Shown one piece after another: positions 1-64,000 of a stretch of 64,000 nt of DNA. Both the position numbers and the translations under genes were made by a program. Under the pieces are notes generated by a model. The model ran no database searches. It had not been told where the DNA came from and worked only from the letters and a program-made list of their open reading frames with translations. How positions within the stretch are numbered: position 1 is the first letter of the stretch; the number at the start of each line of letters is the position of its first letter. The DNA lies in IMG/VR virus record IMGVR_UViG_3300022744_000020, positions 124,001 through 188,000 of that record; one strand, given 5' to 3'.

Positions 1-336
1 GAAAACTAAATCTTTCTGACGAACGGAAGTTCCCCAATTGTTCAGCACCTCTCCGTCGACTTCAAAGTAATAGCGAGCGCCTGGCTGAAAGGCCAGCTTC
101 AACACATAGTCTCGACCATTGTGGTCAAACATCTGTATCTTTCCACCGCATTCTTTGTCGTACCACTTGATGTTTGTTGGAGGATAAGGGGAAACTTCTC
201 CCAGCAATCTAGATTTTCCGGACCCGTTGGTTCCGAGTACGCACTGATTCTTTTTGCTTGGAGTAATAACGAATTTATTGATAGCGTTGAGATCAAAACG
301 CTTAAATCCAACGATCTCCATGTGTTTCAGTTTCAT
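1..336 (-). CDS. sbcC: SbcC/Rad50 (SMC-like) ATPase, N-terminal part, truncated by window edge
   Basis: Not in the ORF track. Manual translation from ATG at 336: MKLKHMEIVGFKRFDLNAINKFVITPSKKNQCVLGTNGSGKSRLL..., with the SMC-type N-terminal strand and Walker A GTNGSGKS; open to position 1. Confidence 0.8.
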   Translation of the reverse strand, partial: MKLKHMEIVGFKRFDLNAINKFVITPSKKNQCVLGTNGSGKSRLLGEVSPYPPTNIKWYDKECGGKIQMFDHNGRDYVLKLAFQPGARYYFEVDGEVLNNWGTSVRQKDLVF

Positions 337-404
337 TTTTTATTGCTCCAATTAGCACACAACCCATGTAGTGATATGCTTAATTTACACCATAAGAGGA
401 ATTT

Positions 405-1268
405 ATGCTGCCGGATGACCTTGCTTCCGCGTTGAGATTTTGGTCCGATGGCGTTGTTGCTCAGAATAAAAAACTGGGGTCCATGGTCATCGAAGTGATC
501 CCATTGGAGAAGACACCGTATCTTGATAAGGATCTGTCGGCTACGCCGACTGTCGCTAAGACCACGGGCAAAGATGCGTTTGGAGGAGAATACAGCGTAG
601 AAGCTGAGACTCGAGCAAGCATTCAAGCAACTTGGCTTCCTCTGGGGGGAAGCAACCGCATCACGGCACCAGATGTTCGTCGCGGAGAGCCGGTAAGTAT
701 TGTTCGCTTTGCGAATCAAGACAAATACTACTGGGTGACGACACTCTTAGGTCAAAAGCTGCGTAAGCTAGAGACGGTAATTTTCGCATTCAGCGGCACT
801 AAAGACGAGAACGCCGAGGTTAGCCCTGAAACGCACTATTTCCTAGAGATAAGCACCCACCGGGGACAGGTCACTTTTCATACGAGTAAAGCCAACGGAG
901 AGCCCTACTCGTATGATCTGCAAATTGATACAAAGAACGGAAAGTTTCATTTCCAAGACGACGTCTCTAATTCGGTCTACTTGAATTCGGCACAAGCTCG
1001 ACTCAAGATGAGGAATACGAATGGGGCGTTCTTTGACATGTTAGCGGATGACATTACGATATCCGCGCCAAACAGAATCACGGTTAATTGTAAAGAGTAC
1101 GTTTGCTCTGCCTCCAGCTCTTATCAGGTAACAACGCAAGCATATACCGTTTCCAGCGGAACGGTAGGCTACAATTCTAGCGGAGCTTTCAGTATTGGTG
1201 CCAATGGCTTCTCGGTCGAGGGTGGAAGCTACGCAACGATCATGTCGATGAACACTATTGTGGAGTAA
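405..1268 (+). CDS. Central baseplate spike protein (phiKZ gp164 / T4 gp5-like)
   Basis: SD AGAGGA before ATG; N-terminal OB-fold-like region (WLPLGGSNRITAPDVRRGEPV); Ser/Thr/Gly-rich beta-strand repeats at the C-terminus; directly followed by a PAAR gene. Confidence 0.7.
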   Translation: MLPDDLASALRFWSDGVVAQNKKLGSMVIEVIPLEKTPYLDKDLSATPTVAKTTGKDAFGGEYSVEAETRASIQATWLPLGGSNRITAPDVRRGEPVSIVRFANQDKYYWVTTLLGQKLRKLETVIFAFSGTKDENAEVSPETHYFLEISTHRGQVTFHTSKANGEPYSYDLQIDTKNGKFHFQDDVSNSVYLNSAQARLKMRNTNGAFFDMLADDITISAPNRITVNCKEYVCSASSSYQVTTQAYTVSSGTVGYNSSGAFSIGANGFSVEGGSYATIMSMNTIVE

Positions 1269-1531
1269 TGATGGCCAGAAGAATCGCAGTCTTAGGGGAT
1301 ACGAGCAGCCATGGTGGCTCAGTTATTTCTGCCGGAGGTAAGTTTAGAATCGGTGGCAAATGGGTAGTGGTAGATGGTGACGCTCACGCATGTCCGAAAA
1401 GACATCACGGAATCACCCCGATTTCTGGAACTGGTTCCGTTAAGAGTGGTGGCCGACGAGCGGTAGTAGATGGCGATTCTGCGGCTTGTGGGGCCTCCAT
1501 TAACGCTAGTAGTAGCGTGGGTACCAAATAG
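1268..1531 (+). CDS. PAAR-domain spike tip protein
   Basis: RIAVLGDTSSHGG, HACPKRHHG, AVVDGDSAACGASI: PAAR-type repeats with His/Cys metal ligands. Confidence 0.9.
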   Translation: MMARRIAVLGDTSSHGGSVISAGGKFRIGGKWVVVDGDAHACPKRHHGITPISGTGSVKSGGRRAVVDGDSAACGASINASSSVGTK

Positions 1532-1536
1532 TCATT

Positions 1537-1580
1537 ATAATCCACCACAGGAGCCTTGAGGGGCCCTGTGGTGGATTATG
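1537..1580. terminator. Long-stem hairpin between convergent genes (stem + TATG class)
   Basis: ATAATCCACCACAGG (1537-1551) / CCTGTGGTGGATTAT (1565-1579), 15 bp. Confidence 0.75.
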
Positions 1581-1588
1581 TGCTTGAT

Positions 1589-2824
1589 TTAATTGAAGTC
1601 TTTCCCAATCTCCAAAAAGCAAGCCCGAGAAAGCGTCGTGGCGCGTTGAGGATCTCTTGCGTCTGAATAGCTGATCAGGTTTTTCAAATTGGAACTGTGA
1701 TAAGCTCGCTTTTGATCGTAAGCATCTTTACACCAAAGGGTGTATTTCCCGAACTCGGAGGTTTTCCAATACTCAGGCATCCTCCCGCTTCCGGTCACGA
1801 TTGGCCATTTAGGATCTACCTGGGTGAGATACTGATTCGGGATCCCCACGTTGCGAAGATGGTGAGTGCACGAATACAGATGTTTGGCATTCACGATCAC
1901 GGCAAAAGACTGACTGAGCTTCAGGTACTTTGTCAAGAAAGCATCCGAAGTAATCTGAGCCATCGAAAACTGAGAGGGGTTGTGAGGGGAGCTGACCAAT
2001 CCCAACTCACTAAAGTCCAGGAACTGACTAGCCTCATACAGCCGATCGAGCAGTTGATAGTTCTGAACATCCCACGCAAAGGTGTTTGGAGAGACGCGTC
2101 GGATACTTGCAGAGTCCGGCAGAATCAAATACCCACCGATAACAAAGATCACTTGCTTGTCGCTCAGATCCCGATCGAAATGGATATACGTCGACAACGC
2201 CATCGGTTCAGGATTAGATCCCTTGACGATATTTTCATCTTGGATCTTCACGTACTCGATTTCTCCGACGTTGAAGAAAGAAAGAATCCCGCACTGATTC
2301 TGACCACATCTACGGTTGCTCTTCATAGCGTCTTTCACCACGACGCCATTAATTTTGTCTGTTCCGATATAGTGCCAAAATCCGTTAATTGACACCATGC
2401 AGTTCTTGACAAAAGACTCGTAGTCTGAAGGAGGTTGACTGCGCGTCAGCAAAAGGTCATCAAGAAGCTCTGCAGCTCCAGTAACTCCGTAAATAGGCGA
2501 GTACGGATAGGCGGTGTAGTTCACCGCGAATGCATCCGAGTAACGGCAAGTCTTTACTTCGAAATTGGGTTTGTCGCACGTGACCAAAGAAGACGACCCT
2601 AAATCGATCAGCAGCTCGTCAAAGCGCTTACCGTATTGAGAGTAAATCGGAAGGAATTGATTAACGTCGATAAATTCCGGGGTACTGTCGCCGTACTGTA
2701 CTTGAGCGTAGATAGCCCGAAATCGTTCGAACAACATTCTCACCGTAAAAGAATTTACGTCGATGGTTTGCCAACGTTGGTCAATACCGCGGAGAATGCC
2801 TTTGAGTTCCAGGAGACGATACAT
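1589..2824 (-). CDS. Putative virion structural protein (phiKZ-like conserved)
   Basis: 411-aa ORF in the structural neighbourhood, ending at the hairpin; no catalytic motif recognised. Confidence 0.55.
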   Translation of the reverse strand: MYRLLELKGILRGIDQRWQTIDVNSFTVRMLFERFRAIYAQVQYGDSTPEFIDVNQFLPIYSQYGKRFDELLIDLGSSSLVTCDKPNFEVKTCRYSDAFAVNYTAYPYSPIYGVTGAAELLDDLLLTRSQPPSDYESFVKNCMVSINGFWHYIGTDKINGVVVKDAMKSNRRCGQNQCGILSFFNVGEIEYVKIQDENIVKGSNPEPMALSTYIHFDRDLSDKQVIFVIGGYLILPDSASIRRVSPNTFAWDVQNYQLLDRLYEASQFLDFSELGLVSSPHNPSQFSMAQITSDAFLTKYLKLSQSFAVIVNAKHLYSCTHHLRNVGIPNQYLTQVDPKWPIVTGSGRMPEYWKTSEFGKYTLWCKDAYDQKRAYHSSNLKNLISYSDARDPQRATTLSRACFLEIGKDFN

Positions 2825-2905
2825 GGCAGATGCCCTTTAAGAGAAAATTGGATTGGGTGGAAACGATCAAAATCCTATAGCCGACACTTACTTATAGGAC
2901 CCGTC

Positions 2906-3850
2906 ATGCCATTTAGTTATTCTTTTGATCAAACCGGGCAAGACCCGGCAAATAAAGTCACGGGAGAAACCCACATCATTACGGCGGTCAATCATCCTGA
3001 CTTTCATCTGATTGTCCCGACCTATGGTCCGTTCTTTGCCAACGACTCTTTCAAGGCATTTTACCGGGAAGCGGGAGGAGCCTCCCGACCACTGGCCGAA
3101 GGGGTTGATTTCCACTTCGGTCACGACTTTATCGAAGCTCGAGAATCTCTGAAGCTTCCTGTGTCGGCAAGCATCGTTTTGCTGAATCGGGATTTGGCCG
3201 GAGAAATCGTCACGAACTACCAGGCATTGGGTGGCAAATGGTCGATCAACCCTTTGGCTATTCAGCAAGCGCTGATTGACAAGCTTCGAAATCCTCGAGT
3301 GATTTCATACGAGCAGATCGCCAATCTGCCTGAACGCTTTCCGGTCATCAATCACCCACTGAACATTGAAGATGTTCATGGCATGGCTGAGATTCGGGAC
3401 ATGATTCTGAAGGTGGCTGAAGCCATCACGAACAAGGTTGTCAGTGGTTCCGGTACTCCGTTCAATCTGGAAGTCCGCCCTTTCACCAAAAAATCTATCG
3501 GATTGGGATCGGTGGTAAACGCTGGTTTTGCGTCGGATGAAACCAGTCGTCTTGGGGAGGCTCTGAACCTTTATTTGAATCCTCGTGGCGGACGACTGGT
3601 TGCTGAAAAGGTCGTCGCTCTGTTCTTTGACAAGTACCTCAAGGACACTTTTTCAAATGTTCCGCCGAGTGCCGGTACTTGGACCACGGGGCAGTACGTT
3701 TACTGTACCAATCCGACAGTGAAAGATTTTCCTCCCAGTCATCCGATGTACGGAGTGAAATATCGCGTCCGAGGATGGAAGAGACTCACCAATGGAAGCA
3801 CGCACGTTCTTGAAACTGATTGGATGACGGATCCGATGATTCTGATCTGA
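2906..3850 (+). CDS. Putative virion structural protein
   Basis: Likely start MPFSYSFDQTG with SD ATAGGA; motif FPVINHPLNIEDVHGM resembles phiKZ-like baseplate/tail proteins (from recollection). Confidence 0.5.
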   Translation: MPFSYSFDQTGQDPANKVTGETHIITAVNHPDFHLIVPTYGPFFANDSFKAFYREAGGASRPLAEGVDFHFGHDFIEARESLKLPVSASIVLLNRDLAGEIVTNYQALGGKWSINPLAIQQALIDKLRNPRVISYEQIANLPERFPVINHPLNIEDVHGMAEIRDMILKVAEAITNKVVSGSGTPFNLEVRPFTKKSIGLGSVVNAGFASDETSRLGEALNLYLNPRGGRLVAEKVVALFFDKYLKDTFSNVPPSAGTWTTGQYVYCTNPTVKDFPPSHPMYGVKYRVRGWKRLTNGSTHVLETDWMTDPMILI

Positions 3851-3856
3851 CAGCAG

Positions 3857-3899
3857 CATACCCCACCATCTAGGAGAACATCCTAGATGGTGGGGTATG
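3857..3899. terminator. Long-stem hairpin between convergent genes (stem + TATG class)
   Basis: CATACCCCACCATCTAGGA / TCCTAGATGGTGGGGTATG, perfect 19 bp; TATG at the base on both strands. Confidence 0.8.
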
Positions 3900-3905
3900 T
3901 GTGTT

Positions 3906-4340
3906 TCAAGCTGCTCGAAGTTTCTCTAATTCGGCATCTAACCTTTCTTTCTCTTCTTTGTCTTTCTTTATCGCATCTTGGAGCTTTCTTTGACCATATT
4001 GGATAATCAAAGAGACTTCAAGACTCGAGCGCTTTAGAAACTTATCTATATCCAGGCCCGTGAGGTCCTTGATTTTCAACTCGTCGTAAAGCTTCAGGAG
4101 AGAAGAAAAGCGATCGAAGGGGTCAGGGTTTTCACTGTCATGATACTCGATGCCGACCAGAGGTCTGGCGTAAGAATCCCCTAACTCCGCTTCTTTGATT
4201 GCTTGACCCACGTGATCAAAAACTCCGAAGTCTTGCTGATACGCCTCGGTCAGATAACGGTGTGCGGTTACGCGATCCTCCGCCACTACTGAATCTAAGA
4301 CGTATTGCAAGTAAGGTCTTGGGGTTTTATCCGGGTTCAA
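3906..4340 (-). CDS. Hypothetical protein
   Basis: 144-aa ORF co-oriented with the upstream minus-strand genes; charged C-terminal helix. Confidence 0.6.
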   Translation of the reverse strand: MNPDKTPRPYLQYVLDSVVAEDRVTAHRYLTEAYQQDFGVFDHVGQAIKEAELGDSYARPLVGIEYHDSENPDPFDRFSSLLKLYDELKIKDLTGLDIDKFLKRSSLEVSLIIQYGQRKLQDAIKKDKEEKERLDAELEKLRAA

Positions 4341-4390
4341 CGGATCTTTCTTCCAAGGGTTCTCTTCGAAGTCTGGATCTAGTACATGGA

Positions 4391-5824
4391 TCAGCGACGA
4401 CGAATTCGGGGAATCTTGCCTTCGAGCAGCGAGAAAAAAACCCGGTTCAGATCGATAGGAATGATGTTGGGGAACGCATCACCTTCCTTGGCGAGCTTCT
4501 GGGGTTTCTTGCACTCCGTGCAAGTGAATGTCCACGTACCCACTACCGCGACCAGGGAGTCATTCTTGAACTCCTTCATGGCCTTGAAATACATCTCTCG
4601 CAGATCGTCGTCGGCCGAGAGTCGCGGCAGCAGGGTTTCAGTGATCTGCTCACGATCCGTGACGCTGGCCTGCTTGAGAGCGATGCGTTCGACGAAATGA
4701 GAGAACTGACACATCGCGGTGGCTTGCGATTGCGTGTACAGGAAACCGTTGCGGCGCTCGATGCTCTCCACGACTGCGTTTCCATAGGCTTCCACCAGTG
4801 ACTCCACCCACTGGTTGCTTTCTTGGAAGTAGCGTTCCAGGTTGCTCGGGGCCAGGATGATCTGCAGACCGGTCTTGTCGTAGGTCAGAGTGTTGGCCGT
4901 GCGCACCTGGAATTCGTCCTGGTACGCCTTCAGATCCGCCGGAGTCATGCTGTTGGGAGCACGCTTCCACCAGTGACTGCGCTGCCATGGCGTGAAGCGA
5001 CTCCGATCGACGTGGATCTGATAAGCCATGTCTGCCGTGATCTTTTCCTCGTGAGTGCACTTCAGGGGATCCACGATGCAGTACCGGCGGTACTGGTATC
5101 CTCGCGGATAGATCACCGAGATCAGCGCCGCCTTCAGGAGAGGAAGATCGAAGACCGAGATGTATTTGGTGTACGACTCGCCAGCCGGAAGAGCCAGGGA
5201 GCTGGAGTGGATACAACGGCTGAGGATGAAGTTGACGATTGCTTCATCCACATAGGCCGTGTTCGAAGAGAAGGCCAGACCGTAGGTTTGACGACCCAGT
5301 TCGATTTTTTGATCGTGGATGACCCGGTACAGATCGACCACCTCACCTTCGTCTGGCGTACGCAGTCGAAGCCAGAAGCCCGAGTGCCACAGCGGAAAGG
5401 ACTTGGTGACGATGCTGCGCTGACCTTCCAGAATGAGGGAAGCCGCGATCTCCGGATTCACCGAGTCAGTACGCTTTCGCGTCGGCTCCGAAACACCGAT
5501 CTCTCCGTTTTCATGCTGGAGAGTTTTCGACCAGTCGGCGCCTTCGCGCTCCACCGCACCCACGAAGTCTTGCTCGTACGTCAGGATTTTGATGGACTCT
5601 TTGACCCCATCCATCCAACGCCGAGCGCTGTCACCCTTGAAGTCTTCGTTGGGGACACGGCTGGCGAAATCGTTGATCTGACTGTACGTGCCAGAAGGCA
5701 TCGCAATGTCTTCGAGGTACTCGACGAATTGGGTGTTCAGCACATGTCCCGGCTGGGGTTCAGGTGCTTGGTCGTAGTCGAACTCGTCGATCGGTTCTTG
5801 GCTGGGGTTCAGTTCTTCGCTCAT
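4391..5824 (-). CDS. Conserved phiKZ-like hypothetical protein with C-terminal CxxC
   Basis: 477 aa, strong codon bias; acidic N-terminus; FTCTECKKPQ near the C-terminus. Confidence 0.65.
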   Translation of the reverse strand: MSEELNPSQEPIDEFDYDQAPEPQPGHVLNTQFVEYLEDIAMPSGTYSQINDFASRVPNEDFKGDSARRWMDGVKESIKILTYEQDFVGAVEREGADWSKTLQHENGEIGVSEPTRKRTDSVNPEIAASLILEGQRSIVTKSFPLWHSGFWLRLRTPDEGEVVDLYRVIHDQKIELGRQTYGLAFSSNTAYVDEAIVNFILSRCIHSSSLALPAGESYTKYISVFDLPLLKAALISVIYPRGYQYRRYCIVDPLKCTHEEKITADMAYQIHVDRSRFTPWQRSHWWKRAPNSMTPADLKAYQDEFQVRTANTLTYDKTGLQIILAPSNLERYFQESNQWVESLVEAYGNAVVESIERRNGFLYTQSQATAMCQFSHFVERIALKQASVTDREQITETLLPRLSADDDLREMYFKAMKEFKNDSLVAVVGTWTFTCTECKKPQKLAKEGDAFPNIIPIDLNRVFFSLLEGKIPRIRRR

Positions 5825-5846
5825 GGAGTTGGTCCGAGTGGGTGGA

Positions 5847-6329
5847 TTAACGGGCCGTCATTTCGACGATCTGATCGTGCAGGGGAACCACGTTCTTTTG
5901 GAAATATTCGAACAGGATCATCGCGTTGGAGTACACCTCCATTGCTTTGGCGTTTTCTTCCAGGCCATTGACGAGGCCCGTGCGCCCTTGAACCTGAGAT
6001 TGGAGCTGTTGGTTCTGAAGGCGAAGCCGCTGGAAGTCCTGACTGATCGTGGTGACCAGGCGGGTGAGTTCAGCCACACTTTCATCCGTGCCGCCGGGAC
6101 ATCCGCGCTTGTGATATTCCGTCACGACGTGGCCGACGCTGGAAGCAGCCTCCTCCATCACGCCTTCGAATTGGGTCGTCACCGTGACGATGGTGGCCCA
6201 GTCGGTTTTCTGGTTATCGGGGATGTCGATCCCCGCTTCGCTCATGAAAGCATCGACTTGACCAAAAACGGTGTTTTCGTTCGGGTCCATTTGTCCGGTG
6301 GGGGAGACCGTGACGGAAATTTCAGACAT
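5847..6329 (-). CDS. Hypothetical coiled-coil protein
   Basis: 160 aa, strong GC3 bias; heptad-like Q/L-rich segment. Confidence 0.6.
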   Translation of the reverse strand: MSEISVTVSPTGQMDPNENTVFGQVDAFMSEAGIDIPDNQKTDWATIVTVTTQFEGVMEEAASSVGHVVTEYHKRGCPGGTDESVAELTRLVTTISQDFQRLRLQNQQLQSQVQGRTGLVNGLEENAKAMEVYSNAMILFEYFQKNVVPLHDQIVEMTAR

Positions 6330-6485
6330 GGGTGAGCCTTTATGAATTCGTGGAAAGTGTCCGATTTTATGATGAGTCTAAAATTCGGCTACAAATGATT
6401 GTAGCCCTAGTTAAAAATACGCCGTTATTCTTAGGCCCTCGGTCAAGAATAGCTAGCCCAAAATAACCCAACTGTAGAGGTTTGC

Positions 6486-7343
6486 ATGCTGAGCAGCAAT
6501 GAAGTATTTACTCTTTTAGTCAAAACCTGCAACGACCACCGTCCGATGCTCTACCGTCGCATGGAGGGTATTTTTGAAAAATACAACGTAACCGCGTGGT
6601 TGGAAATCATCGATCTGGCAATCATGAACCGAGAAAACCTCTCAGGGTCTGAAATGGCCGGGCTGATTTTCGAACAGCTCTCGATGATTGCGGACGATCT
6701 GTTCCAGGTCCAAGGCGTCAATCTTAACTCGGACGCTGAGATTCCGCTTTCGATCAAAGCGGAAATGCTCGAGGGGATGAACGCAATCACGACCTACGAG
6801 GACAAGCTCACGATGATGCGCCTGATGGAGTCCGACTCTTCGCCTGAGGAAAAGTACGCCGAGGCTTTGAGTTTGGTTTGTGCGGTTGACGTTGGCACCA
6901 TGCTGAGCTATGTCGAGAGCGTGGAAGATCACTTCCCGACATTGGTTATCAATGCGCTTGCTTACGTTGAGGAGCAAGAGGCTCTCAAATCTTTCACGCC
7001 CATCATCGGTAGAATGAAGGACTTTATTTCTCGAGTGCTCAGTTTAGGCGATCACCCGCTGCTGAAGTATTTAGATCAGAACACCACCATCGGACTGGAG
7101 TTTTCTCAGTACGTGGAAATGGAGAAAGTCAATGGGTTGTTCTCCGGCGATTTGTTAGAAGATACTCCGGCGCGAGAGGCTGCCGTTTCTTTGGTTCTTT
7201 TGGCATGCTTGAGCAAAGACGGTTTCCAGAATCCTCAAGTCACAGTCCAAGACTATATCTTCAAGGAGTTCAAGGACACTCAGATTGCTACGAAGCTCTG
7301 CGTGTTCATGAATGAGGTTTTGGCTCAACTCAATCGTGGCTAA
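6486..7343 (+). CDS. Conserved hypothetical protein upstream of the vRNAP subunit
   Basis: 285 aa, SD AGAGG, stop 2 nt before the RNAP gene. Confidence 0.65.
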   Translation: MLSSNEVFTLLVKTCNDHRPMLYRRMEGIFEKYNVTAWLEIIDLAIMNRENLSGSEMAGLIFEQLSMIADDLFQVQGVNLNSDAEIPLSIKAEMLEGMNAITTYEDKLTMMRLMESDSSPEEKYAEALSLVCAVDVGTMLSYVESVEDHFPTLVINALAYVEEQEALKSFTPIIGRMKDFISRVLSLGDHPLLKYLDQNTTIGLEFSQYVEMEKVNGLFSGDLLEDTPAREAAVSLVLLACLSKDGFQNPQVTVQDYIFKEFKDTQIATKLCVFMNEVLAQLNRG

Positions 7344-7345
7344 TC

Positions 7346-8641
7346 ATGATCGTCGAAGAATACTTTATCAAAGCCTGCCAGGCGGGAATGTACCGCGTCG
7401 CTGATTGGGTTATCTCTGTATTCAGCATGACCTCTGGTGATCCCGAAGTCATTGAGCCTTACGCTCTGGTGTCCGATCCAACGGGGTATTATTATTTTGA
7501 CGAGAACCTGGTCAAACAAAAGATCGTCGGCTCTATCGCTACCAAACCTCTCTTGGAAGTGAATGAAGAGCTGATGATCAAGCCTGGGGACATTCCCAAT
7601 CTACAGCAGGAGATCCGGACGACTTACGGCAACCTACTGGGAAATTGGATTGTTCTTGTTTACGGACTTGGTTCTCGGATCCCCTACATCAACGACCGCA
7701 TCAACATCAAAGCGGTCGAAGACCAGATTCTCAAGCGGTTTGAATCTGATCCTGAAAACGAAGAGGACCGAGACCCCGAGAAGATTTATGTTTCGGACTA
7801 CCTCAACTACACCGACGGCGTTTTCTTCCTGACCGAAGTCACTCAAGTTTTCACGGTCGCCAACACGGAAAAGAACATCCTCCCTCCCGATGGGTTGAAA
7901 GAATATCGACAAAGCCTGCTGGACAAATACCGCAATGAGCTGGACAAGCCAGAAGTCGTCGCCATGATCGATCGATTGCTGATCGAGTTCGACGCCAGAT
8001 GGCGGGGCAATGACGAAGGCAATAAATTCCTAGATGTTTCTGGGAAGGCCGTGAAAATGGTTCGCCGTCAGAAGTTCCTGATGGTGGGCAATGTAGGCGG
8101 CCTCGGGGAAGTCAAGGGCAGTGGCGGGTTTGTTGGAAAGAGTCTTTACGAAGGGATTGATACAGACAACTGGGAAGCGCTCAACGACACCCTGCGTGGT
8201 GGCTCCTACGGTCGTGGTCAAGAAACCATGTTGTCGGGCGTGGACGTGAAGTGGTTGGAGCGTATCTCCTCTGGTGTTCGAGTCATTGACGGTTTTTGCG
8301 GCACCAAAGTTGGTAGGCCGATGACCATCACAAAGGCTTTGATCCCTAAGATCGTTGGCTTCAGTGAAATTACCGCGCAGGGGCAAACACCGATCGACAC
8401 CGAAGAGCAGGCTGGTACCTACTTGGGCAAGACCATCATGGTCAGCTCTCCGATGTTCTGTATCCAGGAGGGGATCGATCGTTGTGGTATTTGCATGGGT
8501 GCTCGTCTGAGAGCCGCTCCAGACGCGGCCTCAAAGTCCCTGTCAAACGAAGCCTCGATCATGATGAACATCTTCATGGCCAAGATGCACGGGACGGCGC
8601 TAGAGACCGTTCGGATGGATCCAGTCACCACGCTGTATTGA
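7346..8641 (+). CDS. Virion RNA polymerase beta-prime subunit, C-terminal part (phiKZ gp80-like)
   Basis: Beta-prime C-terminal motifs: bridge-helix-like GGSYGRGQETMLSG, DGFCGT (cf. DCGT), SPMFC...CGICMG (cf. RSPLTC...CxxCYG Zn site), trigger-loop-like MMNIFMAKMHG. Confidence 0.85.
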   Translation: MIVEEYFIKACQAGMYRVADWVISVFSMTSGDPEVIEPYALVSDPTGYYYFDENLVKQKIVGSIATKPLLEVNEELMIKPGDIPNLQQEIRTTYGNLLGNWIVLVYGLGSRIPYINDRINIKAVEDQILKRFESDPENEEDRDPEKIYVSDYLNYTDGVFFLTEVTQVFTVANTEKNILPPDGLKEYRQSLLDKYRNELDKPEVVAMIDRLLIEFDARWRGNDEGNKFLDVSGKAVKMVRRQKFLMVGNVGGLGEVKGSGGFVGKSLYEGIDTDNWEALNDTLRGGSYGRGQETMLSGVDVKWLERISSGVRVIDGFCGTKVGRPMTITKALIPKIVGFSEITAQGQTPIDTEEQAGTYLGKTIMVSSPMFCIQEGIDRCGICMGARLRAAPDAASKSLSNEASIMMNIFMAKMHGTALETVRMDPVTTLY

Positions 8642-8653
8642 TCTCTCAACGAA

Positions 8654-9208
8654 ATGAGCAAATCTCACATTTACCAAGGTGTTGAGTACCTGGAGCTTGA
8701 TGAATATCCAGGCTATGCAATCTCGGCTTCGGCCGAGGTGCTAAATCTGAGAACACTCAAGCTCCAGAAAACGCACGTCAAAACCAGAGTAACAAAAGGA
8801 CAAGTCAAACCAGCGCATCACTTGGTTGCAATGACCATTTCCGGAAAGCGCTGCTGCGTTAGACTCGCCAGAATGTTCGCTTTAGCTTTCATTCCTCCAC
8901 CTAAAGAGTTGGAGAATAAACGACTTGAGGTCTCGTACTTAGATCCAAACAATCTTTTCCCCACAAAAGAGACGGTTGAGTGGGTTTTGGTGAGTGCCCG
9001 GAACAATACACGAATGTGTGAGGTTCTCGATTCCGAAACAAAATCGCGTAAGGTTTACGCCAGCATAAAAGAGATGTGCCGCGATCAAGGAATCAGTCAC
9101 CGCCAGCTTTATCCGCTACTGAGAGGTCACGAGAACGAGTGCCGTTTCTCTAGAGGAGTCAGGTCGATCATCGTACATCCGAGGGACAAGAAAATTCCCT
9201 TAAAATAA
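8654..9208 (+). CDS. NUMOD4/HNH/NUMOD1-type homing-endonuclease-like protein, apparently catalytically degenerate
   Basis: NUMOD4-like YPGYAISASAEV; RLARMFALAFIPPP (cf. VHRLVAxAFIPNP); EVSYLDPNNLFPTKETVEWV lacks the HNH His and Asn; C-terminal YASIKEMCRDQGIS helix-turn-helix. Confidence 0.6.
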   Translation: MSKSHIYQGVEYLELDEYPGYAISASAEVLNLRTLKLQKTHVKTRVTKGQVKPAHHLVAMTISGKRCCVRLARMFALAFIPPPKELENKRLEVSYLDPNNLFPTKETVEWVLVSARNNTRMCEVLDSETKSRKVYASIKEMCRDQGISHRQLYPLLRGHENECRFSRGVRSIIVHPRDKKIPLK

Positions 9209-9255
9209 TAATCCACTCGAATAGTCTGATTGACGAAAAGTCTATCCCATTAACA

Positions 9256-10068
9256 TTGGAGAACACATCAACTATGGCCACCGCCAAACGACGAGCTCCA
9301 TTCGTCACTGCCAACCCCAACGTCACGGCCGCACCAGTCGCAGCGCCCGCACCCAGCACCGAAGGATCGATCATGTCTGAAGAACCCCAAGCCGCAGTCG
9401 AAGAGACTGCACAACAACCGGCCGTTCCCGTGGAACTGACGATCGAAAAGATCGTTCTCGAACCCGAAGTGCAAGAACCCAAGGTCGAAGCCCAGGCCCC
9501 GGCGGAGGAGCCCAAGGTCGAAGTGGCTCCTCCCGCAGAACCGGAAGTTCCGGTGGAGAAGGCAGTCGATCTGAGCCCGTACACCCAGGGTCTCAAGCTC
9601 GATGAGGTTGCGATCAACGCCATCGAACAAGTCGTGGCACGAAAAGATTTCTCCGCCACTGCTCTGCTGTCCCAGATCCTCGACTACGCTCGCAAGATGG
9701 GGCGCAGTGGTGGCCTCAGCCCGGAACGCGCTGCACAGGAGCAAGCTGCACTGTATCGCACGCTGATCAACCTGATCCGTCTCGAAAATGGGGATTCGTA
9801 TCGCCGGCTGATCAATCTGACGGTCTACCTCTTCAAGATCCTGGGTCGCTCGGGTGATGTCTTCTGTGACACGATGGTGATGCGGTACACCGAGAACGTT
9901 CCGCTCGGTCATGGCGATCTGCGCGCCTGGGGAAACCTGATCAACCTGCTGCGCCTGTGTGCTGACGAATCGGATCGTGCCGTCCGCCGTCGCAGCTTCA
10001 GCATCGACCGTGCACTCGCGCATCTCACCGATGCAGATCGTGCTCGACTGAACACCGCGCTGATGTAA
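9256..10068 (+). CDS. Hypothetical protein with Ala/Pro/Glu-rich disordered N-terminus
   Basis: 270 aa, strong codon bias; helical C-terminal domain. Confidence 0.65.
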   Translation: MENTSTMATAKRRAPFVTANPNVTAAPVAAPAPSTEGSIMSEEPQAAVEETAQQPAVPVELTIEKIVLEPEVQEPKVEAQAPAEEPKVEVAPPAEPEVPVEKAVDLSPYTQGLKLDEVAINAIEQVVARKDFSATALLSQILDYARKMGRSGGLSPERAAQEQAALYRTLINLIRLENGDSYRRLINLTVYLFKILGRSGDVFCDTMVMRYTENVPLGHGDLRAWGNLINLLRLCADESDRAVRRRSFSIDRALAHLTDADRARLNTALM

Positions 10069-10076
10069 ATCACGCA

Positions 10077-10121
10077 ATACACCCTACCTTCGGCCTAACG
10101 GTACCGAAGGTAGGGTGTATG
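10077..10121 (+). terminator. Long-stem hairpin (stem + TATG class)
   Basis: ATACACCCTACCTTCGG / CCGAAGGTAGGGTGTAT, 17 bp, then G. Confidence 0.75.
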
Positions 10122-10122
10122 A

Positions 10123-10175
10123 TGTTAAAACCACATTCCAATTATTTTCAGTCACATATAACCAATGTGAATCGA
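10123..10175 (+). promoter_or_regulatory. Putative phage early promoter, copy 1
   Basis: TGTTAAAACCACATTCCAATTATTTTCAGTCACATATAACCAATGTGAATCGA; 24-mer 10152-10175 is 23/24 identical to 44168-44191; upstream part nearly identical to 44571-44602. Confidence 0.65.
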
Positions 10176-10225
10176 GTACAAATCGTGTATTTGGTCACCA
10201 CCCTCCTGATAGAAGGATTTCCCCC

Positions 10226-10429
10226 ATGTTCGCTTCCCTCACCCCGACCCAGAAGAAAGTTGCCGTTGGCGTCGCCGTTGGCGTTGTTGCTGGTGCTGCT
10301 CTCTGGTTCTTCGGCAAGGACGCCGCCGAAGCGGTCAAGGGCATGATCGCCCCGGACGCTGAAGCGCCTCCGGCTGATGCCGCCCCGACCGAAACGCCCG
10401 CACCGGAAGCTCCCGCAGCTTCCGCGTAA
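10226..10429 (+). CDS. Small single-pass membrane protein with Ala/Pro/acidic tail
   Basis: MFASLTPTQKKVAVGVAVGVVAGAALWFFGKD...; SD GAAGGA; has its own promoter and terminator. Confidence 0.7.
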   Translation: MFASLTPTQKKVAVGVAVGVVAGAALWFFGKDAAEAVKGMIAPDAEAPPADAAPTETPAPEAPAASA

Positions 10430-10456
10430 AGCATGAGCCCCAAGTGGGCTCATGCA

Positions 10457-10492
10457 AATAAGCCACCCTAGCAGGTGGCTTATTTTTTTTTG
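10457..10492. terminator. Rho-independent terminator (U-tract class)
   Basis: AATAAGCCACC / GGTGGCTTATT followed by a T run; sits between convergent genes. Confidence 0.8.
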
Positions 10493-10493
10493 T

Positions 10494-12173
10494 TCAGGCG
10501 TTCTCTCTGGCCAAGAGATAGTCCCGAAGAACTTCAAGAGTCGAGGGGAAGTTCAGCATTTCTTCACAGAACTGATTGGCGTTCACGTGACCACCACTGA
10601 GATTGATCGTATTTCTACGGACCACCTCATCCCGGTGGCCTTCCACCGAAATCAATTCCTTACGGGTTGTTCTCTTAGACGTACCCGCCACGTAGTCGTT
10701 CGTAGGGTATGCCCCCTCAACGTCCAGATCGGCTGAATTTGGCCGAATGTTCGTCCTCAAATTTGGATTCTCTTCGATGCATTGAAGACCATTGTCGAGA
10801 ATGTTTTCTGCTTCTAGTGCAGTAATCCAACCCTTAGGACTGACCGTGAGTTCATCGTCTTCCGTCTTGACCTCTGAGCCCGTGGTTCCGACCACTGCGT
10901 TCTTTTCTCTCAGCAAGAACACGTGGTGGCGATCAACCGTCCGACGCGGCTGCGAGGTCATCTTTGAGAAATCAGAGATAGCCGCAAACGTCGGAATGGA
11001 CAGTGCCAAATCCATCGTCTTCTGATCCATCAGGATCATGCCGTACGAGTCAAACAGGTGGTATGCAATGTAGTCCAGCGGAAGCTTAGACTGCATGAAT
11101 TTGTGCCAATCCAGGCCATCCAAATGCTCAGCTTGAGGATGTCTGATTTTACCGCGACCGATGGTTTTCTTCAGCAGGTGGTCAAGAGAATAGCTAGTCT
11201 CTTCTTTACCACCTTCACGAGCACGTCGGTATGCCCCACCCGAACACATCCAGTAAAATGTAGCAGGGCAGTCGACCGTGTGCCATCGATCAGTCCACTT
11301 ATATGTCATCACACGACCAGAAGCCGTGACCTTCTTAGCCGGGCCGATCTTGAATTGGAAACGACGACGATTCTTAGGAATGCTTGGATCGCAGAAAATA
11401 TCAGCGGGATCAACACCGGCTCGCTCACATGCGGCAATCATCTTCTCCATGTCGAAGAGAAGGTTGTGCGTCGCCACAAAGTCGGGCATCCACTCATGGA
11501 GTTTATTGACACACCTGCGAACGGCCTCGATCTCAGAGTCGACAATCTCGATCTCTAGCTTGACGTTGGCCTTCTTGAAATCCTCACCCAAATACTCATT
11601 AACCACCTTGTAGATCTTAGGCAAGGGATCCAGCATTCCCTGCAAGAAAGAAACATCTACCGCGCAATACATTTTGTCGTGCATGCAAACGTTCTGCATG
11701 AGGATTCGACCATGCCCGTGAATAACGTCAGTTTCTGTGTCTGATGCACAGTAGGTGTACGGCGTGAGAACATCATGCTTAGCTTTGTAATCTGCTTTGA
11801 TCAAGGCAGTGGAGCTAATGTCTGTGCCGAAGAGATACGGGCTGTTGTTGAGCTCTCTGAGCGATCCTCGGAACCAAGGGGTCTTCAAAGAGTTCGCCGC
11901 ATTACGAACCAAATCAGTTTGCGTCGTGCTGAACTCAACGCACTTGTCTTTCTCGATCCACTCTCTTTTTTGTTTGAACGTTCGGTGTCCTTGCTTGACT
12001 ACCCAGTAAGGTCTTTGATAGTCATAGACGATCTCTTTCTCAGGCACACGCGTACCGTCAGGTAAATGCCTTACCTTCTTCACAAAGTGCATGTCCCGAT
12101 GAACACCATCACCGGGGATGTGAAACGCAAATCTACACTCAACAGGAAGGTCGTTATTGGTTACTTCAGCCAT
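10494..12173 (-). CDS. Split family-B DNA polymerase, exonuclease + motif A subunit (phiKZ gp82-like)
   Basis: ExoI SDTETD, ExoII HNLLFD, ExoIII YHLFD, and PolB motif A DLDVEGAYPT near the C-terminus; motifs B and C absent. Confidence 0.8.
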   Translation of the reverse strand: MAEVTNNDLPVECRFAFHIPGDGVHRDMHFVKKVRHLPDGTRVPEKEIVYDYQRPYWVVKQGHRTFKQKREWIEKDKCVEFSTTQTDLVRNAANSLKTPWFRGSLRELNNSPYLFGTDISSTALIKADYKAKHDVLTPYTYCASDTETDVIHGHGRILMQNVCMHDKMYCAVDVSFLQGMLDPLPKIYKVVNEYLGEDFKKANVKLEIEIVDSEIEAVRRCVNKLHEWMPDFVATHNLLFDMEKMIAACERAGVDPADIFCDPSIPKNRRRFQFKIGPAKKVTASGRVMTYKWTDRWHTVDCPATFYWMCSGGAYRRAREGGKEETSYSLDHLLKKTIGRGKIRHPQAEHLDGLDWHKFMQSKLPLDYIAYHLFDSYGMILMDQKTMDLALSIPTFAAISDFSKMTSQPRRTVDRHHVFLLREKNAVVGTTGSEVKTEDDELTVSPKGWITALEAENILDNGLQCIEENPNLRTNIRPNSADLDVEGAYPTNDYVAGTSKRTTRKELISVEGHRDEVVRRNTINLSGGHVNANQFCEEMLNFPSTLEVLRDYLLARENA

Positions 12174-12329
12174 GGTGCTTGTTCGTTGTTGGTTAGAGGG
12201 TGTTTAGACTTGAATCTTTTGATTACTCTGAAGTCAGAAGTCAGACAGACGACTGTGTAGAGAATGTTCGGGTCCCCTCACACGTTATTGTGTTTGTGGG
12301 TTATTTTTCTAGTCTTTCTTGGGTGTTCT

Positions 12330-13694
12330 GTGTATACTCTTCGTACTCTGGCTGCTTCGAATGAAGCCATTGCCTACCAAACCGATAGCTTCTTTCGCGC
12401 TCTGACTGAAGCTTTCCAAGACATTTATGCCAATAAAGGCAGCATCAGTAAGGACAAGTTGGAGTTCTTCAAGGACGACCGGGTTCAGAGACTGGCGCAA
12501 ATCATCGATACCTATACCAATCTCAAAGTGGATATGAAGGAGGGGGATTTTGCGTGTGTGCCCAATCGAATGGCGGATGGGAGTGTTATCGGGCCGAAGG
12601 ACGATAGATGGATCATGCAAATAGCAACTCGACTGGTTCCTTTCTTAGGGAAGAACGAAGCAGTCGAACAAATCAAAGCGATAGGTAAGAATTTCGTAGT
12701 GGGTCATGTGGATTTGAAAAATGCCAAAGTCCGAGGCGTGTTCTCCGAGATCATTTCTCTTCTTTTTTTCCCTCGAGATGCGCTAACTAGCGGATACTTC
12801 ACCCCAGAAGAATTAGCGGCCATTACTTTACACGAAGTGGGCCACCTCTTCACTCACATGGAGTACCTGGACCGGCTGATTGGAACCAACCAATCGATTG
12901 CTTGTCTGCTTCGTGTGCTCAACGACACCACTGACGATCAGGAACGTACGTTGATTTTCCACGAGTATGGCCGAGCCGTGGAGATGACCAAAGAAGACGA
13001 GGAAAAACTCGTAGGGGCCAAAGACCCCCTGACCATCACCATGATTGTGGCAAATCACTTCGAAGGAAAGATCAAGTCTGACTTCGGTCTCAGTGATTAC
13101 GACAGCGTGAATAGTGAGTTTTTGGCCGATCAGTTTTCTACGCGCTGTGGCGCTGGGGTTCACATCGTCACTGGGCTGGACAAGTTGATGAAGTCCACCT
13201 ACGGTGCTTACTACACGGATGGCGGTGTGGGAGAACACATTCCCCGGGCGTGGATTTTGCTGATTTTGGCGATGTGTGTCGGCATGTTGAAGATGGCTAT
13301 TTTCATTGTCGCCATGGCCAATTTCCCCATCATTGGCGGTTTGATTGCCATCATGCTGATGGTGTTCGGAGCGGACAATACCGATACATACGACCGGGCT
13401 CATGAGCGATTTGACCGAGTGCGGCAACAAAACACGGAACGACTGAAAGACCGTGGTCTCGCGCCAGAACTCCGAAACGTTCTGATTTCTCAAAACGAGA
13501 CCATTGACAAAATCAATGAAACTTGGCTGGATTCCAAGTTTGAAGCCGAACAGCCTGACTTCATTCAGGTTTTGGCAAAAATTATTCGTCCTAAGTATCG
13601 GGCCGAGAATGAATTCCGAATCTTGCAGATCCAACTGCAAGAGATCGCTTTCAATCGGATGTTCGACCGTGCTGCAAAGCTACGTCAGATTTAA
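12330..13694 (+). CDS. Virion protein with M48-like HExxH zinc metalloprotease motif (phiKZ gp83/84-like)
   Basis: LHEVGHLF, EFLADQFSTRCG, C-terminal hydrophobic segment; GTG start at 12330 chosen by alignment with the paralog N-terminus. Confidence 0.65.
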   Translation: MYTLRTLAASNEAIAYQTDSFFRALTEAFQDIYANKGSISKDKLEFFKDDRVQRLAQIIDTYTNLKVDMKEGDFACVPNRMADGSVIGPKDDRWIMQIATRLVPFLGKNEAVEQIKAIGKNFVVGHVDLKNAKVRGVFSEIISLLFFPRDALTSGYFTPEELAAITLHEVGHLFTHMEYLDRLIGTNQSIACLLRVLNDTTDDQERTLIFHEYGRAVEMTKEDEEKLVGAKDPLTITMIVANHFEGKIKSDFGLSDYDSVNSEFLADQFSTRCGAGVHIVTGLDKLMKSTYGAYYTDGGVGEHIPRAWILLILAMCVGMLKMAIFIVAMANFPIIGGLIAIMLMVFGADNTDTYDRAHERFDRVRQQNTERLKDRGLAPELRNVLISQNETIDKINETWLDSKFEAEQPDFIQVLAKIIRPKYRAENEFRILQIQLQEIAFNRMFDRAAKLRQI

Positions 13695-13706
13695 AGAGAT
13701 ACAACC

Positions 13707-14999
13707 ATGTCGAACAAACTAAGTTTGGAAATGATCGCTTTTCAGGCCGATGCATTCCACCGAGAGCTGACGAAAAAGATTTCTCAGATTCGCCAAAGCC
13801 GCAGAGAAATCTTTGGCTTAGGTCGGGATTGGGCCACCCACAGCCTCTTCCAAGAAATTGAGAAAATGGTCAAAGAAAGATTCGGCATCTTTCTGATCGT
13901 CTCAGATAACGAACAGATGGGCCCAGCCATCACAATGCCGTATCTGAGTCGAGGACATGTCTTTCACGAAAAGAGAAGTCGTTGGAGCGTGGGAGATGAC
14001 GACAGTGAAAACTTCCGCAACAAAGATCAGCTTGTGAGCATCTTCCAGAAGCACCTTGCAGGCATCAATCAGAGAACAGCCTACGGAGAGATCGATTTCG
14101 AGAAAGCCAAGCTCACAGGGGTGTTTAACGACATCTGGAGCATCCTCTGGGTTCAGAAGTGGTTTGTCTTCCATCCCGATCTGACGGCGGCGGAAATCTC
14201 GGCGATTTGGCATCATGAGTTCGGTCACGTCTTCACCGGTTACGCTATGTTGGACCGAATGACCACGACCAACATGAACCTGAGTCTGCTCACGCATGCA
14301 CTGAATGGGGCCGATCAAAAATCCAAAGAGATTTGCCTCACTTACGCTTCCGAGGTTTTGGAGCTGGATGACAAGGCACGCGACAATCTGATGAAGAGTA
14401 AAACTTCGGAAGAAATGGCGTTGATCCTTTTCGATGCAGACGGGAAGAAAGCCAAATCAGAACTCGGTATCAGCCCGTATGACCTCAACGCCTGCGAGTG
14501 GCTGGCCGACCAATTTGCTACTCGTTGTGGTTGCGGCAAGGATCTGATCACGGGTTTGGACAAACTGATGAAGTTCAGCTCTGGGTCGTCTATGGCTGAA
14601 GACGTGACGGTTTTCCTGTTCCTCAGTTTTATCACCATGGGGATCGCCGTTCCGCTGTATATTTTCTCTTGGGTTGCCAAAATCCTGAGTTTTGACAAAC
14701 ACAAGGAAGAGTACGACCGAGACAAATCTCGAATGATTCGCGTCATGCGCGATCAGATCGAACTGCTCAAGAATCAGAATCTTCCTCCCGAGGTGCGAAA
14801 GTCTGCACTTCTGGCCATCGGTGAGATCAACAAGATCCAACAGGTCTATACCGACAACGTCGGTATTCTGGAATCCATTGCTTTGTTCTTGAGAAAAGAA
14901 TACCGCACCCAGAAAGACTTTGAAGTCTTGCAAAAATCACTGCATGATCTGGCAGCGAATGATCTCTTCGTGTCATCCGCTAAACTGAAATCTATCTGA
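13707..14999 (+). CDS. Paralogous virion HExxH protein
   Basis: WHHEFGHVF, EWLADQFATRCG, transmembrane-like segment; collinear with the previous gene. Confidence 0.65.
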   Translation: MSNKLSLEMIAFQADAFHRELTKKISQIRQSRREIFGLGRDWATHSLFQEIEKMVKERFGIFLIVSDNEQMGPAITMPYLSRGHVFHEKRSRWSVGDDDSENFRNKDQLVSIFQKHLAGINQRTAYGEIDFEKAKLTGVFNDIWSILWVQKWFVFHPDLTAAEISAIWHHEFGHVFTGYAMLDRMTTTNMNLSLLTHALNGADQKSKEICLTYASEVLELDDKARDNLMKSKTSEEMALILFDADGKKAKSELGISPYDLNACEWLADQFATRCGCGKDLITGLDKLMKFSSGSSMAEDVTVFLFLSFITMGIAVPLYIFSWVAKILSFDKHKEEYDRDKSRMIRVMRDQIELLKNQNLPPEVRKSALLAIGEINKIQQVYTDNVGILESIALFLRKEYRTQKDFEVLQKSLHDLAANDLFVSSAKLKSI

Positions 15000-15009
15000 A
15001 AGCATCGCC

Positions 15010-15468
15010 ATGAACTTGAAAGTACAAGAATTTGCATCGTTCGTCCGTGAGAAGGTGAACTCGTCCGGCAATCAGCGTCAAGCCATTGCTGCAATTCTGG
15101 GTGTCTCCATCGGACTGTCCCTGAGTGTTCCGTCCTCCCAGACGGAACATATCCCTTCGGCCTGGGATCGCTCCCAGGCCAATGTCGCGGATCGATACAT
15201 CTCGGTCTTCAACGAAGCGGCACCGATGGACATCGATGTGGCCCGAGAAATTGCTCGGGCTATTTGGATGACCCGAGCCACCGCTGCACAACCGGAGTCG
15301 CTACTCATCGTGAGTCCAAAGGGCGAATCGTCCTTTATGGAAAAGCTGTTCGGATACGAACAGTACCTTGGCAAGAACTACCAGGACTACCTTGAAAACA
15401 ACAAGGAAATCTTCCTGGTTTGCATCAACCGCGCGCGCGGCCTGATTCCCACGCTCGACATTTCCTGA
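15010..15468 (+). CDS. Hypothetical protein
   Basis: 152-aa ORF in an operon-like arrangement. Confidence 0.55.
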   Translation: MNLKVQEFASFVREKVNSSGNQRQAIAAILGVSIGLSLSVPSSQTEHIPSAWDRSQANVADRYISVFNEAAPMDIDVAREIARAIWMTRATAAQPESLLIVSPKGESSFMEKLFGYEQYLGKNYQDYLENNKEIFLVCINRARGLIPTLDIS

Positions 15469-15481
15469 GAAGGCACTCCAG

Positions 15482-15844
15482 ATGAGTTTGACTTCGATTG
15501 TTCGAATCTCCAAGCGTCCTTTCGTCAAGCGTCGCGATGACGGACTACTGGACGTCTCCGGACTGAGCAAAGCTCAGGTTCTCCAGACCCTCTACAACAG
15601 TTCTCGGGTAGACCCTGAGACCGTCGGAGTCCTGGTAGACAAGCCGCTCTCACTGGCTGAGGCCGAGCGATGCATCCAAGAGGCTGGAGATGATCTGGTG
15701 TTCTTGGTGTTGTTTACGAGATACGTGATGGCTGATCTCTCCGGGGATTTGCTTGATCCCAGCTCGTACGACGAAGCCAATGGACCCAATGCGGGTCGTC
15801 GAGCCATTGAATTGATTCGTCCTGCCGAAGTGGTTTGGAAGTAA
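15482..15844 (+). CDS. Hypothetical protein, paralog of 49563-49949
   Basis: LDVSGLSKAQVLQTLYNSS...DLSGDLLDPSSYDEANG aligns with VNIAGLDKAELLMRAFNAS...DISGNEVRTYAYNRDVG. Confidence 0.65.
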   Translation: MSLTSIVRISKRPFVKRRDDGLLDVSGLSKAQVLQTLYNSSRVDPETVGVLVDKPLSLAEAERCIQEAGDDLVFLVLFTRYVMADLSGDLLDPSSYDEANGPNAGRRAIELIRPAEVVWK

Positions 15845-15853
15845 TCAAGCAAC

Positions 15854-15888
15854 ATACACCCACCCCCTATTCGCAGGGGGTGGGTGTA
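15854..15888. terminator. Long-stem hairpin
   Basis: ATACACCCACCCC / GGGGTGGGTGTAT; TATG at the base on the minus strand; T-rich downstream on the plus strand. Confidence 0.7.
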
Positions 15889-15972
15889 TAGTTTATTCTT
15901 TTAGTTTTTCATCTTTTGGTACTGAGAATTTCCAAAGCTTTAACAAATTAAAAACTCCGGAGTGTCCCCATC

Positions 15973-16365
15973 ATGGCAAATGCAAAAGACCTGCTTCAAT
16001 CCAGTGAGGAAGTCATTGCCCACGCAATGCTTCAAATCGCTAAAGGCATTGAACAGACCGATCGACATCTGATCTCTGAGAAATTTGGCATCTTAAACGA
16101 CGATCGCGCCGCTCGTTTAATTGATGTACACCAGCGCGTTTTCCTGATGGAAAACGACAAACATTACTTCTGGTCCGACTGCGAACATTTCGGACGAAAA
16201 CAACTGGGAGAACACTACCACCTAGTCAAGAAAATCTTCCCCGAGGCGACCACCTACGAAGAAGGACTTGCATGGATTCAGAAAGAAAACGATAAGCGAA
16301 AGCACAAGGAAAGAATCGATTCAAACGAGGAGTTGGCACTTATCGTGTCCAGGAAGAAAAGGTGA
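15973..16365 (+). CDS. Hypothetical protein
   Basis: 130-aa ORF with GGAG upstream. Confidence 0.6.
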   Translation: MANAKDLLQSSEEVIAHAMLQIAKGIEQTDRHLISEKFGILNDDRAARLIDVHQRVFLMENDKHYFWSDCEHFGRKQLGEHYHLVKKIFPEATTYEEGLAWIQKENDKRKHKERIDSNEELALIVSRKKR

Positions 16366-16420
16366 GGGAGAAGCGGTGTTCAAACCTTAGCTTTTCCCCA
16401 CCCCCGGACCTGAATGGAAA

Positions 16421-16828
16421 GTGCCTGCTCTTATGGCCTTAACTCCTATTGTAGAAGTTGGAAACAAGATGTGTCAATGCGATGACTTCACCACGATCAA
16501 TGTTCCGGGGGGGATTGTCCTGCTCGTGGTGAACAATCAAGCTCTGTCGAATCCGGCCATTCGGCTGATGCTCGTCAACCACACGGTACTCCAAGTAACC
16601 GCCAACAGTACGGTCTTCATGAAAACGAAAATACCACCGAGCAAAACGGTGGTGTTGAATGCCCCCACCTTGACGGACAAGGTGGATTTGGCCCGATCAA
16701 ATTGTTGGTCTGATCGGCTGCGCAGTAAGTTCAAGTGCGGATGGACTGTACCAATCCTTGGCCTTTCGGCTTTGGTCCTGATAGAGTTCGCCAGACTGAT
16801 CGTTGAGGTGAGCCACCGTCACTTGTAA
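16421..16828 (+). CDS. Hypothetical protein with C-terminal hydrophobic segment
   Basis: Fills the gap and ends just before a hairpin; start uncertain. Confidence 0.4.
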   Translation: MPALMALTPIVEVGNKMCQCDDFTTINVPGGIVLLVVNNQALSNPAIRLMLVNHTVLQVTANSTVFMKTKIPPSKTVVLNAPTLTDKVDLARSNCWSDRLRSKFKCGWTVPILGLSALVLIEFARLIVEVSHRHL

Positions 16829-16833
16829 AAGTA

Positions 16834-16869
16834 GAGTACGAGCATGGCCTTTCGACCATGCTCGTACTC
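16834..16869. terminator. Hairpin between convergent genes
   Basis: GAGTACGAGCATGG / CCATGCTCGTACTC, 14 bp. Confidence 0.75.
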
Positions 16870-16886
16870 CATGCTTTTCAAGTCAC

Positions 16887-19814
16887 TTAGACTTCGCTTC
16901 CGTGCCTGACGAAAGTAACAGTAATGTCTTCTTCGACCACAAGCAGACGATCGGATCTCATTGCCAATCGCTTACGAATAGAACATCTGGATTGCTCATC
17001 CAAAACCGTGAATGCCGGCTGATCCGTCGAGGCGACTACTCCAAGCCCGCTGATGTTCGCATCGATCACGTCAGTCGAGTAGCTCTCTAGAAGTTTGGCC
17101 TGCATTTGCGAGGCACTGACAACCGCCTTCTTGAGCTCCTGGTCAATCACTCGAATTGTTTTGGAGGTCAGTGCTTCCTTCAAAGACTCGTCCTGCATCG
17201 TAGAGGGAGGAACCGTCAATTTGATCTTGAGCGATTGTCCGGCATTGATGATGGCTCTCGAGTTGTCTGCCGAAATGACTGACAGGGTACCTGAATTGAC
17301 CCGAGGGTAGAAGAAGATCTTAGTTTGGTCAAGAAGCTTACCCTGATAAGAGGGCACTTCGTTGATGATCCACTCCAAAAGGAACTCGGCAATTCTCCGA
17401 CGATAGTCCACCACCGATGGAGCTGTGGCGAAGTGATAAACACCCTCCACCGTCATGATGTCGCAGAATCTTTGAATTTTTCGGTGCATTCCATTAACAA
17501 GCACCGGCTGATCATACTGGTCGTAGACCACGTCTCCCTTTGCGTGCTTGATCAGCGGTTTTCCGTCCGTTCCATATTTGACCTGTCCTTTGTAGTTGAC
17601 GATGTTGTATTGCAGCTTATCGTCCACGACAGAGAAAATTGATCCGGTCTGAGGATCTACGGCGTATTCGTCTTTTTCGTAAACATCAACGATGTCAGTG
17701 TCGTAGAGTTGGTATTCCAAGGACCCCAACGAAGAACGAGAAGCAGCCCACAGGAACTTCAACGGATCTCCAAATTTCAGGGTGATCTTTTCATGGGAGA
17801 TTCCTCGTGCTGAGAGACCCAGTTGAAAGTTACCCATCAGGTCATCGATTCCACTCTTCTTGAATCCCGCTGGCAATTCGGTCGTCGTGCCGAACACAAT
17901 GTCGAACTCTTGAGTCAAATCGCAAGAGATCAAGATGCCGCTTTGCTCATTGGTCAAAGAAGTCAGGTAGAGCTTGTCGTTGACATCGATATCGAAATTG
18001 CTGTCGATGTTGAAGATGAATGTACGCTCCCCGCCCGGTGCCATTCGAGACTGCACCCCATACAAGAACACCCGAGTATTCTTACTTTGCGATACAAACG
18101 AGAGCTGACAAAAAACCTCTTCGTCTGGAAGTTTTCTGTAATCGCTTCCGCTAGAAGTGATCAGACTGAGACTGTAGCCCGAGCTTGTACGAGTCAGCTC
18201 GTAACTTGGAGAGACACTAACCTGCAAGTGGGTGGTTGGGTTTTCCTCCACGAAATTCTTGCTAATCAGTTTCGGATTATCCAGGTAATATGGCCGAATC
18301 TCGAAAGCTTCATTTGTCGCGTCGAACACATACGCAAACGGGGAATAGCTGTACCGCCCTTCCGTGACGTGGCGGCATCGGCTAACAGAATCCATCGACA
18401 AGATCTTGCGATAGTTAGCTTTTGATACCGGGATGCTTACCCCATCCGTCGTCTGGTAGAGAGCCGAAGATTGCAGTGTGATTCGGTCCCCGTTGTCGTA
18501 CGCGTCTTGAGCCAGAGCCAACTCAGCCATCGTGGTGTTGATGGTGAGCATTTGGGAAGAGGCCGCGGTCAAAACCCGAACGTCAGAAGCCGTAGGCATG
18601 GGCTTCGTTGCCCAGTAGACGCGGTTGGTCAAACTGTCAACGTGCAGAACGACGCTGTAGCCTGCATCCGCCAGGTTTGCCTGCATCTGAACGGAAGTAA
18701 TCGGGAGATCTTGAACACCAGTAGAGCTGGATTTCACTCGGGTCTTGAGTTCTTGAAAGCTCAGAGATGATCTTCCACCAGATACTCTGGACTGGCTGTA
18801 GGTCACAACAGAGCTGAGTGACAGCGTTGCGGACACGTACTTATCGTAATCGTTCGAATCCGTGGAGTGCCAACCGACTTCGTATTGATCGATCGGATAT
18901 TCTCCCAGAGCGATGTCCAAAGGCCCCTTGGTCTGGTAGAGATCAATTCTCAACTTGCCAGAAACCAAACCTGAAGAAATGTAGACGATTGGAATACTTA
19001 CGCTGACTTGACCTGCCAAAACCTTGATAACTGCAGTCGCCGTCAATGGATCAAACAACTGCTGGTTGTGGGTGGTCAGAATTTCGGTCCAAGACAGATC
19101 GTCTTTCTGAAGGAAGCAGCGGATGTGGTAGAACTGATCCGTCAGGCTGACGGTCGTTTTCATCCCGGATGCCATGGAGATGTCCATGTACGACGTGCTG
19201 ATGAAGAACTGCTTCACTAGAACATCGAACGTAATCCACTGGATCCCAGCAGAATCCGTGACTTCCTTGAAAGGTAGGATGTTCGTTCCCAGCTTTTCCA
19301 GAGGAGACGGTTTGTCGTTGAGGTAGACAATCTGGTATCCGCCGTACGAAAACCTTCGGATCTCGATAGGGTACTGCAGACTGAAGGTAATGCCCGCGAT
19401 CTTGAAGTAACTGTTACGAGGAATAACGATTCGCTCGTAATCTTCGTTGGGGTCGTAGATGACGGCCTCGGCCAATTCATTTTTTGCAAACACCAACGTA
19501 AACATCGCCGAAGCTGGTGTCGAAAAACGATTGATGTAGTCTTTGTCCGACATGTGTCGGTATAAATCATCTTCTTCAACCGCACACAGAGCGTACATGG
19601 CTCTGGTGTTAGCGGCATTCTCCTGCATGAACGCGGCCACGTTGATGGCCGTGTTCTCTATGCCGTAAACGAAAGGATTGGTTGCCCCCACAATGTTAAT
19701 TTCACCATTGTGGATTCTTTCGGCGGCTCCAATCGCTGTTTGAAAAATGCGACCAGGGTTGTAACGATAGTCGAGAACCTCGCCCACGAGGTCGGAAACG
19801 GTCAGATCGCTCAC
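16887..19814 (-). CDS. Large virion structural protein (phiKZ gp87-like, possibly baseplate)
   Basis: 975 aa; position in the conserved structural block between the HExxH pair and the head genes. Confidence 0.6.
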   Translation of the reverse strand: MSDLTVSDLVGEVLDYRYNPGRIFQTAIGAAERIHNGEINIVGATNPFVYGIENTAINVAAFMQENAANTRAMYALCAVEEDDLYRHMSDKDYINRFSTPASAMFTLVFAKNELAEAVIYDPNEDYERIVIPRNSYFKIAGITFSLQYPIEIRRFSYGGYQIVYLNDKPSPLEKLGTNILPFKEVTDSAGIQWITFDVLVKQFFISTSYMDISMASGMKTTVSLTDQFYHIRCFLQKDDLSWTEILTTHNQQLFDPLTATAVIKVLAGQVSVSIPIVYISSGLVSGKLRIDLYQTKGPLDIALGEYPIDQYEVGWHSTDSNDYDKYVSATLSLSSVVTYSQSRVSGGRSSLSFQELKTRVKSSSTGVQDLPITSVQMQANLADAGYSVVLHVDSLTNRVYWATKPMPTASDVRVLTAASSQMLTINTTMAELALAQDAYDNGDRITLQSSALYQTTDGVSIPVSKANYRKILSMDSVSRCRHVTEGRYSYSPFAYVFDATNEAFEIRPYYLDNPKLISKNFVEENPTTHLQVSVSPSYELTRTSSGYSLSLITSSGSDYRKLPDEEVFCQLSFVSQSKNTRVFLYGVQSRMAPGGERTFIFNIDSNFDIDVNDKLYLTSLTNEQSGILISCDLTQEFDIVFGTTTELPAGFKKSGIDDLMGNFQLGLSARGISHEKITLKFGDPLKFLWAASRSSLGSLEYQLYDTDIVDVYEKDEYAVDPQTGSIFSVVDDKLQYNIVNYKGQVKYGTDGKPLIKHAKGDVVYDQYDQPVLVNGMHRKIQRFCDIMTVEGVYHFATAPSVVDYRRRIAEFLLEWIINEVPSYQGKLLDQTKIFFYPRVNSGTLSVISADNSRAIINAGQSLKIKLTVPPSTMQDESLKEALTSKTIRVIDQELKKAVVSASQMQAKLLESYSTDVIDANISGLGVVASTDQPAFTVLDEQSRCSIRKRLAMRSDRLLVVEEDITVTFVRHGSEV

Positions 19815-20872
19815 TTGAAAGCCTCCATCAGGTCTTTGAGATTGATAGCTTCACCGGACTCGCGAATGCGCTGAGTGGTGTTGGCATACTCAGATTTAGG
19901 AACAAACCATTTAAGTTCGTATGAATTTGGGTCAATGCGCGGATAGCCGCGATGCTTAAAGTAACTCAAGGCACCGATCGGAATTTCTTGCATTGAAGAT
20001 TCGATGTTTTCTACTCTCATCGATCGATTGAAAATCTGCACGGCCCGGTTGAACCAATGGATGATGATCGGATCGTCGTAGTAAACAGCGGTGGCTCGGA
20101 ATGGGATTTGAATCTCCTTGACTTCTTCAGCAAACAGCGACTGGTCGTCATAGTTGAAAATTGCCCCATAAGGGCTAGCCAAAGGAATTGCCGCTCCCAC
20201 GCAAGCGATGTGCTTAACAATCCGACGATCCTTATCCAGAGCGAGCCGGTAGTACCTCAGGTTGTAATCAATGATCTTCTTCACCCAGTAATCTGGATAG
20301 GGGAGAAGTTTTCCCTGGAACACCGCCGAAGCGTAAGAGCGCCAAATTCTAAACAGAAGCATGATCGGACTACCCACCGTGTTTCTGAAAGTGGCAGTCA
20401 TGTCATAATTACCGTAGAGGTTATTAGCCCCGTCAATAAACGTGTAAGATTCTTTCATTCTCCCAGGCTCGGAAGAATAAGTATCCGAGACCTCATCAGG
20501 CCACGGACTCAGGGATTTGAGTTGATTCGTAAGAATGGGAATAAATGGGCTGTTCGTGTCTACGAACGGGCAATGTAGAGCGTTGCGATTGAGTCTGGGA
20601 TCCAGATAGCAACGCACAATCCTCTGAATCGACGATTCATTTAACGTCAACAGCGGGTTAAACCGCCTATCTCCTCGGAGATTTTCCGAGGTTAGATTCA
20701 ACTGAGGTCTGGTGAAAAAAGTCAGACCTTGATTGATCTTTTCGCTCGGGACTAGGTTTGGTGTTCCTTGATGATTAATCCCGTAGAAGGTGTTTCCGAC
20801 GGCTCTCTCAATAGAGCCGATCGGAGTATGCCGGAATACGTCATCCAGGGACGTGTTAATTCTTTCACTCAC
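19811..20872 (-). CDS. Virion structural protein (phiKZ gp88-like)
   Basis: 353 aa, GLTFFTRPQLNL motif; overlaps the next gene by 4 nt. Confidence 0.55.
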   Translation of the reverse strand: MSERINTSLDDVFRHTPIGSIERAVGNTFYGINHQGTPNLVPSEKINQGLTFFTRPQLNLTSENLRGDRRFNPLLTLNESSIQRIVRCYLDPRLNRNALHCPFVDTNSPFIPILTNQLKSLSPWPDEVSDTYSSEPGRMKESYTFIDGANNLYGNYDMTATFRNTVGSPIMLLFRIWRSYASAVFQGKLLPYPDYWVKKIIDYNLRYYRLALDKDRRIVKHIACVGAAIPLASPYGAIFNYDDQSLFAEEVKEIQIPFRATAVYYDDPIIIHWFNRAVQIFNRSMRVENIESSMQEIPIGALSYFKHRGYPRIDPNSYELKWFVPKSEYANTTQRIRESGEAINLKDLMEAFK

Positions 20873-20884
20873 GGAAAACTCCTT

Positions 20885-22102
20885 ATGAACCCAACTCTTG
20901 CAGCAGGCTCGGCCGAACTGGCCGCTGGTGGCCTGGATTTGATTGTCGACGTCGTGCAGCGGCTCAAGGCCGCTAGCTCACAAGTCTCTTACATCGATGT
21001 GGCTCGCCCGGCACGGGTAGAGCCCATCTTGCTCGTCGATGCGGATTGCATGAACTTGCCGTACCTGCCCGACGTCACTCAGACAATGCAGGCCCTCTTC
21101 ACCGGCTACTATCTCCAAGCAGTCTCAATGCTGACGTCGGTGGGGAAGATCTCGGTTGCTGGTAAGCTCAGTCAGCTCAACCCCAACCGCAACGATGACC
21201 CGTGGCTTGGCAACATGATGAATGTGCTGAGTCGAGGCTTCGAATCTCGCCTGGATCCGAACGCGCGGATGAGCATCGAACAATACAAGTTCAAGCTCCC
21301 GATGAGTTCACGAAAGCCTGGCCTGGAAAGCACGTTCACCGACGTGATGCAAACGGCCAAAACAGTTCAGGACACCATCAACGGACCGCAAACCTTCCAA
21401 GAAGGAATGGGCGGAAACATCGCTGTCGGCGGCAAGAATGGCAACAACATCGACTTGACGGAAAACGTTCCGCTTTCGATCGGTCGCATGTACGAAGTCT
21501 CGATGTCCGAAGATGGGAAAACGGCCTGCGTCAAAGTCGCCATCCGACTGCTGTCGACGATCACTCCGACCAGCGTCCTGACCAACATCTTCACCACGAC
21601 GAATCCGGACGACACCTCGTATGGCAAGCGTTGGGAAAAACTGATGGAGGGCCAAATCAGTTTCTGGAATGATTTCGTTCTGCACAAGGACCTGATGGCC
21701 AAGCGCCGTAAGACGCTGATCATGGACAAGTCGGGCGTCTACCAAGAAATCCTTCGTCGTCAGAGTTCCCATTATCGCTCCGGACTGGTCACCAAAAAGC
21801 CAAGCTTGGGTCAGGCTTCCAATCTGTGCATCATGAGTCTCGACACACTCGAGGCCATCGAATACAAAATGGGTGGGAAGATCAGTCAGTCGAAGATTCG
21901 AGACGAGCTCTTCAACGAGACTTCGATGATGATCATCGCTGTGATCGATGCCGGCTACGAGCGCGTGAAGTTCTATCACCGGGGGATCCCGATTGCTTCG
22001 GACTTCTCGATCACCGAGATCAAGAGCACGAACAAAGGAAGTGGTCCCGACGTGATGGAAATCATGAAGACCTTGGTCAGCGGTTCCGCCCCCACCCTTT
22101 AA
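20885..22102 (+). CDS. Internal head protein (phiKZ gp89-like)
   Basis: RPARVEPILLVD...YYLQA N-terminal motif; synteny; likely start MNPTLAAG. Confidence 0.6.
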   Translation: MNPTLAAGSAELAAGGLDLIVDVVQRLKAASSQVSYIDVARPARVEPILLVDADCMNLPYLPDVTQTMQALFTGYYLQAVSMLTSVGKISVAGKLSQLNPNRNDDPWLGNMMNVLSRGFESRLDPNARMSIEQYKFKLPMSSRKPGLESTFTDVMQTAKTVQDTINGPQTFQEGMGGNIAVGGKNGNNIDLTENVPLSIGRMYEVSMSEDGKTACVKVAIRLLSTITPTSVLTNIFTTTNPDDTSYGKRWEKLMEGQISFWNDFVLHKDLMAKRRKTLIMDKSGVYQEILRRQSSHYRSGLVTKKPSLGQASNLCIMSLDTLEAIEYKMGGKISQSKIRDELFNETSMMIIAVIDAGYERVKFYHRGIPIASDFSITEIKSTNKGSGPDVMEIMKTLVSGSAPTL

Positions 22103-22124
22103 TCAATTCTCTTTGGACACAGTC

Positions 22125-23015
22125 ATGAATTTATTTTCTTACCTGAAGTCGCTGGTGCCGATCTTCAAGAAGAGCGAAATCGCTGAACGGATAGAATCCA
22201 TTCTGGAGCTGCTGGAGGAAAACACCATTCCTCCGTGGGAGACTGCCTCGACCAGTTTTGGCTCCGCGAAACTGAAGAATCCGGACGTCATCGAGCTGAC
22301 CAACATTCTGAAGTCAGTCGCTGGGTTCAAGCGTGATATCTACACCGAAGTCCACCTGTCTCTGGTGAACGCTGCTGAGATTCTCAAGCTGGTGCAAGAG
22401 TACACCGAGCGGATCTTCATGGAAAATGAAGCTTCGAACGCACTGACGTATGCAAAGGCCACCGCCATGCGTACGATCGACACCGCGGACTTCTGCAGTA
22501 ACTACGCCCGTCGACTGATCAACTACATTCTGTCGCAAGAATGCAAGGAACTCCTGGAAGATCCGGAATCCTCGCAACCCTCACCGGCGGAGATCAAGTG
22601 GCTCAACGATCATGCAATCGATGCAGCCTCGGGGTTCAAAGCACTGCGGGTTGACAAGAAGAAGTTCAAGGAGTATCTGGAAACGATGCCTGAAGCCATC
22701 GTTTCCGAGATGTCCGAAATCAGCCTGAAGGCCACGCTGGGGGTCAACAAGGTTGACCCAATGGGTTTCATCAACGTCAATACGCGCTGGTCTCCCGGAC
22801 ATCTGTACGCACTGTACAAGGCAGACAAAGACGCTCAGCAGTATCAGGCTGCCGTAGCCGAGTATCAGACGGCACTGATGCGAATCATGCAGTTGCAGAA
22901 ACTCAACGCCAAGCAGAACGATGCCGGCCTGGAGGCTGAGATCAAGCGTCAGCAGAACATCTCGACCCGCTACGCCAGCATGATTCGAGACATGGAGAAA
23001 GAATATGGTCTCTGA
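22125..23015 (+). CDS. Internal head protein (phiKZ gp90-like)
   Basis: Helical protein ending in a coiled coil ...MEKEYGL; synteny. Confidence 0.6.
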   Translation: MNLFSYLKSLVPIFKKSEIAERIESILELLEENTIPPWETASTSFGSAKLKNPDVIELTNILKSVAGFKRDIYTEVHLSLVNAAEILKLVQEYTERIFMENEASNALTYAKATAMRTIDTADFCSNYARRLINYILSQECKELLEDPESSQPSPAEIKWLNDHAIDAASGFKALRVDKKKFKEYLETMPEAIVSEMSEISLKATLGVNKVDPMGFINVNTRWSPGHLYALYKADKDAQQYQAAVAEYQTALMRIMQLQKLNAKQNDAGLEAEIKRQQNISTRYASMIRDMEKEYGL

Positions 23016-23592
23016 TCTCGAAATGAAGCTGTACCCTTCCGGGTTCTTTGGCGTGTCGTCTGTTCCTCAAACCGAGGAGAAGACCGACATGCAAAAGGCC
23101 GCCGAGATTGCCAACGGCAATCTCATCACGCGTGAGGTTTCTCTCACTTCGAGCATTGGGGTCAACGAATACTGGGAGAATTTCAGTGCTCGAAACGATG
23201 TTCGAAAGACTCTGGAGTTCAAAGAAGAGGTCGTTCTCCTCGGCCTGCGACTGATCCCCAACGTGAGTTTCAGTGATTGGGTTGAGATCCAAACCAAGAG
23301 CCCTTACTTCACGGACAACCACGCGCTGTACTTGATTGAGTTGTTCAAAGTCGCCAGGTATCAAACGCGACCAGCGCTGCTTCCTCAAAGTTGGATTGCG
23401 CTGTTGCGTGCGGGAATGGGAACTCCCAAGAAGGTTGATCGAAAGGAAATCTTGGTCAAAGCGTACCATAAGGACTACCGCGGTTTTGCTGACGGTAGCG
23501 AGAAGATGCATGACCTGATCTACTCGATCATCAGCGGCGCGGGGTTCTCTTCACTCCTGACCAACCTGAACATCCTTTACGGACATCGGTAA
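23005..23592 (+). CDS. Hypothetical protein (gp91-like position)
   Basis: 195 aa overlapping the previous stop codon. Confidence 0.55.
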   Translation: MVSDLEMKLYPSGFFGVSSVPQTEEKTDMQKAAEIANGNLITREVSLTSSIGVNEYWENFSARNDVRKTLEFKEEVVLLGLRLIPNVSFSDWVEIQTKSPYFTDNHALYLIELFKVARYQTRPALLPQSWIALLRAGMGTPKKVDRKEILVKAYHKDYRGFADGSEKMHDLIYSIISGAGFSSLLTNLNILYGHR

Positions 23593-23614
23593 TTCAACAA
23601 GCGAGGTTTTTATC

Positions 23615-25048
23615 GTGACTAAACTCTCGGTAAGTCCTCTTGCTTTGGCAATCGAGTCTTGTCAGAACGTAGCGAGCTCGGAGGGAAACTTCCGAGCCGT
23701 CGCCCTGCAAGAAGCCAACGCGAGAAAATCGCTAGAAGGAAGAGCAGCTCACCGGGAATCGGTGGGTTTGCTCTCTTCTATGCACGTCTATTTGACCAAA
23801 CACCCCGCAACGATGGAGGGGGTGGAGTCGCGCTTCATGGCGCACTTAGCTGCAACTAGCTTGATGCTCCCAGCCAAAGCCAAGCCCAGCAAAGCTTTGG
23901 AGTCGTTCGATAAACCCACCGTTGCCCTGGAGGGGATTCTGGATGGGGTTCGTGCCCTTGTTCAAGAAATCGAGGGAAGCATTGCGGGTGCTGCTGAAAA
24001 AATGGCGGATTATGTTCAGGAATCCGGCGAATGTGTGGAAGAGCTTGAGGCCCTTCTGTCGGAAATTTCCTCGTCACTCACGACTGCTCCGCTGGCTGAA
24101 CCTCGGCTCAAGTGTTTAAAGCCAGAAGGTTGGATGTCGAATCTTCTCTACAGCGGTGGTTTCTCCAACGGACTGAAGAAACAGCTTCGTGATCTCAAAG
24201 GGCTCAGTGGTGACTACATGGAGCTGACAAAAAGCAGCTCCGACAAACTACTGAAGTGGTTTGAGGAAAATCGAAGCGAGGGCATGTCTGCGTTCGATTC
24301 TCTCGTGGTCAGCTCGGATGATTTTGTGATTCCTGGTATGTGTGCCGATCCAAAGGTTCTCACCGAGATCAATGAGACCTCGGAGCTGGAACTTAGCCAG
24401 GAAGATCAAATCTTCTCGACGCAAGAGCTTCCTGGTGGTGTGCGTTTCCTGATCAAGTGCTCTCTCGGTCAGTTCTCGTCGATTGATGCGATTGATGAGA
24501 TCTCGAAGGTGACTTATTGGAAGGCAACTTCCAATAGTGAGAAGCTCAAGTTCCTGGAAGAGCAAATCAAACAGGAAGAGCATCAGGACTCGATCGACTG
24601 GATTCGTCAAAACGAAGCTCGTCTCGGAGTCAACGCGCAACTGGCTCTCAGCCTGCACCAGAAACTGCATGAGGAAGAAGACCAAGAGCCTCAAAGACCG
24701 CAAGTTGTCGCAGTGAACAACACTTCGCCAGTTGAGTTCAAGTGCCTGACCCCCGATGAGATTGCGAATGCCTTGGCTGAGGTGAAAACTATCTTGGAGG
24801 GCATTCGTTACTGGACGGACAATTCTCTTCGGGATCGTTGGCGTGCTGGGGGTATGAACCAAATCGTGTCAGAGACCCTGCGCAAGGATCTGGACTCGAC
24901 CGCTTCAAAACACTACATGCGCGCGTTTTGCTTCTCGGTAACTCGTATGTTGCTGAGACAGAACTTTGGTGTTCAGCCCTACGTTCTCAACACGCTTCGC
25001 TCCGTTTTGCTTTACTGCAAGAAAAGTGCGCGACTCCACTACCAATGA
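23615..25048 (+). CDS. Internal head/ejection protein paralog
   Basis: Candidate prohead-protease sites LAIES, ALESF, ALEGI; acidic. Confidence 0.6.
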   Translation: MTKLSVSPLALAIESCQNVASSEGNFRAVALQEANARKSLEGRAAHRESVGLLSSMHVYLTKHPATMEGVESRFMAHLAATSLMLPAKAKPSKALESFDKPTVALEGILDGVRALVQEIEGSIAGAAEKMADYVQESGECVEELEALLSEISSSLTTAPLAEPRLKCLKPEGWMSNLLYSGGFSNGLKKQLRDLKGLSGDYMELTKSSSDKLLKWFEENRSEGMSAFDSLVVSSDDFVIPGMCADPKVLTEINETSELELSQEDQIFSTQELPGGVRFLIKCSLGQFSSIDAIDEISKVTYWKATSNSEKLKFLEEQIKQEEHQDSIDWIRQNEARLGVNAQLALSLHQKLHEEEDQEPQRPQVVAVNNTSPVEFKCLTPDEIANALAEVKTILEGIRYWTDNSLRDRWRAGGMNQIVSETLRKDLDSTASKHYMRAFCFSVTRMLLRQNFGVQPYVLNTLRSVLLYCKKSARLHYQ

Positions 25049-25062
25049 ATCGGAGATCACCC

Positions 25063-26304
25063 ATGTTAGAAATTCCTGAAATCGAAGAAGGTGAAGACGT
25101 TCTTCACCTGTCGCTTGGCGAAGACCGGATCGAGGCCGGCAATGAGGTCGTTGAAGCTGCTGCGGACGACCTCCAAGAAACTCAAAAACAAGTGGACATG
25201 GTCGCCTCCGCCCCGAAGGAAGAGGTCAACGCACTGGTTTTGAATCAGCTCAATATGGCGATCGTGTCTTTCAAACGAGGGTGCGATTACCCCGTATCTC
25301 GCCAAGAAGGCAAGCCCGATCTGAACAAAAGTCTGGAAGACTGGAAGCAGACCGCCAAGAAGGCCGCTGACGATATCTACGCCTGGATCAAAAACCTCCT
25401 GGTGAAGATGGCTGAATTTTTGAACAATCATTTCGATGAAGTTCGTCGACTGAAAGGTTCAGCGGCTTCGATGGTTGAAGCCGCCAAGAGTCGCCAACAC
25501 ATGTCCGCCAAGGATGGGAAAATCGTTGTTGAGGGTGTGCTCGAAGCCCTGTACCATCAAGGAGAGAAAAGCTATCCCGGATCGACCCAGGTCAACAAAT
25601 TTTACGGTCTTCATTGCGGAGATGTGAGTGCCTGGATGGAAAACTCTTTTCATCAAGCACGCTTCAATCTACTTGAGTCGGTGATCGAAGATCTACTCAC
25701 GTCGGAATCGGCGAGCATCAGCGATGAAGAGTTGTGGAAAAAGATCCTGCCGATTTTCTCGGCCCTTCCTCAAGTGAAAGTTCGAAGCCTGAACCAAAAG
25801 AATCTTGCCCCCGGTATGACGAGGTATGAACAGCCTCTGTTCTACGACGCGAAGTCGATCTATGTGGAATCGCCGACGGCACGCGATTCCACTGCAGCTC
25901 CGCTTCTGAAGTATCTGAAATTCGGCGTGATGCAAGACAGTGCGTACACCGGCCGAGTAAAGGCGCAGAAGAGTACGGATCCGGACGATAAGAGCTCGGC
26001 TTCTACGATCCCTGTGCTTCCCACGGATGAGATCCAGAGAGTCTGTACTCAAATGCAGGCTTATCTCGACGAATACAAAAACACCAAAGCCAGTCTCGGC
26101 AACCTGGAGAAGTTGGCTGATAAAGTGCGTTCGACGAAATATTCTGAACATAACACCTTTGGCCGACAAGGGTATATTCTCCTGATCCTCAACCGGATCG
26201 TGGGTGGATATGTGAGTTTGGAGAAACAGCTCCGAGCTTACGATACCAGAGTCGCTCGAGCCGTTCTGAAGTGGTGCGAGAAGTCTCTCCACCAATACGT
26301 TTAA
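25063..26304 (+). CDS. Internal head/ejection protein paralog
   Basis: Start MLEIPEIEEG after GGAG; acidic propeptide; SLEDW site; C-terminal AVLKWCEKSL similar to other paralogs. Confidence 0.65.
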   Translation: MLEIPEIEEGEDVLHLSLGEDRIEAGNEVVEAAADDLQETQKQVDMVASAPKEEVNALVLNQLNMAIVSFKRGCDYPVSRQEGKPDLNKSLEDWKQTAKKAADDIYAWIKNLLVKMAEFLNNHFDEVRRLKGSAASMVEAAKSRQHMSAKDGKIVVEGVLEALYHQGEKSYPGSTQVNKFYGLHCGDVSAWMENSFHQARFNLLESVIEDLLTSESASISDEELWKKILPIFSALPQVKVRSLNQKNLAPGMTRYEQPLFYDAKSIYVESPTARDSTAAPLLKYLKFGVMQDSAYTGRVKAQKSTDPDDKSSASTIPVLPTDEIQRVCTQMQAYLDEYKNTKASLGNLEKLADKVRSTKYSEHNTFGRQGYILLILNRIVGGYVSLEKQLRAYDTRVARAVLKWCEKSLHQYV

Positions 26305-26322
26305 TCTTTTCACGAGACCGCT

Positions 26323-27477
26323 ATGTACCTGACTCTCAATCAACTCAGCAATCAGCCGGAAGTCGATCCGATCGTGGAGCCTGAGGCTCCGGATACGACG
26401 GAGCTGGAGACGGAAGTCGTCCAGCAAGAAACCGACAACATCGCTGAAGGCACTGCCGAAGCTTCGATCGAGGAAGCCGAACAAACCACGGAACTGGTCG
26501 GTGATGTGGCCGACGTTCTGGAAGGGGCTCCTGAAGCCAACGAAACGGCCGTGGAGCTTGGCCAAGTCGTCACCGAATCCCTCGCTCTGCGTTTCGGTCA
26601 AAAGCCGCGTCGACTCGGCAATGAATCGAAGATGACCTCTGGGCAAAGAAAGTCCCTGGTCGTGGTGACCAGTCGCCAATTCAACAAGTCCATGCAGCGG
26701 CAGCTCGCTCTTTCTCAGGAAGGGTTGGTCGACAACGTCAAGCAAGGATTTGCTGAAATGTTCAGCAGCCGCGATGGCATCGTTGAGGCTGCTAAGGAGG
26801 CTGCCGGAAAACTGAGTGCGGGAACCAAAGAGGGTCCGATCAAGGGGGCTGGCTGGCTTCGTCGGATCACCGACAAGGAAAGTGGCCTGATCAAGCCCGC
26901 GGATATCGCAACCTATCTCGGGAAATACCATTCTCAGATCGCGGGCACTGGCATTGTTCAAATGCTGACTGAAGCCGCGACACTTGTCAAGGAGATTGGC
27001 GAAGCATTTCGCGGAACTGACTCGGCTCCGAATGAAGCTGCGTTGAAGAAGCTGGGCTCTTTCCTCGTGGTCAGCGAAAAGAGCATGATCAAGATCGAAA
27101 AGAATCTGAGCAAGCTCAATCAATCGCAACTGCTGCTGCGTGAGATGAACGCAGAAAAAGGCGGGGCTGAGATGGTTCTGGCATGTGACGCTGAGACCGG
27201 GAAGAAGATCGCTACGATGGTCTCGGAGCTGATGTCGGATGACAAACTGAAGAAGGCGCTTCAAGAGTTTGATAGCGTGGTCTCCGCCGAGGGCTTCAAG
27301 AACGCAATGAAGTCGATGGTCCAGATCAACATTGCCAACATCACGGCAAACAAGACGGTGTTCCGAGAACTCCCGAAGGTCATCAAGGGTCTGAAGTCTT
27401 CGGTCAAGAAGCTCGACAGCATGGCCAAGAAACGTTGCCTGGCAGCGACGAACTATCTGGAAGCCTCCGCCAAGTAA
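26323..27477 (+). CDS. Internal head/ejection protein paralog
   Basis: MYLTLNQLSN..., acidic propeptide, sites LGNES and LSQEG. Confidence 0.65.
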   Translation: MYLTLNQLSNQPEVDPIVEPEAPDTTELETEVVQQETDNIAEGTAEASIEEAEQTTELVGDVADVLEGAPEANETAVELGQVVTESLALRFGQKPRRLGNESKMTSGQRKSLVVVTSRQFNKSMQRQLALSQEGLVDNVKQGFAEMFSSRDGIVEAAKEAAGKLSAGTKEGPIKGAGWLRRITDKESGLIKPADIATYLGKYHSQIAGTGIVQMLTEAATLVKEIGEAFRGTDSAPNEAALKKLGSFLVVSEKSMIKIEKNLSKLNQSQLLLREMNAEKGGAEMVLACDAETGKKIATMVSELMSDDKLKKALQEFDSVVSAEGFKNAMKSMVQINIANITANKTVFRELPKVIKGLKSSVKKLDSMAKKRCLAATNYLEASAK

Positions 27478-27498
27478 TTTCGGAAGAAGACAAAGATC

Positions 27499-28635
27499 AT
27501 GAAGCAACACTACCTCACCCTGAATCTGCTGAGTCAAGAACTCCAAGCGGAACCGGAAACTCCCGCTGAAGGCGAACTCGCCGCCGCTGAAACTAGCAAG
27601 ACGCTGGCTGAAGACGTAGCGGTCGACCGCGTGTTGACGGAAGCCACCACGATCGCCGACACCGCCGATGCTTCGGCGGATGTGTTGGAAGCGGCCGCTG
27701 AAGAAGACAAGCCTGGAGCTGATGAAGCAACCGTCGAGGTGGCTGAAAAAGCCCTGGAACACTTCCATCAGCGGGCCTTCCTTGGCCCTCGGAAGGCAAG
27801 CACCTACAACACCTCCACGCCGAAGGATCGCCGGGAGACAGCACTGAAACTGGGTGCTGAAATGCGCCAAGTCAGCAAAGCGGTGCGCGGACGAATCCGC
27901 AAGTTCAGCTTGGGTCAAGAAGGATTCATCTCGAACGTCAAGTGGAGGTTCAGCGACCTCTTTGCAAGCAAAGAGAGCGTGCTGAGCAAACTCCATGTCT
28001 ACTCGGATGCATTCGATCGTTCTGGGGCGCGAACCGAACCCATTCTGGAAGCGGCCTGGGCCAAGGACCTCAACATCGACGGCTCGGGAAAGATCACAAC
28101 GGAGGGAGTGATCAAGGTTGCCTCGAAGATCATCAAGGATCTGGACGAGAAAACATTGATCGAAGCGATCAAAAACGCCGCTTCGATGGTGGACAATGTC
28201 TCGAAGATGAACGCGAGCTGGAACCCCACTGACGAGATGCAGCAAAAGTTGCAGAAGTCGGTCATGGAAATGTCCGAGATCAACATGCGAATTCTGGCTG
28301 ATGCCAGCGCCATGCGTCGGGCCAATGTTCGCGTGATGGCTGAACCGGTGGATCCGGGCAAGAAAGACGAGCTGGTCAAGCTCGTGTCTGAACTGCTGGA
28401 AACCAAGCAACTCGATCAAGCAATCGCGGAACTCGACGCTTCCCTCGAACTGTACTACAGCACGAGTGGTGGCGTGACGGACGAGGAATCGCATCGGAAC
28501 ACCCGAGAGGATCTGATCATCTCGGATGCCGTGGCGATCACCAACAAGCTGTACGTGCTTGACGGGATTCTCCTGAGCTTCGCACATGCGGTGACTGGCT
28601 ACATTCAAGCCAGCACCAACGCCGACAGTCATTGA
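27499..28635 (+). CDS. Internal head/ejection protein paralog
   Basis: MKQHYLTLNLLSQE..., site LGQEGF; aligns with the previous gene. Confidence 0.65.
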   Translation: MKQHYLTLNLLSQELQAEPETPAEGELAAAETSKTLAEDVAVDRVLTEATTIADTADASADVLEAAAEEDKPGADEATVEVAEKALEHFHQRAFLGPRKASTYNTSTPKDRRETALKLGAEMRQVSKAVRGRIRKFSLGQEGFISNVKWRFSDLFASKESVLSKLHVYSDAFDRSGARTEPILEAAWAKDLNIDGSGKITTEGVIKVASKIIKDLDEKTLIEAIKNAASMVDNVSKMNASWNPTDEMQQKLQKSVMEMSEINMRILADASAMRRANVRVMAEPVDPGKKDELVKLVSELLETKQLDQAIAELDASLELYYSTSGGVTDEESHRNTREDLIISDAVAITNKLYVLDGILLSFAHAVTGYIQASTNADSH

Positions 28636-28652
28636 TTGACACAAAGCTAGCG

Positions 28653-28684
28653 ACAAAGCAGGGGGCGTGAGCTCCCTGCTTTGT
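28653..28684 (+). terminator. Hairpin inside the head-gene array
   Basis: ACAAAGCAGGG / CCCTGCTTTGT followed by ATTATTTT. Confidence 0.6.
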
Positions 28685-28732
28685 ATTATTTTGTGATTAC
28701 CCCACCAATTCTCCCTTCTGGACGGATCTTTT

Positions 28733-29863
28733 ATGCGCACGCCTCGACTTTTCCTATCGAACCTCAACTACGACACGATTCCTGATGAAGACCTTCAGGC
28801 CCAGGCTGATCTGGAGGAAGATTGCTGTCAAGAAGCATCGGTCGTCGTGGATGAACTGGAAGATGCGGCTCAGGTCACCGCTGGCGCTGAGCGCATCGAA
28901 GCAGCTCTGAACCAGAGCCATCCGCAAAACGTGGAGGCTGCCAACCTTGCAGAAATAGCAGCGGAAAATCTGTTTGTGCAGCTCGGAATGAGAAAAGCAC
29001 ACAAACCCAAATTGGGGATTGAGTCCTCGATTTATGCTCAAAAGAGCAGCGTGCTGAAGCAAACCGACCGGCTCAAGGCTCTGGCCTTTGGCAAGAAAAG
29101 TGCCGCACTGGAAGGGTTCTTCGACAACGTGGGTTATGAATGGTCGCAATTCTGGACCTCCCAATCTGGACTGGTGAAGAAGAAAAGCGAAGTCTCGAAC
29201 GAGTATGATCAGAAAGGACCTCATTCGGAACTCCTTAAAGATCGTCCGTATGGCCGGATTCTTCGGCCGTCTGGGAAGTCCAACATTTCTGGCGCCGATG
29301 TTCTGGACACGATCAAGCGTTACAACCGAATGCTGACCAGCAACAAGATTGTGGAGTCGCTGAAGGAGATCTCGACCCTCACGACCGAGCTGGCCAAAAA
29401 CGTGGCGGGATATACAGTCACCTCGCTGGATGAAGATCGCATCCGGCAAGCCAGTGCTCAAATCTTCAATCTCTACGAATCGATCACTTCGGAGATTGTC
29501 CCGATCGGGGATAAGAAGAACTGCGACATCGAGCCGCTCCAGGCGGACGTAAAGCCCGACATCATGAAGATGATCGATGAGATGTACTCCAGCGCCGGCA
29601 TCGATGGCCAGCTCCGAGACATTAGCCAAGCGGTGGGCTTGTATCGCAAGGTAGGTGTTCGCAAGGTCACAACCTGGAAATACAACGAAACGAACGAACA
29701 GTGGTATTCTGAGGTGACGGACGTGATCAAGTCTCAGCGCGCCGAACTGGCCGTTCAAGACATTGAAAGTCTCCTGGCTCGATTGCGCGTGATTGTTGGT
29801 ATGCGCTTCAGTGTTTGTTTTGCTGTGGTTCGCTACATGCAAGAATCGATTCGGAAGGATTGA
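28733..29863 (+). CDS. Internal head/ejection protein paralog
   Basis: Acidic propeptide; sites LGIES and ALEGF; C-terminal AVVRYMQESI. Confidence 0.65.
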   Translation: MRTPRLFLSNLNYDTIPDEDLQAQADLEEDCCQEASVVVDELEDAAQVTAGAERIEAALNQSHPQNVEAANLAEIAAENLFVQLGMRKAHKPKLGIESSIYAQKSSVLKQTDRLKALAFGKKSAALEGFFDNVGYEWSQFWTSQSGLVKKKSEVSNEYDQKGPHSELLKDRPYGRILRPSGKSNISGADVLDTIKRYNRMLTSNKIVESLKEISTLTTELAKNVAGYTVTSLDEDRIRQASAQIFNLYESITSEIVPIGDKKNCDIEPLQADVKPDIMKMIDEMYSSAGIDGQLRDISQAVGLYRKVGVRKVTTWKYNETNEQWYSEVTDVIKSQRAELAVQDIESLLARLRVIVGMRFSVCFAVVRYMQESIRKD

Positions 29864-29865
29864 TC

Positions 29866-30051
29866 GTGTACTTCACTCTGAACATTCTATCGGAAGGGCT
29901 GGATACCCCTGACGAAGAGGAAGAAGACAAAGAGCCTGAGATGGTCAGTGCAATCACTCCGCTTGCTGTGGATGATGTTTTCAAGAACAGCAAAGACATT
30001 CGACTGACCAATGAAGTCATGGGCAACATTCTCAAGAAGGGGTCGCCGTGA
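29866..30051 (+). CDS. Mini-gene resembling an isolated head-protein propeptide
   Basis: GTG start after GGAAGG: MYFTLNILSEGLDTPDEEEEDKEPE..., 61 aa; N-terminus matches the YLTLNxLS motif of neighbouring genes. Confidence 0.55.
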   Translation: MYFTLNILSEGLDTPDEEEEDKEPEMVSAITPLAVDDVFKNSKDIRLTNEVMGNILKKGSP

Positions 30052-31316
30052 AATCCCGATTCTCTAACATCGGTAAGGAAGAATTTACCGACAAAGCCGA
30101 ACCCATTCCTGACGATGGTCTGGGTTTGTCTCACCTCGAAGCGAAACTGGAATACGATCAGCTCAGCATGACCGTGATGTGCGTGCACGGGCTGAGTCAG
30201 GCCCAGGAGCAGCTTCGTCGGTCATCCCAGACGCAGATCCAACCCAGCATCCTCAATGGACTCAACAAGGCCGTCGAGGCCCTCCAATGGGGATTTGAGG
30301 ATTGCAAGTTCACACCACTCAAGTCAGACCTCGCTCTGGCAACCGAATCCATCGGGACGTTGATTGGAAAAGGGATTGATACCCTGATTCGAATCATCAA
30401 GAACATCTTGCGGATTGCATTCACTTTTTCTAAGCGCATTCTCTCCAAGCGTGAGTTGTTGGCTCAAAGAGCCACTGGGCTTAGAAAGAAACTGGAGGCA
30501 AAAATCTCCAGCGGTGAAACTACCCTCAGTGGAACTCCTCCGAACGTCGGTACTCTGCCTTTGTGGTTGATCGCCCTGAGTCGTGAAGACAAGACGATTG
30601 CCGGGAATGGATTGAGCAAAATCTACACCGACATTCTGGCGATCAACGATGAGATTCGCATGGGTCAGCTCAATGCTTTCTCGTACAAGACCGACAAGGC
30701 CATCATCGATCATTTCCAGGATGCTGTTAAGCAGGCAGAAGCACCGCTCAGCGACAAGGACCGCGAAGAGCTCAAGCGTTTCGAGGTTGTGACCATCCCC
30801 AACAAACTCGGGGTGGCGAGCGATACTGATTCAGCCGACGGCGTGAAAACCGTGGTGTCCAAAGAACTCAGTGGTGGGTTTTCAATCAAGGTCCAGAGCA
30901 AAGAGGTCAAAGATGTAGCTTCTCTGCCGCACGGTCTGTCACACTTCCAAGCACGACTGACCAAAGAAACCGAGCCGAAAATCACGACGGTAGACGACCT
31001 GGACATCGAGACGAAAGAAGCACTCCTGCTGATCATCTCTGTTGACCGCCGAATGACGGATCGCTCGGTGGTGACCTCCACCGAGCAGCTCGTTGACAAG
31101 GTGAAAAACCTCAACGAAAGAATCGATATCTGGGCGCGATACGCTAAGGCGGGCAGCGGCACAGATGACTCCAAGCTGAAGGAAGCGCAAAGCTTCATCT
31201 TTTCCTTGACCAAGGCGATGATGTCGAAATACGTCACCTTTGCGATGGATCTTCTGAAATACGAAGTTGATTTGGCTGTGGCCATCATCCAGTATCTGGA
31301 TCATCAACTCGCTTGA
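30048..31316 (+). CDS. Internal head/ejection protein paralog
   Basis: LATES site followed by a helix (IDTLIRIIKNIL) typical of the family. Confidence 0.6.
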   Translation: MKSRFSNIGKEEFTDKAEPIPDDGLGLSHLEAKLEYDQLSMTVMCVHGLSQAQEQLRRSSQTQIQPSILNGLNKAVEALQWGFEDCKFTPLKSDLALATESIGTLIGKGIDTLIRIIKNILRIAFTFSKRILSKRELLAQRATGLRKKLEAKISSGETTLSGTPPNVGTLPLWLIALSREDKTIAGNGLSKIYTDILAINDEIRMGQLNAFSYKTDKAIIDHFQDAVKQAEAPLSDKDREELKRFEVVTIPNKLGVASDTDSADGVKTVVSKELSGGFSIKVQSKEVKDVASLPHGLSHFQARLTKETEPKITTVDDLDIETKEALLLIISVDRRMTDRSVVTSTEQLVDKVKNLNERIDIWARYAKAGSGTDDSKLKEAQSFIFSLTKAMMSKYVTFAMDLLKYEVDLAVAIIQYLDHQLA

Positions 31317-31342
31317 AACCTCTTTCCCTGAATGGATTCGTA

Positions 31343-32704
31343 ATGAGAAATCTTCTCCAAAACCTGCTGAGCGACCCGGTGATCGTTCCAGGATCTCCAC
31401 AGCCGACCCCGGCAGCGCCCGTGACTGAAGTTCCGGCGATTCCTGAAAATACCGGGACGGAGGTTCTGACGGACCAAACGCTGGAAGTCATGGCCACGGC
31501 TCCGATCGAAGACCCTTCGGTCGAAGTGAATGATGAAGTGCTTCAACTCGAAGCGTACCTGACGGGTCTGGAAGATTACCAATCCCGCTGCATCGGAATT
31601 GCCGGTCATCTCGGTCAGGCCACGAAGGTCAGCAAGCAAGTGATGGCCGGGCTGGAATCGGCAACGGTGAGTCTGACAGAATACTACGGCTTGAAGAAGC
31701 CGAAGATTTCCAAGGAAGGCTTCATGGCCACGGCCAAGGAAGTCGGAGGCAAGATTCGCCAAGTCATTCTGGAGCTGATCAAGAAAATCCAGGAAGCCTT
31801 CAAGGCGTTCTTCAGTAAGGAGAATTTTCTTCTGAAGAAACTCGAAGATTTGATCTATCGTTGCCGTCAGAAGAACCAAGAAGCTGAGGAGACGGGTGAG
31901 ATTTATTATCCGTTTTTCCTGTCGGTGGATGGTTCCCCGCTTGAAGGAACTGAACTGACGGCAAAGACTATGGAGTTCTTGGAAAACTCTACCAAAATCC
32001 TTGAAGCGCTGCTCAAGGATTGCGAGGATGTGACTTCCGAGAAACTTTTCAAAGAAATCGACGCGCAACCAGATCGGGAATCTCTGATCCAACTGCTGAC
32101 GCGAGTGGCTGACATCTGCAAAGATCCTCTGCAGCGTCCGGAACTGGATTGGAAGACCGCAGGGTCTGGTGAGTCGTATCCAAACCAAACCTACGTCGAT
32201 TTGAAATTGGGCGGGATGCGCGCATACATTCCGAACTATCCGAGCGAAAGCTCCGAAGAAATCGCAGAAGCTCTGATTGCGAAGAAGGCTGAATCGACCC
32301 CGGGCGATTCTTCAAAGCCCGCAAAAAACAAGGTTGTGGATTTCCAGGGCACGTGCGTGTTTGCAGAGACGACTGGTGGGAAAACCCTTTCGGCCAATCG
32401 CGACAACTACAAACAACAAGACATTCTGGAGATGCTGGAAGCACTCAAAGAGTTTCTCACCAGCAGTCCGTACAAGACCATCGAGAAGTTAGCAGAAAAT
32501 GCTTTCCATCAGGCTTATACGAACTACCAGCATTTCGACCAACATCGCAAGGAAGACAACAATGGCGCGGCCATTGACAAGTGCTATTTGGTGGCCAGAT
32601 CGGTGATTCTTCAACCGTCGATCAAACTGTTGAACTGCATGGAGCAAATCGAAAACGCAATGCTCGCACTATCCACCAGCTTTTTGCTGTCCCCCAAGAA
32701 CTAA
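31343..32704 (+). CDS. Internal head/ejection protein paralog
   Basis: MRNLLQNLLSDP...; sites AGLES and ISKEGF followed by KIRQVILELIKKI. Confidence 0.65.
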   Translation: MRNLLQNLLSDPVIVPGSPQPTPAAPVTEVPAIPENTGTEVLTDQTLEVMATAPIEDPSVEVNDEVLQLEAYLTGLEDYQSRCIGIAGHLGQATKVSKQVMAGLESATVSLTEYYGLKKPKISKEGFMATAKEVGGKIRQVILELIKKIQEAFKAFFSKENFLLKKLEDLIYRCRQKNQEAEETGEIYYPFFLSVDGSPLEGTELTAKTMEFLENSTKILEALLKDCEDVTSEKLFKEIDAQPDRESLIQLLTRVADICKDPLQRPELDWKTAGSGESYPNQTYVDLKLGGMRAYIPNYPSESSEEIAEALIAKKAESTPGDSSKPAKNKVVDFQGTCVFAETTGGKTLSANRDNYKQQDILEMLEALKEFLTSSPYKTIEKLAENAFHQAYTNYQHFDQHRKEDNNGAAIDKCYLVARSVILQPSIKLLNCMEQIENAMLALSTSFLLSPKN

Positions 32705-32720
32705 ACGCGGAAAATAACCC

Positions 32721-34148
32721 ATGTATAACCTCAATCTCCTGAATCTCGCCGGCGTCACCGATCCTGAAACTCCTCCGGTCGCGCTTCCTCCGATGGAAGT
32801 GCAAGCCATCGAAGAACCGGACTACGGTCCCGTTGAACAAACCGTGACGGAAATGCACGCGGCTGGTCAGACCCTGGACAACAGCGAAGAAGCATCCGAC
32901 GTACTGCTGAGCGTGGCCTCCGCTTTGGAGCCGACCATTCAAGAAAGCCAGCCGGGCGTGACCGATGTGCACGCCATGGAGGCACTGATGTTGGCCGTTG
33001 CGCCTTTGAGGATCATGGCTGGCGCCAAGGCAAGATCCAGCCGGCTGGCGATTGAAAATTTCGGCGATCGCAGCCTGAGCTATCGCGAAACCAATCTGGC
33101 AATCGAAGATCTCAAGAGCGTGGCCATGGCCGCCAAAGACAAGATTGTCGAGGGCATTCAGTGGCTTATCGAGAAGTTCAAGGAATTCATCAAGTTCATC
33201 ACGGATGCAGATCATCGGCAGATGGAAAAGGCCAAGAAACTGTTGGAACAAGCCAAAACCCACGCTGAAATGAAGGGTGGTTTGGAGGTGAGTTTCTTCG
33301 ACGGCTTGAATTTCCTGCAGTTGGGGATGTCTCAAGAACCCTTGAAGCCGGGATCTGCAGGTAAGCTCATCTCGACGTGGGCAGCCAATTTCAGTCTGAT
33401 CGAGAATCTGGTCGATACGAAAGACATGATCGATCGAATGAAGAAGATCGAAAGTCTGAAGGGAGACGAAGTCCAAGACAGCGCATACGACCTGGTTCGG
33501 CAATGCGTCAGTTTCAACATTGAAGGACTCAAGCACATCGAACGCGCTCCGGGCGTGCCTGAAGGATACACCATGTTTGTGGCGCCCATGATCATGGGTA
33601 AGCGACTGGCTGCAGTGGTTCCCAGCAACGCCGAAGGCGAGGAGTTCTGGAATGGGATCTCGCATGCCGGGATCTATCCGGTGATCATGTCGGGCGATGC
33701 CGCCATCGTTCGAGATGCCATGAAGAACAGTGAGGGATTCTTGTCTCTGGACAATAGCGAGTGTGTCTCGCTTACCCAAGCGGCAATCATGCACATCACT
33801 GCACGCCTGAATACGCGAAAAGCGTATGACGAGCTGGTTCGCGGCGTCGAGGAAATGAAGAATCACATCCTGAGTCTGCAGAAAAAACCGACCACCGAAG
33901 AGGAGTCCAAAGACAACAACAAGGCAAAGAGCATTGTTGGGCGCGTCGGTAAGGCTTTGTCGAAAACCGCTCTGTCCGGAATGTCGACCATTCAGAGCCT
34001 GAGCGCAAAACAGTGCGCTGTGGTTCTCAAGGTTGTGGCGGCTTCATTGCACGCCAATGGGCAAAAAGATGATGGCGAGCGGCAGCAGAATTCTAAGAAT
34101 GTGACGCCTCCGCCGGCGGGTGGTCAGAGCGTTCCGCTGCTGAACTAA
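32721..34148 (+). CDS. Internal head/ejection protein paralog (gp93/95/97-like)
   Basis: MYNLNLLNLAG...; LAIEN and LAIED sites followed by KIVEGIQWLIEKFKEF. Confidence 0.65.
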   Translation: MYNLNLLNLAGVTDPETPPVALPPMEVQAIEEPDYGPVEQTVTEMHAAGQTLDNSEEASDVLLSVASALEPTIQESQPGVTDVHAMEALMLAVAPLRIMAGAKARSSRLAIENFGDRSLSYRETNLAIEDLKSVAMAAKDKIVEGIQWLIEKFKEFIKFITDADHRQMEKAKKLLEQAKTHAEMKGGLEVSFFDGLNFLQLGMSQEPLKPGSAGKLISTWAANFSLIENLVDTKDMIDRMKKIESLKGDEVQDSAYDLVRQCVSFNIEGLKHIERAPGVPEGYTMFVAPMIMGKRLAAVVPSNAEGEEFWNGISHAGIYPVIMSGDAAIVRDAMKNSEGFLSLDNSECVSLTQAAIMHITARLNTRKAYDELVRGVEEMKNHILSLQKKPTTEEESKDNNKAKSIVGRVGKALSKTALSGMSTIQSLSAKQCAVVLKVVAASLHANGQKDDGERQQNSKNVTPPPAGGQSVPLLN

Positions 34149-34226
34149 GCACATTCTTTGGTGACGCCCTGAACGTACGATAGACGGGCGTCATTTTCTT
34201 TGTTTTGTTTTCTCCGGAGAATTTTC

Positions 34227-35738
34227 ATGTACCGTGGACTCACCCTGAACCTGCTGGCCAACGAACCCGAAATCGACCCGGTCGATCCGGCCCCGTCGGA
34301 AGAAGTCGTCGAAACGATGGCCGAAGAACCGGATCTGGCGCCGGTCGAAACCGTCGAAGCCCAAACCGACGCCGTCGAAGGCGTGCTGGATGATGGCCTG
34401 GCTGCCGCCGACAATCTCGACGATGTGGCCGAAAACCTGGAAGAAGCTTCGCAGGAAGAAAATCCTCAGATCAGCCCGGCCGCCATGGAAGCGCTGTTGG
34501 TCGCCCTGGAGCCGACGCGCCGTCGTGCCGGTGCCCCGGCACGCGCACTGAAGCTGGGCAAGGAAAGCTTCTCGGGCAAGAAGACCGCAGCCGAGCACAA
34601 GATCGCGCTGCATCTGGCTGCTGAAAACCTGAAGGACGTGGCCAGCAAGGGTCGTGATCTGGTGGTCGCTGGCATTCGTGCCATCATCGAGAAGTTCAAG
34701 GAACTCTGGAAGTACCTGACCGACCAAGATGAGCGTCTGCTGGTCAAGGCCAAGAAGCTGCTCGAATCCGCCAAGGCCGGTGGCACGGCTCCGGGTGGCA
34801 AGGATGTCGACTATGGCGACAAGGGCGAGCTGATGAAGGCGACGGCCGGTGTCGGCGCTGTGGCCAAGGCTGCTGAAATCATCAAGGCTTGGGAAGACCA
34901 AGCCAAGATGGCCGGTTCGCTGTGTTCGCACAACAGCGTGACCGCCGCACTGGCGAAATTCCTCCAGGAAATGAACGCCAACAAGAACGTGCTGGCCAAG
35001 CCGGGCGAGTTCGTCGAGGAAGACGCCAAGAAGATCTACGAGGCTCTGGCTGAAGTCAAGACCTTCGACGTGTCGAGTCTGACCAAGGCAGGCGATGCAC
35101 AACTGGCTGGTCGCAAACTGGGCAAGTTCTGTGAAGGCTTCGTCTCCGCACCGTTCCTGGGTCAACAGCTCCTGGTCATCACCATGAATGGCGAATCCGC
35201 CACCCCGGAAACCCAGGGTGAGTTCGATTCCTGCCTGAGCATGTGTGGCATCTTCCGTGTCGACGTGAAGAAGGAAAAGGCCGATGGCAAGGGCAAATCG
35301 CTGTCGAACCAAGACACCGCCGCTCTGGCTCAGGCTGCCGTCAAGCACACCGAAGAGCGTATCAAGTCGCGCGAACTGGTGAATGCCGTGGACAAGAGCC
35401 TGGAATCCATCGTGACGCTGATGGAGTCCATCATCAAGGAAGCCATGGCTGCCGACATCAACGAAGCTGGCAAGAACGCCACTACGGCGATGGATGCGAT
35501 CAAGGGCGGTGCCGCGGCCAGTCAGAAGGCTTCGAAACTGCTTTCGACCGTCAAGTCGAACGCCAAGTCGATCGCCTCCTCGGCCACGCGCGCTCTGGGC
35601 GCTGTTCGCTCGCTGGATGCCAAGATGACCTCGGCCGTGCTGGACATCTGCGCCACCAGCCTGAACGCCAACAAGGGTGAAGGTGGTGCTGCCGCCCTGC
35701 CGGCTCCTGGAGCCGCTCCGGCTGCCGCTGCCGCGTAA
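34227..35738 (+). CDS. High-copy inner-body head protein paralog
   Basis: MYRGLTLNLLANEP...; LGKES and LAAEN sites; very strong GC3 codon bias, suggesting high expression. Confidence 0.7.
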   Translation: MYRGLTLNLLANEPEIDPVDPAPSEEVVETMAEEPDLAPVETVEAQTDAVEGVLDDGLAAADNLDDVAENLEEASQEENPQISPAAMEALLVALEPTRRRAGAPARALKLGKESFSGKKTAAEHKIALHLAAENLKDVASKGRDLVVAGIRAIIEKFKELWKYLTDQDERLLVKAKKLLESAKAGGTAPGGKDVDYGDKGELMKATAGVGAVAKAAEIIKAWEDQAKMAGSLCSHNSVTAALAKFLQEMNANKNVLAKPGEFVEEDAKKIYEALAEVKTFDVSSLTKAGDAQLAGRKLGKFCEGFVSAPFLGQQLLVITMNGESATPETQGEFDSCLSMCGIFRVDVKKEKADGKGKSLSNQDTAALAQAAVKHTEERIKSRELVNAVDKSLESIVTLMESIIKEAMAADINEAGKNATTAMDAIKGGAAASQKASKLLSTVKSNAKSIASSATRALGAVRSLDAKMTSAVLDICATSLNANKGEGGAAALPAPGAAPAAAAA

Positions 35739-35759
35739 TCGCTGAATAAGCGATCCATG

Positions 35760-35795
35760 TAGGACACCCGGAGGGCAACCTCCGGGTGTCCTATG
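35760..35795 (+). terminator. Long-stem hairpin (stem + TATG class) ending the head operon
   Basis: TAGGACACCCGGAGG-GCAA-CCTCCGGGTGTCCTA then TG; 15 bp, GNRA loop. Confidence 0.8.
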
Positions 35796-35845
35796 TATGC
35801 CGCATATGCCCGGCATTTTGTGTAATGAAAGTTCAGGAGAAACAA

Positions 35846-37369
35846 ATGCCGAGAATCTACAAACCCACCCCTTCGATAAATCAAACGGTTGATCGTCCTA
35901 TTATTCTTCAGGTCGTGAAGAACCTGATGAAAGACATCGGAATTTCGGATCAGACCAAAATCAACTTCTTTGGCACTCAAGGACAAGCTGCTCTTGAAGG
36001 TGCAATCTCTACAAATGGAGAACACAATCGCTGGCCATATGACGAACGAATCACAATAGAGTCCACGGTTCAGGTCGATGAGACGGCTCCGTTCGACGTG
36101 ATCCGTGATCCTTTAGAGGGAACGAATTACTTTGATGATCAGTCCGTCGGCATCCACATTTACCCCGTGGTGCGTTTGCATAAATGCACACTGAGTTTCA
36201 AGTACCGGGCACTCGACCAACATCAAGCCAAGGCTTGGAGAAACGAAATGTCCACGAGAGTTACCCAACTCCGGGATTTGTTTTTGCACGAATCAGATTT
36301 CCAGGTCAAGATACCCGATACCTTTTTGGGCGTGCTTATTCATTTGCACGATTTGATTGAGGCGACGGCTGGATATGGCTACAGTTTCAATGATTACTTT
36401 ACTCGGCACTTAAGAGAGTGCGTGAGTTTACAAACCGACGAAGCCGGGGAAAATGGGGCGTGGATTGCCACTGAGCGCCTGATTCGAATCCAAGGGTATT
36501 TTGAATTCGCCCCAGAGCCCGACGTGGAAACACGAGAAAGCGATCACGATAATCATTCGGTTACCTTGAATTATCATTTCTACTACGATCGGGTTATCGA
36601 GGTGGGAATGCAGTATCCGATCATGGTCCATAATCAGTTCATCGATGAGCGTCTGATTCCGAAGCCTCAGGATATCTACCGACTCGAAAACCAACCAAGA
36701 CAGTATCGTCGAACAGGGTTTGCTTATGCGAACCTGGAGTCCGATCAAAGACTGCTAAAGGTCCTTCCGAACGAGGCTGTTGTTATTCCAGACTTTGATG
36801 ATTGGAGACCACCGATCAAGGTTCCCAACTACATCAAGATTGCGCAGCTCCTCCTATGCATTACTCCAACTGATCGTCGCAGTCTTCTGGATCTCAAAGA
36901 CCTCGGGGATGTTCGATTAGACGAAAATCTGATGAGTTATTTGAGGTTGGTGGGAGATCAATGTGTCACAAACGAGGCGTGTCTCTATGAGTTCGTTCTT
37001 TATGAGAACGGAACCGGAGTGCCTCAGGGTGTTTTGAAGATCGATCCAGATCTGAATCTCTACGCTTCGGAAGATTTGGATTTGAGAAAGACCTACCGGA
37101 TCGCGCTTTACGTTTGCGTGAACCCCTCGACGCTGAGGCCGGCTATTTTTGATCAAATCAAAAACCATCCCAAAATGCGGGATTTCTATGTTCGTGTGGC
37201 GAACTCGGCGCTGCGTGGAATGACCCGTGGGGATCTTCCCAATACTCGGTTGAGTGCGGTAGATTTGGGTAAGCTCTATGGGTCGGTGGATCCAAGAGCA
37301 GTGAAAGCCAACGATCCTTTTTATCTGCGTGACGTGGTCACCAATTTCAACCATCTTGGGAAAATCTAA
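35846..37369 (+). CDS. Virion structural protein (phiKZ gp98/99-like block)
   Basis: Start MPRIYKP with SD AGGAG; synteny. Confidence 0.55.
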   Translation: MPRIYKPTPSINQTVDRPIILQVVKNLMKDIGISDQTKINFFGTQGQAALEGAISTNGEHNRWPYDERITIESTVQVDETAPFDVIRDPLEGTNYFDDQSVGIHIYPVVRLHKCTLSFKYRALDQHQAKAWRNEMSTRVTQLRDLFLHESDFQVKIPDTFLGVLIHLHDLIEATAGYGYSFNDYFTRHLRECVSLQTDEAGENGAWIATERLIRIQGYFEFAPEPDVETRESDHDNHSVTLNYHFYYDRVIEVGMQYPIMVHNQFIDERLIPKPQDIYRLENQPRQYRRTGFAYANLESDQRLLKVLPNEAVVIPDFDDWRPPIKVPNYIKIAQLLLCITPTDRRSLLDLKDLGDVRLDENLMSYLRLVGDQCVTNEACLYEFVLYENGTGVPQGVLKIDPDLNLYASEDLDLRKTYRIALYVCVNPSTLRPAIFDQIKNHPKMRDFYVRVANSALRGMTRGDLPNTRLSAVDLGKLYGSVDPRAVKANDPFYLRDVVTNFNHLGKI

Positions 37370-37371
37370 TC

Positions 37372-38868
37372 ATGCCTTTAGCAAAAATCAATCGGACGGG
37401 TTCTGGAATCATTAAAGCGGATCCGTTGGTGGTCACCGATGCCAATGAACATAAAACTACCAAGATCAGCCACCCTCACGAGGTAAGTCTGGTAGATCAA
37501 ACGTGGACTTCGCTGCTGAACATCATCAAGCATCGGGCCGGGGCTTCTTGGCAACCTCTAGGTTACTACAACCAAAGGTTGACTCGGGACTCCGAAGTAC
37601 AGGGTGTGGCTGCTAGTCTGGATCCGACTTTCCAGTCCTACATCAAAATCGTCAATCCGGAGCTGAAGGTTTCGAGCCCACTGTCCGCGAATTTTGATAA
37701 CGAGACAAAAACTACCACATATTCCGGAACGGCTACCCTCATGGGTTTTGTTCCGAATATCGGGGATTTCTTCAGTGCGGATACTGGGGAATCAGTCATC
37801 TCTTTGTTCCGAGTGACTGAGGTTTCTCAACCATCGATTCTGAGGGAAACCGTCTACGAAATCAACTACAGTCTGGACACTCAGGATCGTCAAAAATTCG
37901 ACGATCTGGAAAAGAAGACGGTTCGGGTTTATCACTACGTTGAAGATTTTCTCAATTACGGAACTTCTCCGCTTGTTCTGCCGCAGGATTATCAGAACCT
38001 GGTGAGTCTGCACGCTGCGCTACCTAAGTGGATTGCCCGATATCTCAAGTGGTTTTTCAGTCAAGAGTACACCACGCTTTTGGTTCCCGATCAACCGCTT
38101 GAGACCTACGATCCATTCATAGTCCAGTTCTTCAGATTCATCACCTCGAGTAGTCGTGCTCCTGAACTTCAGAGACTGAGGGCCCTCAACGTCGATGAAG
38201 ATACGAATGCAACTTCTGACTCTATCTGGACCGCACTGATAAACCGAGACGAAGAACATCTGAAGTATGCCTTTACTCAGTATTGCTTGATTTCGGCTGC
38301 GTCCTTTGCTGACCAAGCTGAGTACAACTCTATTCGCTACAGCGGCTTGAGTTGGGTGGTGTACCCGGTGGATAACGTCAAGAACGTCGATAAGAATAAT
38401 TCGGCTAAGTACGTGGTCAAAATAAACTCGGGCATTCTGAGCCCGAGCAAAAAAGAAATGGTTTCGACCCCATACACCCCTCAGGTGACTTGGGATCCGG
38501 GAGTAGAAGAAGAATCTGATCCGGAAGTGAATGCGGTGGATCCTTACTCGGGCAGTCCTGTGTCGGCGAAGAAAAGATTTGACGACACAGTGGACATCAA
38601 CCTGAAAGCGATATCAACCAACATCACGGACGTGGTCACGCCAATCGGTAAGAGCGCCAGTTATGTCTTCAGTGAGGCTTTCTATCAAAACACGATTGGA
38701 CAGTCTGTTATTGAGCGACTGGTAAGGCAGTACCTGCGTGGGCAGAAAGTCGATCACAAGACCATTACGGCGGTTCTAGGTACCGTTGACCAGTGGGGGA
38801 TGGCTGAGCGTTTCTACTATCTTCCGATTTTGTTTCTGATGATTCAAAACGCACTGAAAGGCGCATGA
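37372..38868 (+). CDS. Virion structural protein
   Basis: 498 aa, in an operon; FVPNIGDFF motif reminiscent of head-tail connector-like proteins (tentative). Confidence 0.55.
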   Translation: MPLAKINRTGSGIIKADPLVVTDANEHKTTKISHPHEVSLVDQTWTSLLNIIKHRAGASWQPLGYYNQRLTRDSEVQGVAASLDPTFQSYIKIVNPELKVSSPLSANFDNETKTTTYSGTATLMGFVPNIGDFFSADTGESVISLFRVTEVSQPSILRETVYEINYSLDTQDRQKFDDLEKKTVRVYHYVEDFLNYGTSPLVLPQDYQNLVSLHAALPKWIARYLKWFFSQEYTTLLVPDQPLETYDPFIVQFFRFITSSSRAPELQRLRALNVDEDTNATSDSIWTALINRDEEHLKYAFTQYCLISAASFADQAEYNSIRYSGLSWVVYPVDNVKNVDKNNSAKYVVKINSGILSPSKKEMVSTPYTPQVTWDPGVEEESDPEVNAVDPYSGSPVSAKKRFDDTVDINLKAISTNITDVVTPIGKSASYVFSEAFYQNTIGQSVIERLVRQYLRGQKVDHKTITAVLGTVDQWGMAERFYYLPILFLMIQNALKGA

Positions 38869-39497
38869 TGTTTCACACCAAACCGATCTCCCCGACGCAG
38901 AAAAAGATTCAAGATCTTGAGCACGTCCTGAAGAATCGACTCTACCTGGTCAATGTCAACGAGATCAGCGACATGTCGATGTATCAAATTCGAACGTTTG
39001 GGGTGAGAGTCAACCAACTCAACTCCAGAGACAAGTCGCACAAAACTCGGATCAAGACCCGTTATGCCACCATCGTGCAAATGGTGGATTACTTCACGCG
39101 AGGCGTAGATTTCAGTCTGGACAATCCCTCGAACAGCAAGGAGATCTACGACTTGCTGGTTCAAATGCTTCAAGCTTGGCGAGATCACATGGGCTCAAGC
39201 GTCAATCAGGGATCGTTTCCTGTGGATCTTTTGGTTTCGATGGATGCCATGGCGTCCAAAGTGTTTGGGTATGCCTGTGCGTTTACTCCCCAGGAACGCG
39301 AGGAGAGTTCTTTGGCACAGAAGATCCTGGGCGGATCTTTCAATTCCCAGACTTTCCAGAAGGTAAAACCAGAGATCACCAAAGAAGAAACGGCGAAGAG
39401 AGCACACCGCTCAATGGCGGAAACCTTTACCAAAAACCGAAGGTTCTTCAGCATGAGTACGTTGACCAGCTCTACCTTGCCGAAAGTAGGTGAGTGA
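38865..39497 (+). CDS. Conserved hypothetical protein (gp100-like position)
   Basis: 210 aa, overlapping both neighbours. Confidence 0.55.
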   Translation: MMFHTKPISPTQKKIQDLEHVLKNRLYLVNVNEISDMSMYQIRTFGVRVNQLNSRDKSHKTRIKTRYATIVQMVDYFTRGVDFSLDNPSNSKEIYDLLVQMLQAWRDHMGSSVNQGSFPVDLLVSMDAMASKVFGYACAFTPQEREESSLAQKILGGSFNSQTFQKVKPEITKEETAKRAHRSMAETFTKNRRFFSMSTLTSSTLPKVGE

Positions 39498-40867
39498 TGG
39501 AAGATCTTCCGGAATTTGAGATCGAGCAGAGTCCTCTGTACGACGAGTTCATTGACGTGCAGACGAAGTGCCCGAAGGAGAGTCAAAACACATGGCAAGC
39601 CACGTTCCATTTGGGTCAAACCAACACCGAATATCATCCGATCAGTGTGGAGTCGGTTACTTTCAAGCGCGATTACGCCAGTGGATTTGCAGATGAGGTC
39701 ATGCTTATCTGCATGATCCCTTACGGAAAGTACAGTCAAAAAATCTGGCCGAATCGAGACAAGCTAGAGGTCACACTGACGAAGTATCGCTTGAAGGAAA
39801 ACTCCACTGAAATCGATTGGGATGCCGACGTACAAACTGAGCGGTACGGAGTTAAACTCATTGAAGAGCATCCAATTGCGGATATGGCAGATCACGAGGC
39901 AAAGGACGAGTACGCTCTTGACCTGATGTCTCCGCTGCTGCCGATCAAGTTTCAAATCTTCAACAAGAGCGACGAACGTATTCGACAAATTGAGATCGGT
40001 GGGCCCTGGAGAAAGGTAAAATTGGATGTCTTGATGAAGTTGGTGCTGACTCACGAGTCCGGAAAGCTTCTGATTGACAACAAAAAAATAGTAGAGGGGG
40101 TGCAAATGCACCCCATCGGAAATCCAAAAACGTACGAGCAAGTAATTATCCCCCACGGTCTGAGGTTGGTAGATCTGGCTGGTTGGTTGCATAAAGAGCA
40201 TGGTGTTTATCAAGCAGGGATAGGATCCTACGTTCAAAACAAGAACTGGTACATCTATCCACTCTACGACACTAACGTTTATCCAACGCGGAAGAAGACC
40301 CTGACGCTGGTGTTGTTGCCGAGTAAGAAGTTCAGTGAGCTTGAACGAACCTACATGGTGCGTGGAGATACGGTCAAGATTCTTTGTGTTTCGGATAGAA
40401 ACTTCAAAGGCGACACACAGATGAACGAAGCCATTGACGGTGGTGGTGTTCGCTTTACTGAAGCCGATTCTTTCATGGGGAATTTTGGTGAGACAAAAGG
40501 AAACAAGTTTGTTGTCAATCGAAAGAAAAACAACAATGAGTTCTTGTCGAATCAGAATACGCTGAGTACACCGTATGCTCCGGTGAGTGAGAACAACATC
40601 ACGGCCAATCCCTTTGTTCACTATACCGATCTGGCCAAGAGAAAGGGCGGGTTGCTGAGAACCATTTGGCAAAACAGCGAGCCTCGGCTGCTGGAGCCTG
40701 GGATGGCAGTGAAAATACTTTACATGCATGGTCCTGATGTAAAGCAAGCTTACGGGGTTTTGGTAGTGGCTAACCACATGACGGTAAAGGTCGGTGATGT
40801 TTCAATGAAGAAACACATGACTCATTCGGAACTTTGGTTCTTCACGAACATGAAGATCCGAGAATAA
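39497..40867 (+). CDS. Virion structural protein (phiKZ gp101-like, possible baseplate hub)
   Basis: 456 aa; last gene before the hairpin; hub assignment is tentative. Confidence 0.5.
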   Translation: MEDLPEFEIEQSPLYDEFIDVQTKCPKESQNTWQATFHLGQTNTEYHPISVESVTFKRDYASGFADEVMLICMIPYGKYSQKIWPNRDKLEVTLTKYRLKENSTEIDWDADVQTERYGVKLIEEHPIADMADHEAKDEYALDLMSPLLPIKFQIFNKSDERIRQIEIGGPWRKVKLDVLMKLVLTHESGKLLIDNKKIVEGVQMHPIGNPKTYEQVIIPHGLRLVDLAGWLHKEHGVYQAGIGSYVQNKNWYIYPLYDTNVYPTRKKTLTLVLLPSKKFSELERTYMVRGDTVKILCVSDRNFKGDTQMNEAIDGGGVRFTEADSFMGNFGETKGNKFVVNRKKNNNEFLSNQNTLSTPYAPVSENNITANPFVHYTDLAKRKGGLLRTIWQNSEPRLLEPGMAVKILYMHGPDVKQAYGVLVVANHMTVKVGDVSMKKHMTHSELWFFTNMKIRE

Positions 40868-40874
40868 GTCACGA

Positions 40875-40921
40875 ATACCACCCACCACACAGGTATCAAA
40901 GCCTGTGTGGTGGGTGGTATG
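40875..40921. terminator. Long-stem hairpin between convergent genes (stem + TATG class)
   Basis: ATACCACCCACCACACAGG / CCTGTGTGGTGGGTGGTAT, 19 bp, then G. Confidence 0.8.
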
Positions 40922-40930
40922 TTGGGGCAA

Positions 40931-41593
40931 TTACATCGGCTTGAGCGTGAGATCAAACATGATCGCTTGCTTGGCCTTTTCCAGGACCGTGGCCTGATCC
41001 TGGTTAGCGTCGATCATGACCATTCTCGAGTTTTCTCGCGCCTTCTCACGATAGTACCATTGACGGTACAGTTCGTTCGGAGTGATCTTGTTGCTGAAAT
41101 GCTTGTCATCCAGCGGGGTCTTACCACGGGACTCGGCACGCTGCTTGGAAACCGAAGGAAGAACATCCAGAAACAGAATCAGATCAGGTGTGCAATCGAT
41201 GTAGCCGACAACCTTGTCGACATTTTCGATGAGCTCTTCCTGCTTGCCCATGATGCCCTGGTAGACCTCCATGCTCGGGCGGTAACGATCAGCCACCACG
41301 ATCTTTCCTTGTTGGAGAGCAGGTCGAATAACGGTAGAAGTGGTCTGAATGCGGTCAGCGATGAACAACAGCGTCTGAGCCGACGGGTGCAGTGCGGCTC
41401 CAGTAGCTTCGACTTTGTTTTGACTGATCAGGTCACGAATCTGCGGCACGCACGGCTGAAACAGCCCAACAACTGGACGCACTTGGATTTGCTCCAACCA
41501 GTCTTTGAGTTGTCGGGAGAGCGTTGTCTTGCCAGAGCCGTCGGCCCCTTCGACGACAAAGAAGAAACTGCGGGGTTCGGGTTCTTTATTCAT
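40931..41593 (-). CDS. tmk: Thymidylate (dTMP) kinase
   Basis: VVEGADGSGKTT P-loop, LLFIADR, VVADRY, PDLILFLDV, IDANQ. Confidence 0.92.
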   Translation of the reverse strand: MNKEPEPRSFFFVVEGADGSGKTTLSRQLKDWLEQIQVRPVVGLFQPCVPQIRDLISQNKVEATGAALHPSAQTLLFIADRIQTTSTVIRPALQQGKIVVADRYRPSMEVYQGIMGKQEELIENVDKVVGYIDCTPDLILFLDVLPSVSKQRAESRGKTPLDDKHFSNKITPNELYRQWYYREKARENSRMVMIDANQDQATVLEKAKQAIMFDLTLKPM

Positions 41594-42566
41594 TTTCAGA
41601 ATTGGTGGTGGTGATTGGGGATCCGCGATCAAGGTACTTGATCATCCAGGGGTCAAGCTGTGCGTATTGGTTTGGCACGTAGCCGTTGATTCTCAAAATC
41701 GTGAAAGTTGCCAGCGCTTTGGCATGTCGTGTGTCAATGAGCATATTTGCTGCGTCAACACTCAGTCCGATTGTTCTCAAGATCTGGCCATGAAGCTCTA
41801 GCCATGGCCAAGCAATGACATCAAAGGACAGACTGTTCAGAAGGGTTTCTGACCATTCCAAATACAAACTCAGGGTTTGCTTTTCCTCTTGAGTCCATTC
41901 TGATTCGATCTCTTCTTTCTCTCCCCATTTTTCGAGAAAGTCGGCCTTTGCTCGACCTATGGAGATGCCAGAATGGCTCGTATAGGCGATATAACTGCAG
42001 ATGAGTGAGATTGTCTGCTCGTCCCAAATAAACACGCCAGGAGGGCAATAGTGGCCGTAGATGAACCCGCGCAACATGAGCATTCTTCTTCGAATGAGCA
42101 GACTCGCGTTTCTGTCGGGGGTCAGTGGCTCTGAACGACAGTCTTGCAAATAAGCCAAACCCAGTCGAACAAATTCTGAGGCGCTACAGTACCCCACCCG
42201 CTTCATGACCTCCAGGGTATCGAATTCCTTCTTCCAAACATTCAAGCTGGAGGAATAAGACTTAATCTTGAGCTCGTAAATCTGACAGAACGGGGCTTTA
42301 TCTATTCGGCACCAACCGTTACGAGCTTCCACAATGCTGGGCGGATATGGGAAGAAGTCCAGCGCATCCCGGTCCAACGGAATCATGGATGCTGAGGTCG
42401 GCTGAGGTTCCGGTATCGGGGTGGGTTCTATTTTTGGAGTAAAGACTTTGTTCTTTTTCTTTTCTTGATGATCGTTGTACCAAGCAAAGGTCATCTCAAC
42501 GAGCACCCAAGCTACAACTAAAGAAAACAAAATCATGGAAGAAGGATCTGATTCCGAGGAATTCAT
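41586..42566 (-). CDS. Hypothetical protein with N-terminal membrane anchor
   Basis: MILFSLVVAWVLVEMTFAWY followed by a basic stretch; 326 aa. Confidence 0.55.
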   Translation of the reverse strand: MNSSESDPSSMILFSLVVAWVLVEMTFAWYNDHQEKKKNKVFTPKIEPTPIPEPQPTSASMIPLDRDALDFFPYPPSIVEARNGWCRIDKAPFCQIYELKIKSYSSSLNVWKKEFDTLEVMKRVGYCSASEFVRLGLAYLQDCRSEPLTPDRNASLLIRRRMLMLRGFIYGHYCPPGVFIWDEQTISLICSYIAYTSHSGISIGRAKADFLEKWGEKEEIESEWTQEEKQTLSLYLEWSETLLNSLSFDVIAWPWLELHGQILRTIGLSVDAANMLIDTRHAKALATFTILRINGYVPNQYAQLDPWMIKYLDRGSPITTTNSENE

Positions 42567-42648
42567 TTCGTATTTCTCAACTTTTGAGTGACTAAAACAT
42601 AAGCCTTAGTCGTATTTTTATCTTACAGTCAGGACGTTTGCCCTAACC

Positions 42649-43167
42649 ATGAACTCAGACATTTTACTCTTTCCAACCACACATCTGGATGAAGAGCCTA
42701 GCACGCCTAATTATGGCGATTGGGGAACTAATTGGTCATCTGATTTGCGATACGCACTCTCCAGAATACAGGTCCCATTGAGGTACATGTATTTCGGGGT
42801 AAAGAAAACAATTGCTGAAGTCAACGCTGCTGCTCTTTTCGAAGAGATTCTTATTCGCAGAGGACTGCCAGTAATTGTGGTTCCCTTCAATACCCACTTC
42901 ACTCAGTACAAACTGAACTGGGATAGCGGCCTGTTGTTTGAGCTGTGTACTTCTGCACTGCAGGTATTGAGACCACTGGCCACTAATCCCCGGATGGAAT
43001 TTGAATACTTCTACGTCAGTGGTACGAGCATTGCTGAGGACGATTCACTCACAGCCGAGTACGCTGAGAGGATCATGGAGACAATTGAATCCATACAACC
43101 TATACCTGAAGCGATGAAAACTTTAGAGGATCTACTCAAGGACATGCAATGGGTCTTGAGTAACTGA
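42649..43167 (+). CDS. Hypothetical protein
   Basis: 172-aa ORF followed by a hairpin. Confidence 0.6.
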   Translation: MNSDILLFPTTHLDEEPSTPNYGDWGTNWSSDLRYALSRIQVPLRYMYFGVKKTIAEVNAAALFEEILIRRGLPVIVVPFNTHFTQYKLNWDSGLLFELCTSALQVLRPLATNPRMEFEYFYVSGTSIAEDDSLTAEYAERIMETIESIQPIPEAMKTLEDLLKDMQWVLSN

Positions 43168-43183
43168 CGTAGAAATCTGCATC

Positions 43184-43231
43184 ATTCCTACACCACTCCC
43201 TAATCGGGATTGTGGTGTAGGAATTTGTATG
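43184..43231 (+). terminator. Long-stem hairpin (TATG class)
   Basis: ATTCCTACACCAC / GTGGTGTAGGAAT then TTGTATG. Confidence 0.7.
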
Positions 43232-43414
43232 TCTGAATACTTCTAAAACGAATTAGAAGGGGCGTAGAAGGCGATAAAATCAAACCAGACTACACTCGTC
43301 GGTACCGGGTATTTTAAATCGCTTAAAAAGGATTTAAGAAATTTTTGGGCATATATCACCTGTGTGGATCGAACTATTTCTGACCGATCTAACACATCCG
43401 AAAAAGGACGACGC

Positions 43415-43729
43415 ATGCTTGAGAAAATCGATAGCGCGGTGATGTACCGCAAATGTGGACAGCCTGGGGAAACCTTCTTTGTCTATCTCCTGGGACCCTT
43501 TGGTTTTATCTATGCCACCTACGAAGGAGAATCCGGAACCGAGCCGGTTCACCCAGAATGTCCTTTGTGGCCTAATCAAACCGATGCCGCCGGGCTGGAA
43601 AGTGCCAAAGCACTGATCAAGAAGTGGTTGGGATTGGACCTTGGAGAAGAAACGAAAAGCGTCGGCCTTTCGAGCCCTCCTGCTTTACCTCGCTCGTACG
43701 CAAGCCTCTTGAGGAGGGAAGTGAGATGA
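43415..43729 (+). CDS. Hypothetical protein
   Basis: Start MLEKID after AAGGA. Confidence 0.55.
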   Translation: MLEKIDSAVMYRKCGQPGETFFVYLLGPFGFIYATYEGESGTEPVHPECPLWPNQTDAAGLESAKALIKKWLGLDLGEETKSVGLSSPPALPRSYASLLRREVR

Positions 43730-44085
43730 TCTTTGACGCACAAGCGGCAATCAATGCACTGATCGACCACCCGTACCATGAGGTAAATGTCGAGGATCTC
43801 CCGACCAGTAACGAAGCCTGGGACGAGCGCATGGCTAGGCGAGAAAAACTCGGGGAGGAGTTCCACGTAGAACTCAACAAAATTCCTCGCAAGGGACTGA
43901 TCTCCATGACTCGAATCCTTCGGCCAGGGATCAAATACAGCGATCGGATACTGGTTAAGTTCGGACGACAATGGCTTCGAAGTCAGTTGACGCGAAGTCT
44001 GTGCTTTCATGGCTACCACAAAGCCTTGGATCATTCCTTGCAGGTCACTCGCGCTTTGCAAAAGCCTCAGGAACAAGAGCACTGA
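43726..44085 (+). CDS. Hypothetical protein
   Basis: Start MIFDAQ, SD GAGGAGG, ATGA overlap with the previous stop. Confidence 0.6.
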   Translation: MIFDAQAAINALIDHPYHEVNVEDLPTSNEAWDERMARREKLGEEFHVELNKIPRKGLISMTRILRPGIKYSDRILVKFGRQWLRSQLTRSLCFHGYHKALDHSLQVTRALQKPQEQEH

Positions 44086-44110
44086 AACACTCGAACAACG
44101 CCGTCAAAAC

Positions 44111-44139
44111 AGGGAGCTTCACGCTCCCTTTTCTTTTTT
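44111..44139 (+). terminator. Rho-independent terminator (U-tract class)
   Basis: AGGGAGC-TTCAC-GCTCCCT + TTTCTTTTTT. Confidence 0.75.
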
Positions 44140-44149
44140 GTTAGCGGAA

Positions 44150-44191
44150 CATTCCAAATTTCTTTAATCACATATAACCAGTGTGAATCGA
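44150..44191 (+). promoter_or_regulatory. Putative phage early promoter, copy 2
   Basis: TCACATATAACCAGTGTGAATCGA (44168-44191), followed by an AAGAC/GTCTT leader hairpin. Confidence 0.65.
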
Positions 44192-44241
44192 AGACAATCA
44201 CGTCTTGCGATAACTCCCGAAAAAGGGAATTAGGAGCCACT

Positions 44242-44523
44242 ATGATCCTCGTCACCACCTTCGCTCGCGTTCTGACTGAGTCTCTCCTGTTCACGAACCG
44301 CGCGGTTCGCGGGATCAGTGAGTACGAGGCCATGACCGAGTTGTGCCACGCTGCACAGCCCGGGGGGCCGGAATCTGTAACGCTGATCGGACTCCGCCCG
44401 GATGATCTGATCCGGGAGGCGGATACGGTATTCACCGAGGTGGAAGGGTTCAGCCCTCACCTCGTGGGATACTCCAAGATCTACCTCAAGCCTGAGGAAG
44501 GTCCTTGGATCGTGCTGTCCTGA
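44242..44523 (+). CDS. Small early-type hypothetical protein
   Basis: 93 aa, SD AGGAG, downstream of the promoter motif. Confidence 0.6.
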   Translation: MILVTTFARVLTESLLFTNRAVRGISEYEAMTELCHAAQPGGPESVTLIGLRPDDLIREADTVFTEVEGFSPHLVGYSKIYLKPEEGPWIVLS

Positions 44524-44570
44524 AAGGGACAGCACGGAAAAGACAGCAGTAGCGTCTTTTCTTTTTATTC

Positions 44571-44623
44571 TGTTAAAACCGCACTCCAATTATTTTCAGT
44601 CATATATCCTCTCCATGAATCGA
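44571..44623 (+). promoter_or_regulatory. Putative phage early promoter, copy 3
   Basis: TGTTAAAACCGCACTCCAATTATTTTCAGTCATATATCCTCTCCATGAATCGA, followed by a GAAGAC/GTCTTC hairpin. Confidence 0.65.
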
Positions 44624-44676
44624 AGACCTATCAGTCTTCTACTACTTTCCCTAACGGATAACCTGAGGAATTCGAG

Positions 44677-44820
44677 ATGTCTGAGCAACAAATCAAAAAG
44701 AAAAGCACCGTCTGGGGTGGGGCCTTCTGTGCTGTGATCGGTGCAGCAATGGTTGCGCTCGCTACCGTGAAGCTGGTGGCTGTCGCCAAAGAAGGATCCT
44801 CCACTAACGAGGCTCAGTAA
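44677..44820 (+). CDS. 47-aa single-pass membrane protein (not in ORF track)
   Basis: MSEQQIKKKSTVWGGAFCAVIGAAMVALATVKLVAVAKEGSSTNEAQ; SD GAGGA. Confidence 0.65.
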   Translation: MSEQQIKKKSTVWGGAFCAVIGAAMVALATVKLVAVAKEGSSTNEAQ

Positions 44821-44875
44821 GCTCTCCGAGCTTTATTACCAATTGATACTCCCGGTCAAGGGAAAGGAATTTGAA

Positions 44876-45025
44876 ATGTTCGGTACTGCTGTGCGTGTTG
44901 TGCTTTGGGGTCTGGTCCTTGTTCAAGGAGCCCAACTGGTCGTTGGTGGTGTTCAAGCGGCTGCAAAGGGCATGAAGCTGCCCGATGAAGAACCCACCCA
45001 AGACGACGAACTCAATCAAGACTGA
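44876..45025 (+). CDS. 49-aa membrane protein with acidic tail
   Basis: MFGTAVRVVLWGLVLVQGAQLVVGGVQAAAKGMKLPDEEPTQDDELNQD; SD AAGGA. Confidence 0.6.
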   Translation: MFGTAVRVVLWGLVLVQGAQLVVGGVQAAAKGMKLPDEEPTQDDELNQD

Positions 45026-45061
45026 CTCTCTACCAACTCACTCCTGAAGAAAGGAACTCTC

Positions 45062-45289
45062 ATGATCCGCAATTCCGCTGTCACCCGTCCTGCAGCACTC
45101 AACCGGAAAAACCGCAAGGCCGCCAAGATCCGCGAGCGCAATACCGACGCCTGGGTCAAGGACCGCAAGGCTACCCGCGCCGCGGTGCTAGCCATCCAGG
45201 CAGCCCGACAAGGCAAGCCCGACAGCCACCCCTTCACCGACTCCGAGATGGAGATCACATCGAAGTACATCAACCAGTGCAAGGCGTAA
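45062..45289 (+). CDS. Small basic protein
   Basis: 75 aa, Arg/Lys/Ala-rich, strong codon bias, SD AAGGA; followed by a hairpin and T run. Confidence 0.65.
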   Translation: MIRNSAVTRPAALNRKNRKAAKIRERNTDAWVKDRKATRAAVLAIQAARQGKPDSHPFTDSEMEITSKYINQCKA

Positions 45290-45889
45290 CAGCCCGCACT
45301 GGTTGGGAAAGAAAGGCTTGGATAGCTTTCTTTTTTGTTAAGATAAAAAACCTCGTTTTTTAAAAGGGTCCCTTCCCCCCTTTCCTCTTTCTCTTTCTCT
45401 TCCTTTCTTCCTCTCTCTTCCTTCTCCTCTTATAGGTTCCCTTTGGAAACCCTCCTTGATCTCCTCAACCATCTCTCTCTATCTATCTATCTCTATCTCT
45501 ATCTCCTTACCCCCCTACCCCCCAAAAGATATAGATAAACAAAGAAAAAAGAAAAATAAACAAAAAGAAAAAAGAGTTCGAACGAAGGTTCGAAAGGGAT
45601 AAAGACCAAGTATTTTCTTATAAGTTATATGTAATGTTGATTAAAATAGATAAAAAAGAAACACATTGTAGGATTTTATTTGTAAAATAAGAATTTGTGA
45701 GTAAAAAGAAAATCATGTCTTAGGCTTTTGGTTTTGTAAGGATGATGGATGTGGTTAGGGTAGGAAATACTAAACTTGTGTGGCCAAGCTCTGCTTGGCT
45801 TAATCCTCAGGAGATCTTGAGTACGCGCGTGGGCGGCGCGTTTTTATGATGTTGATGCATCGAGTAAGATTTTTAAAGGAGAGTAAGCA
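45290..45889. other. Long non-coding region with polypyrimidine then A/purine-rich tracts (candidate origin or structural DNA/RNA)
   Basis: 63-nt pure C/T run 45369-45431, TCTATC-type repeats, CCCCCCTACCCCCC, A-rich tract ~45524-45575, AT-rich block to ~45720. Confidence 0.5.
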
Positions 45890-46240
45890 ATGAAACGCAA
45901 CAGAACCTTAGGGGACTGCAGAGTTTTGGTGAGTAGAGCAGACGCAGAGAACTTCATGAGCATTACACATTCCCCAACAATGAACTCTTGGGCTAGTCTG
46001 AGTCTAAGAGCTGGAGAAGTAGTGGTGTCAGTAGAGCCTCCTTTGGCTGATTTAATCTTTATCAAGCAAGACTTGAGTTGGATCGTCCGAAGCATGGAGG
46101 ACGGCTCTAGGTTGATTTCATTTGCCAGTGACGGGGAGCTATGCTGCGGCTACTGGGTGAGCCAGATTTTAGTGAAGCCGGATGTAGCCAGGTTTGTTCG
46201 TCCTAATGAACGCTTTTTAGGACATACATCATCCACGTGA
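45890..46240 (+). CDS. Hypothetical protein
   Basis: 116 aa, SD AAGGAG. Confidence 0.5.
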   Translation: MKRNRTLGDCRVLVSRADAENFMSITHSPTMNSWASLSLRAGEVVVSVEPPLADLIFIKQDLSWIVRSMEDGSRLISFASDGELCCGYWVSQILVKPDVARFVRPNERFLGHTSST

Positions 46241-46263
46241 CAAGTACCTAACGGAGTAAATTA

Positions 46264-46683
46264 GTGAGTACACTGCTTAACCCAGCCGAGCTGAGTGAGA
46301 TTGCGTTCTTTCACCCGGTGAGCAGCAAGGTATGGCTGATGGATGCCACCGAGCAAGAAAAGGAACATTACCGAAGATTCAAGGCGTGTCCTTGGGGGTG
46401 TGTGAAAAGGCTGTTTCCTTTACCGGACGGACAGCTATCAACCAAACTCATCACAATTAATTCTTTCGGGAGCAAGAATCGATTGGGCATGCACGATTAC
46501 TTGATATTCGGCTACGACAACCACGCATGTCCTCCCGGAGTATTCCGCCCGACGGTAAGCGGCTACGCTGCTGTGGGTAAAAGCACATCCCTGTTAGAAA
46601 TCTGGCGTCACAAACCGTACGCGGTAGAGCAAATGCTCAAAGATCTTGTCTCCGTGCACTATCAAATCTGCCCTGAACTCTGA
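46264..46683 (+). CDS. PWGC-family hypothetical protein, copy 1
   Basis: LLNPAEL...RFKACPWGCVK...IFGYD. Confidence 0.65.
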   Translation: MSTLLNPAELSEIAFFHPVSSKVWLMDATEQEKEHYRRFKACPWGCVKRLFPLPDGQLSTKLITINSFGSKNRLGMHDYLIFGYDNHACPPGVFRPTVSGYAAVGKSTSLLEIWRHKPYAVEQMLKDLVSVHYQICPEL

Positions 46684-46692
46684 GGAAGCACC

Positions 46693-47064
46693 ATGACCTA
46701 CACCCTACTCACCCCGGAAGAACTTCGTGACATTGACTTCTACGTCCCTTCCTTGGAAGATCCTGAATTGAATCCTGCACGACTGAAGTGTGCCGAGAAG
46801 TTCAAGACCAACCCCTGGGGCTGCGTCAAGTTCGTTGACCGCAAGTCCGGAAAGACGAAGTTCTTGTCGGTCGATTCGTTCAGCAGCAAAACCCCTGGCC
46901 GCACCAACGTGGTTGTCTACGGGTTCGAAGAACTGGACGGTCAGTACAACCCGATTGCGTTGGGAATTCTGACCCACGATGCCATTCGCACATTGACTGA
47001 AGTCTGGGAGAAAGATCCTTCTTCGGTTCGGTTCCTGGTGAAGTGCCTCTCGACGCTTTACTGA
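46693..47064 (+). CDS. PWGC-family hypothetical protein, copy 2
   Basis: LLTPEEL...KFKTNPWGCVK...VYGFE. Confidence 0.7.
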   Translation: MTYTLLTPEELRDIDFYVPSLEDPELNPARLKCAEKFKTNPWGCVKFVDRKSGKTKFLSVDSFSSKTPGRTNVVVYGFEELDGQYNPIALGILTHDAIRTLTEVWEKDPSSVRFLVKCLSTLY

Positions 47065-47083
47065 AGCATCCAAGGAGTTAGAC

Positions 47084-47491
47084 GTGCCGCCTAAATTCAT
47101 CAAGCTTCTCACACCGCAAGAAATCCAAGCGATGGGGTTCAATAAAGACAGATCCCATCAGATTCTCCCCGATTTGGCCGCTCATTATCAGCGATTCTCT
47201 ACAAACCCGTGGGGTTGTGCGCTGATCGAGGTGGACGATCGCGGCGTTGTTGGAAACAAGGTAAACAAATATCTCAGCATCGACACAGTTGCACGCGGGG
47301 ACGATGGGGTTCTGCATTGGCTGGTTTACGGTTACGATGACTTTGGATGTCAAGAAGGAGAATATCGCCCCATTACGGTATTGGAAGCACCCGCTTACGC
47401 GGAAATACTTCAGCTCTATCAAGAGCATCCAAAGCTTTTGACGAACCTGTTAGAAACCCTCCATTTGAACCTTGGCCAGATCTTTCTTTGA
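47084..47491 (+). CDS. PWGC-family hypothetical protein, copy 3
   Basis: LLTPQEI...RFSTNPWGCAL...VYGYD. Confidence 0.7.
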   Translation: MPPKFIKLLTPQEIQAMGFNKDRSHQILPDLAAHYQRFSTNPWGCALIEVDDRGVVGNKVNKYLSIDTVARGDDGVLHWLVYGYDDFGCQEGEYRPITVLEAPAYAEILQLYQEHPKLLTNLLETLHLNLGQIFL

Positions 47492-47501
47492 TCGCTCAAT
47501 C

Positions 47502-47864
47502 ATGATTCCTTCCAACTCCCCCATTCTCTTTGGTTCTCTGCTGCGTACGCTGGAGAACATGGATCCTGATGCTGAAATACAGCACCTGGCATTTCCCCAC
47601 AGTTACCGTGGCTACCATGAAGACCTGGCTCTCGAGCTGATTCCGGGTGAGCGCATGCTCGCCAAGAATCTCCATGTGGTTCTGAAAAACTTCTACGCCG
47701 AACTGATCGACGGAGAGATGCCAGGACACAAAGGAGGATCGCATGAATTCTCCTACAAGAGCCGCGTCTGGGTGGTTTACGAAATGGGACAACTTGCGTC
47801 CTATGCTTTTCTGGGGTTCAACCCTGACGGAGACGTGCTTTTCTCGGAGGTTGAGATTAGCTGA
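47502..47864 (+). CDS. Hypothetical phage protein
   Basis: PHSYRGYHEDLALE motif; 120 aa. Confidence 0.6.
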   Translation: MIPSNSPILFGSLLRTLENMDPDAEIQHLAFPHSYRGYHEDLALELIPGERMLAKNLHVVLKNFYAELIDGEMPGHKGGSHEFSYKSRVWVVYEMGQLASYAFLGFNPDGDVLFSEVEIS

Positions 47865-47960
47865 AGAATACCAATCCATCACCAGTAGGAGTCCCCACGA
47901 AAACAAAGAACTAAAATCTTCACCCGTCCTTAAACCAACCGATCCAACAGCGAAACCATC

Positions 47961-49004
47961 ATGACCAATCCGACCACCCCCATTGTATCCACCAACGAAC
48001 GCGTGCACTTCCTTGAAGGCTTTCAAGACATTCTCGCTAATCCTCCGACGACGGGCAGTCTCGTTCGGACCTGGGTTCCGGCCGGCGACAAAAGCGAGAA
48101 CATCGTCGCCCGGTGCAGTAACGGCCTGCTTTTGTCGTTGTCGTTCCTTCATCGAAACGATTTCACGGCGACCATACTGAACCGACCCGAAGACGTCTTG
48201 CCCAAGACGATCTCCGGCTGCGTTCGCCTGATCAGCGTCCAGTATGTGATCGAGGTCAGCTCGTCTGCTGCCGATGAACCACAACTGGTGGCACTGCCGA
48301 CCGCACTCCCCGGACAGGCCGCAGAGGTGTTTGACGAGTACCTGAGTCGAAATGCACATGTGCTCAACCGCGTTGCTTTGGTCGGCCGAATCTTCGAAGT
48401 GATGTTTCACGAATTTGAGACGAATGTCAACTGGGAGGTCAAGAAAAAGAAAGACATTCCGGAACATGTGCTTCCGTGCCTTCCCGAATCCTGGGATCGC
48501 GTGGTGATCATGTACGAGACCCGGCAGGTTGATCCGTTTGCTACAAGTCTTGAAAAGAGGCCCTACTTCCTGCGCTTCTCTTTTCCAGGAATTTTCGGGA
48601 CCCACGTCTGTCGCATCTTGAACGGTCGCCGCATGGAAGAGTTGGTGCAAACCGTCGGCTTTCACCCGCCGCCGAGGGTGAGCACCCTCCAGATCTCGCC
48701 ATTCTGGATTCTGCCCCGCCGCCCGATCCAGTCTCTCACGATCTCCTACGACTCGACTGAAGCGGGGAAGGAGGATTCCGGAATTTGGGTTCAGTCCAAC
48801 GAGCAACCCAAACGGATCAATTTCCATTTCCTGGAGATCCGCGCACCCAAAGAAGTCAACGTCTGGGTGGGAGCGATAGAGGATTACTGGGGAGAGAAAA
48901 TAATCCCGGATGGTCTCTGCTTCGCCCTGCGTAACCCCACGGCGGAAGACTTCACTCAAACTGCCCTCGCTATGGAGATCGACGTCGAAATCAAAGAGGT
49001 TTAA
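47961..49004 (+). CDS. Hypothetical protein
   Basis: 347 aa, codon-biased; the longer antisense ORF is its shadow. Confidence 0.65.
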   Translation: MTNPTTPIVSTNERVHFLEGFQDILANPPTTGSLVRTWVPAGDKSENIVARCSNGLLLSLSFLHRNDFTATILNRPEDVLPKTISGCVRLISVQYVIEVSSSAADEPQLVALPTALPGQAAEVFDEYLSRNAHVLNRVALVGRIFEVMFHEFETNVNWEVKKKKDIPEHVLPCLPESWDRVVIMYETRQVDPFATSLEKRPYFLRFSFPGIFGTHVCRILNGRRMEELVQTVGFHPPPRVSTLQISPFWILPRRPIQSLTISYDSTEAGKEDSGIWVQSNEQPKRINFHFLEIRAPKEVNVWVGAIEDYWGEKIIPDGLCFALRNPTAEDFTQTALAMEIDVEIKEV

Positions 49005-49024
49005 GACCTAGAAAAATTACATAT

Positions 49025-49410
49025 GTTCTGTGGAGGAGTGCGTGCATCTCTTCGATCGCCTTAGTCTGTCTTCATTGAGTCGCCACATGGTTGCGCCGGC
49101 CCTTCATTGGGCGGCCACGGCAGTTACCAATCGCGCCTCGGAGCTACCCATCATCCCGGTTTTCCTGATCGCCGCTCAACGCCTGCCGAATGTCTCCCGG
49201 CGTCGCGTTGTCCGATCGGTATCGGCGCAAAAGCTGATGGACGGCCCAGCCGCATGGTCCAACCTGATCGATGGATTGGCCTTAATCCCGGGAGGGAATT
49301 TGGTCGAAACTTCTTGAGATCGGCGATTCGTGCTCGACAGTCTGACGTTCGGATCTCTGGCGACATTGCCACTAGAGGTTCCGTCGAAGTTCGCTCTCCT
49401 CCACACCCCT
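49025..49410 (+). ncRNA. Putative structured non-coding RNA of unknown family (~380 nt)
   Basis: Nested end-to-end helices: 49030-42/49392-404 (12 of 13 bp), 49050-58/49382-89, 49061-70/49336-45 (9 of 10), 49077-84/49322-29 (8 of 8); internal helices; G-U pairs favour the plus strand; TATG upstream and a 17-bp hairpin downstream. Confidence 0.7.
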
Positions 49411-49417
49411 TTTAAAG

Positions 49418-49464
49418 ACACCCCCAACACTACGTGTAATGCGTAGTGTTGGGGGTGTTGTATG
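49418..49464 (+). terminator. Long-stem hairpin (TATG class) after the putative ncRNA
   Basis: ACACCCCCAACACTACG / CGTAGTGTTGGGGGTGT, 17 bp, then TGTATG. Confidence 0.8.
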
Positions 49465-49562
49465 TTCGACCTTATTTATTTACAAGGTTAAGACATAAAA
49501 GTGGATGACTCAAGCCTTACTTCCATTTAACGAGTTGTCCCATCAAGAAAAGGATCCTACAC

Positions 49563-49949
49563 ATGAGCACCGTCAATATCGCTGGTCTGGACAAAGCTGA
49601 ACTCCTGATGCGCGCCTTCAACGCATCCAAACAACAAGGTCTCGGCCTGGCTGACCCGCTCGGTCGGCAAGACATGACGATCGATCAGGCTCGCGCCATC
49701 GCCACGCAGGGACCAATGGTGTATGACTACCTGCACGGTCGAGTCTTGAAGATCGATATCTCTGGCAATGAGGTCCGAACGTACGCGTACAACCGCGACG
49801 TTGGTCTGGGCGCATTGGAAAAGATCGTCGATGACATGCGCTCTGGTGTCGTGGCCCCTCCGCCGAAACTCGATCGTGAACCTCTCGAGTTCGATGCCGA
49901 GAAGTTCGCCCGCGAAAACCCCATCGAGATCCGGCCTCTGTGGAAATAA
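49563..49949 (+). CDS. Hypothetical protein, paralog of 15482-15844
   Basis: IAGLDKAELL...YDYLHGRVLKIDISG; strong codon bias. Confidence 0.7.
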   Translation: MSTVNIAGLDKAELLMRAFNASKQQGLGLADPLGRQDMTIDQARAIATQGPMVYDYLHGRVLKIDISGNEVRTYAYNRDVGLGALEKIVDDMRSGVVAPPPKLDREPLEFDAEKFARENPIEIRPLWK

Positions 49950-50047
49950 GTCTAAACCAATAAATAAATAATCCAAACCCCATCCTGTGACAAAGGGCGC
50001 TGGTGGTGTGGAATCCATTCGAGTCATGTCGCTGTTGGTTTAAGTTA

Positions 50048-50091
50048 ACGCCCTTAGCACTCTTGTGCTAAGGGCGTCTTTTTATTTTTTT
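50048..50091 (+). terminator. Rho-independent terminator (U-tract class)
   Basis: ACGCCCTTAGCAC / GTGCTAAGGGCGT + CTTTTTATTTTTTT. Confidence 0.8.
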
Positions 50092-50108
50092 GTCAAATAA
50101 AACATAGC

Positions 50109-50130
50109 CATATATCATCCAGGTAGTAGA
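50109..50130 (+). promoter_or_regulatory. Putative early promoter, divergent copy
   Basis: CATATAT-9nt-AGTAGA, one base shorter than the other copies. Confidence 0.4.
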
Positions 50131-50164
50131 GAACCCAAGAACAATTTAAGTCTAACCAAACAAC

Positions 50165-50842
50165 ATGCCACCCCTCCTGACTTTCCTAAAGAAATCCATC
50201 ATTGCTCTGCACCGACTCCATCAGGATGGCGTTTGGGATTGGGAGCAAAAGGTCATTCCCCCCGAGCATCCTTCCGGATTATTGCAAGAACAGATCCACA
50301 CGAAGCTATTGCTGAGAATGGCGGAGCTGATCAAGGAGAAGGTTGATTGTACCTCCTGCGTCTACCAAATGCTCTCAGAGCACGACTCTAGTCGTCTGGG
50401 GGTAGCAGACTACTCAGAGATTGAAAAATGCCTTGGTCGTCGTTTAAAGAAACCTGAAAATGGGCGATCTGGAGATTTTACGTTTCACCACCGAATAGAC
50501 TTATTCGTTGTAGCGAATGAATCTCGAACGATTGACCCCTACGAATTCCAGCAGTCGGCAAAGCGGTCAATCGATGTCATCAATGCCGCCCTGGCGAGAT
50601 TGGCCCAACCGATCCCATGGCTGTCCTTGACCCAGACGTTGAAGTTCAAGCAGTATCGACCTAAAGGGCCTCAAAATCCATTCGAGCTGTACTACGAGTT
50701 GTTTTTTAGCGGGGTCATCCTAGACCCTGGCCTTTCTGAAGCCAAGGCCGATGAGCTTCGTAGAACCATGATCCGTGCAGGTCACGGCGATTTGAAGGTA
50801 CCAACCTATACGGGTGGTTGGTTAGACCTTCGAGATCTTTAA
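50165..50842 (+). CDS. Hypothetical protein
   Basis: 225-aa ORF at the head of an operon. Confidence 0.6.
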   Translation: MPPLLTFLKKSIIALHRLHQDGVWDWEQKVIPPEHPSGLLQEQIHTKLLLRMAELIKEKVDCTSCVYQMLSEHDSSRLGVADYSEIEKCLGRRLKKPENGRSGDFTFHHRIDLFVVANESRTIDPYEFQQSAKRSIDVINAALARLAQPIPWLSLTQTLKFKQYRPKGPQNPFELYYELFFSGVILDPGLSEAKADELRRTMIRAGHGDLKVPTYTGGWLDLRDL

Positions 50843-50864
50843 TACCCGAACACTGGAGTCACCC

Positions 50865-51482
50865 ATGTTGATCATTTCTCACCGTGTAGCCGATGCCGAC
50901 GTCACCTCCATCGGCTATCGGTACGATCCTGAAAAGGATATCCGCTACATGATCTTTGGACAAACACAACAAATCGGTTGTACGATGTATCTGGTCTATG
51001 ACCGCGACACGATGGAGTTGGAGCAGTATTTCAGTCTCCGTCCAGGTATCGTGGTTAACGAGTTGCTGTTTTCCGGACCAAAGGAGCGCTGGTTTAACTC
51101 CGAGCACTTCATTCGGTCTTTCAAGGTAAAACTTCTCAAGATGACTGAGTCCGCCCCGAAGACGATCGAAGAGGGAGAAGAATCTCCCGACGCAATATCT
51201 GGACAATGGAACGAAGCCACCTTTCAAACTTACCTGAAAGAAATGACGTCTCCTCCAGTGCGAAATTGGAAAATCGGTTTTGAATCTTCAGGCAATAAAG
51301 ATCCTTACGAGTTGCTGCAGATCAGTTATAGCGCATTCCCGCTTCACCTTGACAAAAATGGAGAATTGAAGGGATTAGTTAAAGAATCCCACGATTTTGA
51401 GTTGTTTGTGTACCTTACTTGTCGTCTGCGTTCAGACGACCGTGCTAAAAGAATAAAGGCTTCTGGCCTCGTCGTTGTTTAA
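50865..51482 (+). CDS. Hypothetical protein
   Basis: 205 aa, SD GGAG. Confidence 0.6.
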   Translation: MLIISHRVADADVTSIGYRYDPEKDIRYMIFGQTQQIGCTMYLVYDRDTMELEQYFSLRPGIVVNELLFSGPKERWFNSEHFIRSFKVKLLKMTESAPKTIEEGEESPDAISGQWNEATFQTYLKEMTSPPVRNWKIGFESSGNKDPYELLQISYSAFPLHLDKNGELKGLVKESHDFELFVYLTCRLRSDDRAKRIKASGLVVV

Positions 51483-51502
51483 TTCCACCCGGAGAAATAC
51501 CC

Positions 51503-52186
51503 ATGAAAAACATCCTCGCATTCTCGACCTACCTGGCTTCTCAAATCGAAGAAGGCCAACGAACCAACACGGAGTCGGTCGCCAATGCGGTTATTCTGCA
51601 AAACCAGGATGTGGCCCGGAAAGCAGTACATCGCTTCATTGAAGTTGTGAATCTATTTATCGAGAATCCTCAAAACAAAGCGTGGGTATCTGGAGCCAGT
51701 ACGCTTTTCACGACTGAAAGAGATCCTGAAATCAGAAACCCGTACCTTCCGGATGGTCAAGAAGAAACGACCGATAACCCGGTCATGGCGATGTCGTTCG
51801 TCATTAAGTTCAAGACTGTGCATGCCCATGAACTGGTGAAGAAATCCCAGTTCCGTGGGAGTTACGCTATTCAGGATCGATTCATTCAAATACTGATGAC
51901 GATTCTGATCAAGTATCTGTCCATCACGAAAAATCAAACTCGTCGTGATTATGGTCAAATCCAAGGGAAATACCAATACCAACAAACACAGGAAGAGGGT
52001 GGAGAGGTTGTTCTCAAGGTTCTCTACCTTTTCGATACTCCTTCGTTCTACCGGCTCTGCCGGATCGATGTCCCGACATCGCCGCTGGACGTTATCGAAG
52101 AAGAAATTCGCGAGACCGGATTCAGCCTGTCAGTGGAAGCGATAACGGAGTTTGAAACCCGATACAAAGCCAAGAGCTTCATCTGA
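51503..52186 (+). CDS. Hypothetical protein
   Basis: 227 aa, SD GGAG. Confidence 0.6.
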   Translation: MKNILAFSTYLASQIEEGQRTNTESVANAVILQNQDVARKAVHRFIEVVNLFIENPQNKAWVSGASTLFTTERDPEIRNPYLPDGQEETTDNPVMAMSFVIKFKTVHAHELVKKSQFRGSYAIQDRFIQILMTILIKYLSITKNQTRRDYGQIQGKYQYQQTQEEGGEVVLKVLYLFDTPSFYRLCRIDVPTSPLDVIEEEIRETGFSLSVEAITEFETRYKAKSFI

Positions 52187-52209
52187 CCACCCCCTTTATT
52201 GGTGACGAC

Positions 52210-52875
52210 ATGACTATCGACAAACCCTCCGAAGACTCCAATCCGTTCCCGGGCGTGCTTAAAAGCGTGATTCGGGATGCTGTCGATCTCCAGCAACCAA
52301 CGCTGAAATTCCCCCGCTTTACCGGAAAGCCTCGAATTGAAAACAAAGACGGTTGTTGGATGCCGTACCAAACTGACCCCGTTTTCCTCGCACACCTGAA
52401 AGAACAAAAGGAAGAATATGCCCTTGACGTTTGGGGTTGTCCTGAGGATGGGCCCGAGAAATTCAACGGCACCTACTGGTTCGATACGGCAGATGAGCTG
52501 TGGTTGTATAAAGAGAAACTCTCAGCACTTCAGACAGGTGCCAGCTCTGCCTCCTTTGGTCGTGCAGTGAGGGCGAAAACCTTGGTCGAAGCGACCATGA
52601 AGTTACCCACCGGGGAAGAGTACGTCGTACACGAGGAAATTGGTTACGCATATCCTCCCGATGTCGCTCGTTACATGTACGTTGACGGCAACTACGGCTG
52701 TGACTGCAATCGCAGCATCAAACTGAGGAGAATGGGGGTGGATATCCCCGAACACGACTGCGGAGAAGTGATCGCCACGACCAAGGTGCGCGTATTTCTC
52801 GACTGGGGCGACGGTAAGAAGTTCGAGGTTCAAGGTCTTGAAAAAGGCGACATATATCCCGGCGAAGTAGGCTAA
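52210..52875 (+). CDS. Hypothetical protein with Cys cluster (YGCDCNRS...HDCG)
   Basis: 221 aa; possible metal-binding C-terminal domain. Confidence 0.6.
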   Translation: MTIDKPSEDSNPFPGVLKSVIRDAVDLQQPTLKFPRFTGKPRIENKDGCWMPYQTDPVFLAHLKEQKEEYALDVWGCPEDGPEKFNGTYWFDTADELWLYKEKLSALQTGASSASFGRAVRAKTLVEATMKLPTGEEYVVHEEIGYAYPPDVARYMYVDGNYGCDCNRSIKLRRMGVDIPEHDCGEVIATTKVRVFLDWGDGKKFEVQGLEKGDIYPGEVG

Positions 52876-52893
52876 GCGAAGTAAGAGGAAAAG

Positions 52894-53511
52894 ATGTCTG
52901 ATTTGAAACTTGAAGGTCCGGAAGGGGCCCAGAAAATCCCCCTGATGGAAAAGCATCATGTCGATGATTGGGTAGCCATGGTGCTCAATCGTTACGATTT
53001 GAGGCAAACTGAAGAACAAGCACAGGAGAAAGCTGCCGCGGCGTGGTTCTGGATCTTTGGTGCATCCCAAACGGTCCAGCCAGCTTTCCTGTCGGTGTTT
53101 TCAGTGAAGTGCCTACCGACGCTCACCTGCCAGTACCGGGGGCAACTCCACCGAGTGACCGGAAGTTCTCGACTCGGTGACGTGTGGCTCACAGAAGACC
53201 TCAGTCAGTCGGAAGGATATACCAAGAGGGTCAGCATCATCGACTGTTTCGACTGGAAGATTGTCCGAGAGTTGGTCAATCTGGAAGACATTCTCAGCCC
53301 TGAGGAGTGTGACTTCGTCCAAAGAGTGTCGAATTATTCCGGAGGAAAAATCCATGAGTGTTTCCACTATCCTTCGGAAGAAGAAACCATCTGCCTGTGG
53401 AGGCGACCAGAGGAGATGGGGCTGATCAAATGCGTGGGCAGCTACAAGTGGGTCGCCACGCCAAAACTCCGCCAACAGTATCAAATGGTCAATAACGAAC
53501 CTAAGCCCTAA
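52894..53511 (+). CDS. Hypothetical phage protein
   Basis: 205 aa, SD GAGGA; central RVTGSSRLGDVWL segment. Confidence 0.6.
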   Translation: MSDLKLEGPEGAQKIPLMEKHHVDDWVAMVLNRYDLRQTEEQAQEKAAAAWFWIFGASQTVQPAFLSVFSVKCLPTLTCQYRGQLHRVTGSSRLGDVWLTEDLSQSEGYTKRVSIIDCFDWKIVRELVNLEDILSPEECDFVQRVSNYSGGKIHECFHYPSEEETICLWRRPEEMGLIKCVGSYKWVATPKLRQQYQMVNNEPKP

Positions 53512-53520
53512 GGAGCAACC

Positions 53521-54150
53521 ATGAGTAACGACGAGCGGATGCATCCGCCCGTTACCCACATCAAACTGGGTAACGGTGAGAAGATCAACTACGAGAAGAC
53601 GATCGCTGAAGCAGAAATTCAAAAAGCGTCAAACCTTCCGGATTTACTGAAGATCGTCCAGGATTATAACCGGGAGAAAAATCCAGCGATCATCTTCGTC
53701 ACCTCTCCAACGGGATCTCCGCTGGATACGGAATACTGGACGGTTCGAGGGAGCGCAGGTAGGCTGTCAGCGACGCATGCGGACGAGCCTTTAAACTTTA
53801 TTCACGTCACTCGACAGCCTCCTGGCGATCAAGAACAACTTCGTTTGAAGATTCTGAAAACCAGAAGCCACAACGCTTTTAGGATTGTAGATATGCCTTT
53901 CCAACTCTGGGAACCCGAACGTCTTCGATACGAAGATTTGAGAGTCGATATGACGGAAGTTCGTATCGAAGACTTCGAAAAGAAACGACGAGAGAGGGTC
54001 TCAAAAGCGCATCTGAAAAAGAATGGCGCAGCCAGACTCCAAGCCTTCTCCAAAGAGAATCCGCTGAAAACGGAACTTCTGAAGAAAAGCCCCTTCCTCA
54101 CCCGAGAGCAAAAGAATGTCATTTATGAAAAATCCACCCCCCGCCGCTAA
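53521..54150 (+). CDS. Hypothetical protein with degenerate P-loop-like segment and basic tail
   Basis: IIFVTSPTGS; tail LQAFSKENPLKTELLKKSPFL. Confidence 0.6.
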   Translation: MSNDERMHPPVTHIKLGNGEKINYEKTIAEAEIQKASNLPDLLKIVQDYNREKNPAIIFVTSPTGSPLDTEYWTVRGSAGRLSATHADEPLNFIHVTRQPPGDQEQLRLKILKTRSHNAFRIVDMPFQLWEPERLRYEDLRVDMTEVRIEDFEKKRRERVSKAHLKKNGAARLQAFSKENPLKTELLKKSPFLTREQKNVIYEKSTPRR

Positions 54151-54949
54151 CACTCCTTCGGAGGAAACCTTTAACGGTGGAGTCGCTACCCCCATACCTG
54201 GGGATTTGAATTACGAAGCTGCTATTCAGGGTTTGGAGCAATACCTGGAAGCCAAAGTCTCGAGCGCTATGTCCGAAAAGGAAGGCCCGGCGAGGGAAGC
54301 GCCCGCTGAAACGGACGTAGATCTGGAACTGCACGAACGTCAGAGAAAAGCACTCCAGGAAACGCTAGAGCGTTTTCATCGAAATGCCACGATTGGAGCG
54401 TTCAGCACTTCTCGTAGTTTTCGAATCACGGATATTGAGAGTGGTTCGGAAGAACTTCAAAAACTGATCGAATCATTCGGGGACGACACAAACCCCAACA
54501 ACCGGTCGGTTATTTATGGCCTCGCCACTGGAAGGTTCGGTGACGGAAAAACTCGGATGACTCAAATGTTGATAGATCAAGCTATCGAAAGAATCAAAGA
54601 ACACCAGGTAGGGCCGAAACTACCGAAACATCTCCCTCAGACGTTCATCTTTTCTGACGTCGGTCCCGCGGGAGGACTCCGTCGAGCGTTACTTCGGATG
54701 GGGCCGTCACCGGAAATCGAGGTTCTTTCTTCGAGTCATTTAAATTTCCCAGAGAGCGATTGGAAATTTTCGTGGCACAACCCATCGGTGACGAAACAAA
54801 AGAAACAAAAGAAACAGAAGTTGGCTGTGGCGCAGCCTTACTCAAAGCAAGCCAAGAAGAGCCCATTGGCGTTCTTGAAGGACAAGATGGAAAAGAAAGC
54901 CGAGCTCTTGGGTTCCAACCCATTCATGAAAAAGAAGGATGTATCATGA
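54116..54949 (+). CDS. Hypothetical protein with Walker A-like motif and shared basic tail
   Basis: GRFGDGKT; tail PYSKQAKKSPLAFLKDKMEKKAELLGSNPF. Confidence 0.6.
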   Translation: MSFMKNPPPAANTPSEETFNGGVATPIPGDLNYEAAIQGLEQYLEAKVSSAMSEKEGPAREAPAETDVDLELHERQRKALQETLERFHRNATIGAFSTSRSFRITDIESGSEELQKLIESFGDDTNPNNRSVIYGLATGRFGDGKTRMTQMLIDQAIERIKEHQVGPKLPKHLPQTFIFSDVGPAGGLRRALLRMGPSPEIEVLSSSHLNFPESDWKFSWHNPSVTKQKKQKKQKLAVAQPYSKQAKKSPLAFLKDKMEKKAELLGSNPFMKKKDVS

Positions 54950-55506
54950 CCAGCGACTCAAAAGTCACGATAATGAACTGGTTCTCTTCGAGTGATTACC
55001 AACCTACGCCAGATCCAGCCCTTCCGTCGGACTTCATCAAAGATGGAGTGCTGGACATTTACTCGGTGGCAACGCGCCAGGCATTAGTAAAAATCCTCGA
55101 ACTGAGGAATGGTTCAAGGACAGAGCCGACCGTTGAGATCAACCAGGTTATCCAATCGCTCTTGAAAGGCAGTGGGAAGTCTGAACTCAGCAAAGAGCTT
55201 TGGCTGGAGCATTGCAAAATTCACGGGACATCACCAGAGAACGTACTGGTGATTGATTCCTTGGCGGCTCACGCGGAAGCTTATCCATTCGCTTGTACCT
55301 ACCCTGATATGGAGATCCTGAATGATCCCATTGATGAGTGGACCGACCTTGAAGCACAAGAACGAGAAAGAGTCGAGAACCTGGTTTCAAAACCTTACTC
55401 CAAGAACGCCAAGAAAAACCCGCTTGCTTTCTTGAAGGACAAAGCCAACAAAAAAGCTGAACTGGTACGGAAAAATCCCTTCTTCAAAAACACCGGAGTC
55501 AAGTAA
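54946..55506 (+). CDS. Hypothetical protein with Walker A/B-like remnants and shared basic tail
   Basis: ATGA overlap start; GSGKS...VLVIDS; tail PYSKNAKKNPLAFLKDKANKKAELVRKNPF. Confidence 0.6.
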   Translation: MTSDSKVTIMNWFSSSDYQPTPDPALPSDFIKDGVLDIYSVATRQALVKILELRNGSRTEPTVEINQVIQSLLKGSGKSELSKELWLEHCKIHGTSPENVLVIDSLAAHAEAYPFACTYPDMEILNDPIDEWTDLEAQERERVENLVSKPYSKNAKKNPLAFLKDKANKKAELVRKNPFFKNTGVK

Positions 55507-55926
55507 ATGACGAATCGCTTCCATTTGAAACCTTCCAGCTTTGTGGTCCGCGTGAAACGACCTGAGGGAGAAGAGCTTCGAATCCCAGGTTCCTTCGATG
55601 GGAAGACTCCCAAGGCTGAGAAGCCGGTAAAGGTCGTTCGAATGGGGATTGTTCAACCGCCCCATTCTGGCGCACCCTCGGAGCTTCCGGCACCGAAAGA
55701 CAAACCTCCAGCGGTTACGCGAATTGCCCCAGGGAATAAGTGGGAGTCACCAGGCCCTTGGGCAAGGTGGCTGACCACCGATCAGGCCGTTGCCATACTG
55801 AAGGCCGCCATCGAGAAACTGGAGAATGCCGAGGCTCCTCTCTACGTCACTGATTTGTTTGGTGAAGAAGGGCTGACTGAAGAAAATCCACTGCCCAATC
55901 CCCCATTCAACTGGAGGCAATTGTGA
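55507..55926 (+). CDS. Hypothetical protein
   Basis: 139 aa, Pro-rich. Confidence 0.55.
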   Translation: MTNRFHLKPSSFVVRVKRPEGEELRIPGSFDGKTPKAEKPVKVVRMGIVQPPHSGAPSELPAPKDKPPAVTRIAPGNKWESPGPWARWLTTDQAVAILKAAIEKLENAEAPLYVTDLFGEEGLTEENPLPNPPFNWRQL

Positions 55927-56189
55927 CTCTCGATGAATTCATTGAACAAAACAAACTGCGGGTGTATCGAACGTTCACGCGTCCGGCTGACAATCGGTCT
56001 TTTCACTTCCGCATTCTCCATGCGGAAGTTCTACACGAAGGTCTTCTAAAGGGATTGTTTGGAGAGGGTAAAACGCCGAAATCTGCTGAGGCTGACTACG
56101 TCGAAAAGATCAAAGGAAAAACGATTGTACTGGAGGCTTATTCCAACCTTCGGCAAGAAATCCAAGTCCCATTGGATCTGACCATTTAA
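55923..56189 (+). CDS. Hypothetical protein
   Basis: 88 aa, GTGA overlap, SD GGAGG. Confidence 0.6.
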   Translation: MTLDEFIEQNKLRVYRTFTRPADNRSFHFRILHAEVLHEGLLKGLFGEGKTPKSAEADYVEKIKGKTIVLEAYSNLRQEIQVPLDLTI

Positions 56190-56208
56190 CCAACAATGAA
56201 CAAGCACC

Positions 56209-56520
56209 ATGGCAACTCAAGACCTTCTCCTGAAAATCATTGCACGATGCAAGGCTTCTGTAACTCTTACAGTTAACGACTACATCTGCTCGCATCAATC
56301 GGTTGCAGAAGAGATTGAAACCTACCTCAGCACGGGTCCGGATAGACTCTCGTCTTTCCTCGAGGGTCAGAAAACCATCGAAGAGTGTATCGAAAAAGAC
56401 ACCCTCATCTGTTTGGATTTCTATCCCGATACGCCCGGAGGTTTTTACACGATCTACCATTGGGATCTTGAAGCGATCTTGAAGGAAGCCTGTGAAATTC
56501 TAGGGATTCCCTTGGAATAA
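56209..56520 (+). CDS. Hypothetical phage protein
   Basis: 103 aa; FYPDTPGGFYTIYHWDLE motif. Confidence 0.6.
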   Translation: MATQDLLLKIIARCKASVTLTVNDYICSHQSVAEEIETYLSTGPDRLSSFLEGQKTIEECIEKDTLICLDFYPDTPGGFYTIYHWDLEAILKEACEILGIPLE

Positions 56521-56526
56521 ACCAAC

Positions 56527-56552
56527 ACCCCCGCCCTAAAAGGGCGGGGGGT
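56527..56552 (+). terminator. GC hairpin terminator
   Basis: CCCCCGCCCT / AGGGCGGGGG followed by a T-rich stretch. Confidence 0.7.
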
Positions 56553-56603
56553 AAATCTTTATTCTTTTTTCAAATCGTCTGCCTAAAACAGAAACCAACC
56601 AAC

Positions 56604-57881
56604 ATGGACATTTCAGCAATCTTTGATTCTCTATCTGGCTGGATAGAGAAATACAACACCCTGATGGGCAATAACGGCTTCCTTGCCGCAACTCTAGCGG
56701 GAGGACTCATGTACGCACTGTCTTGGATTTTCGAAAGACTGTGCGCAACTGTCAATTGGCTCTTCCGGTTCAGTGTGATTCAACTCACCCTGCAATACGA
56801 CGGAGATCAATCGAATCAAGTCAACTACGCCATCTTTCTCCGGTGGGTTCAACCCAAACTACTGAGTGCCTTTTCTCGGATCGCAACAGTGCGAACAAAG
56901 AAAAGAGACTGGTACACCGACGAAGATAGTGAGCCAGGACAACGATTTCTGTCGGTGTCTCAAGGGCTTCATTTCTTCTTTTACGAGAAGCGACTCTTCT
57001 GGATATTCCTAAGCATCAACGATACTCTCGCCACCGAAACCAACAAAGAAGCCATTAACGTTTACAGTTTCGGCTTTGATACGTCTGTTTTCAAGCGGAT
57101 GGTGATGGAGGTTTTCCCAGCTAAAGTGGACGAAGGAAAGCTCAAAGTTTTTTCTATGTCGACCGGCATCGGGAAAGACGAGATCGGAGACGACATCTGG
57201 TCCAGTAAGGAATATCCTCCTCGTTTGCTTGATTCGGTAGCGATGCCTGACGCTACCCGGAAGCAATTAGAAGATTCAATGGAAAGATTCCTGAGTATGC
57301 GGGAGTGGTACACGAGGAACGGAATCCCATACAAGCTGGGTATTTGTTTCTATGGTCCTCCCGGTACCGGAAAAAGCTCGATCTCTCGGGCGATAGCGCA
57401 TCACCTCAAGCGCAATCTTTATTGCATCAACCTCAGCGAAGTTTCCAACCTGGCCTTCACTGCCCTGCTTCGAAACATTCCTCCAAAGTCGGTGGTGCTG
57501 TTTGAAGACGTGGACACCAACACGAACCTCCACTGCCGCACCTACGGTCACAAAGAGGACGACAAGAAGGTAGGTCTGGGAACTGTTCTCAACGGAATCG
57601 ATGGTGCAGAGGTTCTGGATGATCTCGTGCTCATCTTTAATACCAACGCGTATGAAGTGCTTGACCCAGCCTTTCGCCGCGCCGGGCGTTTTGATTTACC
57701 GCTGTATATCGGCAACCTCAATGCAGAGCTGGTAAAGAAGCGGATGCATTACTGCTATGGAGAGGAAGCCCTGGCAATCGATCTGCCAGAAGGGTTTGAG
57801 ATAAACGGATCCGAACTCCAGAGGATCATCAACGAAAATCCATTGGATGCAAAAGCCGCCATTCTTCGCTTGACAGCATAA
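56604..57881 (+). CDS. BCS1-like AAA+ ATPase with N-terminal membrane anchor
   Basis: WYTRNGIPYKLGICFYGPPGTGKSS, VLFEDVD, LNGIDG, SRH TNAYEVLDPAFRRAGRFD; TM segment NNGFLAATLAGGLMYAL. Confidence 0.85.
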   Translation: MDISAIFDSLSGWIEKYNTLMGNNGFLAATLAGGLMYALSWIFERLCATVNWLFRFSVIQLTLQYDGDQSNQVNYAIFLRWVQPKLLSAFSRIATVRTKKRDWYTDEDSEPGQRFLSVSQGLHFFFYEKRLFWIFLSINDTLATETNKEAINVYSFGFDTSVFKRMVMEVFPAKVDEGKLKVFSMSTGIGKDEIGDDIWSSKEYPPRLLDSVAMPDATRKQLEDSMERFLSMREWYTRNGIPYKLGICFYGPPGTGKSSISRAIAHHLKRNLYCINLSEVSNLAFTALLRNIPPKSVVLFEDVDTNTNLHCRTYGHKEDDKKVGLGTVLNGIDGAEVLDDLVLIFNTNAYEVLDPAFRRAGRFDLPLYIGNLNAELVKKRMHYCYGEEALAIDLPEGFEINGSELQRIINENPLDAKAAILRLTA

Positions 57882-57941
57882 GCACCCATGGGGTGAGCAC
57901 TTGCGTGCTCACCCCTTAGTTATTTTTTTGGATGCGACATA

Positions 57942-58481
57942 ATGGCAAACTCAGGCGATGGATTCACCGACAACGGCGTTATCAAGTTCAGTATCAATTT
58001 CCCCCCAAACGAGGAACGCAAGGATACTCCTTTGTTCACCAGAACAAGAAAAATCTTATCCAAAGACATCGGAGGTAGATGCTATGTTTGCAATCGAACA
58101 GCCAAGGAGTCTGGTTCTGCACTAGAAGCGCACCATCATCCGATCATGCGAGCTTTCATGCCGATCGTGGATTGGGAGAGGTTCTCCAAAGAAGCAAAAG
58201 CTGGTATTTGGGGTGCTCGTATTGCGTCCTTTGACTGGTCTAAGTTCGATCCGAACAACCCTGTAACCTTTGTAGACGACATGCGTTACAACGGGATGCT
58301 TCTCTGCGTTGATCACCACCGCACCGCAAATCAGGGCATCCATAATTTGCCGTACCCTCTGTTCATCGCCCAGAAATATGCGAAAGAAGGATACGTCTTC
58401 AGTGGCAATGAAGTGATTGTTCGAGGTCACGATACCGCCGCCCAACAAACGCTGACGGATATTGGTTTGTCCAAAATTTAA
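57942..58481 (+). CDS. HNH-like Zn-binding protein
   Basis: RCYVC...LEAHHHP...NGMLLCVDHH...GIH pattern. Confidence 0.5.
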   Translation: MANSGDGFTDNGVIKFSINFPPNEERKDTPLFTRTRKILSKDIGGRCYVCNRTAKESGSALEAHHHPIMRAFMPIVDWERFSKEAKAGIWGARIASFDWSKFDPNNPVTFVDDMRYNGMLLCVDHHRTANQGIHNLPYPLFIAQKYAKEGYVFSGNEVIVRGHDTAAQQTLTDIGLSKI

Positions 58482-58579
58482 TAGCGGTACATTATCAATC
58501 TGATTCGGAGCCATACTCCCAATCCGTCGTAAATCTTCAAGACGAAAAACTGAAGAAATCACGTTCAGAAGGATCCATC

Positions 58580-59197
58580 ATGCGTTTTCTCTCACTCTTC
58601 CGTCCGATCTGGATGGCAGCGATCTTCAGTCTGGCTGCGCTCTTCATCCCGATGAGTTCTCAGGCCCAGACCAATCACGGCTTCACCGTCACCCTCAACG
58701 GCGACTGGTATCTCCAAGTGGGGGATGTCCTGAATCAGAGTGATCCCGGAATCTCCATCGTCGGCCTGGAATACGGAACCGGTCCATTCCGTGAGGGTGG
58801 GGCTATTTTCCAGCACTTCACGGGCAACGCCACCGAACTCCAACCCTTCCCTGGCTACTCGGACTACTACGGTCTCAATCAGTGGGGCTTCAGCCCGGTT
58901 GCTCCTGGCGATCGTTTCTACTTCTCGGGTTTGGACCTGGACATTCTGCAACCGGGACTGATCCCGGATGGAAACTACATCGACACTGCCGGAGGCACCA
59001 TGCGCGATGCCTACGTGGAAGTGTTGTTCTCGGACGGCTTCTACAAACGGCTGAGTCTGAACAGCACGCCCTGGCTGCAAACGCAGATCCTGCAGTTCAC
59101 CGAACAGGTGAGCCCCGTGCCTGAGCCGAGCGAGGCCACGATGCTGATCCTGGGTCTGGCGATGCTCGGAGTGCATCGCCGTCGACAGAAGCGTTGA
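58580..59197 (+). CDS. PEP-CTERM sorting-domain exported protein
   Basis: Signal peptide ending SSQA; C-terminus VPEPSEATMLILGLAMLGVHRRRQKR = VPEP motif + TM helix + Arg cluster. Confidence 0.9.
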   Translation: MRFLSLFRPIWMAAIFSLAALFIPMSSQAQTNHGFTVTLNGDWYLQVGDVLNQSDPGISIVGLEYGTGPFREGGAIFQHFTGNATELQPFPGYSDYYGLNQWGFSPVAPGDRFYFSGLDLDILQPGLIPDGNYIDTAGGTMRDAYVEVLFSDGFYKRLSLNSTPWLQTQILQFTEQVSPVPEPSEATMLILGLAMLGVHRRRQKR

Positions 59198-59220
59198 TCG
59201 CTGACGACTGAAGTCTGAAT

Positions 59221-59252
59221 CAGAGTCCAAGCCGTAATCGGCTTGGACTCTG
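59221..59252 (+). terminator. Hairpin terminator
   Basis: CAGAGTCCAAGCCG-TAAT-CGGCTTGGACTCTG, 14 bp. Confidence 0.75.
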
Positions 59253-59267
59253 TATCTATTTTATTTT

Positions 59268-59293
59268 GGTCATATATACTCCCACTGAGTAGA
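59268..59293 (+). promoter_or_regulatory. Putative early promoter, copy 4
   Basis: GGTCATATATACTCCCACTGAGTAGA, followed by an AGAGC/GCTCT hairpin. Confidence 0.55.
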
Positions 59294-59336
59294 GCTAATT
59301 CGCTCTTACCGAGAACCCTCCTGTTAAGGAATTGAT

Positions 59337-59843
59337 ATGGCACGAGTAGAATGGTGGTTTGGGCGACCTGTGTTTTTCGGCGATCACGTGCGCAACGCAT
59401 ATTGCGGAAACGCAAGATTGATGGGTGAAGATTTCGGAGTCCCGGCCCTGAAGGAAATTTCCTCAGTTTGGGACCAATTCAAAGCCCCTGACTTCATGAA
59501 CTTCTTAGAGGAGATCTATGTTTTCATTGGCAAGAATCTCGAGGAGAAGCTTTCCCCGAATCAGCTCTATGCGGCAATCGCTCATGAGCTAGGACATTAC
59601 GAGTTCAGGCACTGCTTTAAACCCCCTAGGGATATGTCAGAGCGTCTGGCCCAGGAAATGGAGGCTGATCAATTCGCCATTTCTTTAGGTGCCGACCCCG
59701 AAAGCTTACTGGAAGTGATCGCTCTGATAAACGCGGAAGAGATTAAAGAGCTTTCAAAGACCAAGACTCCAGCCGAGATCGGCAAAATCTTGGACCAACA
59801 TTACAAGGACATGGGTCCCAGATACTTGGCTTTGTCCAAGTAA
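59337..59843 (+). CDS. Small M48-like zinc metallopeptidase
   Basis: AAIAHELGHYEFRH and EMEADQFAISLG; no TM segment. Confidence 0.75.
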   Translation: MARVEWWFGRPVFFGDHVRNAYCGNARLMGEDFGVPALKEISSVWDQFKAPDFMNFLEEIYVFIGKNLEEKLSPNQLYAAIAHELGHYEFRHCFKPPRDMSERLAQEMEADQFAISLGADPESLLEVIALINAEEIKELSKTKTPAEIGKILDQHYKDMGPRYLALSK

Positions 59844-59972
59844 GAAAAGGGGTAACCCCTTTTCTTTTTAGTATTAATTGAGTCTTAATAACAGCTTTAG
59901 CTAAAACACTTCCTTTTCTTAGGAGGCGTTTTAGCTAAGGTACTTATTTGTCTACTCCCTCAGTCAACCACC

Positions 59973-60407
59973 ATGTCATCTTTGCATCGACTTCACTTGG
60001 AAGAAAATCAGCTCGTCTTAGCCGGCGTCTTTTGTTTGAAAACCAAACTGCCCAGGTCTTTGGGTTGGGAATGGTTGAAGACCAAAAGAGGTCATCGGTT
60101 TAGTGTCTATCTCTCAGAGGGAGCCACCCATGCTTTATCTCTGTCCGATTTACACGCCATCAAGAGCGCCCTCTACCCTCTGATCACCCCTGAGGTCGGA
60201 GATGCTCTGGAGATCAATCGCTTAGGATCCATCGAAGCCGTTGAGCAAGAACACAGGGAGAATAACCTAAGTCGCACAGACTTGATAGCCATGACGGTGG
60301 AGACCACTGATTTACTGAGTGTGTTCTACCCCAAAATAAAGAGAGCTATCCGCTGTGCTGAGATTAACGAAAGGTGTCGGGACAATGTTATCCCTGGCGC
60401 AGATTGA
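59973..60407 (+). CDS. Hypothetical protein
   Basis: 144-aa ORF. Confidence 0.5.
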   Translation: MSSLHRLHLEENQLVLAGVFCLKTKLPRSLGWEWLKTKRGHRFSVYLSEGATHALSLSDLHAIKSALYPLITPEVGDALEINRLGSIEAVEQEHRENNLSRTDLIAMTVETTDLLSVFYPKIKRAIRCAEINERCRDNVIPGAD

Positions 60408-60657
60408 AAACATCAGACTGCAAATGGCAACCTCCTTCCCGGAAGTTACGGTGGAGGTGCGCAAAGATCACAATCTCATCTGTATCCATTGTGACGATTC
60501 GAGGGTCATCCCGCGATTGAGTCGGCAATTGGTTTACTTGCTTACAGGTACTGGTTATAACGCTAGCAATTACTGCGTCTTCCCAAACCTTTTGAGCCAG
60601 TCTCGGAAAGTGACTTACCGTTTGACCAAGACCCCACAGGGTCAAAAATCAAAATGA
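60385..60657 (+). CDS. Hypothetical protein
   Basis: Start MLSLAQIE; followed by hairpin AACTACTGG/CCAGTAGTT. Confidence 0.5.
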   Translation: MLSLAQIENIRLQMATSFPEVTVEVRKDHNLICIHCDDSRVIPRLSRQLVYLLTGTGYNASNYCVFPNLLSQSRKVTYRLTKTPQGQKSK

Positions 60658-60737
60658 TTTAACTACTGGGGCCAAAAGCTCCAGTAGTTAAATATGTTTT
60701 TTGTTCTATCGAATAGTACAACACCAGAGCACCGAAG

Positions 60738-61409
60738 ATGATCTTCATTTATCGCATCGAACATTGGAAGACTTCGACCGATCCGAGGTCTTTTGAAGCG
60801 GAACACAAAGCTAGAAGGTGCCTGAGTTCTGAGTATTTCGACCTGGGTCCTCGAACGAAAGAGTTCTTTAAAAAGCCCAGTAAGCGAATTAAAATCGGGT
60901 ACAAGTCACTCGACTACCTCAAGGGTCTGATCGTGGACCAGACGGGCTTTGAGAGGGCGGGGTTGGTCATTCGGGGGTATTATTTAAACCCAGTCCTCGC
61001 TGAAGACCAGATGGTTTTGTTCAGTAGCATCAAGGCTGATCAAACAAAGGACATGTGGCCATGCCGGCCTTCGGTCATGAACAAACACAAACCTTTTCCA
61101 ATCGCTGAAAAGGTTTATTGCGGTCGCCCGAGTATTTGGGGAAACCCATTCCCGGTAGAGTCCGCACCGCTGAATATCAAGAGCGCTAGAGACTGGAGCT
61201 GCGATGAATTCGATGCGTACCTGGTAAAGAATCAGACTTTAATTAATCGAGCAAGACTTAAGCTTCGCAACCTAAGTCCAGAATGTTGGTGTTTTCCGGC
61301 CAGGTGCCATTGCAATACGCTGCTTCGTGTAGCCAATTGCCGGGCGTTTATTCCCAATTTGTTTCTAAGGCTGCTTCCAGAAAATTCTGACGATACATTG
61401 TCAGAATGA
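60738..61409 (+). CDS. DUF4326-like domain protein with extra N-terminal domain
   Basis: VYCGRPSIWGNPF and ECWCFPARCHCNTL in the C-terminal half. Confidence 0.65.
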   Translation: MIFIYRIEHWKTSTDPRSFEAEHKARRCLSSEYFDLGPRTKEFFKKPSKRIKIGYKSLDYLKGLIVDQTGFERAGLVIRGYYLNPVLAEDQMVLFSSIKADQTKDMWPCRPSVMNKHKPFPIAEKVYCGRPSIWGNPFPVESAPLNIKSARDWSCDEFDAYLVKNQTLINRARLKLRNLSPECWCFPARCHCNTLLRVANCRAFIPNLFLRLLPENSDDTLSE

Positions 61410-61439
61410 ATTAACCACCATTGCCCTTAGGAGAGTCCC

Positions 61440-61814
61440 ATGCTGAACCCAAAAATCCGAACCGTCATTCTCCGATTGACGGGAACGAAAGGTACATACG
61501 TGAATGCGCATGGAAAGATTTCGCGTGCGTCCTTCTTTGTCATTTATCAAAGGGAGGAGGAGCTTTACGTTTGCCCCGCATTGGTGGTGATGCCATTTGC
61601 ATTGTCCCCCATCGAAGTTCGAGGTGAGACCATTCAGTTGTCCACGGACACGATTGGGGGTGTCGTGCCCAAAATTCCAAGTCATGTCGATCTGGGCTCA
61701 AGCCGCGAGGCTCTCTTTTGGAGAATTGAAAACTTCAATAACGCCCAAACACAACAGCAGCGCAAGATCGTAGCGTTGTTTGAAGCATCTTCCGGCGCGA
61801 TTTATATCGTCTAA
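61440..61814 (+). CDS. Hypothetical protein
   Basis: 124 aa, SD AGGAG. Confidence 0.55.
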   Translation: MLNPKIRTVILRLTGTKGTYVNAHGKISRASFFVIYQREEELYVCPALVVMPFALSPIEVRGETIQLSTDTIGGVVPKIPSHVDLGSSREALFWRIENFNNAQTQQQRKIVALFEASSGAIYIV

Positions 61815-61845
61815 GTACCGAACCATCCTGATAAAAGGAACTCAC

Positions 61846-62175
61846 GTGTCTGCTATTTCCAACGCCACCGAAATCATCACCACCGCGACCACTTGGTCGT
61901 ATTGGCAAGTCGACGAACGCCGAGAAGCTTTGACGCTTCAAGGACAAAAAGGAACCTTGGTGGTTTATAGCCATCAGCATGACTGGTCTGAAGTTAATCC
62001 GAATTGGATAACTCCCGACAATGGAGCCTTTCCTACCTGTGTGGTTGGCAAGTCTTTGTTTTCGGAAGGAAGCGAAGCGGAAAAACACGCCAGGCGTTGC
62101 GGATATCAAGTCCAGGTAGAACCTCAAGATTTGGCATCGGTCAAGGCGCAAGCGATGGAATGGTTGAAAATCTGA
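61846..62175 (+). CDS. Hypothetical protein, tandem paralog 1
   Basis: GTG start after AAGGA; GTLVVYSHQHDWSEVNPNW...AMEWLKI. Confidence 0.6.
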   Translation: MSAISNATEIITTATTWSYWQVDERREALTLQGQKGTLVVYSHQHDWSEVNPNWITPDNGAFPTCVVGKSLFSEGSEAEKHARRCGYQVQVEPQDLASVKAQAMEWLKI

Positions 62176-62546
62176 TGTCTTCTATCATCTTACCACACAC
62201 GATCATTGACACAAGGGACGATCGTCGCAATCGTGCGATGTATCTGATCGATACCATGAGCCGGTGGAAGAGAAACCCACTCGTGAGAACCCTGGATAGT
62301 TTGGCCATTCTGAGTAGCTTTGGGGTGCTCGTCGTCTATCGAAACGGTCACGCCGTTTCAGAGATCGATCCTGACTGGCTATCTGAAGATCATCCTATCT
62401 GGTCCGATCAACATGTAGGGATGTACCTCTACGAGGAAGGAAGCTCCCAGGAAATGCAAGCCAAGAAACAAGGAAAGCCACTGACAATTCTTCGCAGTGA
62501 TGCAATGGCGATCCAAGAAGAAGCCAAGCGCTGGCTGCGATTCTGA
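62175..62546 (+). CDS. Hypothetical protein, tandem paralog 2
   Basis: GVLVVYRNGHAVSEIDPDW...AKRWLRF. Confidence 0.6.
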   Translation: MSSIILPHTIIDTRDDRRNRAMYLIDTMSRWKRNPLVRTLDSLAILSSFGVLVVYRNGHAVSEIDPDWLSEDHPIWSDQHVGMYLYEEGSSQEMQAKKQGKPLTILRSDAMAIQEEAKRWLRF

Positions 62547-62567
62547 TCTCGTTTGAATTGCAACGAT

Positions 62568-62595
62568 GGGGCTTCGGCCCCGCTTTTTTTTTTTT
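62568..62595 (+). terminator. Rho-independent terminator (U-tract class)
   Basis: GGGGC-TTCG-GCCCC followed by GC and 12 T. Confidence 0.85.
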
Positions 62596-62748
62596 GACAT
62601 AAAAAGATCCGGGTGAGCCGAAGCCCACCCGGAGTTCGTCCACCCAGACGAAAAAAAGGAGATCGATGCTCACTCGATTCATTCCATACGATTATGAAAA
62701 AATACTCCAGTTCTAAAATCAAGTGTCAGACAACCAACCCCTTTGATC

Positions 62749-63747
62749 ATGGAACAATACCTCGACATTCTTCGACACATCCGAGAAAACGGCAAGCCTT
62801 CACCGGATCGAACTGGAACGGGCCGTACTCGAATCTTCGGCAGCATGCAGCGCTACAACCTACAAGACGGGTTCCCGATACTCACCTCGAAACAAACGAT
62901 GTTCAAGGGAGCCATCGCTGAACTCCTTTGGTTTCTGGAGGGTTCAACCAACGTCAATCGACTCAAAGAGATTGCTGGCGGCAACTTGAAATTTTGGGAT
63001 CGGTGGGCAACCGAAACGGGTGATCTGGGCCCGATCTACGGTACTCAATGGACTCGCTTTTCCTCCATCGTTCACGATGGAAACGGCGAGGCCCATTTCA
63101 AAAAGATCAATCAGATCGATGAGCTGATCAAGAATCTCAACGAGCGTCCTTTCTCGGCGCGACACATCGTCACGGCCTGGAATCCGGCGGACTTGCCGGA
63201 TGAATCCAAGAGCCCTCAGGAAAATGTCCGTGACGGAAAGATGGCGTTGGCAGCCTGTCATTGCCTCTTTCAGTTCTTTGTGGCTGAGGCAGACGGAGAT
63301 TCCCGACTTCGCCATCTGAGCGCGATGTATCCGAATGGTTTGGAGATCAGCGATCGCCAATACGATCTGTCGAACGAGCCCGGACTGCATCGCCTGTGTG
63401 ACGACTATCAGGTACCGAAGCTTCAACTGTCGTGTTTGTTGTTCCAGCGCAGCTCCGACAAATTCGTCGGAGAGCCGGTGAACATCGTCAGTTATTCCCT
63501 CCTGACGCACATGGTGGCTCAGGTCACTGGAATGATTGTGGGGGATTTCGTCCACATGGGTGGTGATGTCCATATCTATCACGATCAGCTTGAAGGGGTC
63601 GACGAACTGCTGAGCCGAACCCCTGGAAAACTTCCCAAGCTGAAGCTCAATCAGGGTGTGAAATCTCTGAAAGATTTCAAGATGGAGGACTTTGAGTTGG
63701 TGGGCTACGATCCCCAGCCGGCAATTGCGGCGCCTGTTTCGGTTTAA
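62749..63747 (+). CDS. thyA: Thymidylate synthase (ThyA) with internal insertion
   Basis: PDRTGTG, ELLWFLEG, GDLGPIYGTQW, SARHIVTAWNP, MALAACH (catalytic Cys), FQRSSD, N-I-x-S-Y, GDVHIY. Confidence 0.95.
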   Translation: MEQYLDILRHIRENGKPSPDRTGTGRTRIFGSMQRYNLQDGFPILTSKQTMFKGAIAELLWFLEGSTNVNRLKEIAGGNLKFWDRWATETGDLGPIYGTQWTRFSSIVHDGNGEAHFKKINQIDELIKNLNERPFSARHIVTAWNPADLPDESKSPQENVRDGKMALAACHCLFQFFVAEADGDSRLRHLSAMYPNGLEISDRQYDLSNEPGLHRLCDDYQVPKLQLSCLLFQRSSDKFVGEPVNIVSYSLLTHMVAQVTGMIVGDFVHMGGDVHIYHDQLEGVDELLSRTPGKLPKLKLNQGVKSLKDFKMEDFELVGYDPQPAIAAPVSV

Positions 63748-63759
63748 CCGAATAGGATG

Positions 63760-63791
63760 TAAGAAGTGCGGTTTCGATCGCACTTCTTATG
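63760..63791 (+). terminator. Hairpin (stem + TATG class)
   Basis: TAAGAAGTGCG / CGCACTTCTTA then TG. Confidence 0.65.
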
Positions 63792-63854
63792 CTGGCTACA
63801 GATAAGTCCCGGCCCAAATTCCCCTCCATTTCTTTTCCTCTTTCCTCCAACACC

Positions 63855-64000
63855 ATGCTAAAAATAGCGATTAAGCGCGACGGTACCCACGAAGCGGCTC
63901 AGCCTCACAAGCTCCACAACTGGGTCCAATGGGGCGCCGGTGAGCTTCTCGGTGATCGGATTGACTGGTCCGGCATTTGCATGGACACCACCGCTCGTCT
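63855..64000 (+). CDS. nrdA: Ribonucleotide reductase alpha subunit, N-terminal ATP-cone, truncated by window edge
   Basis: Manual translation MLKIAIKRDGTHEAAQPHKLHNWVQWGAGELLGDRIDWS...; IKRDG ATP-cone start; follows thyA. Confidence 0.65.
   Translation, partial: MLKIAIKRDGTHEAAQPHKLHNWVQWGAGELLGDRIDWSGICMDTTAR

What the first reader, a model, noticed from the sequence alone, without database searches (positions are those of the whole stretch)
49025..49410. Unknown ~380-nt structured RNA gene in a jumbo phage
Seen: the two ends pair as nested helices. GTGGAGGAGTGCG (49030-42) pairs with CGCTCTCCTCCAC (49392-404). CTTCGA-CG (49050-58) pairs with CGTCGAAG (49382-89). TTAGTCTGTC (49061-70) pairs with GACAGTCTGA (49336-45). 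GAGTCGCC (49077-84) pairs with GGCGATTC (49322-29). A side hairpin at ~49353-79 makes a three-way junction. Internally, TTGCGCCG/CGGCGCAA (49091-98/49223-30) crosses CTCCCGG/CCGGGAG (49194-200/49288-94), a potential pseudoknot. CGGCAG/CTGCCG (49118-23/49183-88) adds another helix. G-U pairs work only on the plus strand. It is flanked by AAAAATTAC-ATATG upstream and a 17-bp terminator hairpin downstream. Established: TATG is the phiKZ late-promoter core and AAanntTAC the middle-promoter consensus. Inference: a stand-alone RNA gene. Its size and topology loosely recall tmRNA, and one frame reads ...PVFLIAA (but then CAA, not a stop). It lacks tmRNA, RNase P, SRP and group I signatures, so it may be a new family or a highly diverged tmRNA derivative.
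Basis: partly seen in the sequence, partly recalled or inferred. Interest (0 to 1): 0.85.

Follow-up and report, generated by a model that had tools for sequence, protein, structure and literature searches.

The report
Orphan structured RNA gene in jumbo phage
A roughly 385-base stretch between two genes of an uncultivated phiKZ-like giant phage is conserved as a folded RNA rather than as a protein, matches no known RNA family, and has an unknown function.

Summary

The window comes from a 270-kb phiKZ-like (Chimalliviridae-type) metagenomic phage. I found the same locus in three other assemblies: one identical, one 97.7% identical, one about 73% identical.

Evidence for an RNA rather than a protein:
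- Flanking genes change mainly at third codon positions; this stretch shows no such periodicity.
- Both ORFs are broken in the divergent copy by 1-nt indels and stops.
- Changed base pairs stay paired more often than the local substitution spectrum predicts (27 of 41, null 19.5, P = 0.007). Eight of 10 double changes are compensatory.
- G-U pairs make the fold plus-strand specific.

It is not a known family:
- A 94-nt central arm is 94% conserved while the terminal rod is 62-70% identical and covaries.
- Rfam (4227 families) and ARAGORN find nothing, so tmRNA, RNase P and group I are rejected.

Caveats:
- Only three distinct sequences exist.
- The shuffle z-score (-3.2) is unremarkable for this genome.
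- The pseudoknot cannot be tested, and one proposed helix is not conserved.
- Transcription and function are inferred.

Best guess: an independently transcribed scaffold or decoy RNA in the accessory-gene block.

The parts
49012..49025 (+). Promoter-like motif AAAAATTACATATG. It contains CATATGT (49020-49026) and TATG (49022-49025).
   Evidence: GA.AAATTACATATGTTCTGTGGAGGA is identical in all copies, although the two bases at 49009-49010 just upstream and the 49011-49013 purine differ in L002. It resembles a recurrent intergenic motif, a T-rich tract followed by CATATAT(C/A), at 43350, 44601, 50109 and 59271. The phiKZ late promoter is TATG with the start at G (PMC4666361). Function is inferred.
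49025..49409 (+). Body of the structured RNA, about 385 nt. The 5' end is assumed at the G of TATG. The mature 3' end may include the downstream hairpin, giving about 435 nt.
   Evidence: RNAalifold consensus of three distinct sequences: 124 pairs, 8 with two-sided compensatory change. Independent MFE folds of the window and L002 share 99 of about 130 pairs. Substitutions show no codon periodicity. The core (49076-49330) is 60% G+C, against 47-58% for 2-kb windows across the 64 kb.
49029..49042 (+). P1, 5' strand. It pairs with 49392-49405.
   Evidence: I2. Three pairs change on both sides in L002 and stay paired (GC to AU, CG to UA, GC to UG), and the window's U-U mismatch becomes C-G.
49392..49405 (+). 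P1, 3' strand.
   Evidence: As for the P1 5' strand.
49050..49056 (+). P2, 5' strand. It pairs with 49383-49389.
   Evidence: Invariant in all copies. Present in both independent folds.
49058..49070 (+). P3, 5' strand. It pairs with 49336-49348.
   Evidence: Two two-sided compensatory changes (AU to GC, GC to AU) and a G-U to A-U change in L005. The distal part is partly broken in L002.
49076..49084 (+). P4, 5' strand. It pairs with 49322-49330 and closes the core.
   Evidence: U-A to A-U compensatory change and G-U to G-C in L002.
49089..49112 (+). P5 5' strand (49089-97, pairing with 49256-64) and the small hairpin P6 (49099-49112).
Evidence: GGUUG/CAACC and GCCC/GGGC are invariant.
49113..49147 (+). 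Variable segment, including the base of the long arm (P7, 49133-45 pairing with 49243-53).
   Evidence: 9-nt deletion and many substitutions in L002. Pairing is only partly kept: one compensatory change, four broken pairs.
49148..49240 (+). Near-invariant long arm P8-P11, with the 9-nt apical loop AAUGUCUCC at 49189-49197.
   Evidence: 88 of 94 aligned columns are identical between the window and L002. The 5' part scores 76 of 123 and the 3' part 119 of 169. Invariant blocks: 49174-49201 and 49203-49237.
49266..49321 (+). Arm P12, with the GNRA-type loop GGGA at 49290-49293.
   Evidence: Eight one-sided changes in L002 keep pairing (G-C, G-U and A-U interchanges). The loop and its closing stem are invariant.
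49351..49381 (+). Side hairpin P13 (loop ACAU, 49363-66). It forms a three-way junction with P2 and P3.
   Evidence: Three one-sided changes in L002 and L005 keep pairing. The apical 16 nt are invariant.
49418..49458 (+). Perfect 17-bp hairpin, loop UGUAAUG, followed by UGUAUGUU. It is the likely terminator or 3'-end hairpin.
   Evidence: I1. Three two-sided compensatory changes (two in L002, one in L005) and no disruptive change. It was not scored by the T-run terminator scan.

Best explanation
This is a real gene-sized, non-coding, structured RNA element expressed from the plus strand of an uncultivated phiKZ-like jumbo phage. It founds a new, very narrowly distributed RNA family.

Anatomy (shown by comparison):
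- A rod of about 40 bp, P1-P4, interrupted by bulges, pairs the two ends. It covaries freely, so its role is structural.
- A side hairpin makes a three-way junction on the rod.
- The rod closes a core of about 245 nt built from a small hairpin, a long arm that is almost invariant (49148-49240), and a second arm capped by a GGGA loop.

Expression (inferred): the RNA is made from its own phage-type promoter (CATATGT/TATG, start near 49025-49030). It ends at or after the covarying 17-bp hairpin, giving a discrete RNA of about 385-435 nt within a block of small ORFan genes that each carry their own promoter-like and terminator-like signals.

Mechanism (inferred, about one chance in three):
- The rod locks and protects the ends.
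- The invariant loops pack against each other. Candidate contacts are 49189-94 with 49362-67, and 49194-200 with 49288-94.
- The fixed-sequence core serves as a specific binding surface for a protein, either a host factor that it sequesters or a phage partner. The RNA would then act as a scaffold or decoy ribonucleoprotein during infection.
For: Context:
- The phage is Chimalliviridae-like: a 974-aa virion protein matches 290 phiKZ-like phages at 37% identity or less.
- The locus recurs in an independent assembly, identical (L021), in L005 (97.7%) and in L002 (about 73%).

Non-coding:
- Substitutions by codon position are 53/29/102 and 26/20/60 in the flanking genes, but 21/17/26 and 30/25/23 in the two ORF frames of the element.
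- L002 carries frame-breaking 1-nt indels and stops, and no gene was called there.
- ORF95 has no homolog apart from its own 90%-identity cluster, which comes only from these same loci (window, L021, L005). ORF95 and ORF102 have no Pfam, PHROG or significant tblastn match.

Structure:
- Independent folds share 99 pairs.
- 27 of 41 changed pairs stay paired, against 19.5 +/- 2.9 expected (P = 0.007). 8 of 10 double changes are compensatory (P = 0.03).
- All three L005 changes that fall in pairs are G-U to A-U switches.
- z = -3.2 for the window and -4.0 for L002 on the plus strand, against -0.7 and -2.8 on the minus strand.

Constraint:
- Against L005 the element is 97.7% identical while four flanking genes average 88% (P = 6e-11).
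- The central arm is 94% identical to L002; the rest of the RNA is 62-70%.

Signals:
- The promoter-like motif is conserved, and similar motifs recur upstream of neighbouring genes.
- The downstream hairpin has three compensatory changes.
Against: - Only three distinct sequences exist, and two of them are 98% alike. The covariation statistics are significant but thin, and the most conserved helices carry no information.
- The thermodynamic z-score is ordinary for this genome.
- No transcript data exist, so neither the 5' nor the 3' end is mapped. There is no terminator between the upstream 347-aa gene and the element, so it could be made as that gene's 3' UTR.
- The promoter analogy is by resemblance only. 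The exact AAANNTTACNTATG motif is unique in the window.
- Nothing identifies a partner. The upstream ORFan gave a low-confidence model (pLDDT 42). The downstream 128-aa protein has a confident model but no informative structural match.
- The scaffold/decoy mechanism is a default reading of the conservation pattern, not a tested one.
Confidence: 0.65

Rival explanations
1. It is a cis-acting part of an mRNA rather than a separate gene. Either it is a structured 3' UTR of the upstream 347-aa gene, stabilising or localising that message, or it is a long leader or attenuator controlling the downstream 128-aa gene through the 17-bp hairpin.
For: Only 20 nt and no terminator separate the upstream stop codon (49004) from the element. 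The order RNA, hairpin, gene looks like a leader-attenuator layout. The 347-aa gene, the RNA and the 128-aa gene occur together in all copies.
Against: - The spacer carries a perfectly conserved promoter-like motif.
- The hairpin is a perfect 17-bp stem with no conserved competing anti-terminator. The upstream ACACCCC repeat does not follow the hairpin's compensatory change in L005.
- A second conserved TATG follows the hairpin and could serve the downstream gene.
- Distant homologs of the 128-aa gene in other phages have no such RNA upstream.
- The whole 4-kb block is syntenic, so co-occurrence says little.
Confidence: 0.2
2. It encodes a small protein: the 95-aa GTG ORF at 49030-49317, the 102-aa TTG ORF at 49107-49415, or a product read through a stop.
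For: Both ORFs exist. Gene callers called a 91-aa and a 76-aa product on the two closest assemblies.
Against: - No third-position excess among substitutions.
- In L002 a 1-nt deletion, a 9-nt deletion and a 1-nt insertion shift the frames, each frame has early stops, and no gene was called.
- The conserved core is invariant at all three codon positions.
- No homologs beyond the ORF95 cluster from these same loci, and no Pfam or PHROG match or significant tblastn hit for either piece.
- No Shine-Dalgarno sequence or ATG start.
Confidence: 0.03
3. It is a DNA-level element: a miniature inverted-repeat transposable element, an origin, or a recombination site whose inverted repeats only look like RNA helices.
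For: 14-nt terminal inverted repeats. The surrounding region is mosaic, with kilobase indels between the window and L005.
Against: - It is single copy in 64 kb and absent from every other locus scanned.
- It sits at the same site in all relatives, with no target-site duplication.
- The nested pairing extends about 40 bp beyond the terminal repeat.
- Many pairs are G-U and work only on the plus strand. One-sided changes are those that keep RNA pairs.
Confidence: 0.04
4. It is a highly diverged member of a known RNA class (tmRNA, RNase P RNA, 6S RNA, a group I intron, or a large ornate RNA such as GOLLD or ROOL) that current models miss.
For: The size and the paired ends recall tmRNA, RNase P and 6S RNA. 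Phages are known to carry tmRNA-like and large ornate RNAs.
Against: - No Rfam family reaches its gathering score in the window. None matches the element at E <= 10 in either divergent copy; the only hits fall on the downstream hairpin or beyond it.
- ARAGORN finds no tmRNA.
- There is no T-arm next to the 3' strand, the 3' tail is ACCCC or ACCCA rather than ACCA, and there is no tag frame ending in a stop.
- No gene is interrupted, which argues against an intron.
Confidence: 0.03
5. It is a chance fold in ordinary intergenic DNA kept similar only by recent common ancestry.
For: The z-score is not exceptional for this genome, and only three distinct sequences exist.
Against: - Conservation comes in blocks: 94% in the core arm against 62-70% elsewhere in the RNA, 63% in the spacer downstream of the hairpin, and 73-82% in the flanking genes.
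- There is an excess of pair-preserving and compensatory changes.
- It is more conserved than the flanking genes in the close pair.
Confidence: 0.05

Closest known systems
tmRNA (SsrA), including phage-encoded and permuted forms
   Same: The length is about 360-400 nt. The 5' and 3' ends pair with each other and enclose a multi-helix body, possibly with pseudoknots.
   Different: - There is no tRNA-like domain: no T-arm or T-loop, and the 3' tail is ACCCC or ACCCA.
- There is no tag reading frame ending in a stop.
- ARAGORN and the Rfam tmRNA models find nothing.
- The end-to-end pairing is a rod of about 40 bp rather than a 7-bp acceptor stem plus P2.
Large ornate RNAs of unknown function found in phages and prophages (GOLLD, ROOL; bioRxiv 10.1101/2024.12.08.627333)
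   Same: It is a large, intricately folded non-coding RNA carried by phage genomes and recognised only by comparative analysis, with no known function. Its invariant hairpin loops could make RNA-RNA contacts.
   Different: It is about 385 nt, against roughly 500-800 nt from my recollection of the original descriptions. There is no Rfam match and no tRNA genes nearby. Oligomerisation is untested. The distribution is a single small phage clade.
6S RNA
   Same: It has a long closing helix formed by the two ends. It is a plausible decoy for a host protein in a phage that, like phiKZ, likely does not need host RNA polymerase.
   Different: 6S RNA is about 180 nt, a single rod with a central bubble. 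Here the rod closes a branched core of about 245 nt, and there is no Rfam 6S hit.
Small RNAs mapped in chimalliviruses 201phi2-1 and phiKZ by ONT-cappable-seq (PMC11512511)
   Same: They are non-coding transcripts of nucleus-forming jumbo phages, some of them intergenic and bounded by a phage promoter and a terminator.
   Different: Those are under 250 nt and mostly 5'-UTR-derived premature termination products. blastn of this element against 50,697 phage records, phiKZ-like phages included, finds nothing.
phi29 packaging RNA (pRNA)
   Same: It is a phage-encoded, protein-binding, structured RNA whose loops pair intermolecularly.
   Different: pRNA is about 170 nt and belongs to a different phage group, and it is in Rfam with no match here. 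Nothing links this RNA to packaging.

Membership tests
tmRNA | A tRNA-like domain: a 7-bp acceptor stem, an adjacent T-arm with a GUUCRANYC-type loop, and a 3' (A)CCA. | tested here: not met
   ARAGORN finds no tmRNA or tRNA in 64 kb. The 3' strand of P1 is preceded by the P2 strand, not by a hairpin. The tail is ACCCC in the window and ACCCA in L002.
tmRNA | An internal tag reading frame that ends in a stop codon. | tested here: not met
   The frame reading ...PVFLIAA continues with Q-R-L-P... for another 45 codons. That frame is shifted in L002.
tmRNA, RNase P RNA, 6S RNA, group I/II introns, GOLLD, ROOL, OLE, HEARO, pRNA and all other Rfam 15 families | A match to the family covariance model. 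| tested here: not met
   Nothing reaches a gathering score in the window. No match on the element at E <= 10 in the window or in L002. All weak hits lie outside the RNA body: in both copies on the downstream hairpin (microRNA models, plus RT-11 in the window), and in the window one further 3' (snoR22, 49475-49551).
Group I intron | It interrupts a gene whose exons join into one reading frame. | tested here: not met
   The upstream gene ends with TAA at 49002-49004 and is full length in its homologs. The downstream gene is a complete member of a 21-protein family that starts at its own ATG.
Type III antitoxin RNA (ToxI-like) | Tandem direct repeats of about 36 nt, upstream of a terminator and a toxin gene. 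| tested here: not met
   The element contains no tandem repeat family, only scattered 8-17-nt two-copy matches. The downstream protein has no match to known folds.
Miniature inverted-repeat or insertion element | Multiple copies, target-site duplication, and presence/absence polymorphism. | tested here: not met
   It is single copy. The flanks TTCT and ACCC are not a duplication. It is present at the same site in all four assemblies.
Protein-coding gene | An open frame conserved in relatives, with substitutions concentrated at third codon positions. | tested here: not met
   (21/17/26 against 53/29/102 in the neighbouring gene; stops in L002).
Structured non-coding RNA (generic) | Base pairs maintained by compensatory and pair-preserving substitutions, specific to one strand. 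| tested here: met
   27 of 41 changed pairs kept (P = 0.007), 8 of 10 double changes compensatory, and 128 standard pairs on the plus strand against 112 on the minus strand. The sample is small, with three distinct sequences.
Independent transcription unit of a phiKZ-like phage | A mapped transcription start at a phage promoter and a mapped 3' end. | not testable with these tools
   Only sequence resemblance is available: conserved CATATGT/TATG (PMC4666361) and a covarying hairpin.

The most novel reading that the evidence does not exclude
A previously unseen class of large, tertiary-folded RNA made by a nucleus-forming jumbo phage from its accessory-gene region. Its invariant 170-nt core would be either catalytic or the specific trap or scaffold for a host factor, for example a defence or RNA-metabolism protein. 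That would give chimalliviruses an RNA-based takeover or counter-defence tool.
Probability: 0.15. Interest if true: 0.8.

Novelty: categorically new. Interest (0 to 1): 0.5.

Why it matters
Structured non-coding RNAs longer than 300 nt are rare, and those studied so far have proved to be ribozymes, ribonucleoprotein cores or self-assembling particles. Chimalliviruses separate transcription, inside a protein nucleus, from translation, and they are exposed mainly to RNA-targeting defences. A large phage-made RNA with a sequence-invariant core is therefore a plausible player in host takeover, RNA traffic or counter-defence. If transcription is confirmed, the RNA is small enough to make in vitro and to test directly by probing, cryo-EM and pull-downs.

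"Categorically new" here means only that it shows no detectable relation to any described RNA family. Its function is unknown, it occurs in one small uncultivated clade, and the family has three distinct sequences. It may prove to be a lineage-specific regulator of modest importance.

Tried and rejected
**Homolog hunting**
- blastn and megablast against 50,697 phage records: no match.
- Eight viral-contig scans, two genome-contig scans and one metagenome-contig scan: only the source contig plus chance k-mer hits. The covariance model or nhmmer rejected L010-L013, L017-L020 and L022.
- Profile search of the upstream ORFan against 1.84 billion proteins: only its one known relative.
- A covariance model of the core (R1) finds nothing else in the window, in 100 kb of Burkholderia phage FLC9 or in 50 kb of Xanthomonas phage RTH11 around the syntenic virion genes.
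- A full-length model could not be calibrated within the time limit.

**Partner and context clues**
- AlphaFold model of the 347-aa neighbour: too poor to use.
- The 128-aa neighbour: a confident model, but no PDB match and only uncharacterised viral matches.
- A possible general pairing of the 128-aa family with an upstream RNA was rejected. Other members are preceded by an HTH-like extension, an HNH remnant with a sigma-70 promoter, or unrelated sequence.

**Other ideas dropped**
- Complementarity of P2 to an ATCGAAGA leader motif: that heptamer is common in coding sequence.
- An anti-terminator switch using the ACACCCC repeat: it does not co-vary.
- A CsrA-type sponge: by eye, GGA motifs are not clearly enriched.
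- IS110 bridge RNA or TnpB omega RNA: the neighbouring protein has no transposase or RuvC family match.

Full report
**Source and context.** The window is part of IMG/VR contig IMGVR_UViG_3300022744_000020, 270,383 bp. A 974-aa virion protein at 16887-19811 (minus strand) matches 290 phiKZ-like phages of Pseudomonas, Erwinia, Ralstonia, Burkholderia and Xanthomonas, at no more than 37% identity. Other structural proteins fall in phiKZ-type PHROGs. "Jumbo phage of the Chimalliviridae type" is therefore correct, but no cultured phage is close. The element lies in a block of small ORFans with almost no Pfam or PHROG match (one neighbour hits a function-unknown PHROG).

**Check of the observation.** So are the upstream AAAAATTACATATG (49012-49025), the perfect 17-bp hairpin (49418-34 / 49442-58) and the ...PVFLIAAQ... 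frame.
- The plus strand folds to -153.7 kcal/mol (z = -3.23, 0 of 100 shuffles as good). The minus strand gives z = -0.67.
- I calibrated the z-score against the genome. 386-nt windows taken every 300 nt have mean z = -1.3, sd 1.55, and at least a dozen of 214 lie below -4.2. The folding energy alone is not remarkable.

**Relatives.** DNA searches of the phage collection found nothing. I reached relatives through the flanking genes instead.
- The 347-aa upstream ORFan has one 80%-identical homolog, on a 4.3-kb Logan contig (L002).
- The 128-aa downstream gene led to an 8.1-kb JGI contig (L005).
- The cluster of the spurious ORF product led to an independent ENA assembly of the same phage (L021).
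- All are syntenic. In the element, L021 is identical, L005 is 97.7% identical and L002 is about 73% identical.
- No further member turned up in eight IMG/VR scans, two scans of 185,579 species' genomes, one metagenome scan, a 1.84-billion-protein profile search with the neighbouring ORFan, or covariance-model scans of 150 kb of the nearest cultured phages.

**Coding or RNA.**
- Between the window and L002, the flanking genes change mostly at third codon positions (53/29/102 and 26/20/60). The element shows no periodicity in either ORF frame (21/17/26 and 30/25/23).
- L002 has a 1-nt deletion, a 9-nt deletion and a 1-nt insertion. Every frame has early stops, and no gene was called there.
- ORF95 has no homolog apart from its own cluster, which comes only from these same loci. 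Neither ORF piece has a Pfam or PHROG match or a significant tblastn hit.
- The protein-coding reading is rejected.

**Structure.**
- The window and L002 fold independently into the same architecture. 99 of about 130 pairs fall in the same alignment columns.
- RNAalifold on the three distinct sequences gives 124 pairs, 8 with two-sided compensatory change.
- I took the pairs from the window's fold alone and resampled L002's substitutions from the local substitution spectrum. 27 of 41 changed pairs remain standard pairs, against 19.5 +/- 2.9 expected (P = 0.007). 8 of 10 double changes are compensatory (P = 0.03).
- All three L005 changes that fall in pairs are G-U to A-U switches.
- 16 of 128 pairs are G-U and would be A-C mismatches on the other strand.
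- L002 gives z = -4.0 on the plus strand and -2.8 on the minus strand.
- This is real but thin evidence. The sample is three sequences, and the best-conserved helices never vary.

**Anatomy** (window coordinates).
- P1 (49029-42 / 49392-405), P2 (49050-56 / 49383-89), P3 (49058-70 / 49336-48) and P4 (49076-84 / 49322-30) form a rod of about 40 bp that joins the ends.
- P13 (49351-81) branches off between P2 and P3.
- Inside P4 lie:
  - P5 (49089-97 / 49256-64), which encloses a small hairpin P6, a variable segment (49113-47) and a long arm P8-P11 (49148-49240) with the loop AAUGUCUCC;
  - a second arm P12 (49266-49321) with a GGGA loop.
- Against L002 the long arm is 94% identical. The 5' part is 62% and the 3' part 70%.
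- The compensatory changes concentrate in the rod (P1, P3, P4), with two more at the base of the long arm (P7, P8). The one-sided pair-preserving changes fall mainly in P12 and P13.
- The rod therefore behaves as pure structure, while the core is fixed in sequence.

**Long-range contacts.**
It competes with the invariant P5.
- The CTCCCGG/CCGGGAG pseudoknot is invariant, so it cannot be tested.
- The other half of the same loop (AAUGUC, 49189-94) is complementary to GACAUU at the tip of P13 (I7). This too is invariant.

**Expression signals.**
- GA.AAATTACATATGTTCTGTGGAGGA is identical in all copies.
- In phiKZ the late promoter is TATG with the start at G. The AAanTTACc motif of middle promoters is centred near -24 (PMC4666361). 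Here the two motifs abut, so the phiKZ middle-promoter analogy does not fit, and the combined motif is unique in the window.
- The window does have a recurrent intergenic signal: a T-rich tract then CATATAT(C/A), at 43350, 44601, 50109 and 59271, often just after a terminator-like hairpin. This agrees with the rule that each RNAP-encoding jumbo phage has its own AT-rich early-promoter motif near -10 (PMC7598289). The element's CATATGT matches that signal at 6 of 7 positions.
- The downstream hairpin has three two-sided compensatory changes and none that disrupt it. It is followed by a second conserved TATG.
- A separate transcript of 385-435 nt is therefore plausible but not shown. Read-through from the upstream gene is not excluded.

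**Comparison with known families.**
- Nothing in the window reaches a gathering score in Rfam 15. No family matches the element at E <= 10 in the window or L002. All weak hits lie outside the RNA body, on the downstream hairpin or further 3'.
- ARAGORN finds no tmRNA or tRNA.
- The tmRNA idea fails on the T-arm, the 3' end and the tag frame.
- The intron, type III antitoxin, MITE and IS-associated guide-RNA readings each fail a defining feature (see the membership table).
- The small RNAs mapped in 201phi2-1 and phiKZ are under 250 nt and mostly 5'-UTR products (PMC11512511). blastn of this element against the phage collection, which includes phiKZ-like phages, finds no match.
- The nearest analogues in kind are the large ornate RNAs of phages and prophages, GOLLD and ROOL (bioRxiv 10.1101/2024.12.08.627333). 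There is no sequence or model similarity to them.

**Mechanism.**
- Shown: an RNA-level, plus-strand-specific constraint, with a covarying terminal rod and a sequence-invariant core.
- Inferred: own promoter, discrete transcript, compact tertiary fold through loop-loop contacts, and a role as a specific protein-binding scaffold or decoy.
- I give about 0.65 to [quoted passage not shown]. Within that, roughly one chance in three goes to the scaffold/decoy mechanism. The rest is split among a cis-acting UTR role, an RNA-RNA function, catalysis and self-assembly.

**Verdict.** This is a new, orphan RNA family with a very narrow known distribution and no experimental handle yet. Interest is moderate (0.5): large structured RNAs are rare and the host phage group is of current interest, but the comparative sample is tiny and the function is open.

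Noticed in passing
window 43310-43380, 44110-44245, 44526-44680, 50048-50165, 59230-59340: There is a recurrent intergenic cassette: a terminator-like hairpin with a T-run, a T-rich tract, then CATATAT(C/A) (CATATAA at 44171). Two of the copies are followed by a shared leader, GTG/ATGAATCGAAGAC..GTCTT, that can form a small hairpin. This is probably the phage's own early-type promoter class with a conserved 5' leader.
   Followed up: partly
window 45370-45720: A pyrimidine-only low-complexity tract of about 160 nt (CT-rich, with TCTA repeats) is followed directly by an A-rich purine tract and very AT-rich sequence. No ORF is present. It might be an origin-like or divergent regulatory region.
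   Followed up: no
window 43372-45062 and 46319-47529, compared with L005: Two segments of 1.7 kb and 1.2 kb are present in the window but absent or replaced in the roughly 90%-identical relative L005. This shows that the accessory block is mosaic. A repeat of about 70 nt links 10125-10191, 44149-44229 and L005:2017-2107.
   Followed up: partly
window 49563-49949 (128-aa gene): This gene belongs to a small protein family (conserved NIAGLDKAELLAALYN...FDYLHGRV.K.D...YNRD.G) scattered among unrelated phages and prophages, with 21 hits at up to 80% identity. The AlphaFold model is confident (pLDDT 90) but has no PDB match. In one contig (L007) a homolog sits next to an Acb2/Tad1-hairpin (anti-defence sponge) gene.
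   Followed up: partly
window, upstream of many start codons (e.g. 47961, 50165, 56604, 59973, 12173 minus strand): Many genes have no GGAGG-type Shine-Dalgarno sequence. They are preceded instead by C/A-rich strings such as CCAACCAAC, AACCATC or CAACCACC directly before the ATG.
   Followed up: no
window 44401-44786, 40801-41186, 13501-13886, 23401-23786, 60601-60986: These 386-nt plus-strand windows had the most negative folding z-scores in the window (-5.2 to -5.7 with 16 shuffles), stronger than the element under study. Some include terminator hairpins. None was examined for conservation.
   Followed up: no
window 47496-48959 (minus strand) and others: Long shadow ORFs lie opposite real genes (for example 487 aa opposite the 347-aa gene). 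A naive longest-ORF annotation picks the wrong strand here.
   Followed up: partly

What the first reader, a model, noticed from the sequence alone, without database searches (positions are those of the whole stretch)
58580..59197. Phage-encoded PEP-CTERM protein that would need the host exosortase
Seen: a signal peptide plus a textbook VPEP-TM-RRR C-terminus, in a compact gene with its own terminator. Established: PEP-CTERM proteins are exosortase (EpsH/XrtA) substrates linked to exopolysaccharide/floc systems in Gram-negative bacteria such as many Betaproteobacteria. No exosortase is present in this window. Inference: the phage places a protein on the infected cell surface using host sorting machinery, possibly for superinfection exclusion, receptor masking or biofilm manipulation. 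It also points to an exosortase-positive host.
Basis: partly seen in the sequence, partly recalled or inferred. Interest (0 to 1): 0.7.

Follow-up and report, generated by a model that had tools for sequence, protein, structure and literature searches.

The report
Jumbo-phage gene for an exosortase-sorted protein
A large lytic phage carries a well-kept gene for a small secreted protein whose tail is the address label read by a bacterial surface-sorting enzyme that the phage lacks, so it must borrow the host's; dozens of other uncultured phage genomes do the same.

Summary
Window 58580-59197 (+) encodes a 205-aa protein with a signal peptide, a 147-aa beta-sandwich domain and a C-terminal VPEP / membrane helix / RRRQKR tail. 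The tail passes PF07589 (23.2 bits, cut-off 20.7) and TIGR02595 (17.9, cut-off 16). A strong terminator follows.

The window lies in a 270-kb phiKZ-like phage genome that encodes chimallin and is rated 98% complete. That genome has no exosortase and no second PEP-CTERM gene. The locus is not chimeric: four alleles sit in the same AAA-HNH-gene order on independent metagenome contigs.

- The domain belongs to a small unnamed family of PEP-CTERM proteins.
- Among the Burkholderiales genomes sampled, bacterial homologues occur only in Sphaerotilus (14 of 33 genomes). The three Sphaerotilus genomes checked each have an exosortase and 10-14 PEP-CTERM proteins; the one exosortase typed is XrtB.
- The phage alleles form one clade, are under purifying selection (dN/dS about 0.1) and are shuffled by recombination.

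The case is not unique: 40 of 41 sampled IMG/VR records picked by a tail pattern pass PF07589, nine of them near-complete. Sorting by the host exosortase is a well-supported inference. The biological role, transcription and host are untested. I rate it a new variant of a known kind, of moderate interest.

The parts
57890..57915 (+). Terminator-like hairpin after the AAA ATPase gene. It is the upstream boundary of the HNH + PEP-CTERM unit.
   Evidence: 11-bp stem with 8 G-C pairs and a T-rich tail.
57942..58481 (+). HNH endonuclease gene (179 aa). It is the upstream neighbour, with no terminator between it and the PEP-CTERM gene.
   Evidence: phrog_8048, E 1e-22. It holds the same position in the relatives L003-L006.
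58569..58573 (+). Shine-Dalgarno-like AAGGA, 6 nt before the ATG.
   Evidence: Read directly from the sequence.
58580..58666 (+). Signal peptide (codons 1-29), with predicted cleavage after SQA.
   Evidence: Sequence features. The QA before the mature protein is invariant in all 8 close homologues. The AF2 model gives a low-confidence N-terminal helix, with the folded core starting at about residue 34.
58667..59107 (+). Ectodomain (codons 30-176): a beta-sandwich of an unnamed family with the motifs DWYLQ.G.V.N.S, GLDLD and FSDG.
   Evidence: The profile search finds 59 cluster representatives, nearly all about 200 aa. AF2 pLDDT is about 97-98 across the core. There is no Pfam, NCBIfam or PHROG model for it and no PDB relative.
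59108..59194 (+). PEP-CTERM sorting domain (codons 177-205): VPEP at 59117-59128, membrane helix at 59135-59173, basic cluster HRRRQKR at 59174-59194.
   Evidence: PF07589 23.2 bits against 20.7; TIGR02595 17.9 against 16. This part is more conserved between the window and L003 alleles than the ectodomain.
59195..59197 (+). Stop codon TGA.
59221..59262 (+). Intrinsic terminator of the gene.
   Evidence: 14-bp stem with 9 G-C pairs, a loop of 4 and a T-run. About 96% identical in the relative L004.
59337..59843 (+). Downstream neighbour, an M48-like metalloprotease gene (168 aa). It is context and is variable among relatives.
   Evidence: PF01435, E 6e-7, and phrog_87. It is largely deleted in L004 and is 140 aa in L143.

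Best explanation
The gene is a functional accessory gene ('moron') of a nucleus-forming, phiKZ-like jumbo phage. An ancestor of this phage lineage captured it once from a bacterial family of small PEP-CTERM proteins.

Proposed mechanism, all inferred:
1. The phage transcribes the gene during infection.
2. The protein is translated in the cytoplasm and exported through the host Sec system by its signal peptide.
3. It is held in the inner membrane by its C-terminal helix, with the basic cluster on the cytoplasmic side.
4. The host's own exosortase handles it from there. That enzyme would be XrtB-type if the host is Sphaerotilus-like. It recognises the VPEP motif, removes the anchor and passes the beta-sandwich domain to the cell envelope or exopolysaccharide matrix.

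The most likely purpose is to change the surface or matrix of the infected cell. Adsorption sites would be blocked against competing phages and against futile re-adsorption of progeny to debris. This is the job that the lipoprotein Llp does for phage T5 (comparison from my own knowledge).

Shown here: the gene, its domains, its conservation, purifying selection, recombination among alleles, the lack of a phage exosortase, and the presence of an exosortase (XrtB where typed) in the only bacterial genus sampled that has homologues. Inferred: expression, cleavage by the exosortase, surface display, the role and the host.
For: Identity of the protein:
- PEP-CTERM models pass their cut-offs. This is the only such hit in the genome.
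- No exosortase is found in a genome rated 98% complete.

Phage origin:
- The genome has the phiKZ major capsid protein (513 bits), gp29PR sheath and chimallin.
- The flanking genes match phrog_7485, phrog_8048, phrog_87 and phrog_464.
- Virion genes lie in the same window.

The gene is kept and functional:
- Four alleles occur in the same gene order on contigs from different samples.
- dN/dS is 0.07-0.11.
- VPEP, the helix and the basic tail are retained in all alleles although synonymous sites are near saturation. A plain membrane anchor would not need the PEP motif.
- A related strain carries an in-frame 30-nt deletion in a loop.
- The gene has its own Shine-Dalgarno site and terminator.
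- Its GC3 is 0.72. Only the capsid, sheath, chimallin and two other ORFs score higher, and three of those five are the major structural or shell genes.

Origin and host:
- The phage alleles form one clade (support 100/99) inside a bacterial PEP-CTERM family.
- Homologues were found in 14 of 33 Sphaerotilus-genus genomes. In a 301-genome sample of its family only the two Sphaerotilus genomes had one, and in a 401-genome sample of its order only the Sphaerotilus centre genome did.
- The three Sphaerotilus genomes checked each carry an exosortase and 10-14 PEP-CTERM proteins. The one typed is XrtB (408 bits, cut-off 275) with a B-type EpsI next to it.
- The nearest cultured relatives of the phage infect Burkholderia, Ralstonia and Xanthomonas.

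Link to exopolysaccharide: the bacterial homologue always lies beside a c-di-GMP turnover gene and an operon of a PgaC-like synthase, WecB, a deacetylase-like protein and YaiO.

Generality: 40 of 41 sampled IMG/VR records carry PF07589 hits. Nine are at least 90% complete and four have terminal repeats. In one, the gene lies 1.3 kb from the large terminase gene.
Against: - There is no direct evidence of transcription. The RNA-library contigs are patchy and may be DNA carry-over.
- There is no evidence of cleavage or surface display.
- The predicted complex with a Sphaerotilus XrtB gave no answer.
- The host is unknown. The phage alleles are only about 39% identical to the Sphaerotilus proteins, and the tree does not resolve Sphaerotilus as the sister group.
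- Phage GC (51%) is far below that of Sphaerotilus (about 68%).
- The fold is a generic beta-sandwich, so it gives no functional clue.
- An obligately lytic phage has only a short time in which a surface change can pay off.
Confidence: 0.55

Rival explanations
1. The tail is only a membrane anchor. The protein stays in the inner membrane with its beta-sandwich in the periplasm and is never processed by an exosortase. It acts there, for example by blocking DNA entry of superinfecting phages or by binding a periplasmic host factor.
For: The topology (signal peptide, ectodomain, one helix, basic C-terminus) would give a stable type I membrane protein in any Gram-negative host. Exosortase processing was not shown, and the complex prediction gave no answer.
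Against: The VPEP motif and the whole PEP-CTERM architecture are kept in all four phage alleles and in the bacterial family, although synonymous sites are saturated. A simple anchor does not need PEP. The bacterial relatives live in genomes that have an exosortase.
Confidence: 0.15
2. The protein is an exosortase decoy. Made in excess by the phage, it saturates or blocks the host exosortase. Host PEP-CTERM matrix proteins are then no longer sorted, the floc, sheath or exopolysaccharide matrix loosens, and progeny escape more easily.
For: GC3 is as high as in the most expressed phage genes, which fits high expression. The C-terminal third (residues 152-205) is better conserved than the ectodomain between the window and L003 alleles. 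PEP-CTERM proteins are needed for floc formation in Aquincola (PMC9850573).
Against: The ectodomain is under purifying selection (pN 0.08-0.21 against pS 0.64-0.84) and keeps all family motifs. A pure decoy would not need this. In the P0003 allele the tail is no better conserved than the rest.
Confidence: 0.12
3. The gene does nothing useful for the phage. It would be a neutral passenger, host DNA contaminating the record, or an assembly chimera.
For: GC is 58% against about 48% in the flanks. The homologues are bacterial.
Against: The same junctions appear in independent contigs from several samples and studies. dN/dS is about 0.1. The phage alleles form one clade with deep internal divergence. 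In this phage, high GC3 also marks the capsid, sheath and chimallin genes.
Confidence: 0.03

Closest known systems
Bacterial PEP-CTERM / exosortase substrates, such as the floc-associated PEP-CTERM proteins of Zoogloea and Aquincola (PMC9850573; exosortases XrtA and XrtB cleave PEP-CTERM according to bioRxiv 10.1101/2023.06.07.544157)
   Same: The architecture is the same: signal peptide, a small domain of about 150-250 aa without Pfam annotation, then PEP motif, helix and Arg cluster at the very C-terminus. It passes PF07589 and TIGR02595.
   Different: It is encoded by a lytic jumbo phage that has no exosortase, so it would escape the host's own regulation. It does not reach the cut-off of any named NCBIfam PEP-CTERM subfamily, and those hits cover only the tail.
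Unnamed Sphaerotilus family of 200-aa PEP-CTERM proteins (P0005-P0008; loci L002, L007, L009-L011)
   Same: The ectodomain is homologous (37-40% identity, E 1e-30 to 1e-36). Length, signal peptide and tail match.
   Different: The bacterial genes have 65% GC. They sit after a PAS-GGDEF-EAL gene beside an exopolysaccharide operon. The phage alleles form a separate clade on a long stem.
Phage-encoded surface proteins that use host sorting pathways: T5 Llp and the Cor lipoproteins (Lol pathway), and the prophage LPXTG protein SasX (sortase). This comparison is from my own knowledge and was not tested here.
   Same: The logic is the same. The phage supplies only a substrate with a host address label, and the host machinery places it at the cell surface.
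   Different: The sorting signal and machinery differ (exosortase). There is no sequence or fold relation. No function has been shown for the protein studied here.
PEP-CTERM protein HOG10 of the Dehalococcoides mobile element or virus IME1 (bioRxiv 10.64898/2026.09.15.751708)
   Same: It is the only published mention I found of a PEP-CTERM domain in a virus-like element.
   Different: IME1 is an integrative element of a Chloroflexota host, not a tailed jumbo phage, and the ectodomain is unrelated. The paper mentions the domain only in passing.
Other PEP-CTERM ORFs in IMG/VR viral genomes, such as L023 in a 102.5-kb genome with terminal repeats
   Same: The same signal is carried by viral genomes that lack an exosortase.
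   Different: The ectodomains are unrelated, since no relative of this family was found in IMG/VR. These look like independent captures, and several genomes carry two or three genes in tandem.

Membership tests
PEP-CTERM sorting-domain proteins (PF07589 / TIGR02595) | The match to the domain model is above the curated cut-off. | tested here: met
   PF07589 23.2 bits (cut-off 20.7), residues 179-202. TIGR02595 17.9 bits (cut-off 16), residues 180-204.
PEP-CTERM sorting-domain proteins (PF07589 / TIGR02595) | The domain is at the extreme C-terminus: PEP motif, then a hydrophobic helix, then a basic cluster, then the stop codon. | tested here: met
   VPEP 180-183, helix 186-198 (the AF2 helix spans 185-204), HRRRQKR 199-205, then the stop.
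PEP-CTERM sorting-domain proteins (PF07589 / TIGR02595) | An N-terminal signal peptide is present. | tested here: met
   Judged by inspection only. There is a basic n-region, a 15-residue h-region and SQA|Q, and the QA is invariant in the 8 close homologues. No SignalP-type predictor was available.
PEP-CTERM sorting-domain proteins (PF07589 / TIGR02595) | An exosortase co-occurs in the same genome. | tested here: inconclusive
   PF09721 is absent from the phage genome, which is rated 98% complete. An exosortase is present in all three Sphaerotilus genomes tested that hold homologues, and the one typed is XrtB. The host is not proven.
PEP-CTERM sorting-domain proteins (PF07589 / TIGR02595) | The protein is cleaved or sorted by an exosortase. 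| not testable with these tools
   The complex prediction with a Sphaerotilus XrtB gave no answer. This needs an experiment.
Named NCBIfam PEP-CTERM subfamilies (NF038129, FxDxF NF038126, PepA NF033554, XDP1 NF041927 and others) | A whole-protein score above the family cut-off that covers the ectodomain. | tested here: not met
   All scores are 13-31 bits against cut-offs of 50-125, and all matches are confined to residues 170-204.
Unnamed 200-aa beta-sandwich PEP-CTERM family (alignment A3) | A homologous ectodomain with the motifs around Q46, N52, G68, D119, D121 and G153. | tested here: met
   There are 59 representatives at E<=1e-3 and 41 at E<=1e-10 among 1.84 billion proteins. The motifs are conserved. 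The phage clade lies inside the family tree.
phiKZ-like nucleus-forming jumbo phages (the genome that carries the gene) | Chimallin, a phiKZ-type major capsid protein and the phiKZ sheath protein are present. | tested here: met
   PF25677 47.9 bits (cut-off 27), PF25620 513 bits, PF20961 148 bits. The virion protein is 35% identical to those of Burkholderia, Ralstonia and Xanthomonas jumbo phages.
Phage superinfection-exclusion surface proteins (Llp / Cor type) | Sequence homology or a lipobox. | tested here: not met
   There is no PHROG hit at E<=0.1 and no match in 50,697 GenBank phage records. The signal peptide has no lipobox cysteine. The resemblance is only in the logic, not in family membership.

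The most novel reading that the evidence does not exclude
Capturing PEP-CTERM proteins may be a general viral strategy that has not yet been described. Under this reading, many unrelated phages of exosortase-bearing bacteria supply their own substrates to the host exosortase, and so re-dress the exopolysaccharide matrix or cell surface of infected floc-, sheath- or biofilm-forming cells. In this jumbo phage the substrate would be a recombining allele cassette whose signal peptide, ectodomain and tail are swapped among strains. That is the pattern expected of a protein engaged in a phage-phage or phage-host arms race at the cell surface.
Probability: 0.35. Interest if true: 0.72.

Novelty: new variant of a known kind. 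Interest (0 to 1): 0.55.

Why it matters
PEP-CTERM/exosortase sorting is widespread in environmental Gram-negative bacteria and is tied to floc and biofilm formation, but its biochemistry is still poorly defined.

- **A new route for phages.** A phage that supplies only the substrate shows that viruses can reach the host surface through this pathway. Lipoprotein and sortase substrates of other phages do the equivalent.
- **A handy probe.** The protein is a small, well-folding natural substrate that could be used to study exosortase specificity.
- **A host-prediction marker.** An uncultured phage with a PEP-CTERM gene should infect an exosortase-positive host. Here the evidence narrows a 270-kb jumbo phage from freshwater and wastewater to Sphaerotilus-like Burkholderiales, which are filamentous bulking organisms in activated sludge.
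- **A wider pattern.** PEP-CTERM genes recur in complete viral genomes. I found no paper on this except one passing mention.

Tried and rejected
- **Complex prediction.** The mature phage protein with a Sphaerotilus XrtB gave no answer (score 0.00), so it counts neither for nor against.
- **Expression.** Only Logan contigs of 'METAGENOMIC RNA-Seq' wastewater libraries were available. They cover the gene in patches, have no strand information, and one run is flagged as probably DNA. The result is inconclusive.
- **Fold and function.**
  - Foldseek against PDB gave nothing at E<=1e-3.
  - A profile search against PDB sequences gave nothing.
  - The Atlas feature hits to CBM_2, CBM_3 and an 'aggregation factor core' score below 0.8, within the tool's noise range. 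Carbohydrate binding is therefore kept only as a lead.
- **GC as evidence of recent transfer.** I rejected this as a simple argument. The highest-GC3 genes of this phage are the capsid, sheath and chimallin genes. Two other alleles of the gene have phage-typical GC3 of 0.47 and 0.54.
- **Promoter.** The sigma-70 scan found nothing upstream. An 8-mer enrichment in the upstream regions of all ORFs gave no phage promoter motif. The temporal class is unknown.
- **Close phage relatives in IMG/VR.** None was found by the AAA protein or the major capsid protein.
- **GenBank phages.** There was no tblastn match to the protein.
- **Tandem paralogues.** I checked the row of 205-227-aa ORFs at 50.1-54.2 kb. 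They are not paralogues.
- **Diversity-generating retroelement.** I dismissed this as the cause of the divergence. The divergence spans the signal peptide and the whole ectodomain, and synonymous sites are saturated. That fits allele replacement better.

Full report
**1. The observation**

Window 58580..59197 (+) is an ATG-initiated ORF of 205 codons. An AAGGA Shine-Dalgarno-like site lies six bases upstream. A strong intrinsic terminator follows at 59221-59252, with a 14-bp stem, 9 G-C pairs and a T-run.

The product has three parts:
- a typical signal peptide, MRFLSLFRPIWMAAIFSLAALFIPMSSQA|QT;
- a middle region of about 147 residues;
- a C-terminus VPEP-SEATMLILGLAMLGV-HRRRQKR that ends at the stop codon.

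The tail passes Pfam PF07589 (23.2 bits; gathering score 20.7) and NCBIfam TIGR02595 (17.9 bits; cut-off 16). In a six-frame search of the whole genome it is the only such hit (E 3.5e-5), and no control genome reaches the cut-off. The somewhat longer antisense ORF 58592..59230 is an artefact of the GC-rich third codon positions.

**2. What the surrounding DNA is**

The window is bases 124001-188000 of a single 270,383-bp IMG/VR virus record that CheckV rates 98% complete.

- The record encodes a phiKZ-type major capsid protein (PF25620, 513 bits), the gp29PR sheath protein and a chimallin (PF25677, 47.9 bits).
- The window itself holds virion proteins (phrog_3013, phrog_3248, internal head proteins).
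- The nearest cultured relatives, at about 35% identity for a 975-aa virion protein, are jumbo phages of Burkholderia, Ralstonia and Xanthomonas.

It is therefore a nucleus-forming, phiKZ-like jumbo phage, and presumably strictly lytic.

The immediate neighbours are phage genes: a BCS1-like AAA ATPase (phrog_7485), an HNH endonuclease (phrog_8048), an M48-like metalloprotease (phrog_87) and a DUF4326 protein (phrog_464). The HNH gene and the PEP-CTERM gene lie together between two terminators, at 57890-57915 and 59221-59252. The whole genome has no exosortase (PF09721).

**3. The locus is not a chimera**

A search of 5.8 billion protein clusters found three other alleles at 85%, 68% and 68% identity. 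All lie on short metagenome contigs from other samples. Each contig keeps the phage gene order where it reaches far enough: AAA - HNH - PEP-CTERM gene - (M48) - 144-aa ORF - DUF4326.

Near-identical DNA occurs in at least 21 freshwater and wastewater runs from many studies. One strain carries an in-frame 30-nt deletion at 58809, in a loop that also varies in length across the family.

**4. The ectodomain**

No Pfam, NCBIfam or PHROG model covers residues 30-176. A profile of the core was searched against 1.84 billion representative proteins. It found only 59 proteins at E<=1e-3 (41 at E<=1e-10). Nearly all are 180-220 aa and have the same layout of signal peptide, domain and sorting tail. Of the 54 aligned, 38 pass PF07589 themselves, and a few carry the VPDSG- or IPTL-CTERM variants.

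AlphaFold2 with this alignment gives a confident beta-sandwich (mean pLDDT 90.6; about 97-98 across residues 34-175). The structure searches were uninformative:
- Foldseek found nothing in the PDB at E<=1e-3.
- The best AlphaFold DB clusters are other small PEP-CTERM proteins.
- Weak hints of carbohydrate-binding modules are leads only.

The domain is thus a member of a small, unnamed family of PEP-CTERM proteins of unknown function.

**5. Bacterial relatives and the likely host**

The closest bacterial homologues (37-40% identity) are in Sphaerotilus MAGs.

| Sample searched with the core profile | Genomes with a match |
|---|---|
| Sphaerotilus genus | 14 of 33 |
| Its family | 2 of 301 (both also in the Sphaerotilus-genus set) |
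| Its order | 1 of 401 (the Sphaerotilus centre genome) |

In Sphaerotilus the gene always follows a PAS-GGDEF-EAL gene. It lies beside a divergently transcribed operon that encodes a PgaC-like GT2 synthase, a deacetylase-like protein, WecB and a YaiO barrel. It is the least conserved gene of that locus (62-76% against 82-95%).

All three Sphaerotilus genomes tested carry an exosortase and 10-14 PEP-CTERM proteins. The one exosortase typed is XrtB (TIGR03113, 408 bits against a cut-off of 275), flanked by a B-type EpsI and an EpsG-like kinase.

In a maximum-likelihood tree the four phage alleles form one clade (support 100/99) on a long stem. The clade lies inside the subfamily that also holds the Sphaerotilus clade, but its sister group is unresolved. 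This indicates a single, old capture from a bacterium of this kind. A Sphaerotilus-like Burkholderiales host is plausible but not proven.

Codon usage agrees with a GC-rich host. The genes with the highest GC3 in the phage are the capsid (0.84), sheath (0.80) and chimallin (0.77) genes, against a genome mean of 0.57.

**6. Selection and recombination**

Between the window and the relative L003, the flanking AAA and HNH genes are 97-98% identical in protein, with dS 0.25-0.35. The PEP-CTERM protein is only 68-69% identical, with dS about 1.9 and dN 0.22.

The drop in DNA identity starts exactly at the start codon and ends near 59033. The last 160 bases and the terminator are 84-96% identical.

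The more distant relative L006 shows the opposite pattern. Its HNH protein is 88% identical, and its PEP-CTERM allele is the closer one at 85%. Segment by segment, the four alleles have different nearest partners for the signal peptide, residues 30-151 and residues 152-205. Their GC3 ranges from 0.47 to 0.76.

This is the pattern of allele replacement and intragenic recombination within a pool of phage alleles. It is not the pattern of point-mutational drift. Throughout, dN/dS stays near 0.1 and the VPEP, helix and basic tail are retained. The protein and its sorting signal are therefore under selection in the phage.

**7. How it most likely works**

The steps shown are the gene, its signals, its conservation, the absence of a phage exosortase, and the presence of an exosortase (XrtB where typed) in the only sampled genus with homologues.

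The inferred steps are as follows:
1. The protein is made during infection and exported by Sec.
2. It is anchored by the C-terminal helix.
3. The host exosortase recognises it at VPEP, cleaves it and passes it to the envelope or exopolysaccharide matrix.

The role I consider most likely is to alter the infected cell's surface or matrix. Adsorption sites would be masked against competing phages and against wasteful re-adsorption of progeny. This is analogous to the lipoprotein Llp of phage T5 (from my own knowledge, not tested). The link of the bacterial homologue to an exopolysaccharide locus, and the shuffling of ectodomain alleles, fit a protein that works at a contested surface.

The rivals are these:
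- The tail is only an inner-membrane anchor for a periplasmic function.
- The protein is a decoy that jams the exosortase and loosens the matrix.
- The gene is a neutral passenger or an artefact, which is largely excluded.

A predicted complex with XrtB gave no answer. RNA-library contigs could not settle transcription.

**8. How unusual it is**

No GenBank phage record matches the protein, and no IMG/VR contig encodes a relative of its ectodomain. The principle, however, is not unique.

- About 70 of the 81 matches examined are clear PEP-CTERM tails that end at a stop codon.
- Of 41 records sampled, 40 pass PF07589. Nine of these are at least 90% complete and four have direct terminal repeats. 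Several carry two or three such genes in tandem.
- Thirty-three of 36 extracted proteins pass PF07589, and almost none has another Pfam domain.
- In a complete 102.5-kb genome the gene lies 1.3 kb from the large terminase gene.
- Five such records have no exosortase.

In the searchable literature I found no study of phage-encoded PEP-CTERM proteins. The only mention is a passing one, for a Dehalococcoides element.

**9. Verdict**

The function, the expression and the host remain to be shown, and the case is one of a recurrent class rather than a singleton.

I rate it a new variant of a known kind: a known sorting signal and the known logic of a phage moron, combined in a way not yet described and with an unnamed ectodomain family. 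Interest is moderate (0.55).

Noticed in passing
window 59337-59843: The M48-like metalloprotease gene (PF01435, phrog_87) just downstream of the PEP-CTERM gene varies among relatives. It is largely deleted in L004 and is 140 aa in L143. A secreted or membrane protein gene next to a small metalloprotease gene might form a functional pair.
   Followed up: partly
window 57942-58481: An HNH endonuclease gene (phrog_8048) shares a terminator-bounded unit with the PEP-CTERM gene. A homing-type nuclease next to a recombination hotspot could help to explain the allele swapping.
   Followed up: no
G000:C1:263965-266187, 73764-75878, 101585-103576 (outside the window; loci L019-L021): The three genes with the highest GC3 in the phage are the phiKZ-type capsid (0.84), sheath (0.80) and chimallin (0.77) genes. 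The genome mean is 0.57. GC3 seems to track expression, which suggests codon adaptation to a GC-rich host.
   Followed up: partly
L002:1-10606, L007, L009-L011 (Sphaerotilus): There is a conserved locus: YaiO, WecB, a deacetylase-like protein, an unknown 531-aa protein and a PgaC-like GT2, transcribed divergently from a PAS-GGDEF-EAL gene and the PEP-CTERM family gene. It looks like a c-di-GMP-controlled poly-N-acetylhexosamine system with an attached matrix protein. The PEP-CTERM gene is the fastest-evolving gene in the locus.
   Followed up: partly
L023 (G726:C1:21679-22487), L034 (G733), L072 (G724:C1:48267-49993), L097 (G764): Other IMG/VR viral genomes carry two or three PEP-CTERM genes in tandem. 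Some of these genomes are complete with terminal repeats. The ectodomains have no Pfam family.
   Followed up: partly
window 58809 (run X5): A wastewater strain has an in-frame 30-nt deletion (10 codons) in a loop of the ectodomain that also varies in length across the family.
   Followed up: no
window 56604-57881: A BCS1-like AAA ATPase (PF00004 plus BCS1_N, phrog_7485) has a hydrophobic N-terminal segment. BCS1-type ATPases translocate folded proteins across membranes. Its position two genes upstream of an exported protein may or may not be meaningful.
   Followed up: no
window 58592-59230 (-): A 212-aa antisense ORF overlaps the whole gene and is longer than it. A naive longest-ORF gene caller picks it in place of the real gene.
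   Followed up: yes
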